DNA of 64,000 bases from a virus (lineage: Duplodnaviria > Caudoviricetes). The notes under the pieces were generated by a model. The model was given only the letters and a program-made list of their open reading frames with translations, was not told the DNA's origin and did no database searches. The position numbers and the translations under genes were made by a program. Of this stretch, positions 1 through 64,000 are shown one piece after another. Position 1 is the first letter of the stretch. Each line of letters opens with the position of its first letter. The stretch lies in the IMG/VR virus record IMGVR_UViG_2599185271_000005, positions 4,861-68,860 of that record. One strand, given 5' to 3'.

Positions 1-148
1 TGAACTGCATGGAGGCGACGACGCTTGGATGCTTTGGGCGCGGGCCGAAGATGTAGAACCACCGGCCCGCATCGATCTGGCGGGCCAAGTCGCTCATGCT
101 GCGGATTCGCCTCCCCGGCCGAAACTTGTTGGCGCGCGCTGCCATCAT
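1..148 (-). CDS. Phage hypothetical protein, N-terminal part (runs off the left edge)
   Basis: Reads MMAARANKFRPGRRIRSMSDLARQIDAGRWFYIFGPRPKHPSVVASMQF..., directly after 158..424 in the leftward operon. Confidence 0.55.
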   Translation of the reverse strand, partial: MMAARANKFRPGRRIRSMSDLARQIDAGRWFYIFGPRPKHPSVVASMQF

Positions 149-157
149 CGGATCCGC

Positions 158-424
158 TCACGTCAGATTGTGGGCGGCGATGTCGGGCATGCCGGCGCGC
201 TTGGCGGCGCACCACTGCTCGATGACGTGGAGGGCCTCGTCTCGGTCGAGGTTGCCGCCATAGTTCATGCGGCCCTCGGTGTAGACGAAGATGGAGAACG
301 CGACCCGGGTGCCGGCGATCTTCTCCAGTCTCTCGTCGAGTTCCTTCATCACGTCCTGAAGCTCGCGCGACACGCGCGCCATAGGGCTCTGGTCGGCATA
401 TGGCAGACTTCGGGTGTCAGGCAT
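158..424 (-). CDS. Phage hypothetical protein
   Basis: 88 aa, GGAGG RBS upstream, operon-packed. Confidence 0.75.
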   Translation of the reverse strand: MPDTRSLPYADQSPMARVSRELQDVMKELDERLEKIAGTRVAFSIFVYTEGRMNYGGNLDRDEALHVIEQWCAAKRAGMPDIAAHNLT

Positions 425-433
425 GATCGCCTC

Positions 434-1390
434 CTATCGATCGAGTGGCGCCTGGTGGCGAACGGCCGCCTGGCGCAAGAAGTCGGTGGAGAAGGCGGCG
501 GCCTCGTGCTCGGCCTCGCGCCGGCGCCGGGCCCAGAAGGGCAGCCCGACGCGGGAGACCTCGTCCTCGCCGGCGGCCGGCCACTGACCGTCGCGCCGCC
601 ACTTCTTGAACGCGCCCGACGGCGGCCACACGCCGGTCTGCTCGCACATGGCGAACACGGCCCGGGCCCAGTTGAGCTCGATCCGGCCCCAGCCCAGGTC
701 TTCTGGGTCGATCTCGACTATCTCGACCTCGAAGGGCGGATCCTTCTCCTGGAACACGATCAGGTATCGCGGGTCATCGTGGAGCCCGCAGGCCTTGATG
801 CCCTCGATGTAGTGGGCGGCGCGGACGTGGTAGCGATAGCGCTCGATCGCCCGGTCCAGGTCCTCAGCGCGCAGCGAGACCGTGGTCTTATAGTCGGCGA
901 AGAACTGGTAGCCGGCCGGCGGCTGCCAATCGAGCCGGCAGCGGCAGCGCAGGCCCGTGGCTGGGTTGTCCCAGACCAGCGTGACCTCCGGTGTGCCGCC
1001 GTGGTTGAACGGCGCCATGGCGAATGGGTGAGCCTCCATGGCCTCCTTCATCCGCGCGACCTGCCGGAGCGGCCCGTCCAGAACCAGGTCGCTGCCGGTG
1101 GTCATGTGGAGCTTCTTGGTGTTGGGCGACCGCGGCTCGTGATACGGCAGCTCGATCTTCCGGGGCTTCCGCACCTCGTGCTCGACGGCCTTGCGCTCGA
1201 TGATGATCCGGTGGGCCAGCCGGCCGAACTCCAACGCCTGAGTCCGCTTGCCGCCCTTGTTCCGCCGGGCCAGGAACTTCGCCGGCGACATGCCGGACAG
1301 CAGGTCGATCGCGTCCGACGCGGAGAAGGCCGGATCCTTGAAGTAGAAGGCCTCGCTGAGGTTGGCGTGCACGCCGGGGATAAGCGCCAT
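434..1390 (-). CDS. PD-(D/E)XK exonuclease (RecE/exonuclease VIII-like, DUF3799 type)
   Basis: ALEFGRLAH, PEVTLVW..CRCRLDW, ADYKTT, YRYHVRAAHY, FQEKDPPF motifs typical of phage RecE-like nucleases. Confidence 0.9.
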   Translation of the reverse strand: MALIPGVHANLSEAFYFKDPAFSASDAIDLLSGMSPAKFLARRNKGGKRTQALEFGRLAHRIIIERKAVEHEVRKPRKIELPYHEPRSPNTKKLHMTTGSDLVLDGPLRQVARMKEAMEAHPFAMAPFNHGGTPEVTLVWDNPATGLRCRCRLDWQPPAGYQFFADYKTTVSLRAEDLDRAIERYRYHVRAAHYIEGIKACGLHDDPRYLIVFQEKDPPFEVEIVEIDPEDLGWGRIELNWARAVFAMCEQTGVWPPSGAFKKWRRDGQWPAAGEDEVSRVGLPFWARRRREAEHEAAAFSTDFLRQAAVRHQAPLDR

Positions 1391-1393
1391 GGG

Positions 1394-1579
1394 TCAGCCC
1401 TCCCGCCGCAGGACGCGCAGCGCGACGTAGGCGAGCGCGACCAGCAGGATCAGGGCGCAGGCGCCATGGAACCAAACCGGCACCAGCATCTGCGGCAGCA
1501 CGGAGCGGATCAGACCGCCCAGCACGCTCGCCCAGACGGCCGCCGCCGCGATGCAGAGAACGATCATGACGTCCCTCAT
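1394..1579 (-). CDS. Small membrane protein (2 TM)
   Basis: 61 aa with two hydrophobic stretches; overlaps the upstream stop. Confidence 0.65.
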   Translation of the reverse strand: MRDVMIVLCIAAAAVWASVLGGLIRSVLPQMLVPVWFHGACALILLVALAYVALRVLRREG

Positions 1580-2817
1580 GCCGCACCATCCACACCGGAG
1601 CCGACCGGGTACTGGTCCCAGGTGGCGCCGTCGAGTTGCCGGCCGGCGGCCTTCTTGCCGACCTCGCAGAAGGTCTGCCAGTCGTCATTGCTTGGGTCCG
1701 CGCCTAGCCGGAATACTTCGCTGGACCGGTAAACCTTCTCGCCGACACGGTTCATCGCTATGGTCGTGACGTCGTCGGGGTGGCTGGCCGGGTCGTGCTC
1801 GAGCGCGCTGTGCCATGTACCCCACTGCTTGAAGTGGAACGGCACGCCGGCGGCCACGCACTGGTCACGAAGAGAGCGAGCCCAAACCGGGTGCATCGGG
1901 CGGGCGTCCCGGCCGCTCTCACCCCCGACAACAACCCATTCGATGCTCGGCAATTCCCCCGGGATCCTCGTGGAAGTGTTCATGCTGCACTCTGATGGCG
2001 AGCGCGCGAGGTAGTCGCCGCGCGTCACAAGGCCGCGCAGTGCGTCGATCCATGGCTTTCCGGTGGGGTTGTATTCGCGCAGATTCGTGAAATCCACCGG
2101 TCCCAGGAGCGGCTCGGCGCTGACCCATCGAACAGCGGCCGGCGTGTCGAGCAGCAGCGGCACGCGCTCGTCGGCACGGGCCTGATCCTCGACGCTCACG
2201 CCGAGCCAGACGTTCGGTAGAGGCCACTGCCATTGCATCGCCTTGCAGTTGCCGTCGTCGGTCCAGAGGTGGTCCTTCTCGGGATCGGCTAAGCCGAACC
2301 GGCGCAGGAACAGTTCGCACTCGGCCTCGACTTTCACCCTGCGGCCGGTCTCTCCGCCGGCCGGGATATCGAGGGATGTCCCATCGGGGAACTTGAGTGT
2401 TTGAGGAAGGGTGCCCTGCCATTTCTCCTCGAACCACGCGCGCATGCGGCCCGGTCGCTTCGTAAGCACCTGGAAGGTGTGCTGCGGGCACAGCGCCATG
2501 ACGGCGAACACTTGGTCGATCCATTCGTCGGGAACCGCCTCGTGGAACAGATCGCCATGGGCGCACACGAAGATCCGCTTCGGCTTGCGCCACCGGATGG
2601 GCTGGTCGAGCCAACCCTCGTTGAAGCGAACCTCGCCGCTCCAGACCGGCCCGGCTTTCGTGTCCATGGTCAGGCCCTGCCGGGATGGGTGATGCTGCAG
2701 CCGGGTGCCGGCCAGCTTCATGGCGTAGCAGTTCGTGCAGCCGGGGGAGACGACGCTGCACCCGGTGATCGGATTCCACGTCGCGTCGGTCCACTCGATG
2801 TGGGTGCCGTCAGCCAT
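1576..2817 (-). CDS. Phage gp37/gp68 family protein (DUF5131)
   Basis: IEWTDATWNPITGC..VSPGCTNCYA, IFVCAHGDLFHE, FQVLTKRP, NVWLGVSVEDQ, SAEPLLG, VVVGGESG, FHFKQWG; start set at ATG 2817 after GGAG. Confidence 0.95.
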   Translation of the reverse strand: MADGTHIEWTDATWNPITGCSVVSPGCTNCYAMKLAGTRLQHHPSRQGLTMDTKAGPVWSGEVRFNEGWLDQPIRWRKPKRIFVCAHGDLFHEAVPDEWIDQVFAVMALCPQHTFQVLTKRPGRMRAWFEEKWQGTLPQTLKFPDGTSLDIPAGGETGRRVKVEAECELFLRRFGLADPEKDHLWTDDGNCKAMQWQWPLPNVWLGVSVEDQARADERVPLLLDTPAAVRWVSAEPLLGPVDFTNLREYNPTGKPWIDALRGLVTRGDYLARSPSECSMNTSTRIPGELPSIEWVVVGGESGRDARPMHPVWARSLRDQCVAAGVPFHFKQWGTWHSALEHDPASHPDDVTTIAMNRVGEKVYRSSEVFRLGADPSNDDWQTFCEVGKKAAGRQLDGATWDQYPVGSGVDGAA

Positions 2818-2818
2818 G

Positions 2819-3133
2819 CTATTCTCCGTCGTCGGAGTTGATATGCGGACGCCCGCTCGCGTCGATCTCCACCGGCACGCTGAACCACAGGCGCCGGCCG
2901 AGCCGGTTCGCCGGGAAGCCGAAAGCCCGGCGCGTACGGCGCGCGGCTCGAGCAACGATCGGATCGCTGTGGCAGGCCAAGCCCCACAGGATGTTGTTGC
3001 AGACCTGGGTCTTCCAGCGGCTCGGCATCTCTACTGCCTCGGCGCCGCCCAGGATCGCGCGGATCTCCAGCAGCGTGGCGAGCGCGGCGTCTTGCCGGAG
3101 CTCGGCCCTGTCGAGGCTCTCGACGGCGCTCAT
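2819..3133 (-). CDS. Phage hypothetical protein
   Basis: MSAVESLDRAELRQ...; translationally coupled to neighbours. Confidence 0.6.
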   Translation of the reverse strand: MSAVESLDRAELRQDAALATLLEIRAILGGAEAVEMPSRWKTQVCNNILWGLACHSDPIVARAARRTRRAFGFPANRLGRRLWFSVPVEIDASGRPHINSDDGE

Positions 3134-3234
3134 CCGGCCAGCACCAGGATCATGGCAGCCCAGAAGGCCGCGCTGACCAGCGTGACGCCGACGACCTGCC
3201 GCAGCGGAGGGAGTGAGCGAACGGCGCGCATCAT
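3130..3234 (-). CDS. Very small membrane peptide
   Basis: MMRAVRSLPPLRQVVGVTLVSAAFWAAMILVLAG; ATGA-type overlaps at both ends. Confidence 0.5.
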   Translation of the reverse strand: MMRAVRSLPPLRQVVGVTLVSAAFWAAMILVLAG

Positions 3235-3671
3235 GCCACCATCCGCTGGTCGAACGGCGCAGTCTCGAGCACCACTCGGAAGCCCTTCTTGCGCACGCCC
3301 ACCAGGGCACTGCCGAAGGTGAAGCGGGACGCCGTCACCCAAAGCGGCGTGTCCGGGCCGGCGATGAACCAGTCGCCATCGGCACGGGCGAACCGCTGGC
3401 CCAGCGCCCCCTCCAGGGTCAGGCGCACGTTCCGCGCCAAGGTCTGTGCCGGTGTCGACCCAAAGGCGAGATCACCGGACAGCGGCTCGAAGGCGCTCAG
3501 GCCCCGCGGGAAGCCGCCGTGGTCAAACACCACCGGCCAACTCTGCACCGCTTCGTCAGCCAGTGCCGCCATCAGCTTGTCGATGGTCAGCATCTTGCGG
3601 GCGCGCATTGCCCGCGCCGGTTCGGAGATAGGCACCAACCCGTCGGTGCGCAGTTCGGACGCGTTCAGCAT
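3231..3671 (-). CDS. Phage hypothetical protein, first gene of the leftward early operon
   Basis: GGAGG RBS before MLNASELRTDG. Confidence 0.65.
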   Translation of the reverse strand: MLNASELRTDGLVPISEPARAMRARKMLTIDKLMAALADEAVQSWPVVFDHGGFPRGLSAFEPLSGDLAFGSTPAQTLARNVRLTLEGALGQRFARADGDWFIAGPDTPLWVTASRFTFGSALVGVRKKGFRVVLETAPFDQRMVA

Positions 3672-3803
3672 CGCGATCCTCCAAGAGGCGCCCGGAAGTG
3701 GGTGGGGTGTTCGAAGCCCCACCCGCGTCAATCCGGTGTTCGTCCTCTAGAAAGGTCCGCACTCCCTGCGGAGGGATCACCGGTTCGATCCAGGTGATGC
3801 CCC

Positions 3804-3857
3804 AATAATATTCACACTATGTGAAAAGTCAAAGCTTTTATGTCACATCATGTGACA
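3804..3857 (-). promoter_or_regulatory. pL/oL-like promoter with two repressor operators
   Basis: TCACA-CTA-TGTGA (3812-3824) and TGTCACA-TCA-TGTGACA (3841-3857); minus-strand TTGACT-16 bp-TATTAT with one operator in the spacer. Confidence 0.8.
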
Positions 3858-4083
3858 ATAGATTTTCAATAGCCGCATCCAGAAGGCGGATATCGGACCG
3901 GCCCTCGGGTCCATCGGCCTCAAGCGTGGGCGCAACGCGGGCGCGGAGGCATCTGAGTTGAGCGAGGGGGGCTCCTGGATCCGATCGGGCGATCAGCGCC
4001 TCAATGTTCTCTGCGCTGGCGTCGGCAACGATGGAGGTGATGCGTGGATCAGCTTCAGAGGCGGAGTCGAAATCACATGGCAT
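3838..4083 (-). CDS. Hypothetical protein
   Basis: 81 aa ORF ending in the operator region; no motif recognised. Confidence 0.4.
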   Translation of the reverse strand: MPCDFDSASEADPRITSIVADASAENIEALIARSDPGAPLAQLRCLRARVAPTLEADGPEGRSDIRLLDAAIENLLSHDVT

Positions 4084-4209
4084 GGCTCAGGCCCTTTTCT
4101 CGCTCCAACCACCTCAGTCGCGTTAGAGTTGCAGCGGGTTGCACGCTTGTCAACGCAATTGAGTAAAACTATATCTATCGCCAATGGTTAGGTGAGATGG
4201 AGTGCGTGC

Positions 4210-4944
4210 ATGACGTATGGCAGAAGGATTGCAGCGCACGCCAAGCAGGTTACTGGCTTGCGGCGTCAGCAGGTGCAGCGGGTGCGCGCGGCGTGCCAAG
4301 CCCGCGAGCTTTCGACCCGGCAGGCGGGCCGCCTCGTCGGCCTTTCCCAGGTGCGCGGGCTCTTCGCCGACGACTGGGCCCCACCACAGGACGTGCTGGA
4401 CGCGCTCGAGGCCGCACTGTTCGGTGAAGACGATACCGGGCTGGAGCCGCTGCATGCCGCCACCATACCGTCGCAGGCGGCCGTGCGGCTGTGGGCGCCC
4501 AACCTCGTCGAGGCGGTCGAAGTCTGGCAAGGGGCCGGCGGAGTATGGTCTCAAAACGTGGCGGAAAAGCTCGAGAAGATCGGGTTGCTCGATCAATCGA
4601 CGCTGGTCCGGGACACGCCCCGGGGGCTCTATATCGAAGGTCGGCAGGATCGGCTCGGATACTGGCGCTCAGCCACGGCCGGCGGTGGCGGCGTGATGCT
4701 GTTCGACCGGCCGGACCCGGAATACAACGCCTTCGTCTTTAAGCGCGTGATGGGGGCTCTGGCGGCCGGTCAGCCGTCGATCGAGCGGTGCGCGGGCTGG
4801 TGCGGGTTGATCGGCATCAACCTGCGATATACAGCGGGTCTGTACCCGTTCGCGAAAGCGCAAGGTCGACCACCTGAGATCGTTCTGTCACTGGTGAAGC
4901 CCGATCCTGATCTAACACCGCCGCCGCAGCCGCCTTCCGCGTAA
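4210..4944 (+). CDS. Putative HTH + PAS-like (DUF1457/PAS_5-like) domain protein; paralog of 54625..55266
   Basis: N-terminal ELSTRQAGRLVGLSQVR (HTH-like); C-terminal DRPDPEYNAFVFKR..GQPS..CAG..YTAGLYP has PAS-like spacing and is shared with 54625..55266. Confidence 0.6.
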   Translation: MTYGRRIAAHAKQVTGLRRQQVQRVRAACQARELSTRQAGRLVGLSQVRGLFADDWAPPQDVLDALEAALFGEDDTGLEPLHAATIPSQAAVRLWAPNLVEAVEVWQGAGGVWSQNVAEKLEKIGLLDQSTLVRDTPRGLYIEGRQDRLGYWRSATAGGGGVMLFDRPDPEYNAFVFKRVMGALAAGQPSIERCAGWCGLIGINLRYTAGLYPFAKAQGRPPEIVLSLVKPDPDLTPPPQPPSA

Positions 4945-5596
4945 AGCCCTCGCTGGTCCACACCAGGTGCCGCACCTCGCCGCCCCACTCGATGCCGAGC
5001 GTGCGGGTCTCCACCGGCGGGTTGATCTTGGCCATGACCGCCTGTCGCGAGAACAGGAAGGTGCCGCGTGCGGCCCGGGTGGCGATGGCGAGCATGTCCG
5101 CAATCAGCGTCGCATACCGGATCCAGTCTCGGCTGAACGGCGTGCCGCCGCGGTTGTCGCGGGAGACCCACGCGTCGCCGGTGAAGCCCACCGTCCCCAT
5201 GATGGCTGATGCAAGCGTGAGAGCGTCACCCTCCAGCCGCATGCGAGGCCCGCCCTTGAACAGGCTGTTTTCGGCGAGGTACTGCGCAAGGCTGAGGTTC
5301 CCGAGGTCGTACATACCCATCTGCATGGCGCCCACGACATGGTCATCGCGCTCCGCCAGGATCCCGAAGACGTTGCTGGCCCAGGTCCGGCCTGGATCGA
5401 AGGCGCCGAAGACTGTTTCCGCACCACGCGAGAAGCCACGCGCGCGCTCGCCGTGGCGGTCATAGACGATTCGCACGCCGTGACGTTCTCGCAGCTTGAG
5501 GACGCAGTGAGCGACAAACTCGAGCGCTGATGTGTCGGTGGTTACGACCGGCGGAAGATCCTCGCCGGCATCCATGACTTCGGCCGCCTGAACCAT
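4817..5596 (-). CDS. Putative GNAT/acyltransferase-fold protein (LuxI/FeeM-like); paralog of 54018..54725
   Basis: RLEGDA..IMGTVGFTGDAWVSRDNRGG resembles GNAT motif A; GGAGG RBS; immediately downstream of cI on the same strand. Confidence 0.55.
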   Translation of the reverse strand: MVQAAEVMDAGEDLPPVVTTDTSALEFVAHCVLKLRERHGVRIVYDRHGERARGFSRGAETVFGAFDPGRTWASNVFGILAERDDHVVGAMQMGMYDLGNLSLAQYLAENSLFKGGPRMRLEGDALTLASAIMGTVGFTGDAWVSRDNRGGTPFSRDWIRYATLIADMLAIATRAARGTFLFSRQAVMAKINPPVETRTLGIEWGGEVRHLVWTSEGFTRKAAAAAVLDQDRASPVTERSQVVDLALSRTGTDPLYIAG

Positions 5597-5666
5597 CCCA
5601 AACCTCCGCCTGTCCGCCGACGTTAACTATAGCGCCGATTTCGCGGTTGAAGGCAGGGTTTCGATG

Positions 5667-5987
5667 CTACTGGGCGACTTTGGTGGGGCGGCCGCGCCTA
5701 GTCCCCTGATCGGCGCCCATCTTTTCCATGATGCGATTGTAGAGATCGTTCGGAAGAGCCCTCGGGTCGCCCCGGAAAATCCAGTCAAGCGAGATCCCGA
5801 ATCGTTCGCAAAACGGGATGAGCGCTATGGCGTTCGCCGCCCGCCGACCGTTTTCCCATTGGGACAGCCGGGTGCGCTCAATACCCCATGCCGAGAAATC
5901 GCTCTGCTCCAAGCCGGTGGCTTCGCGGCTGGCGCGGAGGCGCTTTCCCACCTCGATCATCACATCTGCATCGGTGCTCGGGTTCAT
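5667..5987 (-). CDS. CI-like repressor (XRE HTH, no peptidase domain)
   Basis: VGKRLRASREATGLEQSDF..IERTRLSQWENGRR..ISLDWIFRG; divergent from the cro-like gene. Confidence 0.9.
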   Translation of the reverse strand: MNPSTDADVMIEVGKRLRASREATGLEQSDFSAWGIERTRLSQWENGRRAANAIALIPFCERFGISLDWIFRGDPRALPNDLYNRIMEKMGADQGTRRGRPTKVAQ

Positions 5988-6000
5988 GACCGGATTATCG

Positions 6001-6060
6001 CCACACCGTGTGACCATGCACGTAACAAACGAGGCTTGCATTAAATGTCACACTATGTGA
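6001..6060. promoter_or_regulatory. oR-like operators between cI and cro
   Basis: TCACA-CTA-TGTGA (6048-6060, identical to the 3812 site) and degenerate CCACA-CCG-TGTGA (6001-6013). Confidence 0.8.
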
Positions 6061-6093
6061 AAAATAGCAGGAAGCTGATCGAGAGAGCACGAG

Positions 6094-6312
6094 ATGGTTA
6101 TCACCACGGCCTCGCAGTTCATTGATGAAATAGGTCCGGACGTCATCCGCGATCGTGTTGGCGGAAGCCGCAGTCGCATTGGCATGTGGAAGCTTAGGGG
6201 TTTCCCGGATAGCCGTGAGATTGACAGCCATCTTCGCCAACTCGCGGTTGAGGCGGGTAAGCAGGTCGACTGGTCTGCTGTTTATGCCGGCAAACCCAGC
6301 GAGGCCGCGTGA
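6094..6312 (+). CDS. Cro-like regulator
   Basis: 72 aa, ASQFIDEIG..IRDRVG..RIGMWKLRGFP pattern; divergent from cI. Confidence 0.8.
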   Translation: MVITTASQFIDEIGPDVIRDRVGGSRSRIGMWKLRGFPDSREIDSHLRQLAVEAGKQVDWSAVYAGKPSEAA

Positions 6313-6394
6313 TGCCGGCCGCGTTCGCTCTATTCCCTCCCCTGCCATCACTCGCCTCATGCACCGAATGTATGGCGGCGCGGAGTACACCACC

Positions 6395-6832
6395 ATGAGT
6401 AACGATCTCGGCATCACCCATGATCTTGCGATCAAGCGGTTGAAGGGCGCCATCCGGCTGGCGATCCCTGACGCCGCCCGTCGCCGGCATGTCAGCGAAG
6501 TGACGGGCATCCCTATCCGAACCCTGGAGAGCTACGGCAACGGAGAAGCGGCGCCTACCCTGGTGAACTTCCTGTTGCTGTCGCGGGTCCTGGGCGCGGC
6601 CTTCGTCACCGACGTCATGTCGCCGACCGGACTGCAGGTTTCGCTCCTGGAGCCGGGGAGCATCGATCCGCACGAGCTGCTGACCGCGACCTTGCACAAC
6701 GCGGCGGCGCTGTCCGCCGCCCTGGACGACGGCAGGCTCGACCATCGCGAGCGCCTGGCCCTGGCGCCGGCCGCCCGCGAACTCGGCTGCGACCTCATCG
6801 CCTTCTCGCACTCGATGAAGCCCGAGCCGTAA
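6395..6832 (+). CDS. CII-like phage regulatory protein (HTH)
   Basis: VSEVTGIPIRTLESYGNGEAAP HTH and C-terminal ALDDGRLDHRER motif; position after cro. Confidence 0.75.
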   Translation: MSNDLGITHDLAIKRLKGAIRLAIPDAARRRHVSEVTGIPIRTLESYGNGEAAPTLVNFLLLSRVLGAAFVTDVMSPTGLQVSLLEPGSIDPHELLTATLHNAAALSAALDDGRLDHRERLALAPAARELGCDLIAFSHSMKPEP

Positions 6833-7012
6833 CGAGGCCCCTCGGGCGCGTGTCCCCTTGCGCGCCCGACCCCCGCTGGCGGCGGCCTGTGCCACCCATG
6901 TCCCCGGCCGCCGCCAGCACCCCAGCCCCCTTACCCGACCGGGTGGGGGTTTCGGCAGCACCAGCCCAATGAGGGCTGTTGATCGGAAACCCAAGAACAG
7001 AAGGAGGCATAG

Positions 7013-7357
7013 ATGAGCAGCATTCGTCTTCTCGTCGCGCCGCTCGCGTTCGCGGTGATCGCACTGGTGGCCAGTCTTCCAGTCGATCGCGCGTATGCGG
7101 TGGCGACACACGATCCGACCGTGCTCAAGGCATTCGACCTGCATCTCGACCGCGACTTCATCGCCCCCACCGAGGCGCTGACCGTCGAACCCGTCCAGCG
7201 CGTCGACACTTCGAAACATGAACTCATCGGCCCGGACGATCCGGCCGCCGTCGGATATCGCAGCCAGAGCCGCAGCGGCCTGACCGCCGACAACCTGCCC
7301 CTGCGCGCCCTGGAGGTGGCGCCGTACCGGTCCGCCTCGGTCCGCTCCCGCCATTAG
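7013..7357 (+). CDS. Hypothetical protein with N-terminal signal or TM segment
   Basis: GGAGG RBS; hydrophobic N-terminus. Confidence 0.65.
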   Translation: MSSIRLLVAPLAFAVIALVASLPVDRAYAVATHDPTVLKAFDLHLDRDFIAPTEALTVEPVQRVDTSKHELIGPDDPAAVGYRSQSRSGLTADNLPLRALEVAPYRSASVRSRH

Positions 7358-7542
7358 AGAGCCTTGAGGCTCATTCGGCATTCACCCCTCAGCCCCGCCC
7401 GGTTCGTCCCGCGGGGTTGAGGCGGTGCCGGGCCCTGCCCATGCCCGGCGTGACTTTTTGGGCGATTCCTCCCAACTGCCGCGGGTCGGATGGGCCACCA
7501 ACCTTCCCGCGGCTTCTTTCCCCGGTGGCGAAGGAGACGGCA

Positions 7543-8391
7543 ATGGCCCGACCCAGAAAGAGCGAGGAGGTCGAAGTCCTCGCGAATGTCGCCGACCGTG
7601 AGGCGGCGCAGCAGGCAGCGTTCGAGAAGCGATACAAGCTCGAGTGCGAGATTGCGGCTCTTAAAGAAAAGCACATCAAGCCGCTGCAGACCGAGATCAG
7701 CACCATCACCGGCCGGCTGGCCGATCAGCTTCAGACCGCGCGGAAGTACATCAATGCGGCCTACAAGCCGTACGCGCTGGCCCGTGATGCAGACGACTTC
7801 GACGACGAGGACGAGGGCAAGGAGGTCCGCGACCAGATCCGGGCCCTGTTCAACGGCCTGCATAAGAACGGCATGCTCGACCTTGTCGAGATCGCCGAGG
7901 CCGCCAGCGGAAAGAAGGGCGGGGGCAAGAAGGCTCAGGCGAAGGCCGACAACGTCGTCCAGATGTCGAAGCCGGCGGCCGAAGAGCCCGTCCAGGACGA
8001 CCTGATCGACGAGAACGCCGACAGCCGAGATCCGGAGAGCGACTCCTCCTTCATAACGGCGCGCGCATCCGGACAGAATGCGGCTCGGGCTGGATCGTCG
8101 TTCAACGACAACCCCTATGAGAAGGGTAGCGGCGAAGCGACGGCGTTCGAGATCGGCTTCCTCAAGGAGCAGGGAGCCCTTGCCCACGCCGGAGGCAAGA
8201 GCCTGAACGACAACCCGAGCACGGAAGGCACCGACGGCTGGGCCTACTGGCGCAAGGGCTGGCAGGCCGCGGCCGATGCCGAGTTCTCCGGCAAGACGCC
8301 GATCAGCGCCGGCGATGGTGACGACGAGATCGCGCCGGAAGAGTTCGACGACGAGCTCGCCGGCGACGGCAAAGTCCAGGCCGCGGAGTAA
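7543..8391 (+). CDS. Acidic coiled-coil protein with two C-terminal Rmf-like repeats
   Basis: GGAG RBS; repeats GQNAARAG..NDNPY..AFEIGF and GALAHAGG..NDNP..YWRKGW. Confidence 0.7.
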   Translation: MARPRKSEEVEVLANVADREAAQQAAFEKRYKLECEIAALKEKHIKPLQTEISTITGRLADQLQTARKYINAAYKPYALARDADDFDDEDEGKEVRDQIRALFNGLHKNGMLDLVEIAEAASGKKGGGKKAQAKADNVVQMSKPAAEEPVQDDLIDENADSRDPESDSSFITARASGQNAARAGSSFNDNPYEKGSGEATAFEIGFLKEQGALAHAGGKSLNDNPSTEGTDGWAYWRKGWQAAADAEFSGKTPISAGDGDDEIAPEEFDDELAGDGKVQAAE

Positions 8392-8394
8392 CCG

Positions 8395-8922
8395 ATGATC
8401 CTGGCCCTGGACCTTGGGACCAAGACCGGCTGGGCGGCAGCGGAGCGTAATGCTCCGTTTCTGCCGCCCATGTCGGACGACGAGACTGCCGCTCGCCAAG
8501 CGGTCCGTCACTACATGCACGGCGTCTTCAAGGGCCCGCCGTCCAATCATGGGCTGCTGTTCCGCCGGTTCCGATCCTTTCTTACCCAGCGCATCGAGCG
8601 CCTCGGTGTCGAGCGACTGATCGTTGAAGCGCAGCCTATGCAGGACCTGCGCTCCGCTGCTGCCGCTGAGGTCTTCCTGGGGCTGAAGGCTTGCGTGGAT
8701 GAGATCGCCTACGACGCGCGGGTCCCCACGCACGTGCTCAACACATCGACCATGCAGCTTCATGCCGTGAACACCGGCCGAGACAGCGGGAAGAAGAAGC
8801 GCGCCGCGCGCCTCGCCGCTTTCGGTTATCCGGCGATCGACGACAACCAGGGCGACGCGATCTTCGTGCTGTCGTGCTGGCTGGCCCAGCAGGCCGCCAA
8901 AGCTGCGGAGGCGGCAGAGTGA
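8395..8922 (+). CDS. RuvC-like Holliday junction resolvase
   Basis: ILALDLGTKTGWA, LIVEAQ and DDNQGDAI acidic catalytic motifs. Confidence 0.85.
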   Translation: MILALDLGTKTGWAAAERNAPFLPPMSDDETAARQAVRHYMHGVFKGPPSNHGLLFRRFRSFLTQRIERLGVERLIVEAQPMQDLRSAAAAEVFLGLKACVDEIAYDARVPTHVLNTSTMQLHAVNTGRDSGKKKRAARLAAFGYPAIDDNQGDAIFVLSCWLAQQAAKAAEAAE

Positions 8923-10982
8923 TCCAGATCAGCCTGCGTCCAGCGCTGCGTTCCTATCTTGACGATCTCGTCGCGACTGGCGTCTACGGCGACACGCCGG
9001 GCGACGTGGCCCGTGCTCTGGTGGAGCGCGGCATTCAGGACGCATTGCGTGATCAGTTAATCACCGCCACGCGGAAAAATGAGGATGAGAAGGGTCTGCC
9101 GATTGCTGAGCCGGAGGACCGAGGTCGGGAAAGGCCGCTTCGGACTGAAGCGTTGGCGGCTCACCATCAGAAGAGCGGGGAACGGCTTTCACACCGCAGC
9201 CGCTCAGTGGCAGAGAAGAACAACGTTGCAGTCATCGCCGTGATCGAGGCGGTCGGCCCCAGGACATCATCAGCGGAAATCGCCGCTAGGACGGGCCTGG
9301 CCCGTCAGTCGGTCAAGCGGATCCTTAATAGGCTCGAGACCGACGGACGCATCCGAACGCAAGGCTGGGCACGATCTCGGATGTACTATGTGGGCGGCGG
9401 TGATGTTCCTCAGCCGCCGCGCAACGAAACAGTGTCCGTGAAGCCGAAAGGCAAGCGCGGCCGGCCCCGCGCCGATGAGCCGCGGCGCCGGTTCGAGGGA
9501 CGTATGGATCTGGAGCCTGAAAAGGTTCACGGATTGCCGGACGGCCATCCGGCGCTGACCGAAGAGCGGTCGCTTTTCCCCACCACGGTGATCCGGGCCA
9601 CCGAGACGCCTCGGGTGTTCGTCTCAGGACAGAACCAGCGCAAGCTCGGCGACCGCGTTTCCAAGGGGCCCTGGAAGGGTATGCCGATCTACGCGCTGAC
9701 CCTTGAAGAACGCGCGACCTGCCCGACAACATGTCACCACTGGAACACCTGTTTCGGTAACGGAATGCCGTTGGCCCGCCGCCATGCGCACGGGTTTGAA
9801 CTGGAGAGCCGTATAGAGCTCGAGGTCGACGACCTTGCACGATCACACAGCCAAGGGTTTGTGATCCGGCTGCACGTGCTCGGCGACTTCTACAGCGCTG
9901 ACTACGTCGAACTGTGGGGCCGGCTGCTCCAGTACCATCCCGCCCTTCACGTCTTCGGCTACACCGCCTGGACGCCCGATACCGAAATCGGCGCAGCCAT
10001 TGCCCGACTGCGCAGATCTGAGCCAGATCGCTTTGCCATCCGCAATAGTCTCCCTGACGTCTCCGCCCCGCAGGAGCGGCACATGGCAGCGACGACGATC
10101 TGGCGGGTCGCCCAAGGCCGACAGGCTGAAGGCATCGTGTGCCCAGCGCAGACACACCCAAGCGTTTGCTGCGGCTCCTGTGGTCTGTGCTGGCATCCGG
10201 AGATGCGCTCAACCCCGATCGCCTTCATTGCCCACGGCCGCAAGTCAGAATCCGCCGCGATCCAGGACGGAAGCGTATCAACCGTTGCGGCCGCGCCGAA
10301 AACTTATGTCCCGCACAGAAAGGGAGGGAACCCCGCCGGCCGCACCACTGACGCTTGGGACTCGGAGAGGATAGAACAACTCCGAAGTCTCGTTTCTCAA
10401 GGGCTCACCGCCAAGCAAATCGCCCACCGAATGGAGAAGACCAGAAACGCTGTCATCTCCAAGATTCGCAGCCAGGGGCTCAAGTTGCACACGCCGTCTC
10501 GGGGCGGAGTCAAGCGCGTTACCGGTAAGGTGTCGCCCGCCCGGAAGACCGAAACGCCGGCCTCCACTGCGCCAGAACTCGAGATGGTCCGGCCGCCGAA
10601 ACAAAAGTCGGTGAAGGGGCGCGCGCCAGGAGAAGGTTTGCGGCGCCCCCCGCCGCCGACACCAAAACCGAGCACCGCGTGGAAGCTAGAAAAGCCAGAC
10701 CACGCGGACGAGCGCGGCCAGATCGACGCTTGGCTGGCAAAGAATGGAGGCTCCGGAAGGCGGTTTGGCGCTGGAACACTATTGTCACAACTCCAAGACG
10801 CGTTCGGCAGCGTCGGCAAGCGTATCGAGTACAGCCCGAACCACAAGCGGGCGAACGCACCCTATGAGGTCGACGGCAAGCGGTGGATCAGCCTGGAGGC
10901 AGCCATCAAGGAAGCGGACAAGATCCGCGCAAAGCAGGGACGTGAGCCTATCCAGGCCCGGAAGCAAGGTCGGGCAGCATGA
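8919..10982 (+). CDS. Multidomain regulator-enzyme fusion: RHH + winged HTH + Cys-rich GP88-like domain + GcrA-like HTH
   Basis: QISLRPALRSYLDDLVATGVY (RHH); SSAEIAARTGLARQSVKRILNRL (wHTH); LTLEERATCPTTCHHWNTC..RLHVLGDFYS..CPAQ..CCGSCGLCW; WDSERIEQLR..GLTAKQIA..TRNAVISKI. Confidence 0.75.
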   Translation: MIQISLRPALRSYLDDLVATGVYGDTPGDVARALVERGIQDALRDQLITATRKNEDEKGLPIAEPEDRGRERPLRTEALAAHHQKSGERLSHRSRSVAEKNNVAVIAVIEAVGPRTSSAEIAARTGLARQSVKRILNRLETDGRIRTQGWARSRMYYVGGGDVPQPPRNETVSVKPKGKRGRPRADEPRRRFEGRMDLEPEKVHGLPDGHPALTEERSLFPTTVIRATETPRVFVSGQNQRKLGDRVSKGPWKGMPIYALTLEERATCPTTCHHWNTCFGNGMPLARRHAHGFELESRIELEVDDLARSHSQGFVIRLHVLGDFYSADYVELWGRLLQYHPALHVFGYTAWTPDTEIGAAIARLRRSEPDRFAIRNSLPDVSAPQERHMAATTIWRVAQGRQAEGIVCPAQTHPSVCCGSCGLCWHPEMRSTPIAFIAHGRKSESAAIQDGSVSTVAAAPKTYVPHRKGGNPAGRTTDAWDSERIEQLRSLVSQGLTAKQIAHRMEKTRNAVISKIRSQGLKLHTPSRGGVKRVTGKVSPARKTETPASTAPELEMVRPPKQKSVKGRAPGEGLRRPPPPTPKPSTAWKLEKPDHADERGQIDAWLAKNGGSGRRFGAGTLLSQLQDAFGSVGKRIEYSPNHKRANAPYEVDGKRWISLEAAIKEADKIRAKQGREPIQARKQGRAA

Positions 10983-11554
10983 GCGAGATCCGAATCGATC
11001 TGCCGCCATTGCGCTATCGTACCATCCTGGCCGATCCGCCTTGGCTGTTCGAGACCTGGTCCGAGAAGGGTGAGGGGAAGGCCGCCCAGGCCCACTACGA
11101 TTGCGTGCCTACCAGCGAGTTGAAGAACCTACAGGTCGGTCACCTGGCGGCCCCTGATTGCCTGCTCTTCATGTGGGCGACCTTCCCGATGCTGCCCCAG
11201 GCCCTGGAGGTGATGACGGCATGGGGCTTCCGGTACGTCGCCGGCGGAGCCTGGGCTAAGCAGTCCTCCACCGGCGGGAAGTGGGCGTTCGGCCCTGGTT
11301 ACCGCCTCCGGATCGCTTGCGAGCCGTTCCTGCTTGGCGTGATCGGCCGGCCGCCGATCCTGTCGAGGTCAGAGCGCAACCTGATCGTGGCGCCGACGCG
11401 AGAGCACAGCCGCAAGCCGGAGGACCAATACCGGAAGATCGAAGCGATGGGCGAACCGCCCTACGCCGAGCTGTTCGCGCGGTCGCGGCGGTCCGGATGG
11501 GATTGCTGGGGAAACGATGTCGACCGGTTCACCGGCGCGGAGGCGGCCGAATGA
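10979..11554 (+). CDS. MT-A70 family adenine methyltransferase
   Basis: YRTILADPPW, CLLFMWAT, WGFRY, REHSRKPE, YAELFAR..GWDCWGN. Confidence 0.95.
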   Translation: MSEIRIDLPPLRYRTILADPPWLFETWSEKGEGKAAQAHYDCVPTSELKNLQVGHLAAPDCLLFMWATFPMLPQALEVMTAWGFRYVAGGAWAKQSSTGGKWAFGPGYRLRIACEPFLLGVIGRPPILSRSERNLIVAPTREHSRKPEDQYRKIEAMGEPPYAELFARSRRSGWDCWGNDVDRFTGAEAAE

Positions 11555-11868
11555 AGCCCTACGTCTTGCAAGAGTGGTCAGGCCGCGGCGAGTTTCTGGG
11601 CTGCGAAGCCTTCGACACCATGCCCGCCGTCGAGAAGTCCCTGTTCCTCTGGATCCAGATGATGGCCAGCAAGGGCTACGAGCTCGCGCCATTCCCCGGT
11701 GGGGTCGTCGCCTGCAAACGCGACGCATGGGGGCGCAGCCAGCCCGAGATGATGGCGATTATCGAACCCCAGCGCCCCGCGGTGACCGGCGCCGCCATCC
11801 CAGATTGGATCCGGGCACCGGTGGGAGCCCCAGATGATCCGAACCCGGTTAGAGGGGTCGTTCGGTGA
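11551..11868 (+). CDS. Phage hypothetical protein
   Basis: MKPYVLQEWSG..., ATGA overlap with the methylase. Confidence 0.6.
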   Translation: MKPYVLQEWSGRGEFLGCEAFDTMPAVEKSLFLWIQMMASKGYELAPFPGGVVACKRDAWGRSQPEMMAIIEPQRPAVTGAAIPDWIRAPVGAPDDPNPVRGVVR

Positions 11869-12755
11869 TGGCGCAGGCATCCGACTGGAAATCCCGGCTC
11901 GATCTATTGGCGCGTCGATCAGACGCCCGACGCTCGGCGATCGACGCGTTGCAGTCGCGTGCACCCGGCGACATCGACAACCAGATCACCGCCATGCTGT
12001 TCATCGGGATGTCAGAGAACTGGATTGCCTCGCGATTCCAGAAGCCGCCGTCAACCGAGCACTTCGCCTCCAACCAGCGCATGACGATCGCGGCCGTCAT
12101 CCAACACGTCATCACCGCCATCAAACGGGTCTCGCGGGAGGCCAACGGGGAGCACGATCTGCTGATCGAATTCGCTGCGTTGCCGCAGCCCGAGAACGAC
12201 AGGGAGATCGCGCAGCAGATCCGGGAACATCTCGGATGGACCCGAACCGCCACCGCGAGTGCGAAGCGAAACCACCTCAACGCCAAGGTCGCCAGCGTTC
12301 ATCTGGATCGCGCATCCTGGACATGGCAGCCCTTCGAGGGCGGAGAACCAGCGCTGGTCTTCCCGGTTTGGGCCGTTCCTCCGCATGGTGGGGGTGGGGT
12401 CGCGCCTGGCATTCCAGCCCACCCGGGCGTTCCCGTAGACCTGGCTGCGTATTCCATCCTCTCCGACAAACTCTACTTGCGCACCGGTGCCGCGGTCTCT
12501 CTTGGGGAGCATCAGCTTCGTGACATCGATCGCCGGCGGGAGACCGCCGGCCACCTCCTGGTCTCAACAACACCTCGGGAATGGATCGTCTCCGGAGGGG
12601 AGGGCGTGATGCCGATAGATTGGCGGCAATTCTATCACAACGTGTGCCGTCACAAGACGCCGCTGGTCACCCGCTCAATCGATGCCGGCAAACAACTGCG
12701 CGCCCGCCTGGATGCACTGCAGCCCGCTCTACCGCAAATCGGAGTGCTCGCTTAA
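11868..12755 (+). CDS. Replication-associated hypothetical protein (possible divergent primase-like)
   Basis: Coupled to the helicase (TAATG overlap); PALVFPV..VDLAAY..LRTGAAVSLGE..TPREW motifs. Confidence 0.6.
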   Translation: MAQASDWKSRLDLLARRSDARRSAIDALQSRAPGDIDNQITAMLFIGMSENWIASRFQKPPSTEHFASNQRMTIAAVIQHVITAIKRVSREANGEHDLLIEFAALPQPENDREIAQQIREHLGWTRTATASAKRNHLNAKVASVHLDRASWTWQPFEGGEPALVFPVWAVPPHGGGGVAPGIPAHPGVPVDLAAYSILSDKLYLRTGAAVSLGEHQLRDIDRRRETAGHLLVSTTPREWIVSGGEGVMPIDWRQFYHNVCRHKTPLVTRSIDAGKQLRARLDALQPALPQIGVLA

Positions 12756-13939
12756 TGGGTCGCGGGAGTGCATTCGTGCCGCTGGACCGCGCAGAGACTG
12801 CGGAGGATCGCCGCAGGTCGCGCGAGGCGCTCTCTGGGCCGAATAACGTCGGAAGCGAAGTAGCCCGAGCCCTGCCGACGACGGACGCGTCGACCCTCAC
12901 GGAAGCCACGCTCCGGCCGCGGGAATGGTGGTGGCAGGACTGGATACCGCTCGGAGAGGTGGGCGTTCTTTCAGGCCCTGGAGGCACTGGTAAGAGCTAT
13001 CTCGCCCTGATGCTCGCCGTCTGCTCAGCCGTCGGATACTCCCTTGCAGGCCGCGACGTTGCCTCGGGCGTGACCCTCTACGTCTCATGCGAGGACAACA
13101 AGGACGAGTTCCAGAGACGCCTGGCTAAGACCTTGGCGTATCTCGGCCTGACCTATGCCGACCTCCAAGGGAACTTGCACATCATTCACCGCGCAGACCA
13201 CATCGACAACGTGATGGTGCGTCTCGTCGACTGGAACGTGGTGACGACAAAGTTCTATCGTGAGGTGTGCCTCACGGCGGAAGCCCTCCGCCCGGCAATG
13301 GTCATGTTCGACGGCCTCAACGACATCATCGAAGTTCCCGAGAACAACCGCAACTTCGTCAAGGCCGCGGTCGGACACCTGCGAGGCTTCGCCCAGGAGA
13401 TCGACACCACCGTCCTCGCCCTACGCCACCCCAGCCGCGCCGGAGAGGCCAGCGGGGACGGCTTCAGCGGCTCCACCGCATGGGAGGGCGCCTTCCGCTA
13501 CTTCCTCTACTTCAGCAAGCCCGAGCGGGGTGCCTCTGAGCGGATCCTGAAGAACGTCAAAGCCAACTACGGACCCGACGGCATCGAGGTGCCGTTCATC
13601 TGGGACGACGAAGCCGGCCTCTTTGTCGTCGACGATCCGGACATCGGAATGGTCGCCCAGCTCCGCCGCATGAGCGAACGCGAAGTGTTCATCTCCGCTG
13701 TTCGATCGCTGGTCGAGGCCGGCCAACGGGTCACCGACGGCGCCCGACAATCACCCTCCTACTTCGCCAAGGTCATCAAGCGCCAGGTCCCCCACTTCCG
13801 ATCCGCCAGCACCGTCAAAATCGAAGCCACCATGCGCGAGTGCTTCGACCACGCCGAGCTCAAGATGGGGACCATCATCGACAAACAACGCCACCGCCGA
13901 GAGAGCATCGTCCCGGCCGACTGGGTCGATCCAGAATGA
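12755..13939 (+). CDS. AAA_25/RepA-family replicative helicase
   Basis: Walker A GPGGTGKS, YVSCED, Walker B MVMFD, LRHPSRAG..GFSGSTAW, KANYGP. Confidence 0.92.
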   Translation: MGRGSAFVPLDRAETAEDRRRSREALSGPNNVGSEVARALPTTDASTLTEATLRPREWWWQDWIPLGEVGVLSGPGGTGKSYLALMLAVCSAVGYSLAGRDVASGVTLYVSCEDNKDEFQRRLAKTLAYLGLTYADLQGNLHIIHRADHIDNVMVRLVDWNVVTTKFYREVCLTAEALRPAMVMFDGLNDIIEVPENNRNFVKAAVGHLRGFAQEIDTTVLALRHPSRAGEASGDGFSGSTAWEGAFRYFLYFSKPERGASERILKNVKANYGPDGIEVPFIWDDEAGLFVVDDPDIGMVAQLRRMSEREVFISAVRSLVEAGQRVTDGARQSPSYFAKVIKRQVPHFRSASTVKIEATMRECFDHAELKMGTIIDKQRHRRESIVPADWVDPE

Positions 13940-14006
13940 ACCGCTCGTACCAACTGGAGGTTGCTGTGAAACATAAAAACGGCCACAGAAAAACCACCAT
14001 AAGTCA

Positions 14007-14190
14007 TGCGCCCCATCTGCGCCCCATCTCCCCGATTTGCGCCCCATCTATGCTAAGTCATTGTAATCATTCATGCGCCCCATTGCGCCCGGTTTTTGCG
14101 CCAGAACTCGGCCATTTGCGCCAGAACTACGCTAAGTCATTGGTTTCACTCCTGCGCCCGGTTGCGCCAGAACGCGCCCGGTTGCGCCCC
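14007..14190. repeat. Iteron-like repeat cluster, putative replication origin
   Basis: TGCGCC x10 plus one CGCGCC (subtypes TGCGCCCCAT, TGCGCCAGAAC, TGCGCCCGGT) and GCTAAGTCATTG x2 (14052, 14131), right after the helicase. Confidence 0.75.
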
Positions 14191-14276
14191 AACTGGTACC
14201 CCCTCCAGGGGTGGTTTTGGGGTTCACCCAAACCCCACCACCCCAACGCAGGGGGTATGAACTCCGAGGCGGCGTC

Positions 14277-14765
14277 ATGAACCGGTTCAAACCCGTCTCG
14301 GAACCTGGCGAGAAAATCCGGTTCAACGTCCGGCGCGATGGCGTGGTCGAGTCCGTGACCATCGGGAAGCAAGTCTATCGCTTCGAAGGCGTCAGACCGT
14401 TCCAGCGAAAAGACGGCGTGACCGTCTGGCGAGTCTGGTGGAGCGCTCGCTGTGCGGACTGTTCGCAGACGTTCGAATCCCACACGTCCACCGGAACGCC
14501 ACTTCGCCCCCTACAGATGATCCGCCGGTGCGAAGACTGTCGCCGAGCGCGGAAGAGGGTCCGCAAATCCAGGTCAGAACCGAAAACGGCGCCAGGAGCC
14601 CCGTCAGCGGCGTTCACCCCTATGGGTAGGGTCACCCTGCGGACAGGTGGCGGAAGGGCCTCCACGGTGCCCCGCAGCGCCAAGAAACGGGCATCTAACG
14701 TCGGGGGAGGGAGCGATATCGGCGTCAGCCTGCAGAAACGCCCGAAGGAGACGGACGATGTCTGA
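14277..14765 (+). CDS. Hypothetical zinc-binding protein
   Basis: CADC and CEDC pairs, basic C-terminus. Confidence 0.55.
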   Translation: MNRFKPVSEPGEKIRFNVRRDGVVESVTIGKQVYRFEGVRPFQRKDGVTVWRVWWSARCADCSQTFESHTSTGTPLRPLQMIRRCEDCRRARKRVRKSRSEPKTAPGAPSAAFTPMGRVTLRTGGGRASTVPRSAKKRASNVGGGSDIGVSLQKRPKETDDV

Positions 14766-15372
14766 AACCACACCCGCACCCAACCCGCCCGGCTGGATCG
14801 TCAACCCGACGAGTGCGGAGGGTCTGAACTGGTTCGCGCTCAGAGTCACCCCGCAGCACGAGAAGGCGGTCTTCCGCGAGCTCATCGACCTGGCGGCCAA
14901 TCCCTTCTGCCCCGTGGCGGCTCGGTGGGTTCGGCTCGCCTCAGGCGGGAAGGCAAAGCGCAAGGTGCGGAGGCAGTACGCCCTGCTCGCAACCTACGTG
15001 TTCATCGGGTTCGATGATGCCCCAGACTTCTCCGTCGTCGATGACGTCGCCGCCATTCGCGGGTTCGTCTGCTTCGACAGCCAGGAGCGGGAGCCGTCCA
15101 CGATCCGGCGGGAGCAGATCCAATCCCTGATGGACCGGCAAGCCCGCGGAGTGTTCGACACGCCCGATTGGGAAGCGAATACCCAGCGGGAGACGATCAG
15201 CTACCGTGCCGGCGACAAGGTGCGGGTCGACCTGCCCGGCCAGTCGGATCAGGTCTTCGAGGTGATGCGGGTCCGCAACGCCAAGCACATCCTTCGGGGG
15301 CTGGGATTGCTCGGCAAGGAGGAGATCACCGTGAGCGATCCCCGCCGCATGGAACTGGTCACCGAACGATGA
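14758..15372 (+). CDS. NusG-family antitermination protein (Q-equivalent position)
   Basis: WFALRVTPQHEKAV, YVFIGF, IRGFV, KOW-like YRAGDKVRV; last early rightward gene. Confidence 0.88.
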   Translation: MSETTPAPNPPGWIVNPTSAEGLNWFALRVTPQHEKAVFRELIDLAANPFCPVAARWVRLASGGKAKRKVRRQYALLATYVFIGFDDAPDFSVVDDVAAIRGFVCFDSQEREPSTIRREQIQSLMDRQARGVFDTPDWEANTQRETISYRAGDKVRVDLPGQSDQVFEVMRVRNAKHILRGLGLLGKEEITVSDPRRMELVTER

Positions 15373-15380
15373 CCGGCCGC

Positions 15381-16289
15381 CTACAGATCTACGAACAGCG
15401 CGGTGCCTTCCTTCGGCCGGCGGTGCAGGTAGATCGCCGTCGTGTTCGGGGAGGCGTGGCCCAGCGATTGCTGCGCGGTCTTCAGTTGAGCACCACCGTC
15501 GAGCGCGTCCGTAGCGTGAGCGTGGCGGATGTCGTGCACGTGAGCCTTGACGCCCACCCGATCGGCCGCCGCCGTCACGATGCGCCACGCCGTCGCGCCG
15601 TCCATCGGCTTGCCAGCACGGCCGGGGAACACCGGGCTATCGGCCTCGAGCGCGTTCGCCTCGATCCACGCCCGCAGGTCGCGCCACAACTCCCGACGGA
15701 TCAGCACCACCCGCAGCTTGTTGCCCTTGCCCCGCAGCGTGGCCTGTCCGCCGATTCCCTCTCCGGCCATGTCCGGCCGCTCCCGCAGCGCCGCCACCGT
15801 AAGCCCGCGCAGCTCGGCATTCCGCGCCCCGGTCAGGTACGCGAACCGGATCAGCAACCGGTTGCGCTCGTTCGGCTCCGCGTCGACCATCGCCCGGATG
15901 TGGTCCCGCTCCGGAACCTGCCGTTCGGTGAAGTTCCCCGGGTCATCGCTCCCGCCGACCTTCGGCAGCCGCAACAGCGTCGCCGGATCCTCGGCAAGGT
16001 GTCCCGCCTTGGTCAAGAAGCCGAACAGCGAGGCGATGGACGAAAGCCGGTTGCGCCTGGTCGACGGAGCCAGGTCGCCGATGGACGCCGCGTAGGCCTC
16101 CAGATCGGCGATGGTGACGCTCCGCAACGCGCGGCCCTGCAGGTGGTCCTGGAAGCTCCGCAGCGTGCTGGCGTACGTCTTGCGGGTCAACTCCGGGTAA
16201 CGGTGGAGCCAGAGCAAGATTAGCTCGGCCTCGCCCCGCTCGCGCAGCGGCACCGGGGGCATAATTTCGGCGGCATGGGTGATGGCCAT
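15381..16289 (-). CDS. Tyrosine recombinase (XerC/D-like resolvase or integrase)
   Basis: TGARNAEL, GKGNKLR, HDIRHAHAT, LGHASPNTTAIY give the R-K-H-R-H-Y catalytic set. Confidence 0.95.
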   Translation of the reverse strand: MAITHAAEIMPPVPLRERGEAELILLWLHRYPELTRKTYASTLRSFQDHLQGRALRSVTIADLEAYAASIGDLAPSTRRNRLSSIASLFGFLTKAGHLAEDPATLLRLPKVGGSDDPGNFTERQVPERDHIRAMVDAEPNERNRLLIRFAYLTGARNAELRGLTVAALRERPDMAGEGIGGQATLRGKGNKLRVVLIRRELWRDLRAWIEANALEADSPVFPGRAGKPMDGATAWRIVTAAADRVGVKAHVHDIRHAHATDALDGGAQLKTAQQSLGHASPNTTAIYLHRRPKEGTALFVDL

Positions 16290-16303
16290 GGCTCGGTGAT
16301 CCT

Positions 16304-16648
16304 TCACAGTTTGACGGTCTCGGCGCCGGCCGGATTTGCAGCACGGGCGGAGAAGTCGCAGGTTACCGACAAGCCGGGCAGCGCCGGCTGTATCGCTCGG
16401 ATGATGGCATCGCAGAACGCCTGCGCCTGTGTGGTCAGCGCCGGCGGCATATCCCCGCGCTGGGACGGCGGAGTATCGACCCACGCCGCCCACTCTCGCG
16501 GCACCACCGGGAAACCGCAGGCGAGCACCACAACGTGCACGCCTGTCTCGGTGGGGCGGACCTCGACCACCGGGCCCGCGGGGACTTGCTGCGCCTTCAC
16601 GGCCGCCCGGATGGCGCGCTGCGCCGTCTTCGTCGTGTCCATGGTCAT
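16304..16648 (-). CDS. Hypothetical protein
   Basis: Packed between 16650..18356 and the recombinase. Confidence 0.55.
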   Translation of the reverse strand: MTMDTTKTAQRAIRAAVKAQQVPAGPVVEVRPTETGVHVVVLACGFPVVPREWAAWVDTPPSQRGDMPPALTTQAQAFCDAIIRAIQPALPGLSVTCDFSARAANPAGAETVKL

Positions 16649-16649
16649 C

Positions 16650-18356
16650 TCACGCGGCCCTACTGTAGCCGTTCTCAGGCGATGGGCGATTGATCCTCTC
16701 GAGCGTGGCAGCGTAAACGGCCGCGAGATGCTCATCGTTCAGTGCCTGATACGCCTTCTCGGTGAGGCCGAGCTTATCGCGCCATCCCCAGCGAACGCCG
16801 CGCAGGTTCCGAACAAGCGTCCATCCCTGCAGGCCCAACTCCTGGAGCCAGTCATGGAACGGCTTCGCCGTCGGGTTCGCTTTCGCGGCTTCCCATCGCG
16901 CAAGGTCCATGGTGCGGATGCGCTGGCGCCGTCCTTCGAGGAGCGCTTGCGCGTTGGCCTCGATCCGCGACGGGTTCTGGAGCGCATGCCAGCCCGGGCG
17001 GAGCACGATCACCACCACGTCACCGCCGGCCAGCCGTTCGCAGGCCTCGCGCGTCCCGACATGGCGGACGTAGCAGCCCCGTTGCACGGCCGCGAAGCAT
17101 CCGTTTTCGGATAGTGCGGCGACCCGCTCCGGATCAGCCGCAGCTACCGTCACCGGCTCGCCGGCGATAGCCTCGCACCACTCCCGCGCCGTCTCCAGCT
17201 TCGTGGTCTCGGACACGTCGACCAGTTTGCGGCCGTCCCGCGCCGACCATGTGAAGCGGAGAAGGGCCCACTTCGTGCGGTCATCGTTCTGCCGGACATG
17301 GAAGATCTCGCGGGCGACGTCGCCGGAGTGCCAGGCCAGATCAGCATCGGCGACTTGGCGCCATCCGATGTAGTCGTACGATACGCAGCGCGTAGCCGTC
17401 GATTGCCTGTGGACTTCCCGCCGGAGCGCCTTGCGCTTCGCCCGATCAAGCGAGGGAATGCGGACGTCATCGGAGAACGGCCGCGACCGCCCGTCGCCCC
17501 CTTCCGACAGGTACAGCCGATAGAGCGCGATCCGATACCGCGCCGGCTCTCGCTCTTCGTCCGTTTCCGCCCGGGCGTATTCGTCCCACTCGGAAAGCGG
17601 CGGCCCGTAATCGCTCCGGTCGTCGGTGAGCAGCTCGGTTAGACCACGCTCGCGCGCCTCGCGCTGATATTCCCGCCGCTGAGCAGCATCGGCCCACCGC
17701 TCCAGGTTTTCGAGCGTGGCGCGGGTGCGTTCCTCGGCCGGAATGGCCGCCGCCTCCGGAACTCGCTCGATGGCCCGTGCAAATCGGGCGTCTAGCGCGC
17801 TCATAGCCGCGGCCCGGTCGGCTCGCTCCTGGAAGTCGTAGAGGTATGAAACCGGGCCCTCGGCCGCGGGAATAGCGGCATGATCCCAGCCGGGAATGTC
17901 GATCTTCGCCAACAGCTCGCCGCCGGTTCGGACCACGGGCGCCCCGTAGTAACCGCCGCCGGAAACGGTGCAGTCGTGGAAGAACTTCACGGAGCGCACC
18001 GCCTTGATAGACCGCCTGTAGGGCAGCGGGTCGCGAGCCGTCGCCTTCCGCGGCTCGGTGCCAGCGGTCAACATCGCCTCGCACCATTCCACCTCGACGC
18101 GCTCATACCCGGACAGATCGATGCCCAGCCGCTGCGCCCGCCATTCCGCGTATTGGATGGCCCGCCCGGCGTGGTGGTCCCGGTCAAGGCGTTCGCGGGC
18201 GTCGAGACTGCGCAGCCGCGCCGCCGCGGACTTCCCGCTTTCGATGTCGTCGATTTGCTTGGACAGATCGGCCCGGCCGTCCGGCCCCGGATCGTCGGCG
18301 AACCGGAAAAGCGTCGGGCCGATGTTGAACTCGCAAGCCTCGTTGGTGTAAGTCAT
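16650..18356 (-). CDS. Large hypothetical protein
   Basis: 568 aa, AAGGA RBS; no family recognised. Confidence 0.75.
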   Translation of the reverse strand: MTYTNEACEFNIGPTLFRFADDPGPDGRADLSKQIDDIESGKSAAARLRSLDARERLDRDHHAGRAIQYAEWRAQRLGIDLSGYERVEVEWCEAMLTAGTEPRKATARDPLPYRRSIKAVRSVKFFHDCTVSGGGYYGAPVVRTGGELLAKIDIPGWDHAAIPAAEGPVSYLYDFQERADRAAAMSALDARFARAIERVPEAAAIPAEERTRATLENLERWADAAQRREYQREARERGLTELLTDDRSDYGPPLSEWDEYARAETDEEREPARYRIALYRLYLSEGGDGRSRPFSDDVRIPSLDRAKRKALRREVHRQSTATRCVSYDYIGWRQVADADLAWHSGDVAREIFHVRQNDDRTKWALLRFTWSARDGRKLVDVSETTKLETAREWCEAIAGEPVTVAAADPERVAALSENGCFAAVQRGCYVRHVGTREACERLAGGDVVVIVLRPGWHALQNPSRIEANAQALLEGRRQRIRTMDLARWEAAKANPTAKPFHDWLQELGLQGWTLVRNLRGVRWGWRDKLGLTEKAYQALNDEHLAAVYAATLERINRPSPENGYSRAA

Positions 18357-18479
18357 CGCTAGGTGTCCTTCCCTGGTCGGATTGATGCTTAGAGCCGGGC
18401 GCGGTGTGATGGCCTGCCCCGGCTCGCCTAACTCCTGGCGTTCAGGATGCCACCGGCTGGCCCGGTGGTCACCTCAACG

Positions 18480-18668
18480 TCAGGTCTGCGCGGTGCCGAT
18501 CTCCGAGGAGCTCGCCGCCTCCATGATGCGCTCTGCCCGGTCCCGCAGTATCGCCGCCGTCCGCCGATGGTGCCGGCGGTGCCGAGGCTGTTGATCCGCC
18601 ATGGCGTCGTGGCGCTTCGCCTCGGATAGGTTCATCTCGGCGAGTTGCTTCAAGCGGTTCGCGCTCAT
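18480..18668 (-). CDS. Hypothetical protein
   Basis: MSANRLKQLAEM..., directly after 18671..19894. Confidence 0.55.
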   Translation of the reverse strand: MSANRLKQLAEMNLSEAKRHDAMADQQPRHRRHHRRTAAILRDRAERIMEAASSSEIGTAQT

Positions 18669-18670
18669 GG

Positions 18671-19894
18671 TCACGCCGCCTTGTCGATCTGCAGCGAACC
18701 CAGAACCCGGCGGACAGCATCGCGGCCCGCGTTGTTCAAGTGCCGCTGCCAAGCGCCGAACCGGGGAGACCACCGGAACCCCGCCGACTTCAGAACGGAC
18801 CGCGTCGCCTCGTCCGGCTTGCCCGGGAATATGAGCTGGATCCGGTCAGCCTCGACATTCTCGACCACCTCGACAGCACCGGCCGTCGTGTTGTGGCTGG
18901 TCTCGACAGGCGCGGCCGATTGCTTAGCCTCCATCTCGGAAAGCCGACCTTGCAAGCGCCGGATCTCCGCATTGTTGTTCGATAGTTCGAAGCCTTCGAA
19001 GCCCCGTCGGCCGATGTAATTCTTGGCCACCACCTTGAGCGCGACGGACCGCGAAAGCCCCGTTGCTGCGATGACCGCGTCGGCTAAGGCCTCTTCGTCG
19101 TCCGTCTTGGCGGCGCGAATGGCCTTGTTCGCTGCCTTCATCATCTCCTGGCGTTCTTCTCGCTTGGCGATCTCCGCCCGGAGCAGGTCGACAGCGTCGG
19201 GATTACTCCCCCGGATCGGGCCGTCTGGCCTGCCGTGCGGGAATGCCCGCCGCTCCGTCGCCCGCTTGGCGTTGGCCAGGTGGTCGCGGATCTCCTGATA
19301 GCGGCGATCCGAACTGGCCTGTTTCTTCTCATTGGAGCGCACCGGAAACTTGGCCGGGCCCACGATGAAAGCGGACGCGCAGCGGGATTCGGCCGACCAT
19401 GCGGCCCGCCACAAGGGAACGTGGCGCGCTGCGAAGGTCTCCGCCTCCGCCGCCGGATCGATCGCGCCGCCCTGGACGGCCAGCCGTGCCAAGTGCTGCG
19501 CGAAGTCGGTAACGGATGCGGCAATCTCCCGAATAGCGCCACGGGCCCGCCGTTCCGGGTAATGGCTCAGGGCGCGCCAACAGTGTTCAATCTCGCCGGC
19601 CTTGATCGTGACGGAGTAACCGCCGGCCGTGATGGTGACCGCCTCGCCTTCGCCAGCGACTTCGCAGTTGATCGCAGATTGAGCGGTGTTGCGCTCATCG
19701 ATCGCCCGCCGTGCTCCATTGGGCCCGGCGCGCTGAGTGATGCAAACACCGTCTTTCACGACATCCCAGCAATTGGGAAGGCGCCGATAGATCAGATAAC
19801 CGCCGTATTCCTCCGGTGTGGCATCGGTTTCATAGATCGCGGGGCCGTAGCTCGAGTCGTGCGGCTTGTGGAACGGGTTGCGATAGTTCGCCAT
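18671..19894 (-). CDS. DUF3560-like / polyvalent-protein-associated plasmid-type protein
   Basis: ASAFIVGPAKFPVR, FELSNNNAEIRRL, ENVEADRIQLIFPGKPDE..LKSAGFRWSPRFGAWQR. Confidence 0.8.
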   Translation of the reverse strand: MANYRNPFHKPHDSSYGPAIYETDATPEEYGGYLIYRRLPNCWDVVKDGVCITQRAGPNGARRAIDERNTAQSAINCEVAGEGEAVTITAGGYSVTIKAGEIEHCWRALSHYPERRARGAIREIAASVTDFAQHLARLAVQGGAIDPAAEAETFAARHVPLWRAAWSAESRCASAFIVGPAKFPVRSNEKKQASSDRRYQEIRDHLANAKRATERRAFPHGRPDGPIRGSNPDAVDLLRAEIAKREERQEMMKAANKAIRAAKTDDEEALADAVIAATGLSRSVALKVVAKNYIGRRGFEGFELSNNNAEIRRLQGRLSEMEAKQSAAPVETSHNTTAGAVEVVENVEADRIQLIFPGKPDEATRSVLKSAGFRWSPRFGAWQRHLNNAGRDAVRRVLGSLQIDKAA

Positions 19895-19921
19895 GGTCTC
19901 AACTCCTGAACTTGGGGAAAG

Positions 19922-19950
19922 GCGGGGGCGCGATCCGCCCCCGCGTCGGA
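19922..19950 (-). terminator. GC-rich hairpin (possible terminator) after the DUF932 gene
   Basis: GCGGGGGCG-CGATC-CGCCCCCGC, 9 bp stem, followed by CTTT on the minus strand. Confidence 0.45.
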
Positions 19951-19955
19951 TCAGA

Positions 19956-20822
19956 TCAAGCGGCGACCGCGAGAGGGGCGCCCTTCAAGCGGGCCATCTC
20001 CTCGGCAAGCGTCCACATCGCCCGGTTCAAGTTCCGGTTCTGGTCAATGCCCTTGACCTCGCGCACGGATGACCGGCGGACTTGGCCTTCCGCATTGCGA
20101 ACCCAGCCGCGTTGCCCGCCTCGGATCACGTTTTCCTGCAGACGGTTGAAGGTCGACCACAGGTCAGCGCCAGCATCTGCGGAGCGGCGAGATGTCAGAA
20201 GGCGATCCGCGGCAACGGGTGCCTTCTCTTCCTCCTCATACCGGAGCGAATGAACCGCCTTGGCAAATGCCGCTTGTTCCCCATCGGACAGCGGCAGAGC
20301 CTTCATTTCGTGGACGTCGTGCATTACCCGGTCCGCATCTTCCAACACCGTGAAGGCGCCTTCGATGACCTTGGACACCGCGTCGCCGGTGTGGTTCACC
20401 TTGGTTTCGCCGAACGTGTCGCCGGTGAAGAGACCATTCGCGCAGACGAAGCGGAAAACCCCGTTGATCATCTGATAGCTCGACGTTCCGTCATGAGCGT
20501 TGATCAGAATGATTTCGTGCGCTTCGTCGTGTTCATTGGTTCGGGACTGATGGCGCAGCCGCACCATGTGCTTGGTGAAATTCTCTTTGCCCTCGACCCG
20601 GGTCCGGGACTGCTGCGCGAAGAACGGTTGGAAGCCCTCGCGCATCAGGCCTGACAGCACTTCCGCCGTCGGGATATAGGCGTATCGGTCGGACCGGCTT
20701 TCGTGTGCCTCCGCCGCGAAGATCGACGGGACGCGGCTTGCGATAGCCTCGAGCGTGAGCGGCTCGGCACCGCGTGCCGCAATCATTCCGCCGTTGCTCA
20801 TTCCTCGCATGTAACGGTTCAT
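19956..20822 (-). CDS. DUF932 (DUF945) family protein
   Basis: PSIFAAEAHESRSDRYAYIPT, EGFQPFFAQQSRTR, FTKHMVRLR, EIILINAHDGTSSYQM..FRFVCANGL, DLWSTFNRLQEN. Confidence 0.95.
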   Translation of the reverse strand: MNRYMRGMSNGGMIAARGAEPLTLEAIASRVPSIFAAEAHESRSDRYAYIPTAEVLSGLMREGFQPFFAQQSRTRVEGKENFTKHMVRLRHQSRTNEHDEAHEIILINAHDGTSSYQMINGVFRFVCANGLFTGDTFGETKVNHTGDAVSKVIEGAFTVLEDADRVMHDVHEMKALPLSDGEQAAFAKAVHSLRYEEEEKAPVAADRLLTSRRSADAGADLWSTFNRLQENVIRGGQRGWVRNAEGQVRRSSVREVKGIDQNRNLNRAMWTLAEEMARLKGAPLAVAA

Positions 20823-20912
20823 GGTCTCATTCTCCCTGGTCGGTGATGGTGGCCCGGTGATGGCGGGCCCGGGTTGTGGCGTCAGGGTGATGGCCCTCCG
20901 CCGTGGTGATGA

Positions 20913-21206
20913 TCAGTCCGCGCGCTGGTAGCCCAGCCCGTCGGCAATCGCGGTCAAACGCGGGTCGCACTTCTCGCCACGAATGAGGAATTCCCCGCCC
21001 GTCATGGCGTCGTATCGGGTGCACAGAGCCAGCCCAAGCGCTCGCCGTTCCGCATCGCAAGACGCGTCGGAGATGGCCAGAAAGAGCGGCGGAACCCCTT
21101 CGTTGTCGGGGAAGTCATCCGCCATCACGTCGTGCGCGTAGTCGTCAATCATCTTGGCAACGGTCGGGTTTTCCATGGTGGTTGTCCTCGGTTGTCTGGC
21201 GTCCAC
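20913..21206 (-). CDS. Hypothetical protein
   Basis: 97 aa ORF in the leftward module. Confidence 0.55.
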   Translation of the reverse strand: MDARQPRTTTMENPTVAKMIDDYAHDVMADDFPDNEGVPPLFLAISDASCDAERRALGLALCTRYDAMTGGEFLIRGEKCDPRLTAIADGLGYQRAD

Positions 21207-21241
21207 TCATGCCGACCTGATCGGCCGGCATGGTGTGGATG

Positions 21242-21421
21242 TCAGGAACTGGCGTTCTGTTGTTCCAATTCTTTCGAGGGGAATAGGACCGCCGCCCCGC
21301 AGCGCTCGCACCCGTACCACGTGCCGCAGAACGCCTGCTCTTTGGTGGCGGGCTTGCGGATGCTCATCGCTCCGTGCTGCGAGCAGGCAGGCAGCGTCAT
21401 GGGCAAGTTGATCGTTTCCAT
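21242..21421 (-). CDS. Small zinc-finger-like protein
   Basis: CSQH...CERC motif. Confidence 0.55.
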   Translation of the reverse strand: METINLPMTLPACSQHGAMSIRKPATKEQAFCGTWYGCERCGAAVLFPSKELEQQNASS

Positions 21422-21435
21422 GCCAGCGATTCCCT

Positions 21436-21987
21436 TTACTGTGCCCGCACGGCGTAAGCAGGGCAGGTGACCTGCAGCCCATTCGGGTTGGTCGCGACGA
21501 TCATCCGTTGCCGTTGCTCGACCACGGTGCAAGGCACCCACGGCCGCGCGGCACCGTCGGGGAAGTAGCCATCGGGGACCAGCACCACGGCACCGGCCGC
21601 GAAGGTCGGATAGTTGTCAGTGCTAAGCGGCTGCGACGGGTCAAACGTCGGCTCTTTCGACAGAAAGGCGAAGTTGATCCAGCGGTGATGTGTTTCGCCG
21701 TCAAACAGGACTTCCGCCGAGCTATCGCCGACGAAGCCAGCAACGGTGCCGATGCGGCAGCCCTCAACATACGATCCGCACCCTTCCGCGATAGCAACCC
21801 GGTCACCGACTGAGAACGGGCGAGCCGTGGTGTTGGTGGCATCGTGGGCTTCGATCGCCTGCCGCATAGCAGCGACCAGCTTTCGCCCCCGCGCCTTGCC
21901 GCTCTCTTTGTGGCATGGGCTTTCCGCGCCCTCCTCGACGTAGGGCAGGGCTTCCGCCAGCAGGTTGATAAGTTCGGATTGATCCAT
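21436..21987 (-). CDS. Hypothetical protein with SH3/KOW-like segments
   Basis: FSVGDRVAI..GTV and FAAGAVVLV; AGGGG RBS. Confidence 0.7.
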   Translation of the reverse strand: MDQSELINLLAEALPYVEEGAESPCHKESGKARGRKLVAAMRQAIEAHDATNTTARPFSVGDRVAIAEGCGSYVEGCRIGTVAGFVGDSSAEVLFDGETHHRWINFAFLSKEPTFDPSQPLSTDNYPTFAAGAVVLVPDGYFPDGAARPWVPCTVVEQRQRMIVATNPNGLQVTCPAYAVRAQ

Positions 21988-22122
21988 TGTCTGTTCCCCT
22001 GGTCTGTGGCGCTGCTGGGTGATGGCCTTGCACCGCGCCTCTGATGTTTATTAATGTAGTGTTAGAGACGGCGTTATGCAAGAAAAAACGCTGCGCATTA
22101 TGCAACATTTTAGGGTGCCGTT

Positions 22123-22425
22123 ATGGATCGTCTCACGCCACTGCAACTACGCTGGGCCCTCGCCGCTTTCGGCATGACTGCCAGCTCGTTCGCCGCCGAA
22201 TGTGGCAACCATCCCGAAACCATCCGCCGCGCTCTCCGTGGCAATCTCAAAGGCGCCTATCTGTCGCCGCGCCTGTCGGCCGCCGTCCGCGACTACTTCA
22301 CATCGCGAGGCCTAGTATTCGCCGAGCTAGACGGCAAAGTCGGCGTGTTCGCTGATCCGGCTCTAGGCGTCCCGATCCGACGCCAGTCCGCCGATGATGG
22401 CGATGGATCGGACGTTGACCGATAG
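22123..22425 (+). CDS. XRE-like HTH regulator
   Basis: LTPLQLRWALAAFGMTASSFAAECGNHPETIRRAL..F..RGLVF; divergent from the leftward module. Confidence 0.75.
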   Translation: MDRLTPLQLRWALAAFGMTASSFAAECGNHPETIRRALRGNLKGAYLSPRLSAAVRDYFTSRGLVFAELDGKVGVFADPALGVPIRRQSADDGDGSDVDR

Positions 22426-22963
22426 GCGCAGGCTATCGATAGGCGATGGCTATGGTTGGCGAGCTGGCCCGGGTCGCGTGTTGCGAACCGCTGCAGGCCG
22501 TCCGCGACCGCGTGGCCGCGACCCGTTGCCGAGCCTTTCCGCCGACCGTCGATGCAAGAGAACGCCATTTTTCTTGCATCAATGAGGGCTCCCCGCTGCC
22601 CGGTTTTCGCCCCGCAGGCCCCACTAGGTCCCGTAAACTACGCGCTTGAAAACCCTGAGATTTTTTCTTTCGGATGGGGTTTTCGCGGAGGTGGTTTCTG
22701 GGGGATTTCGAGGTGTGGAAAGTGGGGTTGGAAAAACGCTGGGGAAAATTCGCCTGGAATCAGTGGGTTGAATGGTCGGCGATCGGGTGGAATGGCAGGG
22801 CGCGGGATGATTGATGTGTTGAGACTATGAGTTCGTGAATATTGATAGGCAAAAACGATTGATCGGTTTCCTGCGGTGTTCGGGGCGGCACAAATGCTTG
22901 GGTTTTGGTCTGTAACGGGCACCAGATAGGCGGCGCCGCATAGAAAACGGTCTATCGATAGGG

Positions 22964-22992
22964 TTGACCTATTGATTCGGACGGCAGATATT
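22964..22992 (+). promoter_or_regulatory. Putative late promoter
   Basis: TTGACC-17 bp-GATATT upstream of the tRNA cluster and morphogenesis operon. Confidence 0.55.
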
Positions 22993-23154
22993 GCGGTCTG
23001 GACGAGCGTAGATCTGAGCGGCAGCCGCCGGAAGGTGAGCCGAGCCCCTTGCGCCCCAGGCCGGCATGGAGTTTCCGGCCCAGTGCGGAAGCTATGCCCG
23101 ATCGAAATCCAGAGTTCTTGTCGAGGCCAGCGATGTCATCACCGAGTACGATCC

Positions 23155-23244
23155 GGAAGGGTGGCAGAGCGGCAATGCGTCGGCTTGCTAAGCCGTAGCC
23201 TGGGCTGAGTTCCAGCGCGGGTTCGATCCCCGCCCCTTCCGCCA
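23155..23244 (+). tRNA. tRNA-Ser(GCT)
   Basis: GGAAGGG/CCCTTCC acceptor, loop TTGCTAA, long variable arm, GGTTCGATCC, G73, CCA. Confidence 0.95.
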
Positions 23245-23253
23245 ACTGATCGC

Positions 23254-23340
23254 GGAGGGTCGCGCGGGATGGTCCGCAACCGGTCTCGAAAACCGGGCCA
23301 GCGCTCGACGTTGAGGGTTCGACTCCTTGGCCCTCCGCCA
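23254..23340 (+). tRNA. tRNA-Ser(CGA), non-canonical 8/4 fold
   Basis: Acceptor GGAGGGTC/GGCCCTCC (8 bp), anticodon arm CCGGT-CTCGAAA-ACCGG, T-arm AGGG-TTCGACT-CCTT (4 bp), G73, CCA. Confidence 0.88.
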
Positions 23341-23353
23341 TACATGGTCTACC

Positions 23354-23443
23354 GGGCAGGCGGCGCAGACGGCGAGTGGCGCACTGGTCTGTAAAACCAG
23401 CACATGGGAACCGCAGTAGGTTCGAATCCTACCCTGCCCACCA
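23354..23443 (+). tRNA. tRNA-Tyr(GTA)
   Basis: GGGCAGG/CCTGCCC acceptor, CTGGT-CTGTAAA-ACCAG, GTAGG-TTCGAAT-CCTAC, A73, CCA. Confidence 0.92.
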
Positions 23444-23448
23444 TCTTC

Positions 23449-23522
23449 GCGGTCTTGGCCGAGTGGTCAGGCACCGGGTTTCCACCCCGTTGACGTCAGT
23501 TCGAATCTGACAGGCCGCTCCA
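23449..23522 (+). tRNA. tRNA-Gly(TCC)
   Basis: GCGGTCT/AGGCCGC acceptor, loop TTTCCAC, GTCAG-TTCGAAT-CTGAC, U73, CCA. Confidence 0.93.
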
Positions 23523-23535
23523 ACTCCTGGAGGCT

Positions 23536-23775
23536 GTGTTGCCGAACAACGGCAGTTGGTTGCCATATCGGTTCGTCGCATGCGTTGCGCTTTTGGCCGC
23601 GGCCATTCGGAAAACCACGAGCATTGGCGGTCACGACGGCTACATCGCAGGCAAGCTGGTAGATGCGGGCTATTTCTGGCCGGTCGCCCTTTTCGACGTC
23701 GGCTGGATTGTGGCGGTTGTCGCGGTAGCGATCCGCATAGCCAGGTTCGGAACTGAGCCTCGAACTCGGGCATAA
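23536..23775 (+). CDS. Small membrane protein
   Basis: GGAGG RBS; two hydrophobic segments. Confidence 0.45.
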   Translation: MLPNNGSWLPYRFVACVALLAAAIRKTTSIGGHDGYIAGKLVDAGYFWPVALFDVGWIVAVVAVAIRIARFGTEPRTRA

Positions 23776-23783
23776 CTGAATCG

Positions 23784-23963
23784 ATGAGTGAGACGCCAGA
23801 CTTGCGATGGTTTGATGAGTTTCCCAGCTGCGTTCGCTGCGGCAAGCCGTCATCCGGCGTACTGCGCGGCCTGGGAAACGCCAGCTATGGGCACCACTGC
23901 AAGAAGTGCGCGGAGCGTCGACTAAAGGCGTCGGCCAAGGCGCGTGGCGAGAACCCGACATAA
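23784..23963 (+). CDS. Small zinc-finger protein (59 aa, below the ORF-track cutoff)
   Basis: MSETPDLRWFDEFPSCVRCGKP...HHCKKCAERRL; CxxC...CxxC. Confidence 0.6.
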   Translation: MSETPDLRWFDEFPSCVRCGKPSSGVLRGLGNASYGHHCKKCAERRLKASAKARGENPT

Positions 23964-23974
23964 AGGAACCCCGC

Positions 23975-24187
23975 ATGTCGACCTCAACGCCAGTAACGCC
24001 CCAGTCTCAGGCCGTGATCGCAGCTCAGTACCTGTTCGATGCGGCGCTGGCGACGTTCAACGCTCGGGTCATCCAGGGCCAGCCGCACGCGATTAAGCAG
24101 GCACGGGAAGAGCTTCACGGCCACCTAGATCATCTGCTGGATGCCCGCCATCAGCAGCTTCATGCGCTGATCAACGGCGGCACCTGA
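23975..24187 (+). CDS. Hypothetical protein
   Basis: AAGGA RBS before MSTSTPV. Confidence 0.6.
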   Translation: MSTSTPVTPQSQAVIAAQYLFDAALATFNARVIQGQPHAIKQAREELHGHLDHLLDARHQQLHALINGGT

Positions 24188-24311
24188 TCCCGTCTCCCTC
24201 CCAGGGGCTGCCAGGGCCGGCCCGGCGAACCAAGTCGCGATGACGTGTCGGCAGGCGGGTTGATGGATAACGGACCAATCGTGGCGAGCCCTGACTTTCT
24301 GGAGGCTGAGA

Positions 24312-24503
24312 ATGGATCCTCGTGAGATCGATCGGGTGGTCGACGACTACAGCCGAAGCGCGCGCCGCCAGGTCCTTGGCTACTCCATCGCGGCTCCCTC
24401 TGGCTCGGATCGAGTATCTGAGTTCGAGCCTTTCGATGTTCGCCGCGCTGTTGACGGCCGGCTTGCGGACAGCACCGGCGCTGAACTGACCTTCGACGGG
24501 TGA
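24312..24503 (+). CDS. Hypothetical protein
   Basis: GGAGG RBS. Confidence 0.55.
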   Translation: MDPREIDRVVDDYSRSARRQVLGYSIAAPSGSDRVSEFEPFDVRRAVDGRLADSTGAELTFDG

Positions 24504-24507
24504 CGAG

Positions 24508-24867
24508 ATGGCGATCAAGATCATCAGCGAGGAAGGCCGCGGCTACAGCACTCGGATAATCGACACCGAGTCCGGCCAGGATCTGACAAAGCTCGTTTCT
24601 GTCGCGCTCGGCGCAACGATCAGCATCGACCAGATTGTCACCTTGCGCGCCAGCCTCATGGCGATCGAGTGCGAAGTGACGGCTGATGTCGTCGAGTGGC
24701 GAACGAAGAACCCTGCGACTGGAGAGTTCGAGCCGCTGGCCGCTATCGAGTTCCGGGACGGCCGTCGTGTCGAGTTCAACCTCAACGGAAGCATCAGCGT
24801 CTGGGAGAAGGGTTACGCCGTTGGCGGCTCTCTCTCGACGGATGAACGGGAAGAGGACGACTCGTGA
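24508..24867 (+). CDS. Hypothetical protein
   Basis: 119 aa, operon-packed. Confidence 0.7.
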   Translation: MAIKIISEEGRGYSTRIIDTESGQDLTKLVSVALGATISIDQIVTLRASLMAIECEVTADVVEWRTKNPATGEFEPLAAIEFRDGRRVEFNLNGSISVWEKGYAVGGSLSTDEREEDDS

Positions 24868-25139
24868 TCCACGTCATGCTCGTCGAGTTTGTCCCTACGG
24901 ATCCAGAGGCCTTTGCGCACTGGCGGCCTTTCACGTTGCCCGTCGAGGCGGGCACTCCTGAGGAAGCGCTGAGGAAAGCCGAGGCAGCGGTTGCGACTTT
25001 GCTGCCCCACCTGGGATGGCAGCTTTCCGGGCGTGTTCCGATGATCAGTGCGGGCAACGCCTGCTACCTGACGATTGTCGATGGCGCAGTTGTCGAAGTT
25101 CCGTGCGATCACCAGAAACCCGGAGGCCCCCATGCCTGA
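24864..25139 (+). CDS. Hypothetical protein
   Basis: GTGA overlap with the previous gene. Confidence 0.6.
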   Translation: MIHVMLVEFVPTDPEAFAHWRPFTLPVEAGTPEEALRKAEAAVATLLPHLGWQLSGRVPMISAGNACYLTIVDGAVVEVPCDHQKPGGPHA

Positions 25140-25416
25140 GTACATTGTTACTCATTCCAGCGACCCGGCGCTTGGTCTGGGCCTGGACCCGAAGGGCGAG
25201 CGCCTGAACACGAAGGTGGTGTGGGTCTCGAAGGACTCCGCGTCGCGGTTCAGCCGTGAGGCTGATGCGAAGGCGTTCGGCGACACGTTCGCAAAGGGCG
25301 CATATCGGGTTACTCCGCTTGAGGAGCCGTCGGCACCGCTTCGGGTGATGGAAGCCGAGCCCGAGCCGGAGAAGACCGCGCGACGCAGCTTCCTGTCGGG
25401 TCGCGGGTCTGCCTGA
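25132..25416 (+). CDS. Hypothetical protein
   Basis: GGAGG RBS before MPEYIVTH; TGATG overlap with terS. Confidence 0.7.
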   Translation: MPEYIVTHSSDPALGLGLDPKGERLNTKVVWVSKDSASRFSREADAKAFGDTFAKGAYRVTPLEEPSAPLRVMEAEPEPEKTARRSFLSGRGSA

Positions 25417-26267
25417 TGGCGAACTACGAGGATTGCGGCCCGTCGGCTTACGACTGGGACCTGATCAAGCCGGACTGGGAGAGCGGAATCCTCACCGTCG
25501 ACGAGATGGTTAAGCGGCACCGGATCTCGCGCGACATGCTGCGGGAGAAGGGGCGGGAGTTCGTGGCGTCTGGTGTATGGCAGGAGCGGCCTCGCCAGGC
25601 GGGGCGCCGGCCGCAGGCGCTGCTGGATCAGGCGAAGGCCCTGCTGGCGCAGGGGCCGGTCAAGCATCCGGACGTGCCGTACTACGGCGACTTCACGATC
25701 GGTGGGCGGGAGAAGCCGCCGACGATCACCGGCGTGGCGTCAACCGAGCCGCGGGTGATCGCCTACAGCAAGAAGGTCGGCGAGCGCATCTGCGACTTGG
25801 TTGCACAGAACTGGTCGCTTGAGGAGATCTGCACGCTGCCGGGCATGCCGGCCACGTGGCGGGTGATGCAGTGGCTGCGGAGTCCCGAGCACCAGGACTT
25901 CTGCACGATCTACTGGGACGCTGCCCGGGCCGCGCTGCTGCTCCAGCTCGATGAGTTGGACAAGGAGCTATCTGAGGTAGTGGCCGACACCAAGAAGCGC
26001 AACAAGAACGTCAGCAACGCCCGGATCCAGGCCATCCGCGAGCGGCGCCAGCATCTGGAGTTTAAGGTCACCAACCTGCTGCCGCACGTGTTCAAGGGCA
26101 TCGGCCGGGCGACAGGCCGCAACGCTGGCGACGTCGAGAACAAGAGCCGCCTGGGCGGACTGGCGGCGATCGCGCGCAAGGGCACCGATCAGATGCTCGA
26201 GACCGGCGTGATCGACCCGATGACGCGCAAGGTGAACCTGAAGGTGGTCAACGGCGGGAAGAGTTGA
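25416..26267 (+). CDS. terS: Terminase small subunit
   Basis: N-terminal DWDLIKPDWESG HTH-like segment and YSKKVGERICDLV..SLEEIC..PGMP..VMQWL motif; directly upstream of terL. Confidence 0.8.
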   Translation: MANYEDCGPSAYDWDLIKPDWESGILTVDEMVKRHRISRDMLREKGREFVASGVWQERPRQAGRRPQALLDQAKALLAQGPVKHPDVPYYGDFTIGGREKPPTITGVASTEPRVIAYSKKVGERICDLVAQNWSLEEICTLPGMPATWRVMQWLRSPEHQDFCTIYWDAARAALLLQLDELDKELSEVVADTKKRNKNVSNARIQAIRERRQHLEFKVTNLLPHVFKGIGRATGRNAGDVENKSRLGGLAAIARKGTDQMLETGVIDPMTRKVNLKVVNGGKS

Positions 26268-26268
26268 C

Positions 26269-27693
26269 GTGCCACGAAAGGTCCGCCGGAAAGGGCCCGG
26301 TCGGTTTTCGGAAGAGGCGCAGATCGCGCTGCGGATCCGGCAGGACCCGCCCTGGTTTTTCCGGAATGTCCTGGGCTATGAGCCATGGAGCATGCAGGAG
26401 CGGATCGCGCTCAGCGTTCGGGATAACCGGCGCACCGCGGTTCCATCCTGCCATGGCGCGGGCAAGTCGAAGGTAGGGGCGGGGCTCTGCCTGTGGTTCG
26501 GGATCGCATTCCCGGGCTGCAAGATCGCGACGACGGCGCCGTCCTTCCGACAGGTGAAGAATATCATCTGGGCGAACATGCGCCAGATGCACGAGCGGGC
26601 CCTCATGCCGCTCGGCGGCGAGCTCTTCACGACCAGGTGGGAGATGGATCCAGAATGGTACGCGTTCGGGTTCACCACCAAGGATCCGGACGCGGTGTCC
26701 GGTATCCACGCTCCGGAGATCTTCATCCTGCTGGATGAGGCGGCCGGCATCCTTAACCCGATCTGGAAGGCGATCGAAGGCCTGACCAGTTCGGCGTTTC
26801 CGCGGGTGCTGTCGATCGGCAACCCGACGGACCCGACGGGCGGGTTCAAGAAGGAATGCGACGATCTAGCGGCCACCAATCCGGAGGCGCTGATCAGGAT
26901 CTCCGCCTTCGACACGCCGAACCTCCAGGCCGGCAAGATTGTCATCCCTGGCCTTACCACTCAGGAGTGGGTCGAAGAGCGCAAGCGGGACTGGGGCGAG
27001 GAATCCCCGCTCTACGTCGCCAAGGTGCTGGGCGAGTTTCCGGACCAGGCGGACGATGCGCTGATACGCATGTCCTGGGCTGAGAAAGCGAAGGTTGCCG
27101 AGTTCGATGATTCGGGCGAGCGGGTGCTCGCCGTTGACGTCGCCCGCTTCGGACGCAACCGGACGGTAGCGTATCTTCGCGAAGGCCGCCGGTATCGTCG
27201 GCACCTCCGCAAGATGGGGCTCGACACGGTGCAGGTGGCGAACCTGGTTTGGGAGCTGATCGAGGATCTCGAGCCCGATCGGGTGGTGATCGACGACAGC
27301 GGCGTCGGTGGGGGCGTAACGGACCAGATCCGAGACAAGATCAGATCCGCCGGCCGTGGACCTGAGATCGACGCCTTCAACGGCCAGAACCAGGCGAACG
27401 ATCCGGACAAGTATTCGAACCGGCGCACCGAGGGTTACTGGACCCTGCGCGGGGATTTCCGGGAAGGGCTTGTCGACATCGAGGACGGCGACGAGTCCGA
27501 CGATGTCATCTCGCAGTTGACGTCGATCCGCTATCGCACGCGAAACCTGGGTCGGCAGGAAGTGCTCCAGATCGAGACCAAAGATGAGATGGAGCGCCGT
27601 GGCATGCCTTCTCCAGACGACGCCGACGCGATCATGATGTCCCGCGCGCCTGCCCAGCAGTCGAAGGTGGTGCGCTTGGCTTGGGGTAGCTGA
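26269..27693 (+). CDS. terL: Terminase large subunit
   Basis: Walker A AVPSCHGAGKS, Walker B ILLDEAAG, SIGNP, nuclease AVDVARFG, IDDSGVGGG, SPDDADA. Confidence 0.96.
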   Translation: MPRKVRRKGPGRFSEEAQIALRIRQDPPWFFRNVLGYEPWSMQERIALSVRDNRRTAVPSCHGAGKSKVGAGLCLWFGIAFPGCKIATTAPSFRQVKNIIWANMRQMHERALMPLGGELFTTRWEMDPEWYAFGFTTKDPDAVSGIHAPEIFILLDEAAGILNPIWKAIEGLTSSAFPRVLSIGNPTDPTGGFKKECDDLAATNPEALIRISAFDTPNLQAGKIVIPGLTTQEWVEERKRDWGEESPLYVAKVLGEFPDQADDALIRMSWAEKAKVAEFDDSGERVLAVDVARFGRNRTVAYLREGRRYRRHLRKMGLDTVQVANLVWELIEDLEPDRVVIDDSGVGGGVTDQIRDKIRSAGRGPEIDAFNGQNQANDPDKYSNRRTEGYWTLRGDFREGLVDIEDGDESDDVISQLTSIRYRTRNLGRQEVLQIETKDEMERRGMPSPDDADAIMMSRAPAQQSKVVRLAWGS

Positions 27694-29027
27694 TGGCCGA
27701 CCTCAATGTCATGCAGGCTCTATCGATGGTCACGCAGCGACTGCGGCTCGCCTGGTACGGGCAGTCGGCGCTGTTCGATGGCCGCCGGAAGGTCTGGGAC
27801 TCGCTCGGCTACCCGGGGCTACGGGAACGCACGGCGGAGTTCTACTGGTTCCGCTACAAGTACCAGGACATCGCGCGCCGCATCGTGCGGGCGCCGGCGG
27901 ACGGGACGTGGCAGAAGCCGCCGGTGGTCCAGGAGGACCCTGATCCGGAGGTCTCAACGCCGTTTGAGCAGGCTTGGGAAACGCTGCAGAAGCGGCTCCA
28001 CGTCTACGCCATGTGCAAGCGCGCCGACCGGATCGCCGGCATCGGACGCTACGGCGTGATCCTGCTCGGCGTGCGCGACGGCCGCAACCTGGACCAACCG
28101 ATGGGGACGCTGTCGAACGAGTCCGACGTGCTCTACCTGTCGGTTTACGGTGAGCCGCACGCGAAGGTCGCCGCCTGGAACAACAACCCGAAGAGCGACC
28201 GGTTCGGCCGGCCAGAGCTCTACGACATCCATCTTGCCGCTGACGTCCAGGGCGGTGGGTTCAAGACCTTCTTCCAGTCCGTCGCGACGACCCGGGTGCA
28301 CTGGACCCGGATCATCCACATCGCAGACGAGTTGGATGAAGACGACATCTTCGGCACGCCGCGCCTCGAAGCGGTGATGAACCGGCTGATCGACATCGAG
28401 AAGATCGTCGGCGGCACCGGTGAGATGTACTGGAATGGCGCCAACCGGGGCATCCAGTGGGACGTCGACAAGGACGCGAAGTTCACCGACGACGACTACC
28501 AACGGCTCGAGACGCAGATCAGCGAATACCTCGACGGTCTGCGCCGGATGGTCAAGACGCAGGGTGTGACGGCCAACGTCCTGGCCTCGAACCAGCCGGA
28601 GCCGCAGGAAGCCCTGCAGGCGTGCATCGCGCTGATCGCCGGCACCACGGGCATTCCCCAGCGGATCCTGATCGGCACCGAGGCTGGCAAACTTGGCTCT
28701 ACCCAGGATGAGCGGGCCTGGACGAACCGGATCGAGGAGCGTCGCGAGAACTTCGCCGAGCCGTTCATCCTCCAGGAGCTGATCAACCGGCTGATCGTGG
28801 CGAAGGCGCTTCCGGCGCCGGCTGCAGGCTACAGCGCAGGCTGGCCAAAGCTGCAGGCCATGAACGCCAGCGAGCGGGCCCAGGTCGGCCAGCGTCTGGC
28901 GAACGCCGCCAAGTCCTTCGCCGATGCTGAGGAGAAGGGGAACAACCCGATCACCGCCGGTGAGTTCCGCGAGCAGATCGGCCTGCCGGCGCTGCCCCCG
29001 TCGAAACCCCAAGCGACACCGGAGTAA
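27693..29027 (+). CDS. Portal protein (DUF1073 family)
   Basis: IARRIV.AP, RVHWTRIIH, GTPRLE.V.N, TGIPQRILIG..G.L.S..DE..W; follows terL. Confidence 0.9.
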   Translation: MADLNVMQALSMVTQRLRLAWYGQSALFDGRRKVWDSLGYPGLRERTAEFYWFRYKYQDIARRIVRAPADGTWQKPPVVQEDPDPEVSTPFEQAWETLQKRLHVYAMCKRADRIAGIGRYGVILLGVRDGRNLDQPMGTLSNESDVLYLSVYGEPHAKVAAWNNNPKSDRFGRPELYDIHLAADVQGGGFKTFFQSVATTRVHWTRIIHIADELDEDDIFGTPRLEAVMNRLIDIEKIVGGTGEMYWNGANRGIQWDVDKDAKFTDDDYQRLETQISEYLDGLRRMVKTQGVTANVLASNQPEPQEALQACIALIAGTTGIPQRILIGTEAGKLGSTQDERAWTNRIEERRENFAEPFILQELINRLIVAKALPAPAAGYSAGWPKLQAMNASERAQVGQRLANAAKSFADAEEKGNNPITAGEFREQIGLPALPPSKPQATPE

Positions 29028-29030
29028 CCC

Positions 29031-30743
29031 ATGCCTCAGGTCTTTCGCACGGGCGTCGAGCACGACGGCCGGTCGCTCCTGCATATCCACGTCACGGCCG
29101 TTCCGGATGCGATCCGCACGGAGACGCTCCGCGGCAAGGAATATCGGGTCGTGCCGATCGTGATGGTGGTCGAGGGCGTCATGTACGGCGCGAACTCGGA
29201 GGCCCCTACACTCTACCGGTCGAGCGTGCTCGCACAGGCGGTCGGGTCCTGGGACGGCAAGCCGGCGGTCTACAACCACCCGCAGCGCGACGGCAACTTC
29301 GTCTCGGCGAACGCCCCTGAGGTCTACGCCGAGGAGACCATTGGCCTGCTGTTCAACACCAAGGTCGAGGACAACCGGCTGAAGACCGAGGCATGGCTCG
29401 ACGTGGGTGCGATCGCCGAGATGGACGGCGAGCGCGGGACGGTGATCGAGCGGCTGGAGTCCGGCGAACCGGTGGAGGTGTCCATGGGCGCCTTCGTGGC
29501 CGAAGAGGTCGAGGCCGGCATGTTCGCGGGCAAGGCCTATGGCCGCGTAGCAACGGCTGTCTGGCCCGATCATCTCGCCATCCTGGATTCGGAGAGCAAG
29601 GGGGCATGCAGCGTTGAAGACGGCTGCGGCGCCCCTCGCATCAACGCCGCCTGTTCGTGCGGAGGCACCTGCGGCACTTGCAAGGAGGCCACCATGCCCG
29701 AGAACACCGTCGTGCTGGAGCGCGTGACCGGAGAAGGCGTCCCGGAGAACCGCTACATCTACCGCCTGCCGGAAGGCACCGACGGCGCGATCGACGGCCT
29801 AGCGCCGTCCGACGGCGTCGCCGTGGTCGACATCGCCGAGCCGCGCCTGAATGCGCGCCGCAGCGCCATCCTGCTGAGCGCTGAGCCGTCGGGAGACGTG
29901 CTGGCCACGATGATGAAGCCGGAAGGGCTCATCTCTCGGCTGGACGCCCTCATGAACCGGCTGCTGGGCCGCTCCAAGCTGACCGCGAACGTTACCATGA
30001 AGGATCTCCGCGAAGCGCTGCAGATGGCGCTGGAGATGGAGGGCGAGGATTACTGGCCCTGGATCGTCGATGTCGAGCCCGGCGAGGGCTCGATGCTGTC
30101 CGGCTACGTGATCTACGAGCGGGACGACATGACGCTGGTCCGGCGCGGCTACACCGTGGAAGCCGGCGGCAGCATCACCCTTTCCGGCGACATGGAGCCG
30201 GTTCGCCGGGAGACCACCTGGCACCCCGTGACGGTAGTCACCACCAACCAGCAGGAGAATGCCATGACGACCATGCAGGAGCGCGTGGCTGCCATCGTCG
30301 CGAACGAGCGCAGCCAGTTCACCGCCGAGGACACCGAGTATCTCGCCGGCCTTTCCGAGGATCGCCTTGGCGCGATCGAGGCGAAGCTGAAGGACAACTC
30401 CGAGACGAAGCCGGCGCCGAAGCTGCCGGAGACCGTCGATGAGTATCTCGCCGCTGCCCCGAAGGGCATCCGCGAGGTGCTGGAGTCCGGCCAGGCCGAA
30501 CTCAAGACGAAGCGCCAGGGCCTGATTAAGCAGGTGCTGGCCGCCGGCGACTCCTTCACCGAGGCCGAGCTTGAGGCGATGGAGACGTCGCTTCTGGCGA
30601 AGATGGCCCGCCAGGTGACGCCCGCCGACTTCCGTGGACAGGGCGCCCCGCGCACCGTCCAGGAGACCGAGGCCACAGGCCCCGGCCACACGCCGATCAC
30701 CTTCGGCGAGCGCGACCCGCGGCACAAGCCGGCCGCGGCCTGA
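29031..30743 (+). CDS. Prohead protease/scaffold protein (DUF2213-like)
   Basis: WDGKPAVYNHP, EVSMG, PDHLAIL..GACS..DGCG; helical scaffold C-terminus. Confidence 0.85.
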   Translation: MPQVFRTGVEHDGRSLLHIHVTAVPDAIRTETLRGKEYRVVPIVMVVEGVMYGANSEAPTLYRSSVLAQAVGSWDGKPAVYNHPQRDGNFVSANAPEVYAEETIGLLFNTKVEDNRLKTEAWLDVGAIAEMDGERGTVIERLESGEPVEVSMGAFVAEEVEAGMFAGKAYGRVATAVWPDHLAILDSESKGACSVEDGCGAPRINAACSCGGTCGTCKEATMPENTVVLERVTGEGVPENRYIYRLPEGTDGAIDGLAPSDGVAVVDIAEPRLNARRSAILLSAEPSGDVLATMMKPEGLISRLDALMNRLLGRSKLTANVTMKDLREALQMALEMEGEDYWPWIVDVEPGEGSMLSGYVIYERDDMTLVRRGYTVEAGGSITLSGDMEPVRRETTWHPVTVVTTNQQENAMTTMQERVAAIVANERSQFTAEDTEYLAGLSEDRLGAIEAKLKDNSETKPAPKLPETVDEYLAAAPKGIREVLESGQAELKTKRQGLIKQVLAAGDSFTEAELEAMETSLLAKMARQVTPADFRGQGAPRTVQETEATGPGHTPITFGERDPRHKPAAA

Positions 30744-30787
30744 TCCACCCCAACGGCGACACCGCCACCTAGCGACAGGAGGGCCCC

Positions 30788-31228
30788 ATGGCCACCCCGA
30801 ACACCATCCGCCTGCGTGGCGGCACTCAGACCGACGAGCGGCTTGCCGCCGCGGCGATCACCCCGGGCGATCTGATCGAGCTGACGTCCGACAACGAGTT
30901 CCAGCGCCAGTCTGTGGCGTCGGGCAACTCGCTGAAGATGTTCGCGCTCGAGAACCCCACGCTCGGCCGGACCATCACCGACGACTACGCGAGCGGCGAC
31001 ACGGTGATCGCGCGGCAGTTCCAGCCGGGCGACCGGGTCTACGCGAACCTCGCCGCCTCCCAGACGATCGTCATCGGCGATCTGCTGGAGGGCAACAACG
31101 CCGGCAAGCTGCAGAAGCACGTCGTGGACTCGACGGGCATCTATTACCACAACCAGATTGTGGGCTTCGCCATCGAGGCGGTGACGACCACCGGCGCGGT
31201 CGGTCGGATCAAGATCCAGATCGTCTGA
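30788..31228 (+). CDS. Capsid decoration/cement protein
   Basis: AAAITPGDLIE..Y.SGD beta-rich pattern; between scaffold and capsid. Confidence 0.75.
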   Translation: MATPNTIRLRGGTQTDERLAAAAITPGDLIELTSDNEFQRQSVASGNSLKMFALENPTLGRTITDDYASGDTVIARQFQPGDRVYANLAASQTIVIGDLLEGNNAGKLQKHVVDSTGIYYHNQIVGFAIEAVTTTGAVGRIKIQIV

Positions 31229-31309
31229 TCGTGGCGGGCGCCACGCCCGCCGCGTCTTCCTGCCCCTGAAATCAGGCCGCAACCGGCCGTTCCATAAGGA
31301 GCCAAGACC

Positions 31310-32341
31310 ATGAACATGGTTGTCTCGGCCGGCGCCCCGGCCAACATCACCCTCAACGGCGCGGGTTCGCTCCGCGATCTTCTCGTGCACGTCGATGCGA
31401 ACCCGATGAACTTCGTGGCTGACATCCGGGCGTTCGATCGCACGCTGCCGGAGGATGCCTGGAAGCAGATCGACCAGCGCATCATCCAGATCGCCAGTGA
31501 GCGTCTTCCACTTACCAGCTATCTGATGGGTCGCGGCCTGATCTATCCGCTGACGGACTTCCTGGGCACGCCCATTCTGCAGACGCAGAAGGCGAGCGAT
31601 ATGGAGGATGCCGACATCTCCATGGAGCCGACGAGCCGTGGCGCGCTCGGCCGTCAGACGTTCAGCGACGTCTATCTGCCGATCCCGATCATCCACAAGC
31701 CGATCGACTTCAGCGTCCGCATGCTGCGCGCCGCTGCCAAGGCGGGTCAGCCGATCGATCTGACGACCTTCCTCACGGTCATGCGGAAGGTGATGGAGCG
31801 CGTCGAGGATGTGTTCGTGAACGGTGCTGCCTCGATCACCGTGACCGTGAACTCGGTCCAGGGGAGCGTGTCTGGCCTGACCTCCTTCTCTGACCGGAAC
31901 ACCGTCGACCTCACGACCAACTGGGACGCGTCCGGCAAGACCGGCGCCCAGATCCTGGATGACGTGCAGGACACGATCGACGCGGCTCGGTCGGACAACA
32001 TGTACGGCCCGTTCCTGCTGTGCGTGCCGAAGAACTATCAGCGCAAGCTGGGCGACGACTACTCGACCGCCTACCGTGGCACCATCCGCCAGCGGCTGCT
32101 GGAACTCGAGGAGATCGAGAACATCATGGTTGTCGACCAGTTGGCCGATGACAACGTGGTGCTGCTGCAGCTCACCGAAGACACCGTGCAGGTGATCGAC
32201 GGTCTGCGGCCGGCGGTCATCCCGCTGGTGCAGAACGAGCTGTTCGTCGAGCCGTATCTCGGCATGGCGTGCATGCTCCCGTACCTGAAGTCGGACAAGG
32301 ACGGCCGCTGCGGCATCGTCCACCTGCGCCCGGCGCCGTAA
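31310..32341 (+). CDS. Major capsid protein (HK97 fold, encapsulin/bacteriocin-like family)
   Basis: WKQIDQRI, LPIPIIHKPI.F..R.L.A, DNMYGPF.L; size and position. Confidence 0.9.
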   Translation: MNMVVSAGAPANITLNGAGSLRDLLVHVDANPMNFVADIRAFDRTLPEDAWKQIDQRIIQIASERLPLTSYLMGRGLIYPLTDFLGTPILQTQKASDMEDADISMEPTSRGALGRQTFSDVYLPIPIIHKPIDFSVRMLRAAAKAGQPIDLTTFLTVMRKVMERVEDVFVNGAASITVTVNSVQGSVSGLTSFSDRNTVDLTTNWDASGKTGAQILDDVQDTIDAARSDNMYGPFLLCVPKNYQRKLGDDYSTAYRGTIRQRLLELEEIENIMVVDQLADDNVVLLQLTEDTVQVIDGLRPAVIPLVQNELFVEPYLGMACMLPYLKSDKDGRCGIVHLRPAP

Positions 32342-32369
32342 CCCGGCTTTCGCTGAAGACTGCTCTATC

Positions 32370-32405
32370 GCGGCCCCCGCTCAAGCGGCGGGGGCTGCTT
32401 CTTCT
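32370..32405 (+). terminator. Putative intrinsic terminator after the capsid gene
   Basis: GC-rich hairpin GCGGCCCCCGC...GCGGGGGCTGC followed by TTCTTCT. Confidence 0.55.
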
Positions 32406-32473
32406 CGACTGCATCTCCCGTCGTCCGGCCTTGCTGGGCGCCCGGACGTGCAGACGATCAACAGGAGAGTGAT

Positions 32474-33019
32474 ATGTCCGACCAGGAGTTCCGCTACCGG
32501 ATCAAGCCGGGGCACAAGCATCACCGTGACGGCAAGCGCTACGGTGCCGGCGACGAGATCGTGTTCCAGCGCTCCATGGCCCGCTCGGACATCGCTCACA
32601 AGCTCGAGCCGCTGAGCGAAGACGCCGAAGCGGCTGCTGCGGCGCCGGTGAACCAGGTCAACACGCTCCGGAAGGCTATCCGGGAGGATGGGGCCTTCGA
32701 TCTGCTCGGCACCGACGGCCGCCGCATCAACGTGGCCGGCATCTCTGAGGAGATCGCCGATCACATCCTGGCGGCCACCACTGCGCCGGAGGAGAAGGCG
32801 CCGGAGACCCCGCAGGAGCCGGCTCCGGTGACGACCGACGGCAAGCCGACAGAGGACAAGCCCTCTGAGGAGGAGCAGTTCAAGCGCCCGTATACGATGG
32901 AGCAGCCGGGCGGCCAGGGCGGCTATGTCGTCAGCGACGCCACCGGCAAGAAGGTCCACGACGCGCCGCGCGTCTCCAAGGCCGTCGCCGAAGAACTCGT
33001 GCGCGCGAACGCCGAGTAA
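32474..33019 (+). CDS. Head-associated hypothetical protein
   Basis: GGAG RBS; HHRDGKRYGAGDEI motif common in post-capsid genes. Confidence 0.75.
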   Translation: MSDQEFRYRIKPGHKHHRDGKRYGAGDEIVFQRSMARSDIAHKLEPLSEDAEAAAAAPVNQVNTLRKAIREDGAFDLLGTDGRRINVAGISEEIADHILAATTAPEEKAPETPQEPAPVTTDGKPTEDKPSEEEQFKRPYTMEQPGGQGGYVVSDATGKKVHDAPRVSKAVAEELVRANAE

Positions 33020-33022
33020 ACT

Positions 33023-33379
33023 ATGGCGGCCCGGGTCACATCCGCCGAGGTCAAGGCGATCGTCACCACGGCGATCGCCGACGTCTCGAACTTCATCGAA
33101 CCGGCTACGCTGATCGTCGACGAGGATCTGGCGGATAAGGGTATGTCGTCCGATCGGCTGACCCAGATCGAGCTCTACCTCGCCGCCCACTTCGTCACCA
33201 TCAGTGAGGAGCGCGGCGGGCTGGTCTCTACGAAGGTGGGTGAGAGCGAAGACCGTTTTCGGCGCTTCGACGGGGCCGGGCTCATGTCGACCCGTTATGG
33301 CGTCATGGCTGCCTCACTCGACACCAGCGGCACCTTGGCGACAATGGGCGGCCGAAAAGCGAGCCTGGAAGCCATCTGA
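33023..33379 (+). CDS. Head-tail adaptor protein
   Basis: RVTSAEVKAI..IELYLAAHF..STRYG..LDTSG. Confidence 0.8.
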   Translation: MAARVTSAEVKAIVTTAIADVSNFIEPATLIVDEDLADKGMSSDRLTQIELYLAAHFVTISEERGGLVSTKVGESEDRFRRFDGAGLMSTRYGVMAASLDTSGTLATMGGRKASLEAI

Positions 33380-34029
33380 TGCCGGTCGAGCGTTTCTGCG
33401 ACCTGCCGGCGTTCTGGGCTGGCGAGACCGTGTTCATCCTGGGCGGCGGCCCATCGTTGCCGAGCTACGACCTGAGCCTGCTGGTTGGTCGACCGGTGAT
33501 CGCCATCAACAACGCCTGGTATGCCCGGCCTGGGGCGGAATACTGGAATGAGGATCCGCCAAAGGCGCCGGGCCCGTGGCCTGTCTGCTTCTTCACCGAC
33601 GGGCCGTGGTGGGACCAGTACGGCGCCGAGGTTGCCGCCTTTCCCGGCCTGAAGTGCACGATCTTCCCGAACCGGCAACTTCCCGCTGTCGCACATCTTC
33701 GGCGGGGCCTCCACCGGATTGTCGACGAGCGAGAAGGCTGGATCGGCTACGGCAATGACGGTGGTCTGAACGCCATCCTGCTCGCACAGAAGCTCGGGGC
33801 ATCTCGGGCCGTGCTGCTCGCCTACGATCAGCGTACGATCGACGGCCGGCACAACTGGCACATGCGGCACGAGCGGCCGATCTACGAAGAGACGTACGAC
33901 TTCCTTTATCAGCCAGGCTACCACGACGTGGCACCGCGGCTGGCCGAACTCGGGCTCGATGTGGTGAACGCCACGGCTGGCAGCGCTCTGACAGCCTTCA
34001 GAACCGGCGACTACCGGGACTTCGTATGA
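33379..34029 (+). CDS. Glycosyltransferase-like protein (Maf/DUF115/GT29-like Rossmann fold)
   Basis: TVFILGGGPSL, VIAINNAW, GGLNAILLA..LGASRAVLLAYD, VVNAT.GSAL..F. Confidence 0.75.
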   Translation: MPVERFCDLPAFWAGETVFILGGGPSLPSYDLSLLVGRPVIAINNAWYARPGAEYWNEDPPKAPGPWPVCFFTDGPWWDQYGAEVAAFPGLKCTIFPNRQLPAVAHLRRGLHRIVDEREGWIGYGNDGGLNAILLAQKLGASRAVLLAYDQRTIDGRHNWHMRHERPIYEETYDFLYQPGYHDVAPRLAELGLDVVNATAGSALTAFRTGDYRDFV

Positions 34030-34649
34030 CGGGCGCTAGCGACGTGCGACCGATCATCGTCCTGACCATGGGGCGCTCCGGCAGTTCCATGGTCGCTGGT
34101 TGCCTCGCACTCCACGGGATGTGGACCGGCGAGTGCCGCCCGGCGGATCGCCACAACCCGAGGGGCTATTTCGAGAACCTCCGGATCAACGGCGCGCTCG
34201 GCGACCTCTATCCGGGGTCGATCTATCGAGACCTGAAACCGGCACCTGCGGATCAGGGTTGGCCGTCCTTCGTGGAGGCCGTTAAGGCGCAGGAGGGATA
34301 CGTTGGCGGCCCATGGCTGGTGAAAACCAACGCCTTCGCTTGGCCCCTGTGGACGCCCTTCGACCCGGTCTTCGTTTTCGTTCGCCGGAATATCGACGCC
34401 ATATCTGCATCCGCCAAGCGGCACGACCCCAAGGCTCCTAACTCCCCCGCAAGGTGGCGCGAGATCGCGCAGGCCCACCAGGTCGAGATGGATGGCGTCC
34501 GCGCTGCCTACGGTGGCTTCGACATCGACTCCCGCAGGCTCGCTGATGGCGATCACGACCAACTGTCGGCCGCCCTAGAGGCCGTCGGCCTGGAAACGGA
34601 TCACGACGCCGTTGCCGCCTTCACGAATCCCGCCCTGCTGACCCACTGA
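34026..34649 (+). CDS. Sulfotransferase-family protein
   Basis: PAPS-binding IIVLTMGRSGSSMVAG, NPRGYFE, WLVK, FVFVRR....S.S. Confidence 0.85.
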   Translation: MTGASDVRPIIVLTMGRSGSSMVAGCLALHGMWTGECRPADRHNPRGYFENLRINGALGDLYPGSIYRDLKPAPADQGWPSFVEAVKAQEGYVGGPWLVKTNAFAWPLWTPFDPVFVFVRRNIDAISASAKRHDPKAPNSPARWREIAQAHQVEMDGVRAAYGGFDIDSRRLADGDHDQLSAALEAVGLETDHDAVAAFTNPALLTH

Positions 34650-34663
34650 TCCAGGAGATCGCG

Positions 34664-36220
34664 GTGGACCTCATCTCAAGCTGCCTCTGCGCGGCGACGA
34701 CCTTCCGTGATTTCGAGCGCAACGGCCTGCGGGTCCGTGAGTGTCAGAGCTGCGGTGCGCTCCACCAGCACGTCGAGATGAGCCTGGATCAGTACGCCGA
34801 CTGGTATCGGCGCCAGTACCACGATGGGCACTATACCCATAGCTTCGCCCACGATCGCAACGTGGCCCGCAAGCGCCTGGACGCCTACCGGATCCCGGCC
34901 GGCGCCCGCCTTCTGGACGTCGGTTGCGCGAATGGCGCCTTCGTGGTGGAGGCCTGCGAGCGTGGGCTCGACGCCTTCGGTCAGGATCTGGCCGATGATG
35001 CGTCGATGGTCCCTGAACGGACCTATTCGGCAGCGCTGGAGGCTATCCACTTCCCGGCCGATCATTTCGACGTGGTGACCATCCACGATGTTCTCGAGCA
35101 TGTGCCCGATCCGGTGAAGTTCCTACTGGAAGTCCGCCGAATCCTGAAGCAGGGCGGCCGACTGCTGCTGGACTTCCCGGCATTCGAGGAGCCGGAAGGC
35201 CGCCACCACTGGAAAGAGGTCGAGCACCTCTGGCTGCTGGGCATCGACGCTCTGGTCGAGCTTCTGTCCGCGACCGGCTTCACCTGTGAAGCGGCCGGAC
35301 ACCCGATCCCGGGCAAGTGGCTGCTGGACTGCCGCGCTCCGCGTGAGAGCCGGACAACGGTCATTCTGCCGCCGGGGATCGGCGACTGCTACTGGTCGCT
35401 GGTCAAGCTGCAGGGGCTGATGGCAGCGCGCGGGTGGGGAGCCGTGGTCGACGTCTGGGTCGAGGAAGCGCGGGACCGGAACCGAGCGGCCGACTTCGTG
35501 CGCCTGGCTCCGTTCGTGTCGTACCAGGGCACGGTTTCGCAGACAGGGAGCCGGCCCGCGTTCCATGAGGCTTATCGGACCGATGGCCGCGCAGTGATCC
35601 CAAACGTGTGCGGCCGCGACTATCTCGTCGCTTTCAACGGAGCGCTTGGGGCTGGCCGAAGCCTCTCGGACGTCGAGCCCGATGCTAAGGCGGACTGGCG
35701 CTACCCGATGTTCCGGTCGCTGGCCCAGGTCGAGGCCGAGCGGGAGTATCGAGAGCGCTTCGGCGAATACGTGGTCGCGTTCTTTGTGGACGGCGGCTTC
35801 TATCACAAGTGGACCGCCCATTTCGGACGCGACGAGATCCGGAAGCTCTTCGAGACCCTGTCCGCGGACCGCACCGTTGTCGTCATGGGAGCGGGCTGGG
35901 ACCAGGGCGGGATCTCCAGTCGCGCCGGCGGGCCTGTGGTCGATCTGTCCGGCAAGACCAACATCGATCAGATGCTCGGCCTTCTCCGTGGCGCCTCGGG
36001 GATCGTCGGCTTCCCGGCGGGCAACACCATCGTTGGCGCCGCTCTCGGCACGCCGACCGTCATGCTCTATCACAACCACTTCGATCGGCGCTTCTGGCTC
36101 AATACCGTCCCGCCGTCCGTCGTTGGCTCGAGCTACGCCGCGCTTGACGTGTCGAAGGTGGGGGTGCCCGACGTCGTGAAGGCGCTGGACGCCATGCTGG
36201 CCGTTCGGTGTGCTGCATGA
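34664..36220 (+). CDS. Fusion of Zn-ribbon/class I SAM methyltransferase and GT9-like glycosyltransferase
   Basis: CLC..CQSCG, LLDVGCANG, FDVVTIHDVLEHVPDP; C-terminal half PPGIGDCYW, DLSGKTNI, VGFPAGN..ALGTPTVML. Confidence 0.85.
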   Translation: MDLISSCLCAATTFRDFERNGLRVRECQSCGALHQHVEMSLDQYADWYRRQYHDGHYTHSFAHDRNVARKRLDAYRIPAGARLLDVGCANGAFVVEACERGLDAFGQDLADDASMVPERTYSAALEAIHFPADHFDVVTIHDVLEHVPDPVKFLLEVRRILKQGGRLLLDFPAFEEPEGRHHWKEVEHLWLLGIDALVELLSATGFTCEAAGHPIPGKWLLDCRAPRESRTTVILPPGIGDCYWSLVKLQGLMAARGWGAVVDVWVEEARDRNRAADFVRLAPFVSYQGTVSQTGSRPAFHEAYRTDGRAVIPNVCGRDYLVAFNGALGAGRSLSDVEPDAKADWRYPMFRSLAQVEAEREYRERFGEYVVAFFVDGGFYHKWTAHFGRDEIRKLFETLSADRTVVVMGAGWDQGGISSRAGGPVVDLSGKTNIDQMLGLLRGASGIVGFPAGNTIVGAALGTPTVMLYHNHFDRRFWLNTVPPSVVGSSYAALDVSKVGVPDVVKALDAMLAVRCAA

Positions 36221-37077
36221 TCAGGGTCCAGGGTATGGAGGGCCTGGGGGATTCGGTCTATCAGCGGGCGATCGTTCAAGCGCTGCTCGCCAAGGACCAC
36301 GTGCTGATCTCTACGCCGTGGCCCGAGTTGCTGAGCGATCTCGACGTGCAGTTCGCCCGAGCGGTCTCGCCGCTGCGGACGCAGGCAAAGAACATCGCGC
36401 GGCAGGAACCGGGCCGCTGGGCCGAGGATTCGAACGGGGCCGTGCAGGTCCGCATGCGTTATCACCTGAGCGCCACCGATGGTCTGCCGATGCTCGACGC
36501 GATGGGCGCCGCCGCCGGGCTGTCTGATATGCCGCGCTCCCTCACGCTGCCCCGGTCAGCGACCGTCTGGAATCGTGATCGGCCGATTGCGGTGGTCCGT
36601 CCGGTCACAGAGCGGGCGGAGTGGCCTGACCACGCCAGAAGCCCAGATCCTGGGTATGTGGGAACTGCGGCGCAGGCGCTGCGCTCTGCCGGCTTTCACG
36701 TGATCCTGGTCGCCGACATCGACGACGAGCACGAGCGCCTGGTTGGCGATCTGCCGGAGTTCGACGAGGCCTATCTCCGCGGCGAGTTGAGCGTTCAGGA
36801 TCTGGTCGACCTCATCCAGAGTGCGGCGTGCACCGTGGGTGGCGTTGGGTGGTTGCTGCCGTTCAGCATCGCGGCGTCTGTACCGCATCTCTGCGTCCTG
36901 GGCGGCCACGGCCACATGAACTGCCCTGAGGTGCTGGTGGGGCCAAACTTGGCGGCTGAGCGCGTCACGTTCGCGATGCCGGACGAGTTCTGCCGCTGCG
37001 ACAGCATGCGACATGACTGCAGCAAGTCGATCAGCGATTTCGACAGCCTCCTGCGCCTCTGGATGGCTGACCTGTGA
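36217..37077 (+). CDS. GT9-like glycosyltransferase
   Basis: GMEGLGDSVYQR, ELSV..L..LIQSA..VGGVGW..P.....VP...LGG. Confidence 0.75.
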   Translation: MIRVQGMEGLGDSVYQRAIVQALLAKDHVLISTPWPELLSDLDVQFARAVSPLRTQAKNIARQEPGRWAEDSNGAVQVRMRYHLSATDGLPMLDAMGAAAGLSDMPRSLTLPRSATVWNRDRPIAVVRPVTERAEWPDHARSPDPGYVGTAAQALRSAGFHVILVADIDDEHERLVGDLPEFDEAYLRGELSVQDLVDLIQSAACTVGGVGWLLPFSIAASVPHLCVLGGHGHMNCPEVLVGPNLAAERVTFAMPDEFCRCDSMRHDCSKSISDFDSLLRLWMADL

Positions 37078-37388
37078 GGAACCTCACGCAAACTGTGACG
37101 CGCTGGGCCCCAACAGGCACCGACGCGGCTGGAGACCCCATCGGCTACACCCGGACCGAGATCCTTGGCCGCTGGGAGGAGTCGCAGCAGCTTTTCACCC
37201 GGTCGGACGGGACTGAGGCGGTGTCTCGGGCGATCGTCTATCTGGCATCCGACGTCGCCGTCGGTGACTTCCTGCTCCAGGGCAGTTCGGTGTCGGCCTC
37301 GCCCCCTTCGACAGCGTGGCGTGTCGAGGCCTTCCGAAAGGTCGAGAACCTCCGCGGCACGGACAGCGAACGAAGGGCGATGCTCTGA
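37074..37388 (+). CDS. Head closure/stopper protein
   Basis: LTQTVTRW..D..GDP..RWEE...F...G....SRAIVY. Confidence 0.75.
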   Translation: MRNLTQTVTRWAPTGTDAAGDPIGYTRTEILGRWEESQQLFTRSDGTEAVSRAIVYLASDVAVGDFLLQGSSVSASPPSTAWRVEAFRKVENLRGTDSERRAML

Positions 37389-37783
37389 TGGCCCAGCCGG
37401 CGCTTGACCTCCTGAACCATCTGGCTGGCCTCGGACTGGATCTGACGGTCGGGACCAACGCGCTCTTGGGGCTGGTACGGCCGGCGGGAGACAGGGTGCC
37501 TCAAAACGCTCTGTTCGCAGCCGATGCCGGCGGGCCGGAGCCGCGCAACCGCGACGTCGCCAACACGGGCGAGTTGCGGGTCTCGATGGTCACACTTCGG
37601 CTTCGGTGGCGAGGAGCGGTCGCTGGCAGCACCAAGATCCACGCGATCCGCGATGCTCTTACCGCCACGTCGATCGCTGGTTACCAGGATGTGTCGGCCG
37701 CCGGTGAGCCCCGCCAGATGCCGGATGATGAGAACGGGTTGTCCATGTGGATGCTGGTCGCCCGGATGGTCCGCAGCGCGTGA
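37388..37783 (+). CDS. Tail terminator / minor structural protein
   Basis: Size and position in the head-tail module. Confidence 0.65.
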   Translation: MAQPALDLLNHLAGLGLDLTVGTNALLGLVRPAGDRVPQNALFAADAGGPEPRNRDVANTGELRVSMVTLRLRWRGAVAGSTKIHAIRDALTATSIAGYQDVSAAGEPRQMPDDENGLSMWMLVARMVRSA

Positions 37784-38226
37784 TGCTGAACGACCTCTCG
37801 GCGCTGGAGCGCCAGTTCGACGCAATGGTCCAGGAGCAGCTTCTCGACGCCGGTGCTGAGGCCATGCGCCTGGTGGTGTCGATGACGTTCAACATGATCG
37901 TCGACAACACCGTCGTCTGGTCAGGCTATGCGGCAGCGAACCAGCGCATCGCGATCGGAACCCTGGACGACGCCGAGCTCAACCCGAGGATCCGCCGCGG
38001 CAATCCGTATCCAGCCTCCGGTGAGTATGAAGGCCTCATCGAGCCGTCCAGGGCGCAGGAACTAGCGAAACTGGCCGACCTGCAGTTCGGTGAGGCCGTC
38101 GAGATCGGGACGGCAGTCGGCTACTTCCCAGACATCGGCTGGACCGAAGGTCTCGGCACCGACATCTACACCGAAGCCTCGATAGTCGGTCCCGAACTGG
38201 CCCAAGGCGCCTTCACCCAACCCTGA
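37783..38226 (+). CDS. Neck / tail-completion protein (HK97 gp10-like)
   Basis: NTVVWSGYAAAN resembles TPV.TG....N; position. Confidence 0.65.
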   Translation: MLNDLSALERQFDAMVQEQLLDAGAEAMRLVVSMTFNMIVDNTVVWSGYAAANQRIAIGTLDDAELNPRIRRGNPYPASGEYEGLIEPSRAQELAKLADLQFGEAVEIGTAVGYFPDIGWTEGLGTDIYTEASIVGPELAQGAFTQP

Positions 38227-38316
38227 TCCCCGCTCTAGCCGGGGCCTCGCCGTCCGCGCCCGCGGCGGCGCTTCACCGTGCCTGCTTAGCGGGCGAAAAC
38301 CGAAAGGAGCACAGCC

Positions 38317-38736
38317 ATGGGCACTCGTCTCGTCTGGACGAACGCCGAAGTGATCATCAACTCCACCGACCTGTCGGAGCAGGTCACGCAGGTGGCGCTG
38401 ACGGAAGGCTTCTCGCTGCAGAATAGTCCCTCCATGGGCGACGACACCGACCAGTCCGTCCAGGGACTGCGGCAGTTCTCCGGGACGATCACCTTTAACC
38501 AGTCGTTCGTCACCGGCGGTGTGGACGCCACGATCCGCGCGATCATGGCAAACCGCGGCTCCGTCCTGCTGGAGATCACGCCGGACAGCACCGTTGCGGT
38601 CGGCGCGGCGAACCCGAAGCGCCGGTGCCTCGTGGTGCTCGGCAACTACCAGCCGTACTCCGGCTCGGCTGGTCAGATTGCCACTGCGACCGTCGATTTC
38701 CAGGCGGCCGGAAACCTCTCCACCCTGACCTCGTAA
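38317..38736 (+). CDS. Major tail tube protein
   Basis: AAGGAG RBS; INSTDLS..V, GL.QFSGTITFNQ, GS.G..AT..V.F; non-contractile tail module. Confidence 0.85.
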   Translation: MGTRLVWTNAEVIINSTDLSEQVTQVALTEGFSLQNSPSMGDDTDQSVQGLRQFSGTITFNQSFVTGGVDATIRAIMANRGSVLLEITPDSTVAVGAANPKRRCLVVLGNYQPYSGSAGQIATATVDFQAAGNLSTLTS

Positions 38737-38742
38737 TCCAAA

Positions 38743-38775
38743 CCGGCCGCGCTACTCAGCCGCGGCCGGCTTTCC
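38743..38775 (+). terminator. Hairpin after the tail tube gene
   Basis: CCGGCCGCG-N9-CGCGGCCGG followed by CTTTC. Confidence 0.5.
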
Positions 38776-38791
38776 TCTGAGGAGCGCGACC

Positions 38792-39235
38792 ATGAAGTTC
38801 AGCGAGTTCAAGACGGACATCGAGAAGGAAGCCGAAGGCGTCTGGCACACGATCGGCTACAACGAAGACGAGTCCCCGGTGCGGATCAAGGTCGCCCGGC
38901 TCGGCAATTCCGCATGGCTGAAAGCCTACAACAAGATTCCGCCGGCCATCCGCGACGCGGCCCAAAAGGGCACGCTGAGCGGGCCCATGGAGGTGTCCTA
39001 CGATAAGCAGGCCGCCCGGTGCACAGCGGAGCATGTGCTCGTGGATTGGCAGGGCTTCACCGACGAGGAAGGCAACAACCTCCCCTACAGCGTCGATACT
39101 GCCGCCGCGATCCTGGCCGACCCTGAGCACCGCCCGTTCCGCAACCTCGTCACCCGTTTTGCCCAGGACGACGACGCCTACCGAGCGAAGGCGGTCGAAG
39201 CCAAGGGAAAAGCTACGCGGGGCTCGTCGAAGTAA
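38792..39235 (+). CDS. Tail assembly chaperone (G-like)
   Basis: KEAEGVW, IKVARLGN, VLVDWQG...G..LPYS; slippery site near the 3' end. Confidence 0.88.
   Translation: MKFSEFKTDIEKEAEGVWHTIGYNEDESPVRIKVARLGNSAWLKAYNKIPPAIRDAAQKGTLSGPMEVSYDKQAARCTAEHVLVDWQGFTDEEGNNLPYSVDTAAAILADPEHRPFRNLVTRFAQDDDAYRAKAVEAKGKATRGSSK
39205..39211 (+). other. -1 programmed ribosomal frameshift site GGGAAAA
   Basis: G GGA AAA in the G frame; the -1 frame is open from here into ORF 39316..39576. Confidence 0.88.
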
Positions 39236-39576
39236 CGCTTCACTACGGAGCGTACGAGGATCCAGTCGGGGAGCACGCCCGGCGCCTGCTGACTGAGTCC
39301 AATCGGGTCGGCAGGATGGATCCTCGGCTCGAGACCCTGGAACGCCCAGATCCATACGACTGGATCTGGCGCGGCTTCTGGCGGTGCTCGATGAGACGGC
39401 CCCGGGCCATCACACCGAACGGCAAGGTCTTCCCGTTGGAGATTCCAGTATCCGAACTGATCGCCTACGCCCACGGGATCGGCATCGTCGCCCCAGATGC
39501 GATCGACGAGTTCATCACGGTCGCGGATGCGATGGACAGGGCCTACCTGGAATACAGCCGGGCGCTGCTGAGGTGA
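39205..39576 (+). CDS. Tail assembly chaperone T part (G-T fusion)
   Basis: -1 frame GKSYAGLVEVTLHYG...WIWRGFW..S..R...IP.SE..AY....MDRAYL. Confidence 0.8.
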   Translation, partial: GKSYAGLVEVTLHYGAYEDPVGEHARRLLTESNRVGRMDPRLETLERPDPYDWIWRGFWRCSMRRPRAITPNGKVFPLEIPVSELIAYAHGIGIVAPDAIDEFITVADAMDRAYLEYSRALLR

Positions 39577-39618
39577 CGCGAAACAGCACCGCGCAGCAGC
39601 GCCTTGTGGTGTTATGGC

Positions 39619-39939
39619 TTACTGAATTGGCTGACAAGACCGGATTTCAGCAGCCAAAACATCTACCGAATCGCGATAACGCTGAAGCGCTTCAATGACT
39701 GCAGCCTTGGCAACTCGCTCTCGTTCAATAGCTCCGTCCGAAATCGCGATGTTGAGTGTTCTAGTCGGTTCGTAAGGGCTGGTCAGCGATTCAACGAGGT
39801 CGATCATGTCGTTGAAGCCGTCGGCGACCTTCTGAGACTTCGCTGCGAAATTCCGACAATCGTCGGGCTGAGGCTGAGTAGCGCTCGCCGGAGCGGCAAA
39901 GAGCCCAATCAGCACAACAATTCTGATCATGGTTGTCAT
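39619..39939 (-). CDS. Moron: exported protein with signal peptide
   Basis: GGAGG RBS, MTTMIRIVVLIGLFAAPASA signal, opposite strand, lower GC. Confidence 0.7.
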   Translation of the reverse strand: MTTMIRIVVLIGLFAAPASATQPQPDDCRNFAAKSQKVADGFNDMIDLVESLTSPYEPTRTLNIAISDGAIERERVAKAAVIEALQRYRDSVDVLAAEIRSCQPIQ

Positions 39940-40021
39940 GGCGCCCTCCTAAATGGCGGCGCCAGCGTGAATGACAAGTCACCGCGTTGCAACTCGTGGT
40001 GGCTGTTCATGGGAGGTCTCT

Positions 40022-43000
40022 ATGACGACCCCTACAGTCAAACTCCGCTTCGAGACCGAGAACGACGACGCCGCTCTGCGTCGCACCGACGAAATGCGTG
40101 CGGCGATGGTTTCGGCGGCTCGGGCCGCGAACGACATGCAGCAGGCTTACGCGCGGGCGGCGAGCGGCAGCAGCGGCATGCGGGAAGCCAGCATCGCTGC
40201 GGAGCAGACTGCAAATGCGACCAAGAATGTGACTGCGAACGCACGTTCCGCAGAGGCGGCAGTGCGACGCCAGGAGGCTGCGGTAGCATCGGCCACCAAT
40301 CGAATTATGGCGTTTGGCAATACCATTAAGAATTCCGCGGCAGCGTCGGCGGACCAACAGAAAGCGATCGAACGTTCAGCGGCAGAACTCAATCGCTACT
40401 CTAATGCCGTCCGAGAGACAAGCGGCAGAGCGGACGAGATCCGACAAAAGACAACTTTGTTCTCTCGCGCGCTCATTGAACAGCAAGGGGCGCTTCAGGC
40501 GGCGCAGCGAGAGGAGCGTGCTAGGCAGGCAGCAATGAAGGAGGCCGAGCGTGCCTCCGATGCCGCCGCACGAGCCGCCGCAAAAGCTAACGATGAATAT
40601 CTGCGGTCTGCCCTAGCGAACAAGTCGGCCGCTCAAAGTGCCGCGGTTTTTGAAAGCGCCTTCAAGCGACAAGAGACAGCAATAGCAACTGCTGAGCGCC
40701 AGGTCACCGCCTACTCTGCCGCCGTCCAAAGATCTAATTTGGGGCAGCAGGAGCAGGCACGCCTCATTCAGGCGGTTCAGAACCAGTACACAGCCTATGC
40801 GACAACTATTCAGCGCACCGGTGCCAGCCAATTGGCTGCCTCGACTGCCACGAACCAGTGGCGGTCCTCAATCCAGGGACTGCAGGTCGAACTTCAGAAC
40901 CTGAAGTTGCAAGAGCACGCCGCCAGCATGCAGCGCTTCCACAGCATGGCAGCAAGTGGTGGTCGTGCATTTGGCGGCTATGGACTGGTGCTCCAGCAAG
41001 TCGGCTTCCAGGCGGCAGACATGGCCGTCCAGTTGCAGATGGGTACGAGTTTTATTCAAACTCTTACACAGCAGGGAAGTCAGCTTCTCGGGTTCTTTGG
41101 CCCACTTGGCGCCGTGCTTGGCGCTGTTGGTGCAGTCGCCGGCGCGACAGCGCTATACTTCATGAATTCGAGCGATGCCCTCGCAGACACCGCGGAATCC
41201 GCTGTAGGGGCTGAGGATGCGCTTCGTGAGTATGAGCGCACGCTTGCTTCGGTCCAGGGGCGATCACAGGATTTCGAAGCCAGCCTGAGGGACGCGAACC
41301 AGGAACTGAAATCTCAGCAAGTCCTGGTTCTCGAGGCCGCTCTTCAGACCGCCGATCAGAAGATGGCAGAGACGGCGGCAGAGGCCGAGCGCATTACAGG
41401 GCTCGTCAACGGGCTAAGAGCGAATGTCGCGGCTTCGGGCGGGGCGGTGCCGACGCCGATCAAGAATGTGCTGGCGGAGTACGAACGGCAGCAGGCTCGT
41501 CTGAACGAGGAATACGATGCTCAGGCGGCAGTAATTGATGACCTGACGGCGCGGCTCGGCATTCTGAGGGACACCCGCGCGAACGACAATTCCGAGACGT
41601 CGACCACGATCGCCACCCTTCAGGAGCAGGTGAAGTTCCAGCAGGCGCTGGCGACCGCCTACCAGGCCGGCGCCAAAGCTGTTCGCGAGGCCCGCGTCGA
41701 GCAGGCGATCTTCGAAGAGCAGACAAAGGCCAACGTCTCGGCGACCAGTGACGAGGGGAAGGAGATCGCCCGCCTCGTCCGGCAGAAGATGGATCTGACC
41801 GAGGCGAATGATAATTCGGCCAAGGCCGCATCTGACGCCGCAGCGGAGACGAAGCGCCAGGAGCAGGAAGCCGCCCGCCTGAACGAGCGTCGCACGGAGA
41901 CGATCGAGGAGCTTCAGGACGAGCTCCGGTATCAAGAAGACCTCCGCCGCGCCCATGACGAAGGAACGGACGCGATCAACGCCGTCACGGACGCCCGTGA
42001 GGCCGAACTCATCGTTCAGCAATTGAAGCTGAGGGGCACTGAGATCGAGGCCGGTCTGATACGTGAACTGGTCGCTCAGATCAACGCTCAAGAGCGCGCG
42101 ATCCAGCAGAAGATCGCAAAGGACCGAGAGTCCGAGCAAGCAGCGGAAAAGTCGGCCAAGGCCCAGGAGAAGGCGGCCGAGGAGGTGGAAAAGGCCTACG
42201 AAAAGACCTTCTCCAACATCCGCGACTTCTCCGAGGAGGCTCTCGGCGACAGCTTCTACGACATGCTGCGGGGCGAGACGGTGGACTTTGCGGAGTTCAT
42301 GGAGACGACGCTCCTGCGGGCTATCGCGAACGTGGCTGCTGCCGCGGCTACGCAGACGATCGTCATGCCGATCGCGACGTCCGTTGTTGGCGGCATGCCT
42401 GGGCTGTTCGGTCTGCCGGCAGCGGCGAATCAGAACAGCGGTGGCCTCGGCTCGCTGTTCGGTGGGCAAGGAGGGTTTAACCCACTGTCGGCGCTGAACT
42501 TCATCGGCGACAGCGTGACCCAAGGCATTGGCGGCATCGTCTCCAGCATCTTCCCCGCCCAGTCGGCGGCTGCGGGAGCTTCCATCTTCGGTGCTGAGGC
42601 TGGTATTGCCGCTCAGGGCGCAATGCAGGCGGCCGGCGGCGCTCAACTGCTGAGCAGCGTGGCCGGGCCAGCGGCACTGGCTGCTATGGCTGCTTTCACG
42701 GCCTACCAGATGGGTCTGATCGGCCCCGGTCCGACGTCCGGGCCGGTCGGTATCGCTGACTTCTCGCCTGGTCTTGGCCGTGACCTGCAGTTCGGTCCGA
42801 ACGCGGTCAACCCGCTCGAGTTCCTGACGGCAGACAATGGCGGCAACGCTGAGTCCATGCGTCCGATCGCTGAGGCGATTGCGGAGATCATTGCAAACTC
42901 GGCCGACCGGTTCAGTGCGACGATCGACGAGTCCCTGCGGTTCCGTGTGGCGAGCTATGCCAGCCCGGAGGACGGCAATAGCAAGGACCGGGTTGCCGGC

Positions 43001-44689
43001 TTTGAGGTTAATGCTTTCATCCGTGGCGAGGCTGAGAAGCGTATAGCCGAAGGTCTCAGCCAGACGGATGCGATCTTCGAGGCGTTCAACTTCGCTATCA
43101 AGGAGGCGTTCACTTTTGAGAACGCCGACCTGCAAACCGTTGCCCGCAACACGGTCGCGACCACGGTCGAAGGCCTGCTGTCCGATCTCGATTTTGGCGA
43201 GACGTTCCGGTCTATGTTCGCCCCTGTTCTGGATGCTGCTGGTCCGCTGGAGACCGCGCTCGACCAGATGTCGGACGCGTTCGACGAGGCGAAGAAGCGC
43301 GCGGAGGCCCTGGGGCTCACCACGGACGATCTAAGCCGGAACTTCGCGGCGGCCAACGACAACATGAAGGAGGCCTTCCGCGCCAGCCTGGGCGCGGAGG
43401 CTGCCGGCGTTGGCGGTCAGTTCGGCCAGATCATGGCGCTGGCTACCGAGCTTGATCAGCTCTCGAAGGACGCGGCGATCGCCGGGGTTTCGGCTGAGAC
43501 CCTCGCCACGGTGATCGACGGCCGCCTGACTGCCGCCGTTGCCGGCCTGACTTCCGGCGAGATCCAGTCTCTGATCAACGCGCTGTCCGAGGTGAAGGGC
43601 CAGGTGCAGGGCGCTGACCTTGCCATGGGCGGCCTGATCGATGCTCGCGCTGCTGCCGAAGAGCGGCAGATGTACGACGCGCTGATCTACGAGCAGACCA
43701 TGCGCGTGGAAGCGCTGGAGTTGGAGAAGGACGCCCTCGACGCGGTGTCGTCCGCGGCCAGCCGGTTTGGCCGTGTTCTGCGGCAGACGGCGCAGGGCCT
43801 GCTGACGGATCCCGAGTTCTCCCCGCTGTCCGCCCTTGACCGGGTTAACGAGGCGCGATCCCAGTTCGAGAGCGCCCTCGCGCTGGCCAATGACGGCACA
43901 CCCTTCGACACGCTGTCGCAGGACGCGATCGACCGGCTGCCGGACCTGTCCCGTACGCTGCTGGAGGCGTCGCGCGCCTACTATGCCAGCAGTGAGGGAT
44001 ACCTGCGCGACTTCGCTCTGGTCCAGAAGGCCTTGAACTCGACCGCTGCGTCGCTTGAGACGATTGAGCAGCAGCAGTTGAGCCAACTCACCTCGATCGA
44101 CACGCGCCTGGCGGCGGCGGTGACGGCTCTGGAAAATCTGCGCATCGTCGCGGCCGGCGGCACACCGAACACCGGCGCCGCCGGCGGCTCTTCTGGTTCG
44201 GTCGGATCTTCTGTCGCCGCACCGGACTCCATTGGCGGTGGGACGATCAATGCCGACCAGTTCATCAGCAGGCAGAACGCCTATCTGACGAACAACCCCG
44301 ACGTGGCTGCCGGCATCGAAGCCGGTTGGTTCGCCAGCGGGTATGACCACTGGCTGAAGGCGGGTCAGTTTGAGGATGGACGCCAGGGGTTCGCCACGGG
44401 TGGGTCGTTCACGGTCGGCGGTGCTGCTGGCAACGACAACCTGATGATGCCGCGGGTCCGCGTGACCGCCGGCGAGGTGGTCAACGTCTCCCGACAGGAC
44501 AACATGGCGGCTATGGCGGAGGAACTTCGGGCGCTGCGCCGCGACAACGCCGAGCTTTTCCGGCAGCTGACGCAGGTCACCGCCACCGGTTCGGTTCGTG
44601 TCATAGGAGCCTTGCAGGAGGGCAACGCTACTCAGAAGCGCATGGCCTCCACCGCTGAGCGAAACGCTGCGAAGCCGGCCGCCGCATGA
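40022..44689 (+). CDS. Tail tape measure protein
   Basis: About 1555 aa, Ala-rich helical; GFQAADMAVQLQMG..QQGSQL motif; C-terminal FATGGSF.VGG..GE.V.V. Confidence 0.95.
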   Translation: MTTPTVKLRFETENDDAALRRTDEMRAAMVSAARAANDMQQAYARAASGSSGMREASIAAEQTANATKNVTANARSAEAAVRRQEAAVASATNRIMAFGNTIKNSAAASADQQKAIERSAAELNRYSNAVRETSGRADEIRQKTTLFSRALIEQQGALQAAQREERARQAAMKEAERASDAAARAAAKANDEYLRSALANKSAAQSAAVFESAFKRQETAIATAERQVTAYSAAVQRSNLGQQEQARLIQAVQNQYTAYATTIQRTGASQLAASTATNQWRSSIQGLQVELQNLKLQEHAASMQRFHSMAASGGRAFGGYGLVLQQVGFQAADMAVQLQMGTSFIQTLTQQGSQLLGFFGPLGAVLGAVGAVAGATALYFMNSSDALADTAESAVGAEDALREYERTLASVQGRSQDFEASLRDANQELKSQQVLVLEAALQTADQKMAETAAEAERITGLVNGLRANVAASGGAVPTPIKNVLAEYERQQARLNEEYDAQAAVIDDLTARLGILRDTRANDNSETSTTIATLQEQVKFQQALATAYQAGAKAVREARVEQAIFEEQTKANVSATSDEGKEIARLVRQKMDLTEANDNSAKAASDAAAETKRQEQEAARLNERRTETIEELQDELRYQEDLRRAHDEGTDAINAVTDAREAELIVQQLKLRGTEIEAGLIRELVAQINAQERAIQQKIAKDRESEQAAEKSAKAQEKAAEEVEKAYEKTFSNIRDFSEEALGDSFYDMLRGETVDFAEFMETTLLRAIANVAAAAATQTIVMPIATSVVGGMPGLFGLPAAANQNSGGLGSLFGGQGGFNPLSALNFIGDSVTQGIGGIVSSIFPAQSAAAGASIFGAEAGIAAQGAMQAAGGAQLLSSVAGPAALAAMAAFTAYQMGLIGPGPTSGPVGIADFSPGLGRDLQFGPNAVNPLEFLTADNGGNAESMRPIAEAIAEIIANSADRFSATIDESLRFRVASYASPEDGNSKDRVAGFEVNAFIRGEAEKRIAEGLSQTDAIFEAFNFAIKEAFTFENADLQTVARNTVATTVEGLLSDLDFGETFRSMFAPVLDAAGPLETALDQMSDAFDEAKKRAEALGLTTDDLSRNFAAANDNMKEAFRASLGAEAAGVGGQFGQIMALATELDQLSKDAAIAGVSAETLATVIDGRLTAAVAGLTSGEIQSLINALSEVKGQVQGADLAMGGLIDARAAAEERQMYDALIYEQTMRVEALELEKDALDAVSSAASRFGRVLRQTAQGLLTDPEFSPLSALDRVNEARSQFESALALANDGTPFDTLSQDAIDRLPDLSRTLLEASRAYYASSEGYLRDFALVQKALNSTAASLETIEQQQLSQLTSIDTRLAAAVTALENLRIVAAGGTPNTGAAGGSSGSVGSSVAAPDSIGGGTINADQFISRQNAYLTNNPDVAAGIEAGWFASGYDHWLKAGQFEDGRQGFATGGSFTVGGAAGNDNLMMPRVRVTAGEVVNVSRQDNMAAMAEELRALRRDNAELFRQLTQVTATGSVRVIGALQEGNATQKRMASTAERNAAKPAAA

Positions 44690-46278
44690 GCATGTACGTG
44701 CTGCAGCAGACCGCTGCAACGGACACAGACGGCGGCTCTCGGACCTGGACGTTCTCGACGCATGACATCGTCGGCCTGCCTGCGGGATGGGAGCCGCGGA
44801 TCATTAAGGCCGGGAACTTCGAGCGGCACGCCTTCGGCAGGGGGTCGGTGACCGGCGCCCCGGACGTGGACTTCGGTGTCTCAAAGCTGAACAACCGAAA
44901 CGGCGGCTTGGACGATCTGCAGCTGGCCGGCGTGGACGGGCAACTGATCCGGCTATGGCGCGGCCAGCCCCTGTCTTTCATCGATGCGGTGACCGGCCGG
45001 GCCCGAGACCCCGAGTTCAGCGAGATGGACCTCTACCTGGAGGGCACCACCGCACTGTCGACTTATGCGGACGGAGTGATCGAACTCCAACTTCGCAACC
45101 GGCAGGCTGAGGTGGCATCGCTCCCCGTCCAGATCCTGCGCTATGCCGGCGACAATGCGCTGCCCGACGGCGTCGAAGGCACGGCCGACGACCTGAAGGA
45201 CGCCTATAAGCCGATCTGGCTGGGCTACAACGAGAACGTCCCGGTTCTGTTCGTCAACACGTCGAAGCGGATTTGGCAGCTCTCCGACAATTCCACGATC
45301 CCGATTTCCGGCGCGGCGCCCACCACGATCTACGACAAGGGCGTCGTCCTCACGGCCACGAAGGTCCAGAAGAACACCTGGGCCGACTTCACCCACGCCA
45401 CGGGGCCCTCGAGCGAGATCTGGTGGTACTTCGGGCCTGAGGGCTGGTTTATCCGCCTGGAGTCCAACCCGGCCGGCACGATCACCGTCACCGCGCAGGA
45501 AGGGTCGGCCGCCACCACAACAGCGGGTCAGCTGAGCCGGCGCATCCTCCTTGCCCGCGGTGTCGCAGATGGCAGCATCGCCGGTGTCGACGAGCTGGAC
45601 GCGGTGTCTCCGGAGGCCATCGGCATCTGGATCGGCACTCAGGAACGCTCGATAGGCTCTGTCCTCGGGGACATCCTCGCCGGCGCATTCGGAACCTGGA
45701 CTGACGATCGCAGCGGTGTCTTCACGTTCGCGCGGCTGGAGAAGCCGGCGCTTGAAGCGGACCACACGTTTGAGCGCTCGCAGCTGTACCGGCGCAGCGG
45801 CGAGGGCTTTCGGATCCTATCCGGCTCTGAGCCGGGAAGCCCGCTTCCGATATCCGAGGGCGTGGTGCTGTACCGCCGGAACTGGACCGTCCAGGCCGGG
45901 GACGATCTCGCCGGCAGTGCGACGAATGCGTTTCGGGCCTTTGCGGCTGAGGAAAACAGGCGGGTCGCGAACGACAACTCGCAGATCAAGGTCAAGCACC
46001 GCCTCGCCCGGCCGTTCGAGCGCAAGACGCTCTTCACGACTGCCGCTCAGGCAACGACGGCCGCCGCCCGCATCGTCGATCTCTTCGGGGTTCGACGCTT
46101 CATCGTCGAGGTCGATCTGCCGACCGAAGCCGCAGCCGCAGTGAAGCTGCTGCAGACCATCTCAATCCCGATCGGCCGGTTCGACTGGGACACCCGGAAC
46201 TTTCGGGTGGTCGGCATCATCGACGACCTCGACGAGCAGACCGACGCGTCCGTAACCACTCTCATTCTGTGGGGATAA
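44686..46278 (+). CDS. Tail tip / minor tail protein
   Basis: YAGDN...GVEG..DL...KP...G...NVP; follows the TMP. Confidence 0.8.
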   Translation: MSMYVLQQTAATDTDGGSRTWTFSTHDIVGLPAGWEPRIIKAGNFERHAFGRGSVTGAPDVDFGVSKLNNRNGGLDDLQLAGVDGQLIRLWRGQPLSFIDAVTGRARDPEFSEMDLYLEGTTALSTYADGVIELQLRNRQAEVASLPVQILRYAGDNALPDGVEGTADDLKDAYKPIWLGYNENVPVLFVNTSKRIWQLSDNSTIPISGAAPTTIYDKGVVLTATKVQKNTWADFTHATGPSSEIWWYFGPEGWFIRLESNPAGTITVTAQEGSAATTTAGQLSRRILLARGVADGSIAGVDELDAVSPEAIGIWIGTQERSIGSVLGDILAGAFGTWTDDRSGVFTFARLEKPALEADHTFERSQLYRRSGEGFRILSGSEPGSPLPISEGVVLYRRNWTVQAGDDLAGSATNAFRAFAAEENRRVANDNSQIKVKHRLARPFERKTLFTTAAQATTAAARIVDLFGVRRFIVEVDLPTEAAAAVKLLQTISIPIGRFDWDTRNFRVVGIIDDLDEQTDASVTTLILWG

Positions 46279-46281
46279 GCC

Positions 46282-46677
46282 ATGCCACTTTTCGGCACGC
46301 AAGAGATCACGACGGCCCTTACCGGTGAGGTGGTGGCGACCAAGACCGGCTTCACGGGCAAGTCGTGGGTCGCATTCGAGCTGATCTTCACATACGGGTC
46401 CGGCGGCACCGATGTGGATGTCGACATGGAGACCTCGCTGGACGAGGGCTCGACGTGGATCAAGATCGCCCGCTTTAACGAGACCACGAGCACAGACCGG
46501 GCCTACATGACGTGTCTGGCAGCGGCGGCCGTCTCCAGCGCGGTGAGCATCAGCGCTGCACCCTCAGACAACACCGCTCGCTCCGGCATTCTCGGTGATC
46601 GCCTGCGGATGGTCGTGACGTCGACCGGCACCTACGCCGGCAGCACGTCCGTCCGGGTCAACTATTTCTCCGGCTGA
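46282..46677 (+). CDS. Minor tail/structural protein
   Basis: Beta-rich 131 aa ORF in the tail module. Confidence 0.7.
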   Translation: MPLFGTQEITTALTGEVVATKTGFTGKSWVAFELIFTYGSGGTDVDVDMETSLDEGSTWIKIARFNETTSTDRAYMTCLAAAAVSSAVSISAAPSDNTARSGILGDRLRMVVTSTGTYAGSTSVRVNYFSG

Positions 46678-46680
46678 CCG

Positions 46681-47559
46681 ATGGCGAATGTCCTCATGCT
46701 CGGGCCAGACCTCGGGCAAGCCACATACTTCTCGCCGTCGTATTCCAGCGACGTCGGCTTGTGGCTGCCCGACCGCCCACTGTCGAACCTGTCGACGGAT
46801 CGCCGGGCGCACGAGGCGTGGTCGCTCGATCTGACGACGGACTCCACGCAGCTCCTGCTGGATCTCGGCACTCAGCGATCGATCAAGGGCGCCGCCCTTC
46901 CGTGGCACAACTTCAGCGCCGCCGCGACCGTCTCCCTCTACGTCTACGAGGATGCGGCCCTGACCGAGCTCAAGGGCAGCATCGTCGACAGCCTGGTCTA
47001 TCGAGAGGTCTACCCGCTGGACTCGGTGCTCTGGGAAGACGCTGAGCTGTGGGACGGCAAGCTGACGGCAGAGAACCGCGCCATCTTCCCCGTGCCGTGG
47101 TTCGAGATCTTCGGAACGCCCGTCATCGGCCGCTATGTCCTGGTGCAGATCAACGACACCGGAAACGCTGAGGGCAGGCTGAAGCTCAGCCGCCTGATTG
47201 TGGCGGCCGGTTACCAGCCGACCCTGAACGCTTGGTACGGGTCAAACATCAGCGCGGAGGACGCCTCAATCCGGGTCACGTCCCTGGGCGGTGCTGACTA
47301 CTACGATGAGCGCGAGAAGCGCCGGCGGATCACCTTCGAATTCGGCCTCACGCCCGAAGACGAAGCGATGGCCAACATGCTCGACCAGATCTACACGCTG
47401 GGCAATTCGCAGCAGGTATTCGTCGCTTGGGACCCGGACGACACGACGCACCGGCACCGCCGGTCCTTCCCGGCCACCATCGATCGCATCGACCCTCTGG
47501 TGGCCGCTACCTACGGCTATTTCCGCACGACCTATCAGTTCCGCGAAGTCGTCGCATAG
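46681..47559 (+). CDS. Minor tail protein
   Basis: PLSNL, HNFS..A, RY..VQI.D..N, SLGGA.Y..R.KRR. Confidence 0.8.
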   Translation: MANVLMLGPDLGQATYFSPSYSSDVGLWLPDRPLSNLSTDRRAHEAWSLDLTTDSTQLLLDLGTQRSIKGAALPWHNFSAAATVSLYVYEDAALTELKGSIVDSLVYREVYPLDSVLWEDAELWDGKLTAENRAIFPVPWFEIFGTPVIGRYVLVQINDTGNAEGRLKLSRLIVAAGYQPTLNAWYGSNISAEDASIRVTSLGGADYYDEREKRRRITFEFGLTPEDEAMANMLDQIYTLGNSQQVFVAWDPDDTTHRHRRSFPATIDRIDPLVAATYGYFRTTYQFREVVA

Positions 47560-47571
47560 CAGGAGAAACCG

Positions 47572-48519
47572 ATGACGATCGTACTCGACGGCGTTACCTT
47601 CCAGGATTCCGATTGGGTCAACCGCGGGCACCTGACGACCATCACGGTCAACGGCCAGAGCTATCAGCGCTGGGAGGGCATGTGGCAGGCCGGTATCCGG
47701 GAGCTCAACACGCGGATCACCGGTGTCGGCTCCACCCTGACCGCGACCTCCACGACGTCTGAAACAATCGGGGCCGGATCAAAGGCGCTGACGATCCAGG
47801 CAAGCAAGGGCTTCGCCGCCGGCAACATCATCACCGCGTTCCAGACGGGCACGCCGACCAATTACATGACCGGCACCGTCGACAGCTACGACAGCGGCAC
47901 CGGCGCGCTTGCTTTCACCGTAGCAGCCGGTGACTTCGGGGGCTCTGGCACGATTGCCGCGTGGACGGTGACCATCTCCGGTAAGACGGGGGCGACAGGA
48001 ACCGTTTCGGCGGCCGGTGACGGCACCATCGGCGCCCCTGGCATGTCCTGGGCGAACGACCCGGACACGGGCTTCACCCGCACGGCGACCGGAGAGACCT
48101 CATACTCCGCTGACGGCAGTAAGATCCTCGACTTCGGCCCGAACGGGCTGACGATGAACGACAAGCCGGTGATCAAACCAGCAGCCGCCACATCGAGCAT
48201 CACCCACGACTCGTCTGGCGCACTCACCTTCAACCTCGCCAACGGCAACGATTTTGTCGTCACGGTCTCGGCCGATATCACGGACATTGACTTCACGAAT
48301 GTTCCGTCTGGCCTGTCTTTGGTCGTCTCCGTTGAGTTCATCAATGGTGGAACCGCATCGGTCACCTGGGAGAGCACGGGCAGCACGGCGATCCGAGCGG
48401 CAGGCGGTACCGCGCCGACGCTGACGGAGAGCGGCACAGATGTCGTCCAGTTCCTCCTCCGCCCCTCCGGCGCCCCGATCATCACCTCAGTCGCCCTCGA
48501 CGTTCAGGACATCGCGTAA
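47572..48519 (+). CDS. Tail fibre/spike protein
   Basis: ATSTTS.TIG.GSK, YMTGTVDSYDSGTG.L, GDGTIGAPG.S...DPDTG, APTLT.SGTD. Confidence 0.8.
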   Translation: MTIVLDGVTFQDSDWVNRGHLTTITVNGQSYQRWEGMWQAGIRELNTRITGVGSTLTATSTTSETIGAGSKALTIQASKGFAAGNIITAFQTGTPTNYMTGTVDSYDSGTGALAFTVAAGDFGGSGTIAAWTVTISGKTGATGTVSAAGDGTIGAPGMSWANDPDTGFTRTATGETSYSADGSKILDFGPNGLTMNDKPVIKPAAATSSITHDSSGALTFNLANGNDFVVTVSADITDIDFTNVPSGLSLVVSVEFINGGTASVTWESTGSTAIRAAGGTAPTLTESGTDVVQFLLRPSGAPIITSVALDVQDIA

Positions 48520-50621
48520 TGACCTATCCGTTCAACTGTCTCGCAGTTCCGGTTGCTGGCAACGTCTCACCTGTCGGCATCGACCTCGACGGGGTGAATG
48601 ACTACGGGTCGCGGGGGAGCGATCTGGTCGGGAATGCGGATGGGAAGACGTTTACGTTCTCAGTTTGGATATACGCCGATGACACATTCTTTTATGTGCT
48701 ATCCGGTAAAAACAGCGGGAACGACAGATTTGAGTTTCGCACATTCTCTGGGCGCATGCGCTTTGTGGCACGGAATGCGGCGGGCTCCACAATTCTATCA
48801 GTAGACGCTGAGGCTGCACTCACACAAAACACTTTTCAGCACCACCTGATAAGTGTCGACCTGACTAATTCCAGTAACCGCCACTGGTACGTGGATGACA
48901 GGGCCACGTCCCCAACCTGGAATACGTACTCAAACGACGACATTGATTTTACGTGCGACGCTCACGGGATTGGTGCTGAGGCTACAGGGGGGAACAAACT
49001 AAAGGGCCGTCTCGCTGGGCTCTATCTCGACTACACATACCGCGACCTATCCGTCGAAGCGAACCGCCGCGACTTCATCACCGCTGACGGTTTCTACGTA
49101 AAGCCGCCGACAACGGGGATCTTATCCCTCCCGATGGATGACCCGACCGACCCATATCGCAACGACGGTACGGGCGGCACGATTACCGCGAATGGAACTG
49201 TCGCACGGAGCGGGCGCGGGCCGAACCAGTACAATCCGGCGGCGAGCACGTTTGATGGGTCGGCGGATAACCTTTCAACGACAAGCATTTCAGGTCTATC
49301 AGATGGCAAGGCAATAACGCTCGTTTTTACATTCAAGAGAGCAAGCCTCGGGAACCACATGGTTTTCGATATCGGGGGAAGTTATTTTTCCGTTGGATTC
49401 ACATCAACCCAGATAAATATTCAGGGATTCAACTCATCGACGGTATTGATATTAGCTGCTGCCTGTACTGTAAGCCCAATTGCGGTGGCTGGCAGATACG
49501 GAACGATAGCAATATCTCTGGACCTGTCTAACCCCTCGAACAGGCAGGTGCTTATCGACGGTGAAGCCGCTGCCGTCTCTTGGAACACATACACTAACGA
49601 CACGTTTGACCTTACAAGGTCTGATTATCGAGTGGGAGGGCAGGTAAGTGGCTCTCAGTATTACCACGGAGAACTCTCCGACGTCTGGTTCGATGACGCC
49701 TATCACGCCGACCTGTCGGGCTTCTTCGACACCGCCACCGGCAAGGCGAAAGACCTGGGCGCCAACGGCGAGCTTCCGACCGGTACGGCCCCGACAGCCT
49801 ACTGGCCGCTGAACGCCGCCGACCCTGGCCGCGATGCGTCGGGCAACGGCAACACGCTGACGGTGAATAGCGGGCCGTATCCCGGTGGAAGAGGTCCAAA
49901 CGAATACTGGGCGGGGAGTATGCAGGGGAACGGAACCACACAGTTCCTCAAGCGCACTTCCGCCCTCAACGGCGCGGCTGCAAGCGGTATTTTCTCGGTG
50001 GTCTGGGCGATAGTCCGCAACACGTCGGCGGGCGGCCGCATCTTCCACTTGAACGACAGCAGCACGGGCGGAGAGTTCTATATCGAGTTCGGATCGACCG
50101 GCACTCTTGCGGTCATTGGCAAGAACAGCGCCGACACAACGATCTTCAACCTCAACAAGGCGACGCTGTCGTCTTCTGGGGTATGGGAGATTTACCATCT
50201 CTGCATAGACCTATCGAGCACCAGCCTTCGCCACCTTTACAAAGACAGTGCGGCGGTCGGCACAATCACATGGAACAACTATGCCGATGACGCGATAGAT
50301 TTTTCGGTCGATATCGCAGCGGTCGGCGGAGCGGCACTTTCCGCGTCGGCAAGCGATTGGTGGCCCGGAAAAATCGGGTTCTTCGCGTTCTATCCCGGCC
50401 AGTACATCGACTTCTCCCAAGAGGCGAACCGGCTGCTTACGGTCGATGCGTTTGGCTATCCCGTCTATCTCGGAGAGCGGGGAGAGCTTCCGACCGGCAT
50501 CCCGCCCGCGCTGTACCTGAACCGGAATTTCCACCTGGGCACGGACTCGTCCGGCAACGGGAACAACTTCACACCGCAGAACGGCCCTGTCGATGGCGGG
50601 TCTGTGAGAGGGGACGAATGA
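48519..50621 (+). CDS. Receptor-binding protein with three LamG/ConA-like repeats
   Basis: Three ~210 aa repeats (TFSVW/TLVFT/SVVWA; ISVDL/ISLDL/LCIDL; WNTY.ND/WNNY.DD; GELPTG). Confidence 0.8.
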   Translation: MTYPFNCLAVPVAGNVSPVGIDLDGVNDYGSRGSDLVGNADGKTFTFSVWIYADDTFFYVLSGKNSGNDRFEFRTFSGRMRFVARNAAGSTILSVDAEAALTQNTFQHHLISVDLTNSSNRHWYVDDRATSPTWNTYSNDDIDFTCDAHGIGAEATGGNKLKGRLAGLYLDYTYRDLSVEANRRDFITADGFYVKPPTTGILSLPMDDPTDPYRNDGTGGTITANGTVARSGRGPNQYNPAASTFDGSADNLSTTSISGLSDGKAITLVFTFKRASLGNHMVFDIGGSYFSVGFTSTQINIQGFNSSTVLILAAACTVSPIAVAGRYGTIAISLDLSNPSNRQVLIDGEAAAVSWNTYTNDTFDLTRSDYRVGGQVSGSQYYHGELSDVWFDDAYHADLSGFFDTATGKAKDLGANGELPTGTAPTAYWPLNAADPGRDASGNGNTLTVNSGPYPGGRGPNEYWAGSMQGNGTTQFLKRTSALNGAAASGIFSVVWAIVRNTSAGGRIFHLNDSSTGGEFYIEFGSTGTLAVIGKNSADTTIFNLNKATLSSSGVWEIYHLCIDLSSTSLRHLYKDSAAVGTITWNNYADDAIDFSVDIAAVGGAALSASASDWWPGKIGFFAFYPGQYIDFSQEANRLLTVDAFGYPVYLGERGELPTGIPPALYLNRNFHLGTDSSGNGNNFTPQNGPVDGGSVRGDE

Positions 50622-50720
50622 TGGCATCAGATTATTTCTGCGAATTCGAGCGTGAGACCGACGCCATACTGCGGCCGGCCCGATCAATTCCGGAAGGCAA
50701 ACGAATGGACGGTACCGCTT

Positions 50721-51104
50721 TCACTTTCGTCGCATTTGTATCCGCAGACGGATTGTCAGCTTCGATATCTGCCACGACATATTCTCCGCATCCGTCACCG
50801 AGAGTTTCCCGGGCGGATATGTGATCCGGACGTCAAATATGGTGTCGAGCGGCCCAAGAAGCGCGGCTTGAACCATCTGTGGAGTGATTGCGCCTGAGAG
50901 ATCGTCCCCGAACTTCGGGATAAGAATGTCGCCGGGCCGGAGGGGCTCTCCGGTGTCACCGCTCTTAAAAAGCGCCGCGGTCAGGCGGTTCCCCTCTCGA
51001 AACTGCTTCTTCATGAACGGCGACCATCTGAAGTCTGGGCTGCCGTGCACCTCGATGATCACGTCATCGACCGAAATCGAAGTATCAAACTCCACCCGCT
51101 CCAT
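50721..51104 (-). CDS. Moron hypothetical protein
   Basis: GGAGGG RBS; opposite strand in the tail region. Confidence 0.55.
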   Translation of the reverse strand: MERVEFDTSISVDDVIIEVHGSPDFRWSPFMKKQFREGNRLTAALFKSGDTGEPLRPGDILIPKFGDDLSGAITPQMVQAALLGPLDTIFDVRITYPPGKLSVTDAENMSWQISKLTIRLRIQMRRK

Positions 51105-51157
51105 ATGCCCCTCCTGGTTGAAAGGAGGATCAGTTCCAATCGTTGGAGAGTCAACGC

Positions 51158-51826
51158 ATGGCCGACTTTTACGCTCACGTCGTGGAGGGTGAAATCCTCC
51201 GCATCAATATCCGTGCCGGCACGACCTTCCAGGGATGGACGCCCGGCCCGAACGCCACCGACGCCGACTATCGGGCGCACGATCTGTGGCCGATCACCGG
51301 GACGCGGCCGGCCGGAACGCAGTGGCAGCGTGTCACCGGGCCGGTCTACGTAGCCGACACCGAGACCGAGACGGTGGAGCGGCAATACACGGTGACCGAC
51401 TTCACTTTGGCCGAACGCAAGGAGGTGATGCGAGCGGCCATTAACGAGGAGCGGGACCGGCGGATCTACCTGCCGATAGATGCGGTTGACATCAAGGGTG
51501 ATGGGTCCGTGATGGTAGAGCCGGATATACGCAATACCCGCGACGAGGCGAACCTGATCGCGCTGTCTCTGCGGGCCACACAGTTGGCCGCCGCGGAGAT
51601 CACCGATCCCGTCATGCCGTTCGGTGCGGCGGACAACATCGAGTACATGCTGACTCCAACGGAGATGATCGCGGTCGCGGCGGCGCCGTTCACCCGGGCG
51701 TCCGGGTTGTTTGTGCGGGCTCGTGCGTTGAAGGATGCGGTTGAAGATGCGGCGGATGGCGCCGACCTGGATCTGATCGACATCGCCGCCGGCAGCATCG
51801 ACAGCTCTGGCTCCTGGCCCAGCTAG
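51158..51826 (+). CDS. Tail fibre assembly-associated protein (DUF4376-like)
   Basis: INEERDRRI, ADN...LT..EM, RARALKDAV..A, C-terminal WP. Confidence 0.75.
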   Translation: MADFYAHVVEGEILRINIRAGTTFQGWTPGPNATDADYRAHDLWPITGTRPAGTQWQRVTGPVYVADTETETVERQYTVTDFTLAERKEVMRAAINEERDRRIYLPIDAVDIKGDGSVMVEPDIRNTRDEANLIALSLRATQLAAAEITDPVMPFGAADNIEYMLTPTEMIAVAAAPFTRASGLFVRARALKDAVEDAADGADLDLIDIAAGSIDSSGSWPS

Positions 51827-52239
51827 TCGCACCATCCCCGACGGGCGCCGCCATCGTAAACCCGAGCGAGCCCGGCCCGGACCAGCACAGTGCCCAGGTC
51901 TCGACCATCCGGCAGCGCTACATGGGCGTCGATGCGGCCACCGTACTTGTCCCAGCCGATCACATCGACGGTCACGACCTCCTCGCCCTTGAGCGCTGAC
52001 AGCACGAAGTCGCGGGCGGCACGGGCGTGAACCTTCTCGCGCTCGCACTTGCCGCGGATCTCGGGTGCGTCGATGCCCATCACCCTGATCGACATGCGCT
52101 GCAGGGATTCCGGCAGGCTCGGCACCAGGACATACAGGGTATCTGCATCGTAAGCCGCCGGTGACCGCAGCTTCACCGTCCACGGCTCTGCCACCGCCGG
52201 AGCGGCTATCAGGCACAGCAGGATCAGTAGATATCGCAT
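51823..52239 (-). CDS. Thermonuclease (SNase) family protein with signal peptide
   Basis: YDADTL, IRVMGIDAPE, DKYGGR, L..LVRAGLARVY; hydrophobic N-terminus. Confidence 0.92.
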   Translation of the reverse strand: MRYLLILLCLIAAPAVAEPWTVKLRSPAAYDADTLYVLVPSLPESLQRMSIRVMGIDAPEIRGKCEREKVHARAARDFVLSALKGEEVVTVDVIGWDKYGGRIDAHVALPDGRDLGTVLVRAGLARVYDGGARRGWCD

Positions 52240-52298
52240 AGCGAGAAGATCGGCCGCCCGGCCGGGAAGATCAAGCACTGACCTCTGGGGAGAGGCCG

Positions 52299-52652
52299 AT
52301 GACGTTTGAGGCATTGTGGGAGCTGCTGCGCTGGGGGGCAATCCCGCTTGGCGGTTTACTCATCTGGTGGGTCCGTGATCTGCGAGACCGCCAACGCCAC
52401 CAGGTGGAGCGGCTGCACGAGAAGATCGAAGCGGAAGCCCGCGCCCGCCATGCGGAGTCCGAGGCCTGCCGGCGCGAGCATCGAGAGGCGATCAAGACGC
52501 TCCACGATGATCTGAACTCCTGGAAGCTGGACGCGGCATCACGGTTCGCGTCAGCCGCTCACATGGAGCGGGGCTTCGAAAAGCTCGAGGCTGCGATCAC
52601 CGGCCTGGGCGCTCGCCTGGAGCGGTGGATCGAAGGCCGCCGGGACCTGTAG
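52299..52652 (+). CDS. Holin-like / membrane-anchored coiled-coil lysis protein
   Basis: Single N-terminal TM followed by coiled coil; precedes the endolysin. Confidence 0.6.
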   Translation: MTFEALWELLRWGAIPLGGLLIWWVRDLRDRQRHQVERLHEKIEAEARARHAESEACRREHREAIKTLHDDLNSWKLDAASRFASAAHMERGFEKLEAAITGLGARLERWIEGRRDL

Positions 52653-52674
52653 CACCACCACATCGGAGCGCGTC

Positions 52675-53250
52675 ATGCTGCCCAGCATCGACTGGAGTTT
52701 CATCGAGCCCCTGGAGGGTTTCGAGACGACCGGCTATGTCCCGGTCTCCGGCGGCGCCCCGCTGGGTATGTCGGGCGTCACAATCGGGTCCGGCGTGGAT
52801 CTCGGTCACTGGACGGTGGAGCAGCTCCGCCGCCGGCGCGTGCCGCAGCACATCATCGATGCGGTGGGTCCGTATCTCGGCATCCGTGGCTGGCCGGCGC
52901 TCCAGCTTGCCCGCGACCGGCCGTTGATCCTCTCTCCCGACGACGCCCGCATGCTGACCGACTGCATCCGCGGTGACATCGTCGATGCGGTCAAGAGCCG
53001 CTACGACAGCGCCGCCAAGGCCGCCGGCTCTCTGCGGTGGAACGCCCTGCCGGAGCCCTGCCGCACGGTGGTGACGTCGGTGGCATTCCAATACGGCCCG
53101 GCGCTCTCCTCGAGAACCCCGAACTTCTGGCGGCAGGTCACCGACGGCCGGTGGGCCGAGGCTCACGCGAATCTCATGAATTTCGGCGACGCCTATGAAA
53201 CCCGCCGCCGGAAGGAAGCCGACCACCTGGCACCGGTCCTGGTGCCCTAA
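52675..53250 (+). CDS. Endolysin, pesticin C-terminal-like muramidase
   Basis: IDWSFI..LEG....GYVP, SGVTIGSGVDLG, SVAFQYG..TPNFW, NFGDAYETRR.KEA. Confidence 0.92.
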   Translation: MLPSIDWSFIEPLEGFETTGYVPVSGGAPLGMSGVTIGSGVDLGHWTVEQLRRRRVPQHIIDAVGPYLGIRGWPALQLARDRPLILSPDDARMLTDCIRGDIVDAVKSRYDSAAKAAGSLRWNALPEPCRTVVTSVAFQYGPALSSRTPNFWRQVTDGRWAEAHANLMNFGDAYETRRRKEADHLAPVLVP

Positions 53251-53267
53251 ACACCCTGGAGGACATC

Positions 53268-53483
53268 ATGAAGAAGGTGCTTCTGGCCGCCGTCCTGGCG
53301 GCCGGCCTGCAAGGCTGCGCGGGCATTGCTGCTATCCCGCCGGCGGTTCATGTGGGCGTTGCCGCAGTCGGAGCCGTGCGCGCCGCTTACTGCCTGGGCA
53401 TCACCGAGCAGGGTAAGCAGCAGGCCCGTGACCTGATGACTGCCGGCGAGCAGGTCATCTACTGCGAGTCCGGCGATGAGTGA
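53268..53483 (+). CDS. Small lipoprotein
   Basis: GGAGG RBS; lipobox LQGC after the signal peptide. Confidence 0.75.
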   Translation: MKKVLLAAVLAAGLQGCAGIAAIPPAVHVGVAAVGAVRAAYCLGITEQGKQQARDLMTAGEQVIYCESGDE

Positions 53484-53646
53484 CGTGATCGCCCGCGCGA
53501 AGGCGTGGATGGCCGCCAACCCGGGCAAGGCTACGGCCGGCGGTCTGGCTCTCGTGGCAGCGTGTGGCGGCGCGGTCTCTCCCGAAATCCGGGACTGGCT
53601 GCTCTCTGTCGCACCGATCATCAACTCGGTGATCTTCGGGGGCTGA
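53476..53646 (+). CDS. Small membrane protein, holin candidate (56 aa)
   Basis: MSDVIARAKAWMAANPGKATAGGLALVAACGGAVSPEIRDWLLSVAPIINSVIFGG. Confidence 0.55.
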   Translation: MSDVIARAKAWMAANPGKATAGGLALVAACGGAVSPEIRDWLLSVAPIINSVIFGG

Positions 53647-53650
53647 CGTC

Positions 53651-54028
53651 GTGGAGCGCTTCCCCGACGAACTCGTCCTCAGAAAGCTGAACGGATCAGA
53701 GTGGGAGGTGCAAGCGCGCTTCCGCTATTGGTCCGCTCGGCTGCTGTGGTGGATCGAGGTGCCGGCCGGCTTCACCACTGATCTCGCCAGCATCCCCTGG
53801 TTCGGCCGCTGGTACGTCTCCGTCGACGGCGACCACACCAAGGCCGCCGTCGTTCACGACTACCTCTACACCCGGGCCAGCGCTGCCACCTTCCCGAGCC
53901 TCACCCGCCGTGAAGCCGACCGCGTCTTCCGCGAGGCACTCCGCCTGCGCGGTGTCGGCCCCATCAAGACATGGATCATGTACGCCGCCGTAAGAATCGG
54001 CGGGGGAAGGATGTACCGTGACGAGTAG
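53651..54028 (+). CDS. DUF1353 family protein
   Basis: VPAGFTTDLASIP, AAVVHDYLY, READRVF.EA, MYAAVRIGG. Confidence 0.93.
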   Translation: MERFPDELVLRKLNGSEWEVQARFRYWSARLLWWIEVPAGFTTDLASIPWFGRWYVSVDGDHTKAAVVHDYLYTRASAATFPSLTRREADRVFREALRLRGVGPIKTWIMYAAVRIGGGRMYRDE

Positions 54029-54725
54029 ACTTTACAGCCAGGCCGACGGCGAGGAGCCGCGGGGCATCGAGGCGCGGTTCCTGGAGCACATCGAGCGCGA
54101 AGGGTTGCGAGAGTTCGGGGTGGTGCCGTCGCTGACCAACGATCGCCAGCGGCTCAAGGAGCTGCACGGCGGCTCCCCAGGCTTCCCCGGGTGGCTGCCG
54201 ACTGCCGAGGGCGGTGCTGCCGGCTTCTGGGTCGACTGGCGGGACGACAGCGGCCGGACGCGAGCCACCGGTGGAGCGCTGCTCTACTCGACGGCGCCGG
54301 CCGATCTGTGCGAGTTCGTCAACGACGCCCACGGCATGGATGCTGCTGGCCACGAGATCCGGCTGGAAGGTGATGCAGCGCGGGAAGCAGCGAGGATCCG
54401 CGGGCCGGTGGTCTTCTCCGGCAACTTGGCGGTGTTCGACCCCGCCGACCGTGGCAAGGACGGATCAGGCCTGTCGAAGTGGCTGCTGCCGATCACGCCG
54501 CTCATGAACAAGGCGCTGGCCAACGGTCTGTGGGGCGAGCCAGCGGCATACGTGACGATCCTCCGGGATGTGCAGGTCGACCACCTCCAGCCGCACTATC
54601 GCCTGCCTACGCTGGCCGCTGGTGTCAGATGGCAAGTCCCTGGCCAGCAGGATCCAGTGCTCGGCCATCTCGGCGTGCAGTCACCCGATCACCTGCGGCA
54701 GGCGCTGACGGCTGCCCTATGCTGA
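54018..54725 (+). CDS. Putative GNAT/acyltransferase-fold protein; paralog of 4817..5596
   Basis: IRLEGDA..IRGPVVFSGNLAVFDPADRGKDG aligns with MRLEGDA..IMGTVGFTGDAWVSRDNRGG. Confidence 0.55.
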   Translation: MTSRLYSQADGEEPRGIEARFLEHIEREGLREFGVVPSLTNDRQRLKELHGGSPGFPGWLPTAEGGAAGFWVDWRDDSGRTRATGGALLYSTAPADLCEFVNDAHGMDAAGHEIRLEGDAAREAARIRGPVVFSGNLAVFDPADRGKDGSGLSKWLLPITPLMNKALANGLWGEPAAYVTILRDVQVDHLQPHYRLPTLAAGVRWQVPGQQDPVLGHLGVQSPDHLRQALTAALC

Positions 54726-55266
54726 CGACATGGGCGCCCGACGGCAGCATCAGCGCGGCGTAGGACACCAGCCCAGATCGACCAGGAAGGCGGCCGGCGC
54801 ACGACATGAAGCTCGGCCGACCCGACATACGAACAGCCAAGGCCCGGCTGTAGACAAAGCGGCCATACTCCGGCGTAGGCGCATCTACGACAGGCGCTCC
54901 CACCGTGCCGGGGTTCAGGACTGACAGCCTCTCGCCCACGCGGCTATAGACTGCTGTCGAGTTCGAAAAGTCGATGACCGCGTATCTCCGGTCCTCGCAA
55001 ATCTCCCCCAGACTATCGACCACGTCCTCGCCGGCATCCCAGCGCCGGAAGGCCTCCATCTGCGATCGCGACGCATACTTCGTGAACAGCGCCATGATGT
55101 CGTTGCCCACGAAAGGTTCGGCCACGCGCTCAGGCGTCACCAGATCCTTGGCGGTGTCGAAGACGACCTCTTCGACAGCCCTGCAGGCGACCCATGTTGC
55201 CGCGGCCAGGCCTACGGTCACGAACCGGCGGCTGAGGCGCGGTGCACTCTCAGTGTGCTGCGTCAT
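54625..55266 (-). CDS. Putative PAS-like domain protein; paralog of 4210..4944
   Basis: DAPTPEYGRFVYSR..GRPS..CAG..YAALMLP..VVS; GGAGG RBS; N-terminal SRRFVTVGLAAA. Confidence 0.6.
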   Translation of the reverse strand: MTQHTESAPRLSRRFVTVGLAAATWVACRAVEEVVFDTAKDLVTPERVAEPFVGNDIMALFTKYASRSQMEAFRRWDAGEDVVDSLGEICEDRRYAVIDFSNSTAVYSRVGERLSVLNPGTVGAPVVDAPTPEYGRFVYSRALAVRMSGRPSFMSCAGRLPGRSGLVSYAALMLPSGAHVVSIGQPSAPAAGDRVTARRDGRALDPAGQGLAI

Positions 55267-55526
55267 TCCTCCAACCCTCTGTCTCCCGCCTCTGCAAACG
55301 GGACTAAGATACCAATCGGCTCGCCAATTCGATGCAGTCCGCTGTGAGACCGCCTTTCAATACCAATGCAACGATAAACAACGCCGTCGATCTCGACTTC
55401 ATTGTCGATTAAATGAGAAAAATCATATGTGTCGCGGTCTAGAAAAGTCGTAAACGTCACGCCACGGCCTTTAGTGGGTATAACGTCTATCGAGTTGAAT
55501 GTTGGTCGGCTAAGCATCTCGGGCAT
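55263..55526 (-). CDS. Hypothetical protein
   Basis: 87 aa, operon-coupled. Confidence 0.65.
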   Translation of the reverse strand: MPEMLSRPTFNSIDVIPTKGRGVTFTTFLDRDTYDFSHLIDNEVEIDGVVYRCIGIERRSHSGLHRIGEPIGILVPFAEAGDRGLEE

Positions 55527-55776
55527 CCTTACGGAATAGGGCTTGCCACTGCTCGGCGGTTATCGGCCCAGCATCGTCGGTAATCGTAAAGCCAGAAGCC
55601 GTGAGAAGCATTTCAGTCCTGATGCGTCGCGCTTCACGAAACGCTTCTACCATTTGATCGGGCGGCAACGGTGACAGATCTGGATCACAACGCATCATCG
55701 CCGCGGCGTGCCGCAGCCGCATGGAATCCCTGAGGTGGATCTCGGCGCAGCAACAGTCGATTTCATGCTGTTCCAT
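55510..55776 (-). CDS. Hypothetical protein
   Basis: MEQHEID..., preceded by the GACATAGGGGCA motif. Confidence 0.6.
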   Translation of the reverse strand: MEQHEIDCCCAEIHLRDSMRLRHAAAMMRCDPDLSPLPPDQMVEAFREARRIRTEMLLTASGFTITDDAGPITAEQWQALFRKDARDA

Positions 55777-55787
55777 GCTCGCTGCCC

Positions 55788-56009
55788 CTATGTCAGTCGG
55801 CTCTCGTGGAAGGCCGCCCATTGAGCGATCGCCTCGCTGAGATCTTTCGCGGCCTGGATGTCCTCGCGGTTATCTCGCCGCCACACATGCCCGAAAGCGG
55901 CGGTCTTGCCTTCGCGATGGGCGCGCATCTCCAACACCAGATTAAAATCAAAGCGTTCGAGTAGTTCCAGCCGGCCGCTCCCATCTGCATTGCGATACAG
56001 CGTTCTCAT
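55788..56009 (-). CDS. Hypothetical protein
   Basis: MRTLYRNADGSG... Confidence 0.6.
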   Translation of the reverse strand: MRTLYRNADGSGRLELLERFDFNLVLEMRAHREGKTAAFGHVWRRDNREDIQAAKDLSEAIAQWAAFHESRLT

Positions 56010-56023
56010 GGCCCTTCGATCCC

Positions 56024-56233
56024 TTACTGAGTGTCGTGGAGAACGGCCGCGATCCGACGATAGATGCATGCGGCCTCGTCGCTCGATCCGTAGTATTGTC
56101 GAGCAAGCGCGCCGTAGAGAGCTGCTGTTCGTCGGATGCGGGGAGCGTCAGCGGCAAGCACAGCTTGGTCGAACTCAATCTGCGCCAAATCAAGCTGTGC
56201 GAGCGGGCTCAGTTTGGACAGTGCAGGCTCCAT
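56024..56233 (-). CDS. Hypothetical protein
   Basis: GGGAG RBS. Confidence 0.55.
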   Translation of the reverse strand: MEPALSKLSPLAQLDLAQIEFDQAVLAADAPRIRRTAALYGALARQYYGSSDEAACIYRRIAAVLHDTQ

Positions 56234-56254
56234 CGGCCGGTGCTCCCTTTCCGG

Positions 56255-56542
56255 TTATCCGCGACGGGTGGTGTTCGCCATCAAAGCGAACCACCGCGCG
56301 AGGTCTTTAGCTCCCGGCAAATCGGAGCACTCGATTACGACAAGATCGTGCTCGCCAAGGTGCACGACGCATCGCGGCATGGCGTCAATCTTGAACTCGT
56401 TGGATCGATCCAGAGGCACGACACGGGTGATCCGTGCAGGGTCGATCCACGACCCATCGGGCATCTCAATCAAGCCGCCGGAGTAGGCTTGCGGATCGGC
56501 AGGATTGCGCGACCAGTCGGTGATTTTCATGTCCTCCAGCAC
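56255..56542 (-). CDS. Hypothetical protein
   Basis: GACATAGGAGGC motif/RBS upstream. Confidence 0.65.
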   Translation of the reverse strand: MLEDMKITDWSRNPADPQAYSGGLIEMPDGSWIDPARITRVVPLDRSNEFKIDAMPRCVVHLGEHDLVVIECSDLPGAKDLARWFALMANTTRRG

Positions 56543-56561
56543 GGCGGCCTCCTATGTCCGA

Positions 56562-57122
56562 TTAAGCCGCCTGACGCTCACAGAGCGACCGCGCCCAGCT
56601 ACCTTGCCAGTCACAGCGACGACCGTAGCGGCGGTGCAGCAGTTTCATTTGCTCCAAATTATCGGCGCAAATGTCATCCCAGATATCGTGCCATACAGCG
56701 TCGTATCGGATGCCAACGGGCGGTCTCCAAGAAAGAGCATCTGCCTCGACTACAGTAAGGCGGGCGTCCGATATGTGCGGCGCCACCAGAGCAATCACAT
56801 CGGGTGACTTTTCAATTACCGTGACCTCTGTGACGATAGGCTTTTCCAGAACTTTCGTTGTGCAGTACCCCAGTCCAAGCCCGTTAATCAGGACGCGGCC
56901 TGACGCTTGGTGGATAAAGAAGCCGTGGTCGCGAATTTCTGCCGGAACGTCCGACATGATTACCCGCCCACGGCGTTTGAGAGCAGTGTACCGACCCGGC
57001 CGTATTGTGCGAGATCCAGGACTGAACGCTGCTCTAAGATTGTGAAATCTGGCGCCATCCTCGGTCACTTCAAAGTGCTCGATGGACCAGTCCCCAGATG
57101 CACCTTCGGGAATGTTCATCAT
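56562..57122 (-). CDS. Spermidine-synthase-like class I SAM-dependent transferase
   Basis: MSDVPAE, GRVLINGLGLG, VTVIEKSPDVI, YDAVWHDIW. Confidence 0.85.
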   Translation of the reverse strand: MMNIPEGASGDWSIEHFEVTEDGARFHNLRAAFSPGSRTIRPGRYTALKRRGRVIMSDVPAEIRDHGFFIHQASGRVLINGLGLGYCTTKVLEKPIVTEVTVIEKSPDVIALVAPHISDARLTVVEADALSWRPPVGIRYDAVWHDIWDDICADNLEQMKLLHRRYGRRCDWQGSWARSLCERQAA

Positions 57123-57195
57123 GGTCGGCCTCCGTTGTCTTGAATCAGTCAGTTTCGTCTGGGGTGATGGCTGTGATCTTCTCGGCCATCGGTTG

Positions 57196-57432
57196 TCAGG
57201 CTGCCGCGATCACGCGGCGTCCTAGCTCGGTCGGCACCCAAGTCGTGCGCATGGTGTTCGCGGGCTGGTCTTCGCTCTCCGCTATCAGCCCGCGTTCCAA
57301 CAGCGCGCGCAGGGTTGAGTTGCCGTTTGATCTTGTCAGACCATCGGGGTCGGCCGCACGGCGCAGATGATCGACCATGCGATGGCTAAGGCGTTTAGCG
57401 ATGCGCGCTGCGTCATCTTTCGGTTCGTGCAT
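57196..57432 (-). CDS. Hypothetical protein
   Basis: Repeat-A RBS directly upstream. Confidence 0.65.
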   Translation of the reverse strand: MHEPKDDAARIAKRLSHRMVDHLRRAADPDGLTRSNGNSTLRALLERGLIAESEDQPANTMRTTWVPTELGRRVIAAA

Positions 57433-57453
57433 CCCTGCCTCCGTTGTTCTGAA

Positions 57454-57759
57454 TCATTGTCCACAGGTCGGGCAGTCACCTTGCGAGGCGGCGCACCCGG
57501 AAAACACGCCCGGCTCAATCTCGATGCCGGGACACGGCGGGCCGCCATGAGCGGGGCAGGCAAGGCCCGGCACGTACCCGTCGTACTTGAAGTCACTACG
57601 GAACATCCTTCCGGTGTACCCATCCCTGAACATCGGGACTTCAGGGCGCTCACCAAAGGCGGGCTTATCGCAGAAGCACTCCATCCCAAACTGCCACATC
57701 GGCACCGAGCATTTGCCAACGCCGTCTGTCAGTTCGTAGTGGTGTTTTGAGCCACGCAC
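57454..57759 (-). CDS. Cys-rich hypothetical protein
   Basis: GKCSVPMW..CFCD.PAFGE..YVPGLACPAHGGP..CPTC. Confidence 0.75.
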   Translation of the reverse strand: MRGSKHHYELTDGVGKCSVPMWQFGMECFCDKPAFGERPEVPMFRDGYTGRMFRSDFKYDGYVPGLACPAHGGPPCPGIEIEPGVFSGCAASQGDCPTCGQ

Positions 57760-57783
57760 GGTCCTGCCTCCGTTGTTCGTCGG

Positions 57784-57942
57784 TTATCGCTCGCCGCCCA
57801 GGCGTTGAGTGGCGATGCGTTCAATTTCCTTCACGGCCTCGCGGATCATGGCGCACCGTCGGAGCGTGTTGTCCGCCCAATCACGATCGCTCATGGTTTC
57901 TGCCAACCCGGCGATCAGTTTGGCCTGTGCGTCGATGCTCAT
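57784..57942 (-). CDS. Small hypothetical protein
   Basis: MSIDAQAKL..., repeat-A RBS. Confidence 0.6.
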   Translation of the reverse strand: MSIDAQAKLIAGLAETMSDRDWADNTLRRCAMIREAVKEIERIATQRLGGER

Positions 57943-57968
57943 GGCCCCTGCCTCCGTTGTTTTGAATC

Positions 57969-58190
57969 TCAAACCAGTTCTTCGCCGGTGACCTCGCACC
58001 ACCGGCGACGGGCACGCGCCCAGGCCCCGACGAACTGCTGGACCGTGTGGGTTTGGGGCTCGCCGTAGAACCCTGCGGTCGCAGCGTCCATCTTGTCCGC
58101 AAGATCGCGAAGTTCGTCCGCCTCTGGCCCCTGAAAAGCTCGCATCCGATCCGGTAAGGACGGCGCTGTGTCGCTGACTGGTCCTGGCAT
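57969..58190 (-). CDS. Hypothetical protein
   Basis: GGAGG RBS in the repeat motif. Confidence 0.65.
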   Translation of the reverse strand: MPGPVSDTAPSLPDRMRAFQGPEADELRDLADKMDAATAGFYGEPQTHTVQQFVGAWARARRRWCEVTGEELV

Positions 58191-58200
58191 GTCCTGCCTC

Positions 58201-58530
58201 CTATGTCTGACTCTCGGCTTTGCCGCGCTCGTAAGCGGCTTCCGCTACATCCATGACGGCTCCGATCGCCACTGCCAAATGCGCCGGTACCTTCGGCTTG
58301 CCCGCTGTAATCCCGACCAGATAATCCAGCGACACCCCGAGGGCCGTGGCAATTGAAAGAGCGGTCGAGAGTGTGGGGTTGACCGCGCGCCCTTGCTCTA
58401 GCTCCCATACATGCGTCTTGGAGCATCCAGCACGGCGGGCCACTTCATCCAGGCTTAGGCGATGCTGCTTTCGCAAGTCGCGAATGCGCAGCGCCATGCC
58501 TGATGTATCGACAGTGTTGATGCCGGCCAT
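58201..58530 (-). CDS. XRE-family HTH regulator
   Basis: RIRDLRKQHRLSLDEVARRAGCSKTHVWELEQGRAVNPT..IATALGVSLDYL. Confidence 0.92.
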   Translation of the reverse strand: MAGINTVDTSGMALRIRDLRKQHRLSLDEVARRAGCSKTHVWELEQGRAVNPTLSTALSIATALGVSLDYLVGITAGKPKVPAHLAVAIGAVMDVAEAAYERGKAESQT

Positions 58531-58552
58531 GCCCTGCCTCCGTTGTTCTGAA

Positions 58553-58732
58553 TCAGTCGGCGCTAACGCTTTCGACAATCGGCCGCATCTGCTCAACGAT
58601 CTCGGGGAGAGCGCTGCGCAGAGCCAGGACGTGGATGTCGTCTCCCACGCTTGCGCCGTTGATCAGCATCGTTGTCACGTTCTCCAGCCGGTCGAACGCC
58701 AACCCGAGTTGCTCCAGTTCCTCGTCAGTCAT
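58553..58732 (-). CDS. Hypothetical protein (59 aa)
   Basis: MTDEELEQLGLAFDRLENV...; stop lies inside a repeat-A copy. Confidence 0.6.
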   Translation of the reverse strand: MTDEELEQLGLAFDRLENVTTMLINGASVGDDIHVLALRSALPEIVEQMRPIVESVSAD

Positions 58733-58750
58733 GTCCGTGCCCCTATGTCC

Positions 58751-58939
58751 TTAAGCGGCTACCACCGCGCTTTCCCATTCGCCGCACCAGTCTGAATCCT
58801 GGGTCATCGGCCACATAGCCAGACCGGTGCGATCATCAACGGCAGGAGGCCGCCGTCTGCACGTCGCCGTGGTGTCAGGCTCGGCGTGCGCGCTTTCCGT
58901 CGAGGTGTCCCAGAAGCGGCAGGTTTCGCAGCGTTTCAT
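58751..58939 (-). CDS. Cys-rich small phage protein
   Basis: CETCRFW..CRRRPP..WP.T..DWCGEW. Confidence 0.8.
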   Translation of the reverse strand: MKRCETCRFWDTSTESAHAEPDTTATCRRRPPAVDDRTGLAMWPMTQDSDWCGEWESAVVAA

Positions 58940-59008
58940 TGCTCGGTGCTCCGTTGTTTGTGGTCTGGCACTTACCGTCGCCCGACCTTGGCCGGGCGCT
59001 AGTAAGGG

Positions 59009-59203
59009 TCAAACCTGAGCTTCCGCTTTAAACCAGGTGCGCCCCGTCATGGCCCCCGCGCCGATGTGGCCGTCGCGCTCCGCCTTCCGCCGCGCAGACT
59101 TGATCGCATCGCGCTTGCTCTCGGCATCAATCTCGTAGGGTATGCCGTTAATTTCGTCCCACGCGGGGTGCTCGAAGCGAAGAGTCACGATGTAGGTGGT
59201 CAT
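59009..59203 (-). CDS. Hypothetical protein
   Basis: GGAG RBS, 64 aa. Confidence 0.65.
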   Translation of the reverse strand: MTTYIVTLRFEHPAWDEINGIPYEIDAESKRDAIKSARRKAERDGHIGAGAMTGRTWFKAEAQV

Positions 59204-59269
59204 GGCTTGTCTCCCGGTGCGTTGATAGGTATACTATGTACATTAAATCCCACTCCGTCAAGGAATAAA

Positions 59270-59446
59270 ATGTACATGAAAAAGCGCGGTCGCCCGAAAA
59301 AGGACGGGGTCATGATCCACAGGAAGATCGCGGCCGACGTGATCGAGGGGGCCGAGGAGGTCCGCGCGGAGGGCGAGACTCTTACCGACCAGATCGAAGA
59401 TGGTCTCCGGCGCCACATCGCCGCCCGCCGTCGAGCGAAGAAATGA
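59270..59446 (+). CDS. Ribbon-helix-helix-like small DNA-binding protein
   Basis: KKRGRPKK..IHRKIAADV..LTDQIEDGLRRHI. Confidence 0.65.
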   Translation: MYMKKRGRPKKDGVMIHRKIAADVIEGAEEVRAEGETLTDQIEDGLRRHIAARRRAKK

Positions 59447-59458
59447 TGGACAAAGCGC

Positions 59459-60319
59459 ATGGACAGCACGAATTACGTATACGTCATAGGGCACGAGGAC
59501 TTGCCGGTTAAAGTTGGCATGTCGAAGAACCCGCAGCGCCGGTGTGACGCTTTTCGCGCTCACTGGCCCTATCCTCTTCGTGTCCTCCATGCTGCGCCGA
59601 TGGACGATGCAAAATCGGTCGAAGCAGGCGCCCACTTTCTCCTCCATGAGCACCGACAACACGGAGAGTGGTTCAACGTCTCTGCTGAGCGGGCGATTTC
59701 TGCCATTCACGAGGCCGCCGAGCGCATAGCAAGTGGGTGGAAGCCGCCGTTTCGCATAGACCCAAAGCGAATACAGGCGCTCAAAGAAGCCTATGCTGCT
59801 GCCAAACTCTCGGGCGCTTCCATTGGTCGGCCAGATCGCATACCCCCGGCGCTGCTGGAGTTTGCGCGGGCTGATTGGCTGAACTCGGGAATGACGAACG
59901 AGGAAATCGCCAGTGCTTACGGCGTGACCCCGATGACCATGTGGCGCAAGTTTGGTGGGAGGAAAAAGGCCCAAGGAAGACCACCGCCGGATCGGAAGCC
60001 GCGCAAGAAAATGGGGGCTCCGGGTATTCCCGGTCGCCGTCCGTCGATCACGCCCGAACAGTGGGAATGGATCGGTGAGCAGCTTCGGAACAGCGTGCCG
60101 GTGACGGTCATCATGCGTGACCCGAAGCTGGCCGCGCTGGGCTGGGAGATTAAGCCGGTGCCGCACCGCGCCTCGGTCTACGAGTACCGGGCGCTGATGC
60201 AGGCGGGTGCCCCGTACCCCGCCGAGTGGGAGAAGTACGTTGAGCGTCACCGGGATTCCTCCGAGGTGTCGGACGTTTCTCCCGGCTCCCCGCCGAACTT
60301 GAGGCCTAAGCACGAGTAG
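59459..60319 (+). CDS. GIY-YIG (T5orf172/Mug113-like) domain protein with C-terminal HTH
   Basis: YVYVIG..VKVGMSKNP.RR, VEAGAH..L..HGEWF; GRP..MTNEEIASAYGVTPMTMWR. Confidence 0.8.
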   Translation: MDSTNYVYVIGHEDLPVKVGMSKNPQRRCDAFRAHWPYPLRVLHAAPMDDAKSVEAGAHFLLHEHRQHGEWFNVSAERAISAIHEAAERIASGWKPPFRIDPKRIQALKEAYAAAKLSGASIGRPDRIPPALLEFARADWLNSGMTNEEIASAYGVTPMTMWRKFGGRKKAQGRPPPDRKPRKKMGAPGIPGRRPSITPEQWEWIGEQLRNSVPVTVIMRDPKLAALGWEIKPVPHRASVYEYRALMQAGAPYPAEWEKYVERHRDSSEVSDVSPGSPPNLRPKHE

Positions 60320-60618
60320 GCATCCTCCGGGGCGTACATGCCTTCGCCGTGCAGGCTGTCAATGCAGCTCTCCAGCGCATCCCGCAGCCGGTCGTTATCG
60401 GCGGCCTCGTCCCGGTAGCGTCCTTCCCAATACCGGTGATCGGCCGGGTTGGCGGTCAGGCGCTTGATATTTTCGGTTAGCCGTTCGATCTCGTCGGCGG
60501 CAGTCCGGTGGCACTCCGTGATGTCGCTGAGCCAGCGCTCCATGACCTCTGGCGTGCGCTGGGTCGGCGCTGGCAGGCTCTTGTCCAGGTGACGGAGGTC
60601 GCGCGCTATATCGGTCAC
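60247..60618 (-). CDS. Hypothetical protein (N-terminus shared with 62539..62976)
   Basis: MTDIARDLRHLDKSLP..AADEIERL. Confidence 0.7.
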   Translation of the reverse strand: MTDIARDLRHLDKSLPAPTQRTPEVMERWLSDITECHRTAADEIERLTENIKRLTANPADHRYWEGRYRDEAADNDRLRDALESCIDSLHGEGMYAPEDAYSCLGLKFGGEPGETSDTSEESR

Positions 60619-60941
60619 TGCTCACCCCCTTCGTTCATCTGACGAGAGGTTGGGCTTACGGTCTCGCCATCGCCGATCATGATTCCAATGAAGATCCGGT
60701 CGCTGATCTGGAAGCCGATAGCCCGACGCACCCGGCGAGCTAGGTACTCGGTAAACTCGCGCCGGTAGGCTCGGTCGATCCGCCACCACAGGAAGCCGAA
60801 CAGCGGGGCGCGCCGGGAGCGGTTCGGGAAGCTCCAGCCTGATATCGGATCACCGTCGCGTTCCTCATCCAAAGCCAACAGGCGGTCGATCTCTTCCTGG
60901 TTCAAAGGCGGGCGACTGTCTCGCCAATCAGCCATTTCCAC
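60615..60941 (-). CDS. Hypothetical protein
   Basis: Coupled ORF ending RQMNEGGEQ (repeat B). Confidence 0.6.
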   Translation of the reverse strand: MEMADWRDSRPPLNQEEIDRLLALDEERDGDPISGWSFPNRSRRAPLFGFLWWRIDRAYRREFTEYLARRVRRAIGFQISDRIFIGIMIGDGETVSPTSRQMNEGGEQ

Positions 60942-61320
60942 CTCCTTCGTTCATCTGACGAGCCGGATACCGCCCCTTGCGCCACGCCAGGAGCAGCAGG
61001 CGGCGCCGCACCTCGGCCGGACCGGTCCAGTAGAAGAGGCCGGACAGCGAGCGCAGGGTGTCGCTGTGCTGGCGGCAGTAGACCGGGCAGACGTGCGAGT
61101 GCTTCGTCGCGATCCGGGTCATGCCGCGCAGGCTGATCTTACGCAGCCCGCTGAAAACCTTTTTGACTGCCGGGCATCCCCACTTGTCCTGGGCGATGGC
61201 GTCGGCCGCCTCATATCCGAACTGCTGGCGGTAGTGGTCGAAGTTGACCAGGGCCGCTTGCAGGCCGACGGGCAGGTCATCAATCGGGAACTCATCCCGC
61301 ATCGTGGGGAGCATCGTCAT
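60928..61320 (-). CDS. Hypothetical protein
   Basis: GGAGG RBS; ends RQMNEGGGNG (repeat B). Confidence 0.65.
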   Translation of the reverse strand: MTMLPTMRDEFPIDDLPVGLQAALVNFDHYRQQFGYEAADAIAQDKWGCPAVKKVFSGLRKISLRGMTRIATKHSHVCPVYCRQHSDTLRSLSGLFYWTGPAEVRRRLLLLAWRKGRYPARQMNEGGGNG

Positions 61321-61694
61321 TCCTCCTTTTCGGACAGCCGACGACCGGGCTGCTTGCGGTCTAGGCAGTTCACGAGATTGTCGCCGTAGTCGGCTCCGCA
61401 AGCGGGGCATGGCCATTCAATTCTGACCTCGCGCACCAACCCGGCGTTGTACGGACATTGATGTTCGGGGCCACGCAACTCAGCCGCCCGGAGCATTAGC
61501 TTCCAGTTCTCTTCGGCCGTCCGGCCGGTAGCGTTGAGCGCCATGATCGGGGTCGGCACCTTCATCTCGTCAAAGACCTCGCGCGCCAAGTCCATGGCAG
61601 CGTTCTTTCGGCCGGGCGTGAGCGCGTCCCACGCCTTCGGGTCGCCGGTCAGTTTCGTGTGGATACGACGCGCTACGCGCTCAACCATTTCCAT
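61317..61694 (-). CDS. Hypothetical protein with C-terminal zinc ribbon
   Basis: MVERVARRI..., CPY..CPACG..C. Confidence 0.7.
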   Translation of the reverse strand: MEMVERVARRIHTKLTGDPKAWDALTPGRKNAAMDLAREVFDEMKVPTPIMALNATGRTAEENWKLMLRAAELRGPEHQCPYNAGLVREVRIEWPCPACGADYGDNLVNCLDRKQPGRRLSEKEE

Positions 61695-61727
61695 CGGAAC
61701 CTCCGTCGTTCATCTGACGACCGGACA

Positions 61728-62033
61728 TCACGAGCCGACCAGAGAGCCGTCAGGCTCCCAGGTGAACTCGCTCAGCGGCCGGTGCATCTGACAGCCGCAG
61801 CAGTAGGTGCCGGTGTAGAACTGCGGATCTCGCGCATAGGTCTCGGCAATCGCCATGCCCATGGTGGTGACCGTCCCACAGATCGTGTGCTTGTAGGATC
61901 GGCGCACGGGCCGGATGAAGCCCTTGGCACGTTCCTCCTCGCTTAGCACGAGATAGGTTTCGGCCTGCTTCCGTGGCGCGTCATCGTCGCGGCGCACCAG
62001 ATCCGGATGGTTCGGGTCGGTCGTGTAGCTCAT
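61728..62033 (-). CDS. Conserved phage zinc-binding protein
   Basis: YLVLSEEERAKGFIRPVRRSY.H..CG..T.M..AIAETYARDP.FY..TYC..C..H.P..EF.W. Confidence 0.85.
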   Translation of the reverse strand: MSYTTDPNHPDLVRRDDDAPRKQAETYLVLSEEERAKGFIRPVRRSYKHTICGTVTTMGMAIAETYARDPQFYTGTYCCGCQMHRPLSEFTWEPDGSLVGS

Positions 62034-62281
62034 GTCGGCAGCCCTCCATGCTTGCGAGCAAGTGCGGCGGCCTCGCGGTTGTCTACCAGGCGAAGATGCA
62101 AACCGTCGTCTAGCTCCTGGATGGTGATGTTCAGGCCACCCGGCCGGATGGCCATCGCCTCGATGTCGGCTGCGGTGATCACGACGTGCTCTGCGCCGAA
62201 CTTGACCATCAGCAGTCCGGCCAGCTTGTGCCAGTGATCACTGATCTTCTGCGTGACCGGATGGTTCGGATTCATCTCCAT
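62030..62281 (-). CDS. Hypothetical protein
   Basis: NPNHPVT....DHWHKL; GGAG RBS. Confidence 0.75.
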   Translation of the reverse strand: MEMNPNHPVTQKISDHWHKLAGLLMVKFGAEHVVITAADIEAMAIRPGGLNITIQELDDGLHLRLVDNREAAALARKHGGLPT

Positions 62282-62282
62282 G

Positions 62283-62549
62283 TCAGATCTCCTGTTGAGG
62301 GTTCGACTGGGGTCCGGGCTTTGCTGACGCGTCCCGTTCCTTCTGCCGGCGCAGCTCGCGCTCAATGTCGGCATGGTCGAAATGAGGGTGTTCGATCATC
62401 TCGACGTAGACCCAGCCGCGCCCCTTGCAGAGGCTGCAGTAGTAGAGGTCGTCGATAGGGTCGCTGTCGCCGTAGCAGTCCGGGCACGTGTCGGTGGCGG
62501 AGCTGAAGTCGTCCGGATCCTCGAATTCGAACTCAACGTCAGCACTCAT
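62283..62549 (-). CDS. Zinc-finger protein (DnaJ-type CxxCxG repeats)
   Basis: CPDCYG...CSLCKGRG. Confidence 0.7.
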   Translation of the reverse strand: MSADVEFEFEDPDDFSSATDTCPDCYGDSDPIDDLYYCSLCKGRGWVYVEMIEHPHFDHADIERELRRQKERDASAKPGPQSNPQQEI

Positions 62550-62976
62550 TGCCGCCCCCTTTTGCTGGTGCCTCGTCGGCATCGCTAAGATCGACGGTGA
62601 AGCGGTAACCAACATCACCGTCGACATTGGAGAGCCCGTTCTCCTTCGCCCATGCCTCAAAGAAAGCATTGTCGGGCCAGGGAATGGGCGTCGTACCGCC
62701 GGCGTTCCACCATTTGCGAAGATCGATGGACACACGGCCATCGAACCCGTCGGCCTGGAAGCCGAAGGCGGCGGCGATTTTCAAGGCAAGCCGCAGGCGC
62801 AGGATGTGAGTGCCTTGCTGTGCCGCTACGGTTCGCAGACGGTCAATCTCCTCAGCAGCGGCTTGGTGGCGCTCCGTGATGTCATCAAGCCAGCGCTCCA
62901 TGACCTCCGGCGTGCGCAGCGTCGGGGGCGGCAGGCTCTTGTCCAGGTGACGGAGGTCGCGGGCTATGTCGGTCAC
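62539..62976 (-). CDS. Hypothetical protein (N-terminus shared with 60247..60618)
   Basis: MTDIARDLRHLDKSLP..AAEEIDRL. Confidence 0.7.
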   Translation of the reverse strand: MTDIARDLRHLDKSLPPPTLRTPEVMERWLDDITERHQAAAEEIDRLRTVAAQQGTHILRLRLALKIAAAFGFQADGFDGRVSIDLRKWWNAGGTTPIPWPDNAFFEAWAKENGLSNVDGDVGYRFTVDLSDADEAPAKGGGNEC

Positions 62977-63520
62977 TGCTTACCTCCTTCACTCATCTGA
63001 CCGCAGCCGAAAACGGCGCTTGGGTGCATCTTGGGTGCAAATGGGAAATGTTCGCTTGGCGTTCTTGTCCGAGACGCTCGCAAGCGGAGGGGGAAAGCCG
63101 CAGAGTTCCGCGCTTTCTGGAACAGGCCAGTGCGTTGACATCGTAGGGGTGACATGCGCTCAACCTCAGCAGGCGAGCGGGATAAGTAATGTGGGTTTTG
63201 ACGGTAGCGGTCCTCCGCTACCAACTTCCCCTACCATTTCGATGCGTTACGAAACGTTGTGCCGCCTAAAGGGCGTACCGCGCTCGTTCGCTCGTGTGAC
63301 GGTGTCTTTGACGCTGCGTGTTCCGTGCCCGACGCGGCGTTCCAAACCGCTGTCGGAGCGCATTGCTTTGCCGCCGAATGCGCTTGGGGGCGGGGGCCGC
63401 CAGTCGGTGGTCCATTTCCGTCGCCGACCGCCGGTGCGAGACGCGCAGCAGGTATCGGGTGCGAGAACAATCCTGTAACAGTTGCCGTCAGTCGGCGCAC
63501 AGTCGCCAAGTGATCGCCAT

Positions 63521-64000
63521 ATGGGACTCATGATCGACAGACCGAAGCAGCATGCCGGCCAACTCCAGTCGGCCGCGGATCTCGACGACGACGTTCTCCT
63601 GGCGCGTCTGTTCGAGATCCAGATGGATCTCCGCGAGCTCCTGCTCCGATACCAGATCAAACCCACGACGTTCGTCGGCATGGCACGCCAGGCGCGCAAG
63701 GCGATCTCCAGCACGGAAACCCGAGCGGATCTGCTTGAACTGCTGATCGAGCTTCAGGAATTCGGCGCGGCGGCGAAGGACCGGGGGGTGATCGGCGAAG
63801 CCGCGATGACGGATGCGGGGAAACATACCTCCGGCGCTTCCGCGGCGACCGCCAAGCGTCGGGGCACGCCGGAGAGCCCGGGCCAGGCCAGCACGCCCGC
63901 GGAACCGGAGCCGGAGCCGTCGCGACAGGACCGAGCCGACATCAATCAGAGCCTCTCGGACGAATTCTTCAAGGGCCTGGGCGACAGAGACACCGAATAG
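63521..64000 (+). CDS. Hypothetical protein
   Basis: GC3-rich ORF ending with TAG at the last base of the window. Confidence 0.6.
   Translation: MGLMIDRPKQHAGQLQSAADLDDDVLLARLFEIQMDLRELLLRYQIKPTTFVGMARQARKAISSTETRADLLELLIELQEFGAAAKDRGVIGEAAMTDAGKHTSGASAATAKRRGTPESPGQASTPAEPEPEPSRQDRADINQSLSDEFFKGLGDRDTE

Follow-up and report, generated by a model that had tools for sequence, protein, structure and literature searches.

A conserved, so far unannotated pair of convergent genes in an alphaproteobacterial prophage: a predicted GNAT-fold enzyme and PAS-fold partner as a possible signal synthase and sensor

The window analysed here, a 64,000-nt stretch of prophage DNA, contains two pairs of convergent ORFs that overlap at their 3' ends. 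Pair A consists of 4210..4944(+) and 4817..5596(-), and pair B of 54018..54725(+) and 54625..55266(-). The ORF coordinates bear out what an earlier note had reported, namely a shared 3' stretch of 128 nt in pair A and of 101 nt in a second pair of the same layout at 54018..55266, and the peptide strings quoted there are found in the translations of the pair ORFs. The features at and around pair A are as follows.

3805..3858, minus strand: oL/pL-like control region, with operator palindromes at 3812-3824 and 3843-3855 (TCACANNNTGTGA) and a leftward promoter
3832 to 3805, leftward: pL-like, sigma-70-like promoter (TTGACT, 16 nt, TATTAT; 10 of 12 promoter matches)
3838..4083, minus strand: doubtful gene, an ORF of 81 aa lying between oL and partner A
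4210..4944, plus strand: partner A, 244 aa, predicted XRE-like HTH at about residues 1-75 and then a PAS-fold domain at about 80-235 (homologues, AF2, Foldseek, VIA, ESM Atlas)
4817..4944: overlap of pair A, 128 nt (computed from the ORF coordinates)
4817..5596, minus strand: enzyme A, 259 aa, unannotated family with a predicted GNAT fold (homologues, alignment, predicted structure)
5667..6041, minus strand: cI-like XRE repressor gene (HTH_19/HTH_31/HTH_3, E 1e-6 to 8e-6; PHROG transcriptional repressor, 4e-11)
5998..6063: oR-like operators at 6001-6013 (one mismatch) and 6048-6060 (exact), between cI and 6094..6312
6094..6312, plus strand: small rightward ORF, divergent from the cI-like gene

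The partner A ORF has 250 aa if read from 4192 and 244 aa from the ATG at 4210, which is the start of the database protein P0003. The ATG of enzyme A is preceded at 6 nt by GGAGG, and residues 234-259 of this protein are predicted to be disordered. On the partner A side the 128-nt overlap encodes residues 203-244, with the two C-terminal PAS strands and the tail; on the enzyme A side it encodes residues ~218-259, where the last helix ends and the disordered tail lies.

Pair B follows the lysis genes. Enzyme B is the final gene of the rightward late/lysis block, and partner B is the final gene of a leftward block, its start overlapping the upstream ORF 55263..55526 by 4 nt. A second prophage (L062, 9506-9606) carries pair B with an overlap of the identical 101-nt length.

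53651..54028, plus strand: DUF1353 gene (PF07087, E 1e-28), its end overlapping the enzyme B start by 11 nt
54018..54725, plus strand: enzyme B, 235 aa, GNAT-like family shared with enzyme A but in a different clade (sequence comparison, tree)
54625..54725: overlap of pair B, 101 nt (ORF coordinates)
54625..55266, minus strand: partner B, 213 aa, twin-arginine and hydrophobic Tat-signal-like N-terminus, then a PAS-like domain (sequence comparison)

All four pair ORFs show the high-GC1/low-GC2/high-GC3 pattern of a 64% GC genome (GC3 0.72-0.81 vs GC2 0.50-0.55), and each has full-length homologues elsewhere. The two pairs are related to each other. In BLASTP comparisons, enzyme A matched enzyme B at E=4e-4 (15 of 48 positions identical) and partner A matched partner B at E=1e-7 (16 of 39 identical). 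In profile tests with HMMs built without the target sequence (Z=1), an HMM of three chromosomal paralogues recovered enzyme A at 7e-18 and enzyme B at 1.4e-14, and an enzyme HMM restricted to A-type sequences scored enzyme B at 7e-6; the A-type partner HMM found partner B at 2e-7, and the B-type partner HMM found partner A at 4e-8. The proposed paralogy of both enzymes and partners therefore stands on significant BLASTP and HMM scores. The word "duplicated", which had been applied to the module, is misleading, since the enzymes are only ~21% identical and fall into separate clades, each with support of 1.0; the separate clades argue against a recent duplication. It is confirmed that both convergent, 3'-overlapping pairs are genuine and that both sets of paralogues are truly homologous.

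The cI-like gene, as had been noted, is the immediate upstream neighbour of enzyme A and shares its strand, and its XRE-type Pfam and PHROG matches agree with this assignment. It is separated from enzyme A by a 70-nt gap in which no terminator-like site was seen. The cI-like gene probably begins at an internal ATG near 5987, in which case both right-hand operators would fall in intergenic DNA. Perfect copies of the palindrome TCACANNNTGTGA are found at 3812, 3843 and 6048, and a copy with a single mismatch at 6001; at one mismatch or less, the window holds six matches vs 0.91 expected, and none of 100 shuffles reached six. The cI-like repressor is proposed to act on the oL-like operators. The whole of pair A is enclosed by two oL-like and two oR-like operator repeats. 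The 81-aa ORF at 3838..4083 is regarded as a doubtful gene because its GC3 is just 0.57, it has no family match and its stop abuts the operator at 3843-3855. In lambda, rexA and rexB are two genes between cI and oL/pL, the first of them co-oriented with cI. Pair A takes the same place between cI and oL/pL within the operator-bounded immunity region, with its first gene likewise co-oriented with cI, and the suggested lambda rexAB-like position is thus upheld; unlike rexB, the second gene is convergent rather than co-directional, and the folds are predicted to be GNAT and PAS. In Pfam and PHROG searches for Rex or other families at E<=1, the pair proteins gave nothing beyond chance-level rows.

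None of the four pair proteins has a credible match in Pfam, PHROGs, PADLOC or NCBIfam, and information on the enzyme comes mainly from structure prediction. The AF2 model of enzyme A (pLDDT 84.5, pTM 0.82) was compared with known structures by VIA-align, in which the 50 best rows are almost all acetyl- or acyltransferases or GNAT proteins with Z of 8.6-10.9, headed by glyphosate N-acetyltransferase (Z 10.9). On this model, the GNAT fold that had been expected for the enzyme, a mixed alpha/beta arrangement (beta1-alpha1-alpha2-beta2-4-alpha3-beta5-alpha4-beta6-7), is supported. In Foldseek, the top rows are also GNAT proteins (E >= 2.6e-3), and the AHL synthases RpaI, BjaI and EsaI (E 4e-3 to 2e-2) appear with FeeM among many other GNATs, all at a weak E of 3e-3 to 2e-2. 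The structure 7byy, titled 'bacterial toxin', has a VIA Z of 10.3 and a Foldseek E of 3e-3. FeeM (2g0b) gives the longest alignment among the matches listed (166 residues, rmsd 4.1), at a Z of 9.5 that is tied with many plain acetyltransferases, and LuxI-type synthases are absent from the 50 best VIA matches. The ESM Atlas structure neighbours of the enzyme include FeeM-type clusters, which we treat as a lead only, and the BFVD viral structures yielded only generic GNATs (best E 5e-3). The enzyme fold points to no particular signal synthase, because the best structural matches are ordinary N-acetyltransferases and 7byy. The designed SAKe proteins, which were the sole PDB matches of the family profile, were taken as repeat or composition artefacts.

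At the sequence level, none of the pair proteins in the window matched the Pfam GNAT models (Acetyltransf_1, _3, _5, _7, _10 etc.) at E<=1, and none of 33 members of the enzyme family matched any Pfam model at E<=0.1, including those of FeeM (PF21926) and LuxI (PF00765). When the 33-sequence family alignment was compared with a 10-sequence LuxI alignment by hhalign, the probability was 0.2% (E 0.28), and none of the columns invariant in the LuxI alignment corresponds to an invariant column of the enzyme alignment; LuxI-type synthases are characterised by conserved Arg, Trp and Asp residues near the N-terminus. The suggested kinship to LuxI and FeeM therefore finds no sequence relation, the nearest structures being generic acetyltransferases. 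The canonical pyrophosphate-binding loop for acetyl-CoA has the motif Q/R-x-x-G-x-G/A after beta4. The enzyme family carries F.G..WV.PD.RG, in which G140 is invariant, R149 is kept in at least 90% of the sequences and the following glycines vary, and the acetyl-CoA loop motif would thus be only partly kept.

The AF2 model of partner A (pLDDT 79) retrieved LOV/PAS domains as the top Foldseek matches (best E 4e-5; 14 matches at E<=1e-3, those listed being LOV/PAS), and VIA gave PAS/Cache matches of middling Z (5.8-8.0), among them two ligand-bound receptors, phage VqmA-DPO (7dwm_B, Z 7.5) and RpfR-BDSF (6dgj, Z 6.0). The anticipated PAS fold of the partner, a five-stranded antiparallel sheet flanked by helices, is supported on this predicted model. 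The more specific expectation of PAS_5 held at the level of the family, in which three of 44 partner members match the Pfam model (PF07310; best 6e-12), and failed for the window, where neither partner matches at E<=1. In the host genome, none of 42 PAS_5 matches lies at a pair locus. With so few family matches and none at pair loci, the partners are considered a related but separate branch from PAS_5. The N-terminus of partner A has no Pfam HTH match; VIA aligned it with the XRE regulators 2o38 (Z 7.4) and 9u9g (Z 6.0), all ten of its ESM Atlas structure rows are HTH_3-type (a lead only), and the partners of chromosomal paralogues match HTH_3 at 2e-5 to 3.5e-7. The HTH-like segment seen earlier at the N-terminus of partner A is thereby tentatively supported, on modelled structure, as a putative XRE-like HTH. 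Weak matches to Pfam Xre-like-HTH, an antitoxin family, were found in four of the 44 partner-family members. Homologues P0004-P0006 of partner A are 41-58% identical to it. The A-type homologues P0002, P0004-P0006, P0013 and P0014 are known from Logan only.

Partner B has no HTH. It begins instead with RR and a hydrophobic stretch resembling a Tat signal, which consists of a twin-arginine motif followed by a moderately hydrophobic stretch. In all six B-type partners RR is followed by a 13-aa stretch with a mean Kyte-Doolittle hydropathy of 1.25-2.05, and in five of the six a Cys comes directly after it. Judging from its N-terminus, partner B is probably exported, and enzyme B has no signal sequence. 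A protein that lacks an HTH and looks exported would not be a transcription factor, and partner B may occupy another compartment than enzyme B. A Cys of the PAS core, C194, is invariant in an alignment of 13 A-type, B-type and own-genome partners. The idea that this Cys serves as a universal acylation site was dropped, its conservation being below 60% across 52 partner domains.

Within the host's order, 37 of 63 genomes have the enzyme, and within the class 33 of 401. A convergent partner was found in 39 of 48 loci (L009-L056), the two ORFs overlapping in 32 and lying 8-84 nt apart in seven. In four further loci the partner is two genes away behind an EamA transporter, in one it is on the same strand, and four loci (L026, L048, L050 and L056) have the enzyme only. 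Iteration of the partner HMM drew on one and the same set of ORFs, so the later partner E-values are partly circular; before iteration, the counts of convergent partners were 20 of 30 and 8 of 18. The homologues do pair, as a survey of gene neighbourhoods had been expected to reveal, and by a tally of genus labels the convergent pairs span 20 genera. In a phylum sample, no partner could be detected within 1.5 kb at four of five additional loci. Up to eight enzyme copies occur per genome. One chromosomal pair (C14) is kept in eight of ten host-genus genomes (E about 1e-73 to 1e-79), and the two genomes without it are 1.5 Mb in size. Some neighbourhoods hold other genes: in L006 and L017 the enzyme and the regulator are separated by EamA; in L078, L080 and L081, where no PAS partner was found, the enzyme adjoins a LysR regulator and MFS or MatE transporters; in L048 the enzyme is convergent to a bacteriophytochrome histidine kinase; and in L026 the equivalent position is taken by an enzyme copy with an Abi_2-like gene convergent to it. 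A 353-aa neighbour in L017 had been considered oxygenase-like, for which Pfam gave no confirmation. Scans of GenBank phages, PLSDB plasmids and IMG/VR, which detect close relatives only, gave no relatives, and scans of the same reach with the A-type enzyme profile gave none in JGI metagenomes or GTDB genomes. The host is an alphaproteobacterium of marine type and not a pathogen. Its genome (100% complete) yielded nothing of the LuxI family in a search that finds LuxI in 24 of 151 class genomes, and LuxI and the GNAT-PAS module showed no complementary distribution in the small overlap of the genome samples. The GNAT-PAS pair is a conserved, so far unannotated alphaproteobacterial two-gene module.

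Several known systems resemble the module in part. EsaI/EsaR and ExpI/ExpR are convergent, 3'-overlapping LuxI/LuxR pairs, and in pair A, too, an enzyme of synthase size with a predicted GNAT fold is arranged tail-to-tail and overlapping with a sensor-regulator. EsaI itself aligns with enzyme A in Foldseek at a TM of 0.41 by query and 0.52 by target (E 2e-2). However, the sequence families are unrelated (hhalign 0.2%), and a PAS domain is predicted in place of the LuxR autoinducer-binding domain. The FeeM-type N-acyl amino acid synthases (PF21926; 2g0b) are similar to the enzyme in size and in their GNAT-derived fold; in contrast to them, the 33 enzyme-family members have no Pfam FeeM or Acetyltransf_5 match. 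The gene context of Fee clusters is linked to acyl carrier proteins, and this context was not seen in the flanks of the enzyme loci examined. VqmA-Phi of phage VP882 is a PAS and HTH receptor of the host signal DPO, and partner A is predicted to be a phage-encoded one-component PAS and HTH receptor as well. The PAS domain of 7dwm_B aligns with the partner A model over 112 residues (Z 7.5, rmsd 3.6), within the common range of PAS matches. Unlike VqmA-Phi, partner A has the HTH first, in reversed order, and of XRE-like rather than LuxR type, and the phage adds a candidate synthase. The GNAT-toxin systems TacAT, AtaRT and KacAT are co-directional antitoxin-toxin operons with an RHH/DUF1778-type antitoxin. 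They share with the pair genes the GNAT fold (7byy, Z 10.3) and mobile-element contexts, whereas the pair genes are convergent, the partner is HTH-PAS or Tat-PAS, the enzyme is ~60-80 residues longer, enzyme-only loci exist and PADLOC has no match.

Another parallel, in genetic setting, is offered by the lysogeny-expressed xre-luxR-luxI operons, opposite an hth gene, in Roseobacter and alphaproteobacterial prophages (Bunsick et al. 2026, bioRxiv 10.64898/2026.07.02.736140). These operons and pair A belong to alphaproteobacterial temperate phages, and the modules behave as exchangeable cassettes; in both, an XRE repressor-type gene would stand back to back with a small gene of hth/cro type and be followed on the lysogeny strand by accessory genes for a GNAT-fold enzyme and a ligand-sensing transcription factor. 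The layout at pair A is cI(-), then enzyme(-), with the small ORF 6094..6312(+) divergent. Pair A differs in having no LuxI/LuxR homology, a receptor of HTH(XRE)-PAS rather than LuxR type that is convergent to the enzyme and not in its operon, and, in addition, a cI-like repressor with operators of its own; its autoinducer is only hypothesised.

We tentatively favour the explanation that the enzyme makes a small acylated molecule and that the PAS partner senses this molecule, a reading to which we give somewhat less than even weight. Under it, both loci would be copies of a module that comprises a ~230-aa GNAT-fold enzyme resembling acyl- or acetyltransferases and a ligand-binding PAS (PAS_5-related) partner. 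The enzyme would use an acyl donor to form a small acylated molecule, probably derived from an amino acid or an amine, and the PAS domain of the cognate partner would bind this product or its precursor. Partners with an XRE-type HTH, such as partner A, would act as one-component transcription factors. Enzyme A would be made in lysogens, because it is proposed to be co-transcribed with the cI-like repressor; partner A, expressed in the opposite direction from a proposed promoter of its own (4084-4209), would tie the expression of phage or host genes to how much of the molecule is present. The module might thus be a functional analogue of the Roseobacter prophage xre-luxR-luxI lysogeny modules, built from unrelated protein families, and the tail-to-tail, mostly overlapping layout may add mutual transcriptional interference. 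Given its post-lysis position and an exported-looking partner without HTH, pair B would work somewhat differently, with partner B perhaps binding the product, or acting as a sink for it, in the periplasm. In favour of this reading we count the predicted folds, with ligand-bound receptors among the PAS matches, the conserved linkage of enzyme and partner, the transporters and regulators next to several enzyme loci, the inheritance of the C14 pair and the enzyme-only loci, the place of pair A behind cI and between the operators, the precedent of the xre-luxR-luxI prophage operons and the absence of a LuxI-family match from the host genome. The transporter-linked variants suggest a diffusible product. 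On the other side, the enzyme family shows no detectable sequence relation to LuxI, FeeM or any Pfam GNAT model, its acetyl-CoA loop motif would be only partly kept, its best structural matches are ordinary N-acetyltransferases and 7byy, partner B lacks an HTH and looks exported, and most of the additional phylum-sample loci have no detected partner. Also, up to eight enzyme copies per genome would be unusual for quorum sensing and more typical of mobile or defence genes, and sites next to cI and behind the lysis genes are also classic for exclusion or defence genes, which would count against a signalling role.

These last points lead to the possibility, unlikely in our estimation, of a lysogen-protecting toxin/antitoxin, abortive-infection or exclusion pair like RexAB, in which the GNAT enzyme would acetylate an essential target (e.g. 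charged tRNA) or a phage component, and the PAS partner would restrain or trigger it. Such a role would suit the place of pair A, where lambda keeps rexAB, and the post-lysis accessory-gene site of pair B, as well as the presence of 7byy among the best structural matches (Z 10.3, Foldseek E 3e-3), the weak antitoxin-family Xre-like-HTH matches in 4 of 44 partners, the many divergent copies (up to eight per genome) and the Abi_2-like gene convergent to the enzyme in L026. However, PADLOC matches none of the four pair proteins, the layout is convergent instead of the co-directional operon of known GNAT toxin systems, and the enzyme has ~230-260 aa compared with the ~160-180 aa of GNAT toxins. 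A lethal toxin fits poorly, because the C14 pair is vertically kept across the host genus and enzyme-only loci exist (4 of the 48 and 4 of the 5 phylum-sample loci). Partner B, being exported-looking, would be unable to neutralise a cytoplasmic toxin, and the transporter-linked variants better suit a metabolite. Alternatively, the enzyme might be an ordinary metabolic or detoxifying N-acetyltransferase which modifies an imported or toxic amine or amino-acid analogue, with a dedicated PAS regulator sensing that substrate and the prophage copies being cargo that benefits the lysogen, unwired to the phage switch. The fold is indeed a generic GNAT fold with glyphosate N-acetyltransferase as the top VIA row (Z 10.9), the regulator-enzyme-transporter sets with LysR, MFS, MatE and EamA resemble resistance or efflux operons, and presence is broad and vertical in the host's order (37 of 63 genomes). 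We regard this as improbable, given that a convergent regulator-enzyme layout with overlap, as retained by 32 of the 39 convergent pairs, is uncommon among operons induced by a substrate, that pair A lies within the operator-bounded immunity region co-oriented with cI, and that partner B has no DNA-binding part.

Modification of a protein is a further alternative, and the one that we consider most improbable. Here the GNAT would acylate or acetylate its partner (acyl or chromophore loading) or a host or phage protein, and the PAS protein would be substrate or regulatory subunit. The top structural neighbours include the protein N-terminal and lysine acetyltransferases NatD, Naa10, Ard1, RimI and RimJ, the genes of enzyme and partner are tightly coupled, C194 is invariant in the 13-sequence partner alignment, and the L048 enzyme is convergent to a chromophore-binding bacteriophytochrome kinase. 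But across the 52 partner domains this Cys falls short of the 60% conservation cut-off, export is probable for partner B whereas enzyme B has no signal sequence, and the transporter-linked variants suggest a diffusible product.

If the favoured synthase and sensor reading is taken further, the module might represent an unrecognised form of alphaproteobacterial signalling free of LuxI/LuxR, with a new family of synthases and a new family of receptors; a temperate phage would have taken one copy into its immunity region, so that lysogens broadcast and sense a phage-specific molecule for the decision between lysis and lysogeny or on superinfection, with pair B as a late-region accessory version with an exported receptor; we put this forward as a doubtful extension. 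In our literature searches, no publication on a comparable pairing of GNAT and PAS genes came up. Pfam, NCBIfam, PHROG and PADLOC contain no model for either family, despite tail-to-tail retention in 20 alphaproteobacterial genera, and the majority of genomes in the host's order (37 of 63) carry the module. Should the pair prove to be a defence or toxin system instead, it would define a new class whose PAS regulator senses a ligand. Should it be a synthase and its receptor, bacterial and phage communication would gain a new chemical language, and the xre-luxR-luxI modules reported in 2026 would be joined by a second, independent case in which phages have built synthase and sensor genes into the repressor operon.

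Two convergent gene pairs that overlap at their 3' ends, each made up of a GNAT-fold-like enzyme and a PAS-containing partner, are present in the window (GC content 64%) exactly where the earlier note placed them.

Genes of pairs A and B
4210..4944, + strand: partner A, 244 aa, 3' overlap of 128 nt with enzyme A
4817..5596, - strand: enzyme A, 259 aa, 3' overlap of 128 nt with partner A
54018..54725, + strand: enzyme B, 235 aa, 3' overlap of 101 nt with partner B
54625..55266, - strand: partner B, 213 aa, 3' overlap of 101 nt with enzyme B

By their GC content at the three codon positions, all four ORFs look like genuine genes of this genome, and all four proteins have full-length homologues elsewhere. 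For partner A, a GTG at 4192 is the first start listed, but its database protein (P0003) starts at 4210. The pairs had been described as a duplicated module. The homology holds, both by BLASTP (E=4e-4 for the enzymes, 1e-7 for the partners) and with a profile from three chromosomal paralogues only, which detects enzyme A at 7e-18 and enzyme B at 1.4e-14; however, the duplication does not, as the enzymes fall into different clades with support of 1.0 each (FastTree, 81 family members). The paralogy is real but old: what the prophage carries is not a duplicated gene pair but two distantly related representatives of a single module family.

Pfam, PHROGs, PADLOC and NCBIfam gave a credible match for none of the four proteins, and Pfam gave a credible family for none of 33 aligned enzyme-family members. 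Only 36 enzyme relatives at E<=1e-3 (13 at <=1e-10) came out of a full HMMER search through 1.84 billion cluster representatives; with their alignment as input, AlphaFold2 gave a confident model of enzyme A (pLDDT 84.5, pTM 0.82; residues 234-259 form a disordered tail). The model had no Foldseek match in the PDB at E<=1e-3; the best rows, starting at E 2.6e-3, consist almost entirely of GNAT proteins, and these weak matches include the AHL synthases RpaI, BjaI and EsaI as well as FeeM. VIA-align, a structure search independent of Foldseek, returned almost only acetyl-/acyltransferases among the matches listed (Z 8.6-10.9), with rows for glyphosate N-acetyltransferase (Z 10.9), 7byy ('bacterial toxin', Z 10.3) and FeeM (Z 9.5, 166 residues aligned). 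The matches of the predicted model in both searches argue for the GNAT fold that had been proposed. In a departure from the earlier model, the enzyme does not belong to the LuxI or FeeM family by sequence, and the closest structures are generic acetyltransferases. The family signature F.G..WV.PD.RG, in which G140 is invariant and R149 nearly so, lies at the site where GNATs bind CoA pyrophosphate; the canonical glycines of that motif are not preserved.

The model of partner A (pLDDT 79) is helical in its N-terminal domain and has a PAS domain at the C-terminus. LOV/PAS domains rank first in Foldseek (E down to 4e-5), and VIA-align matches PAS/Cache sensors at Z 5.8-8.0, including the phage VqmA-DPO receptor (Z 7.5) and RpfR-BDSF (Z 6.0), while XRE-family regulators match the N-terminal part. 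These matches of a predicted structure support the PAS fold and N-terminal HTH proposed in the earlier note; ESM Atlas is consistent with the HTH, as a lead only. In the wider partner family, Pfam PAS_5 matches 3 of 44 members (best 6e-12) and HTH_3 matches five of 44. Partner B is without an HTH. All six B-type partners carry RR in the N-terminal part followed by a moderately hydrophobic stretch of 13 residues, directly followed by Cys in five; this resembles a Tat signal and may be that of a lipoprotein. A cytoplasmic enzyme combined with an exported PAS protein agrees neither with a direct antitoxin model nor with a transcription-factor model. In the host genome, PAS_5 has 42 canonical matches, a large expansion of the domain family; most are in short proteins (about 165-260 aa) that stand alone, and none is at a pair locus; a literature search found no functional study of PAS_5 (PF07310). 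Longer partners (480-580 aa) occur at loci L057, L059 and L061 (host contig C17 and genomes G045 and G046), with a weak, sub-threshold DUF4983-like stretch before the PAS domain. For the enzymes at these loci the open frames run far upstream (429-533 aa), perhaps as an artefact of start-codon choice or as an extension of the N-terminus.

Searched with a 33-sequence profile, the enzyme occurs in 37 of 63 genomes of the host's order (10/17 genera), 33 of 401 of the class (25/307 genera) and 15 of 401 of the phylum (14/212 genera), 14 of these 15 belonging to the same class. A genome holds up to eight copies; the window's own has seven. The earlier expectation that homologues co-occur as pairs was not refuted: after HMM iteration, a convergent partner adjoins the enzyme in 39 of 48 loci (L009-L056), although iteration on the same ORF set makes later E-values partly circular and related loci are not independent. 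With the original partner HMM, before iteration, the loci with such a partner had numbered 20 of 30 and 8 of 18. Of the 39 pairs, 32 have overlapping open frames and seven have frames separated by 8-84 nt. Among the other loci of the 48, the partner is two genes off with an EamA transporter between (four), on the same strand (one) or not found by the iterated HMM (four). It was detectable in one of five further phylum-sample loci. One pair (contig C14) has been kept by 8 of the 10 host-genus genomes.

Enzyme loci without a PAS partner still lie beside a regulator or sensor, often also a transporter. At L078, L080 and L081, LysR is upstream of the enzyme and MFS or MatE transporters are near; EamA is in the neighbourhood at L006 and L017. 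At L048 (genome G071), a bacteriophytochrome-type histidine kinase (8-1453, + strand; GAF, PHY at 5e-51, HisKA_2, HATPase) is convergent to the enzyme-family gene.

Pair A occupies the place that rexAB have in lambda. Copies of the palindrome TCACANNNTGTGA lie at 3812, 3843 and 6048, and at 6001 with one mismatch (six matches against 0.91 expected; 0 of 100 shuffles reach six), and a leftward promoter-like site from 3832 to 3805 overlaps the left operator pair. We therefore regard 3805-6063 as the immunity region, its order being a doubtful 81-aa ORF, partner A, enzyme A and the cI-like XRE repressor. Operator repeats on both sides and enzyme A directly after cI bear out the rexAB-like placement. 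Enzyme A starts 70 nt after cI with GGAGG before its ATG, and no terminator-like site lies between them; it may plausibly be transcribed together with cI in lysogens. The 81-aa ORF (3838-4083, - strand), between partner A and the oL-like operators, has a low GC3 (0.57) and no family match; its stop abuts operator 3843-3855, where a terminator-like hairpin lies on the + strand (3841-3857), and it may not be a gene. The locus mirrors the layout of Roseobacter prophages, in which, according to a recent preprint, lysogeny-expressed xre-luxR-luxI operons lie opposite an hth gene (bioRxiv 10.64898/2026.07.02.736140).

Pair B follows the tail and lysis genes, each of its genes being the last of its block where two blocks converge. 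A DUF1353 gene (53651-54028, + strand; E 1e-28) overlaps the start of enzyme B with its end. The lysis region also holds an SNase (staphylococcal nuclease) homologue (51823-52341, - strand; 7e-9) and a Pesticin/phage-lysozyme family endolysin (52675-53250, + strand; 9e-40). In a second prophage (L062, Thalassobaculum MAG), a B pair is in the equivalent place with a 101-nt overlap (enzyme 74% and partner 56% identical). Beyond pair B comes a long run of small leftward genes (55263-62741, - strand); one, 60928..61416, is 81% identical to an L062 gene, and pair B is therefore inside the phage genome, not at its end. In prophage L026 (genome G005), a DUF1353 gene (2117-2494, - strand) directly precedes and overlaps the enzyme copy, and an Abi_2-like gene (842-1543, + strand; PF07751, E 1.4e-5, just over the cut-off) is convergent to and overlaps it, with no PAS partner there. 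That the DUF1353-linked enzymes of the two prophages are of different subtypes points to a site of repeated insertion or to a functional connection. Four tRNA genes (Ser-GCT, Ser-CGA, Tyr-GTA, Gly-TCC) cluster at 23155-23522 inside the prophage, between the early-right and terminase/late genes.

The gene neighbourhoods speak for an enzyme that synthesises or alters a small molecule, probably an exported one, linked to its own sensor. LuxI was not found in the host genome by a search that finds it in 24 of 151 genomes of the class, one of them unpublished (G102). Our tentative reading is a candidate small-molecule synthase with its cognate PAS sensor, prophage copy A being wired in beside the repressor. 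We consider a toxin or exclusion pair unlikely, an enzyme of metabolism or detoxification with its regulator slightly more so, and protein acylation involving the partner improbable. The module is unannotated, conserved and experimentally tractable, and a temperate phage carries it at a point central to its regulation.
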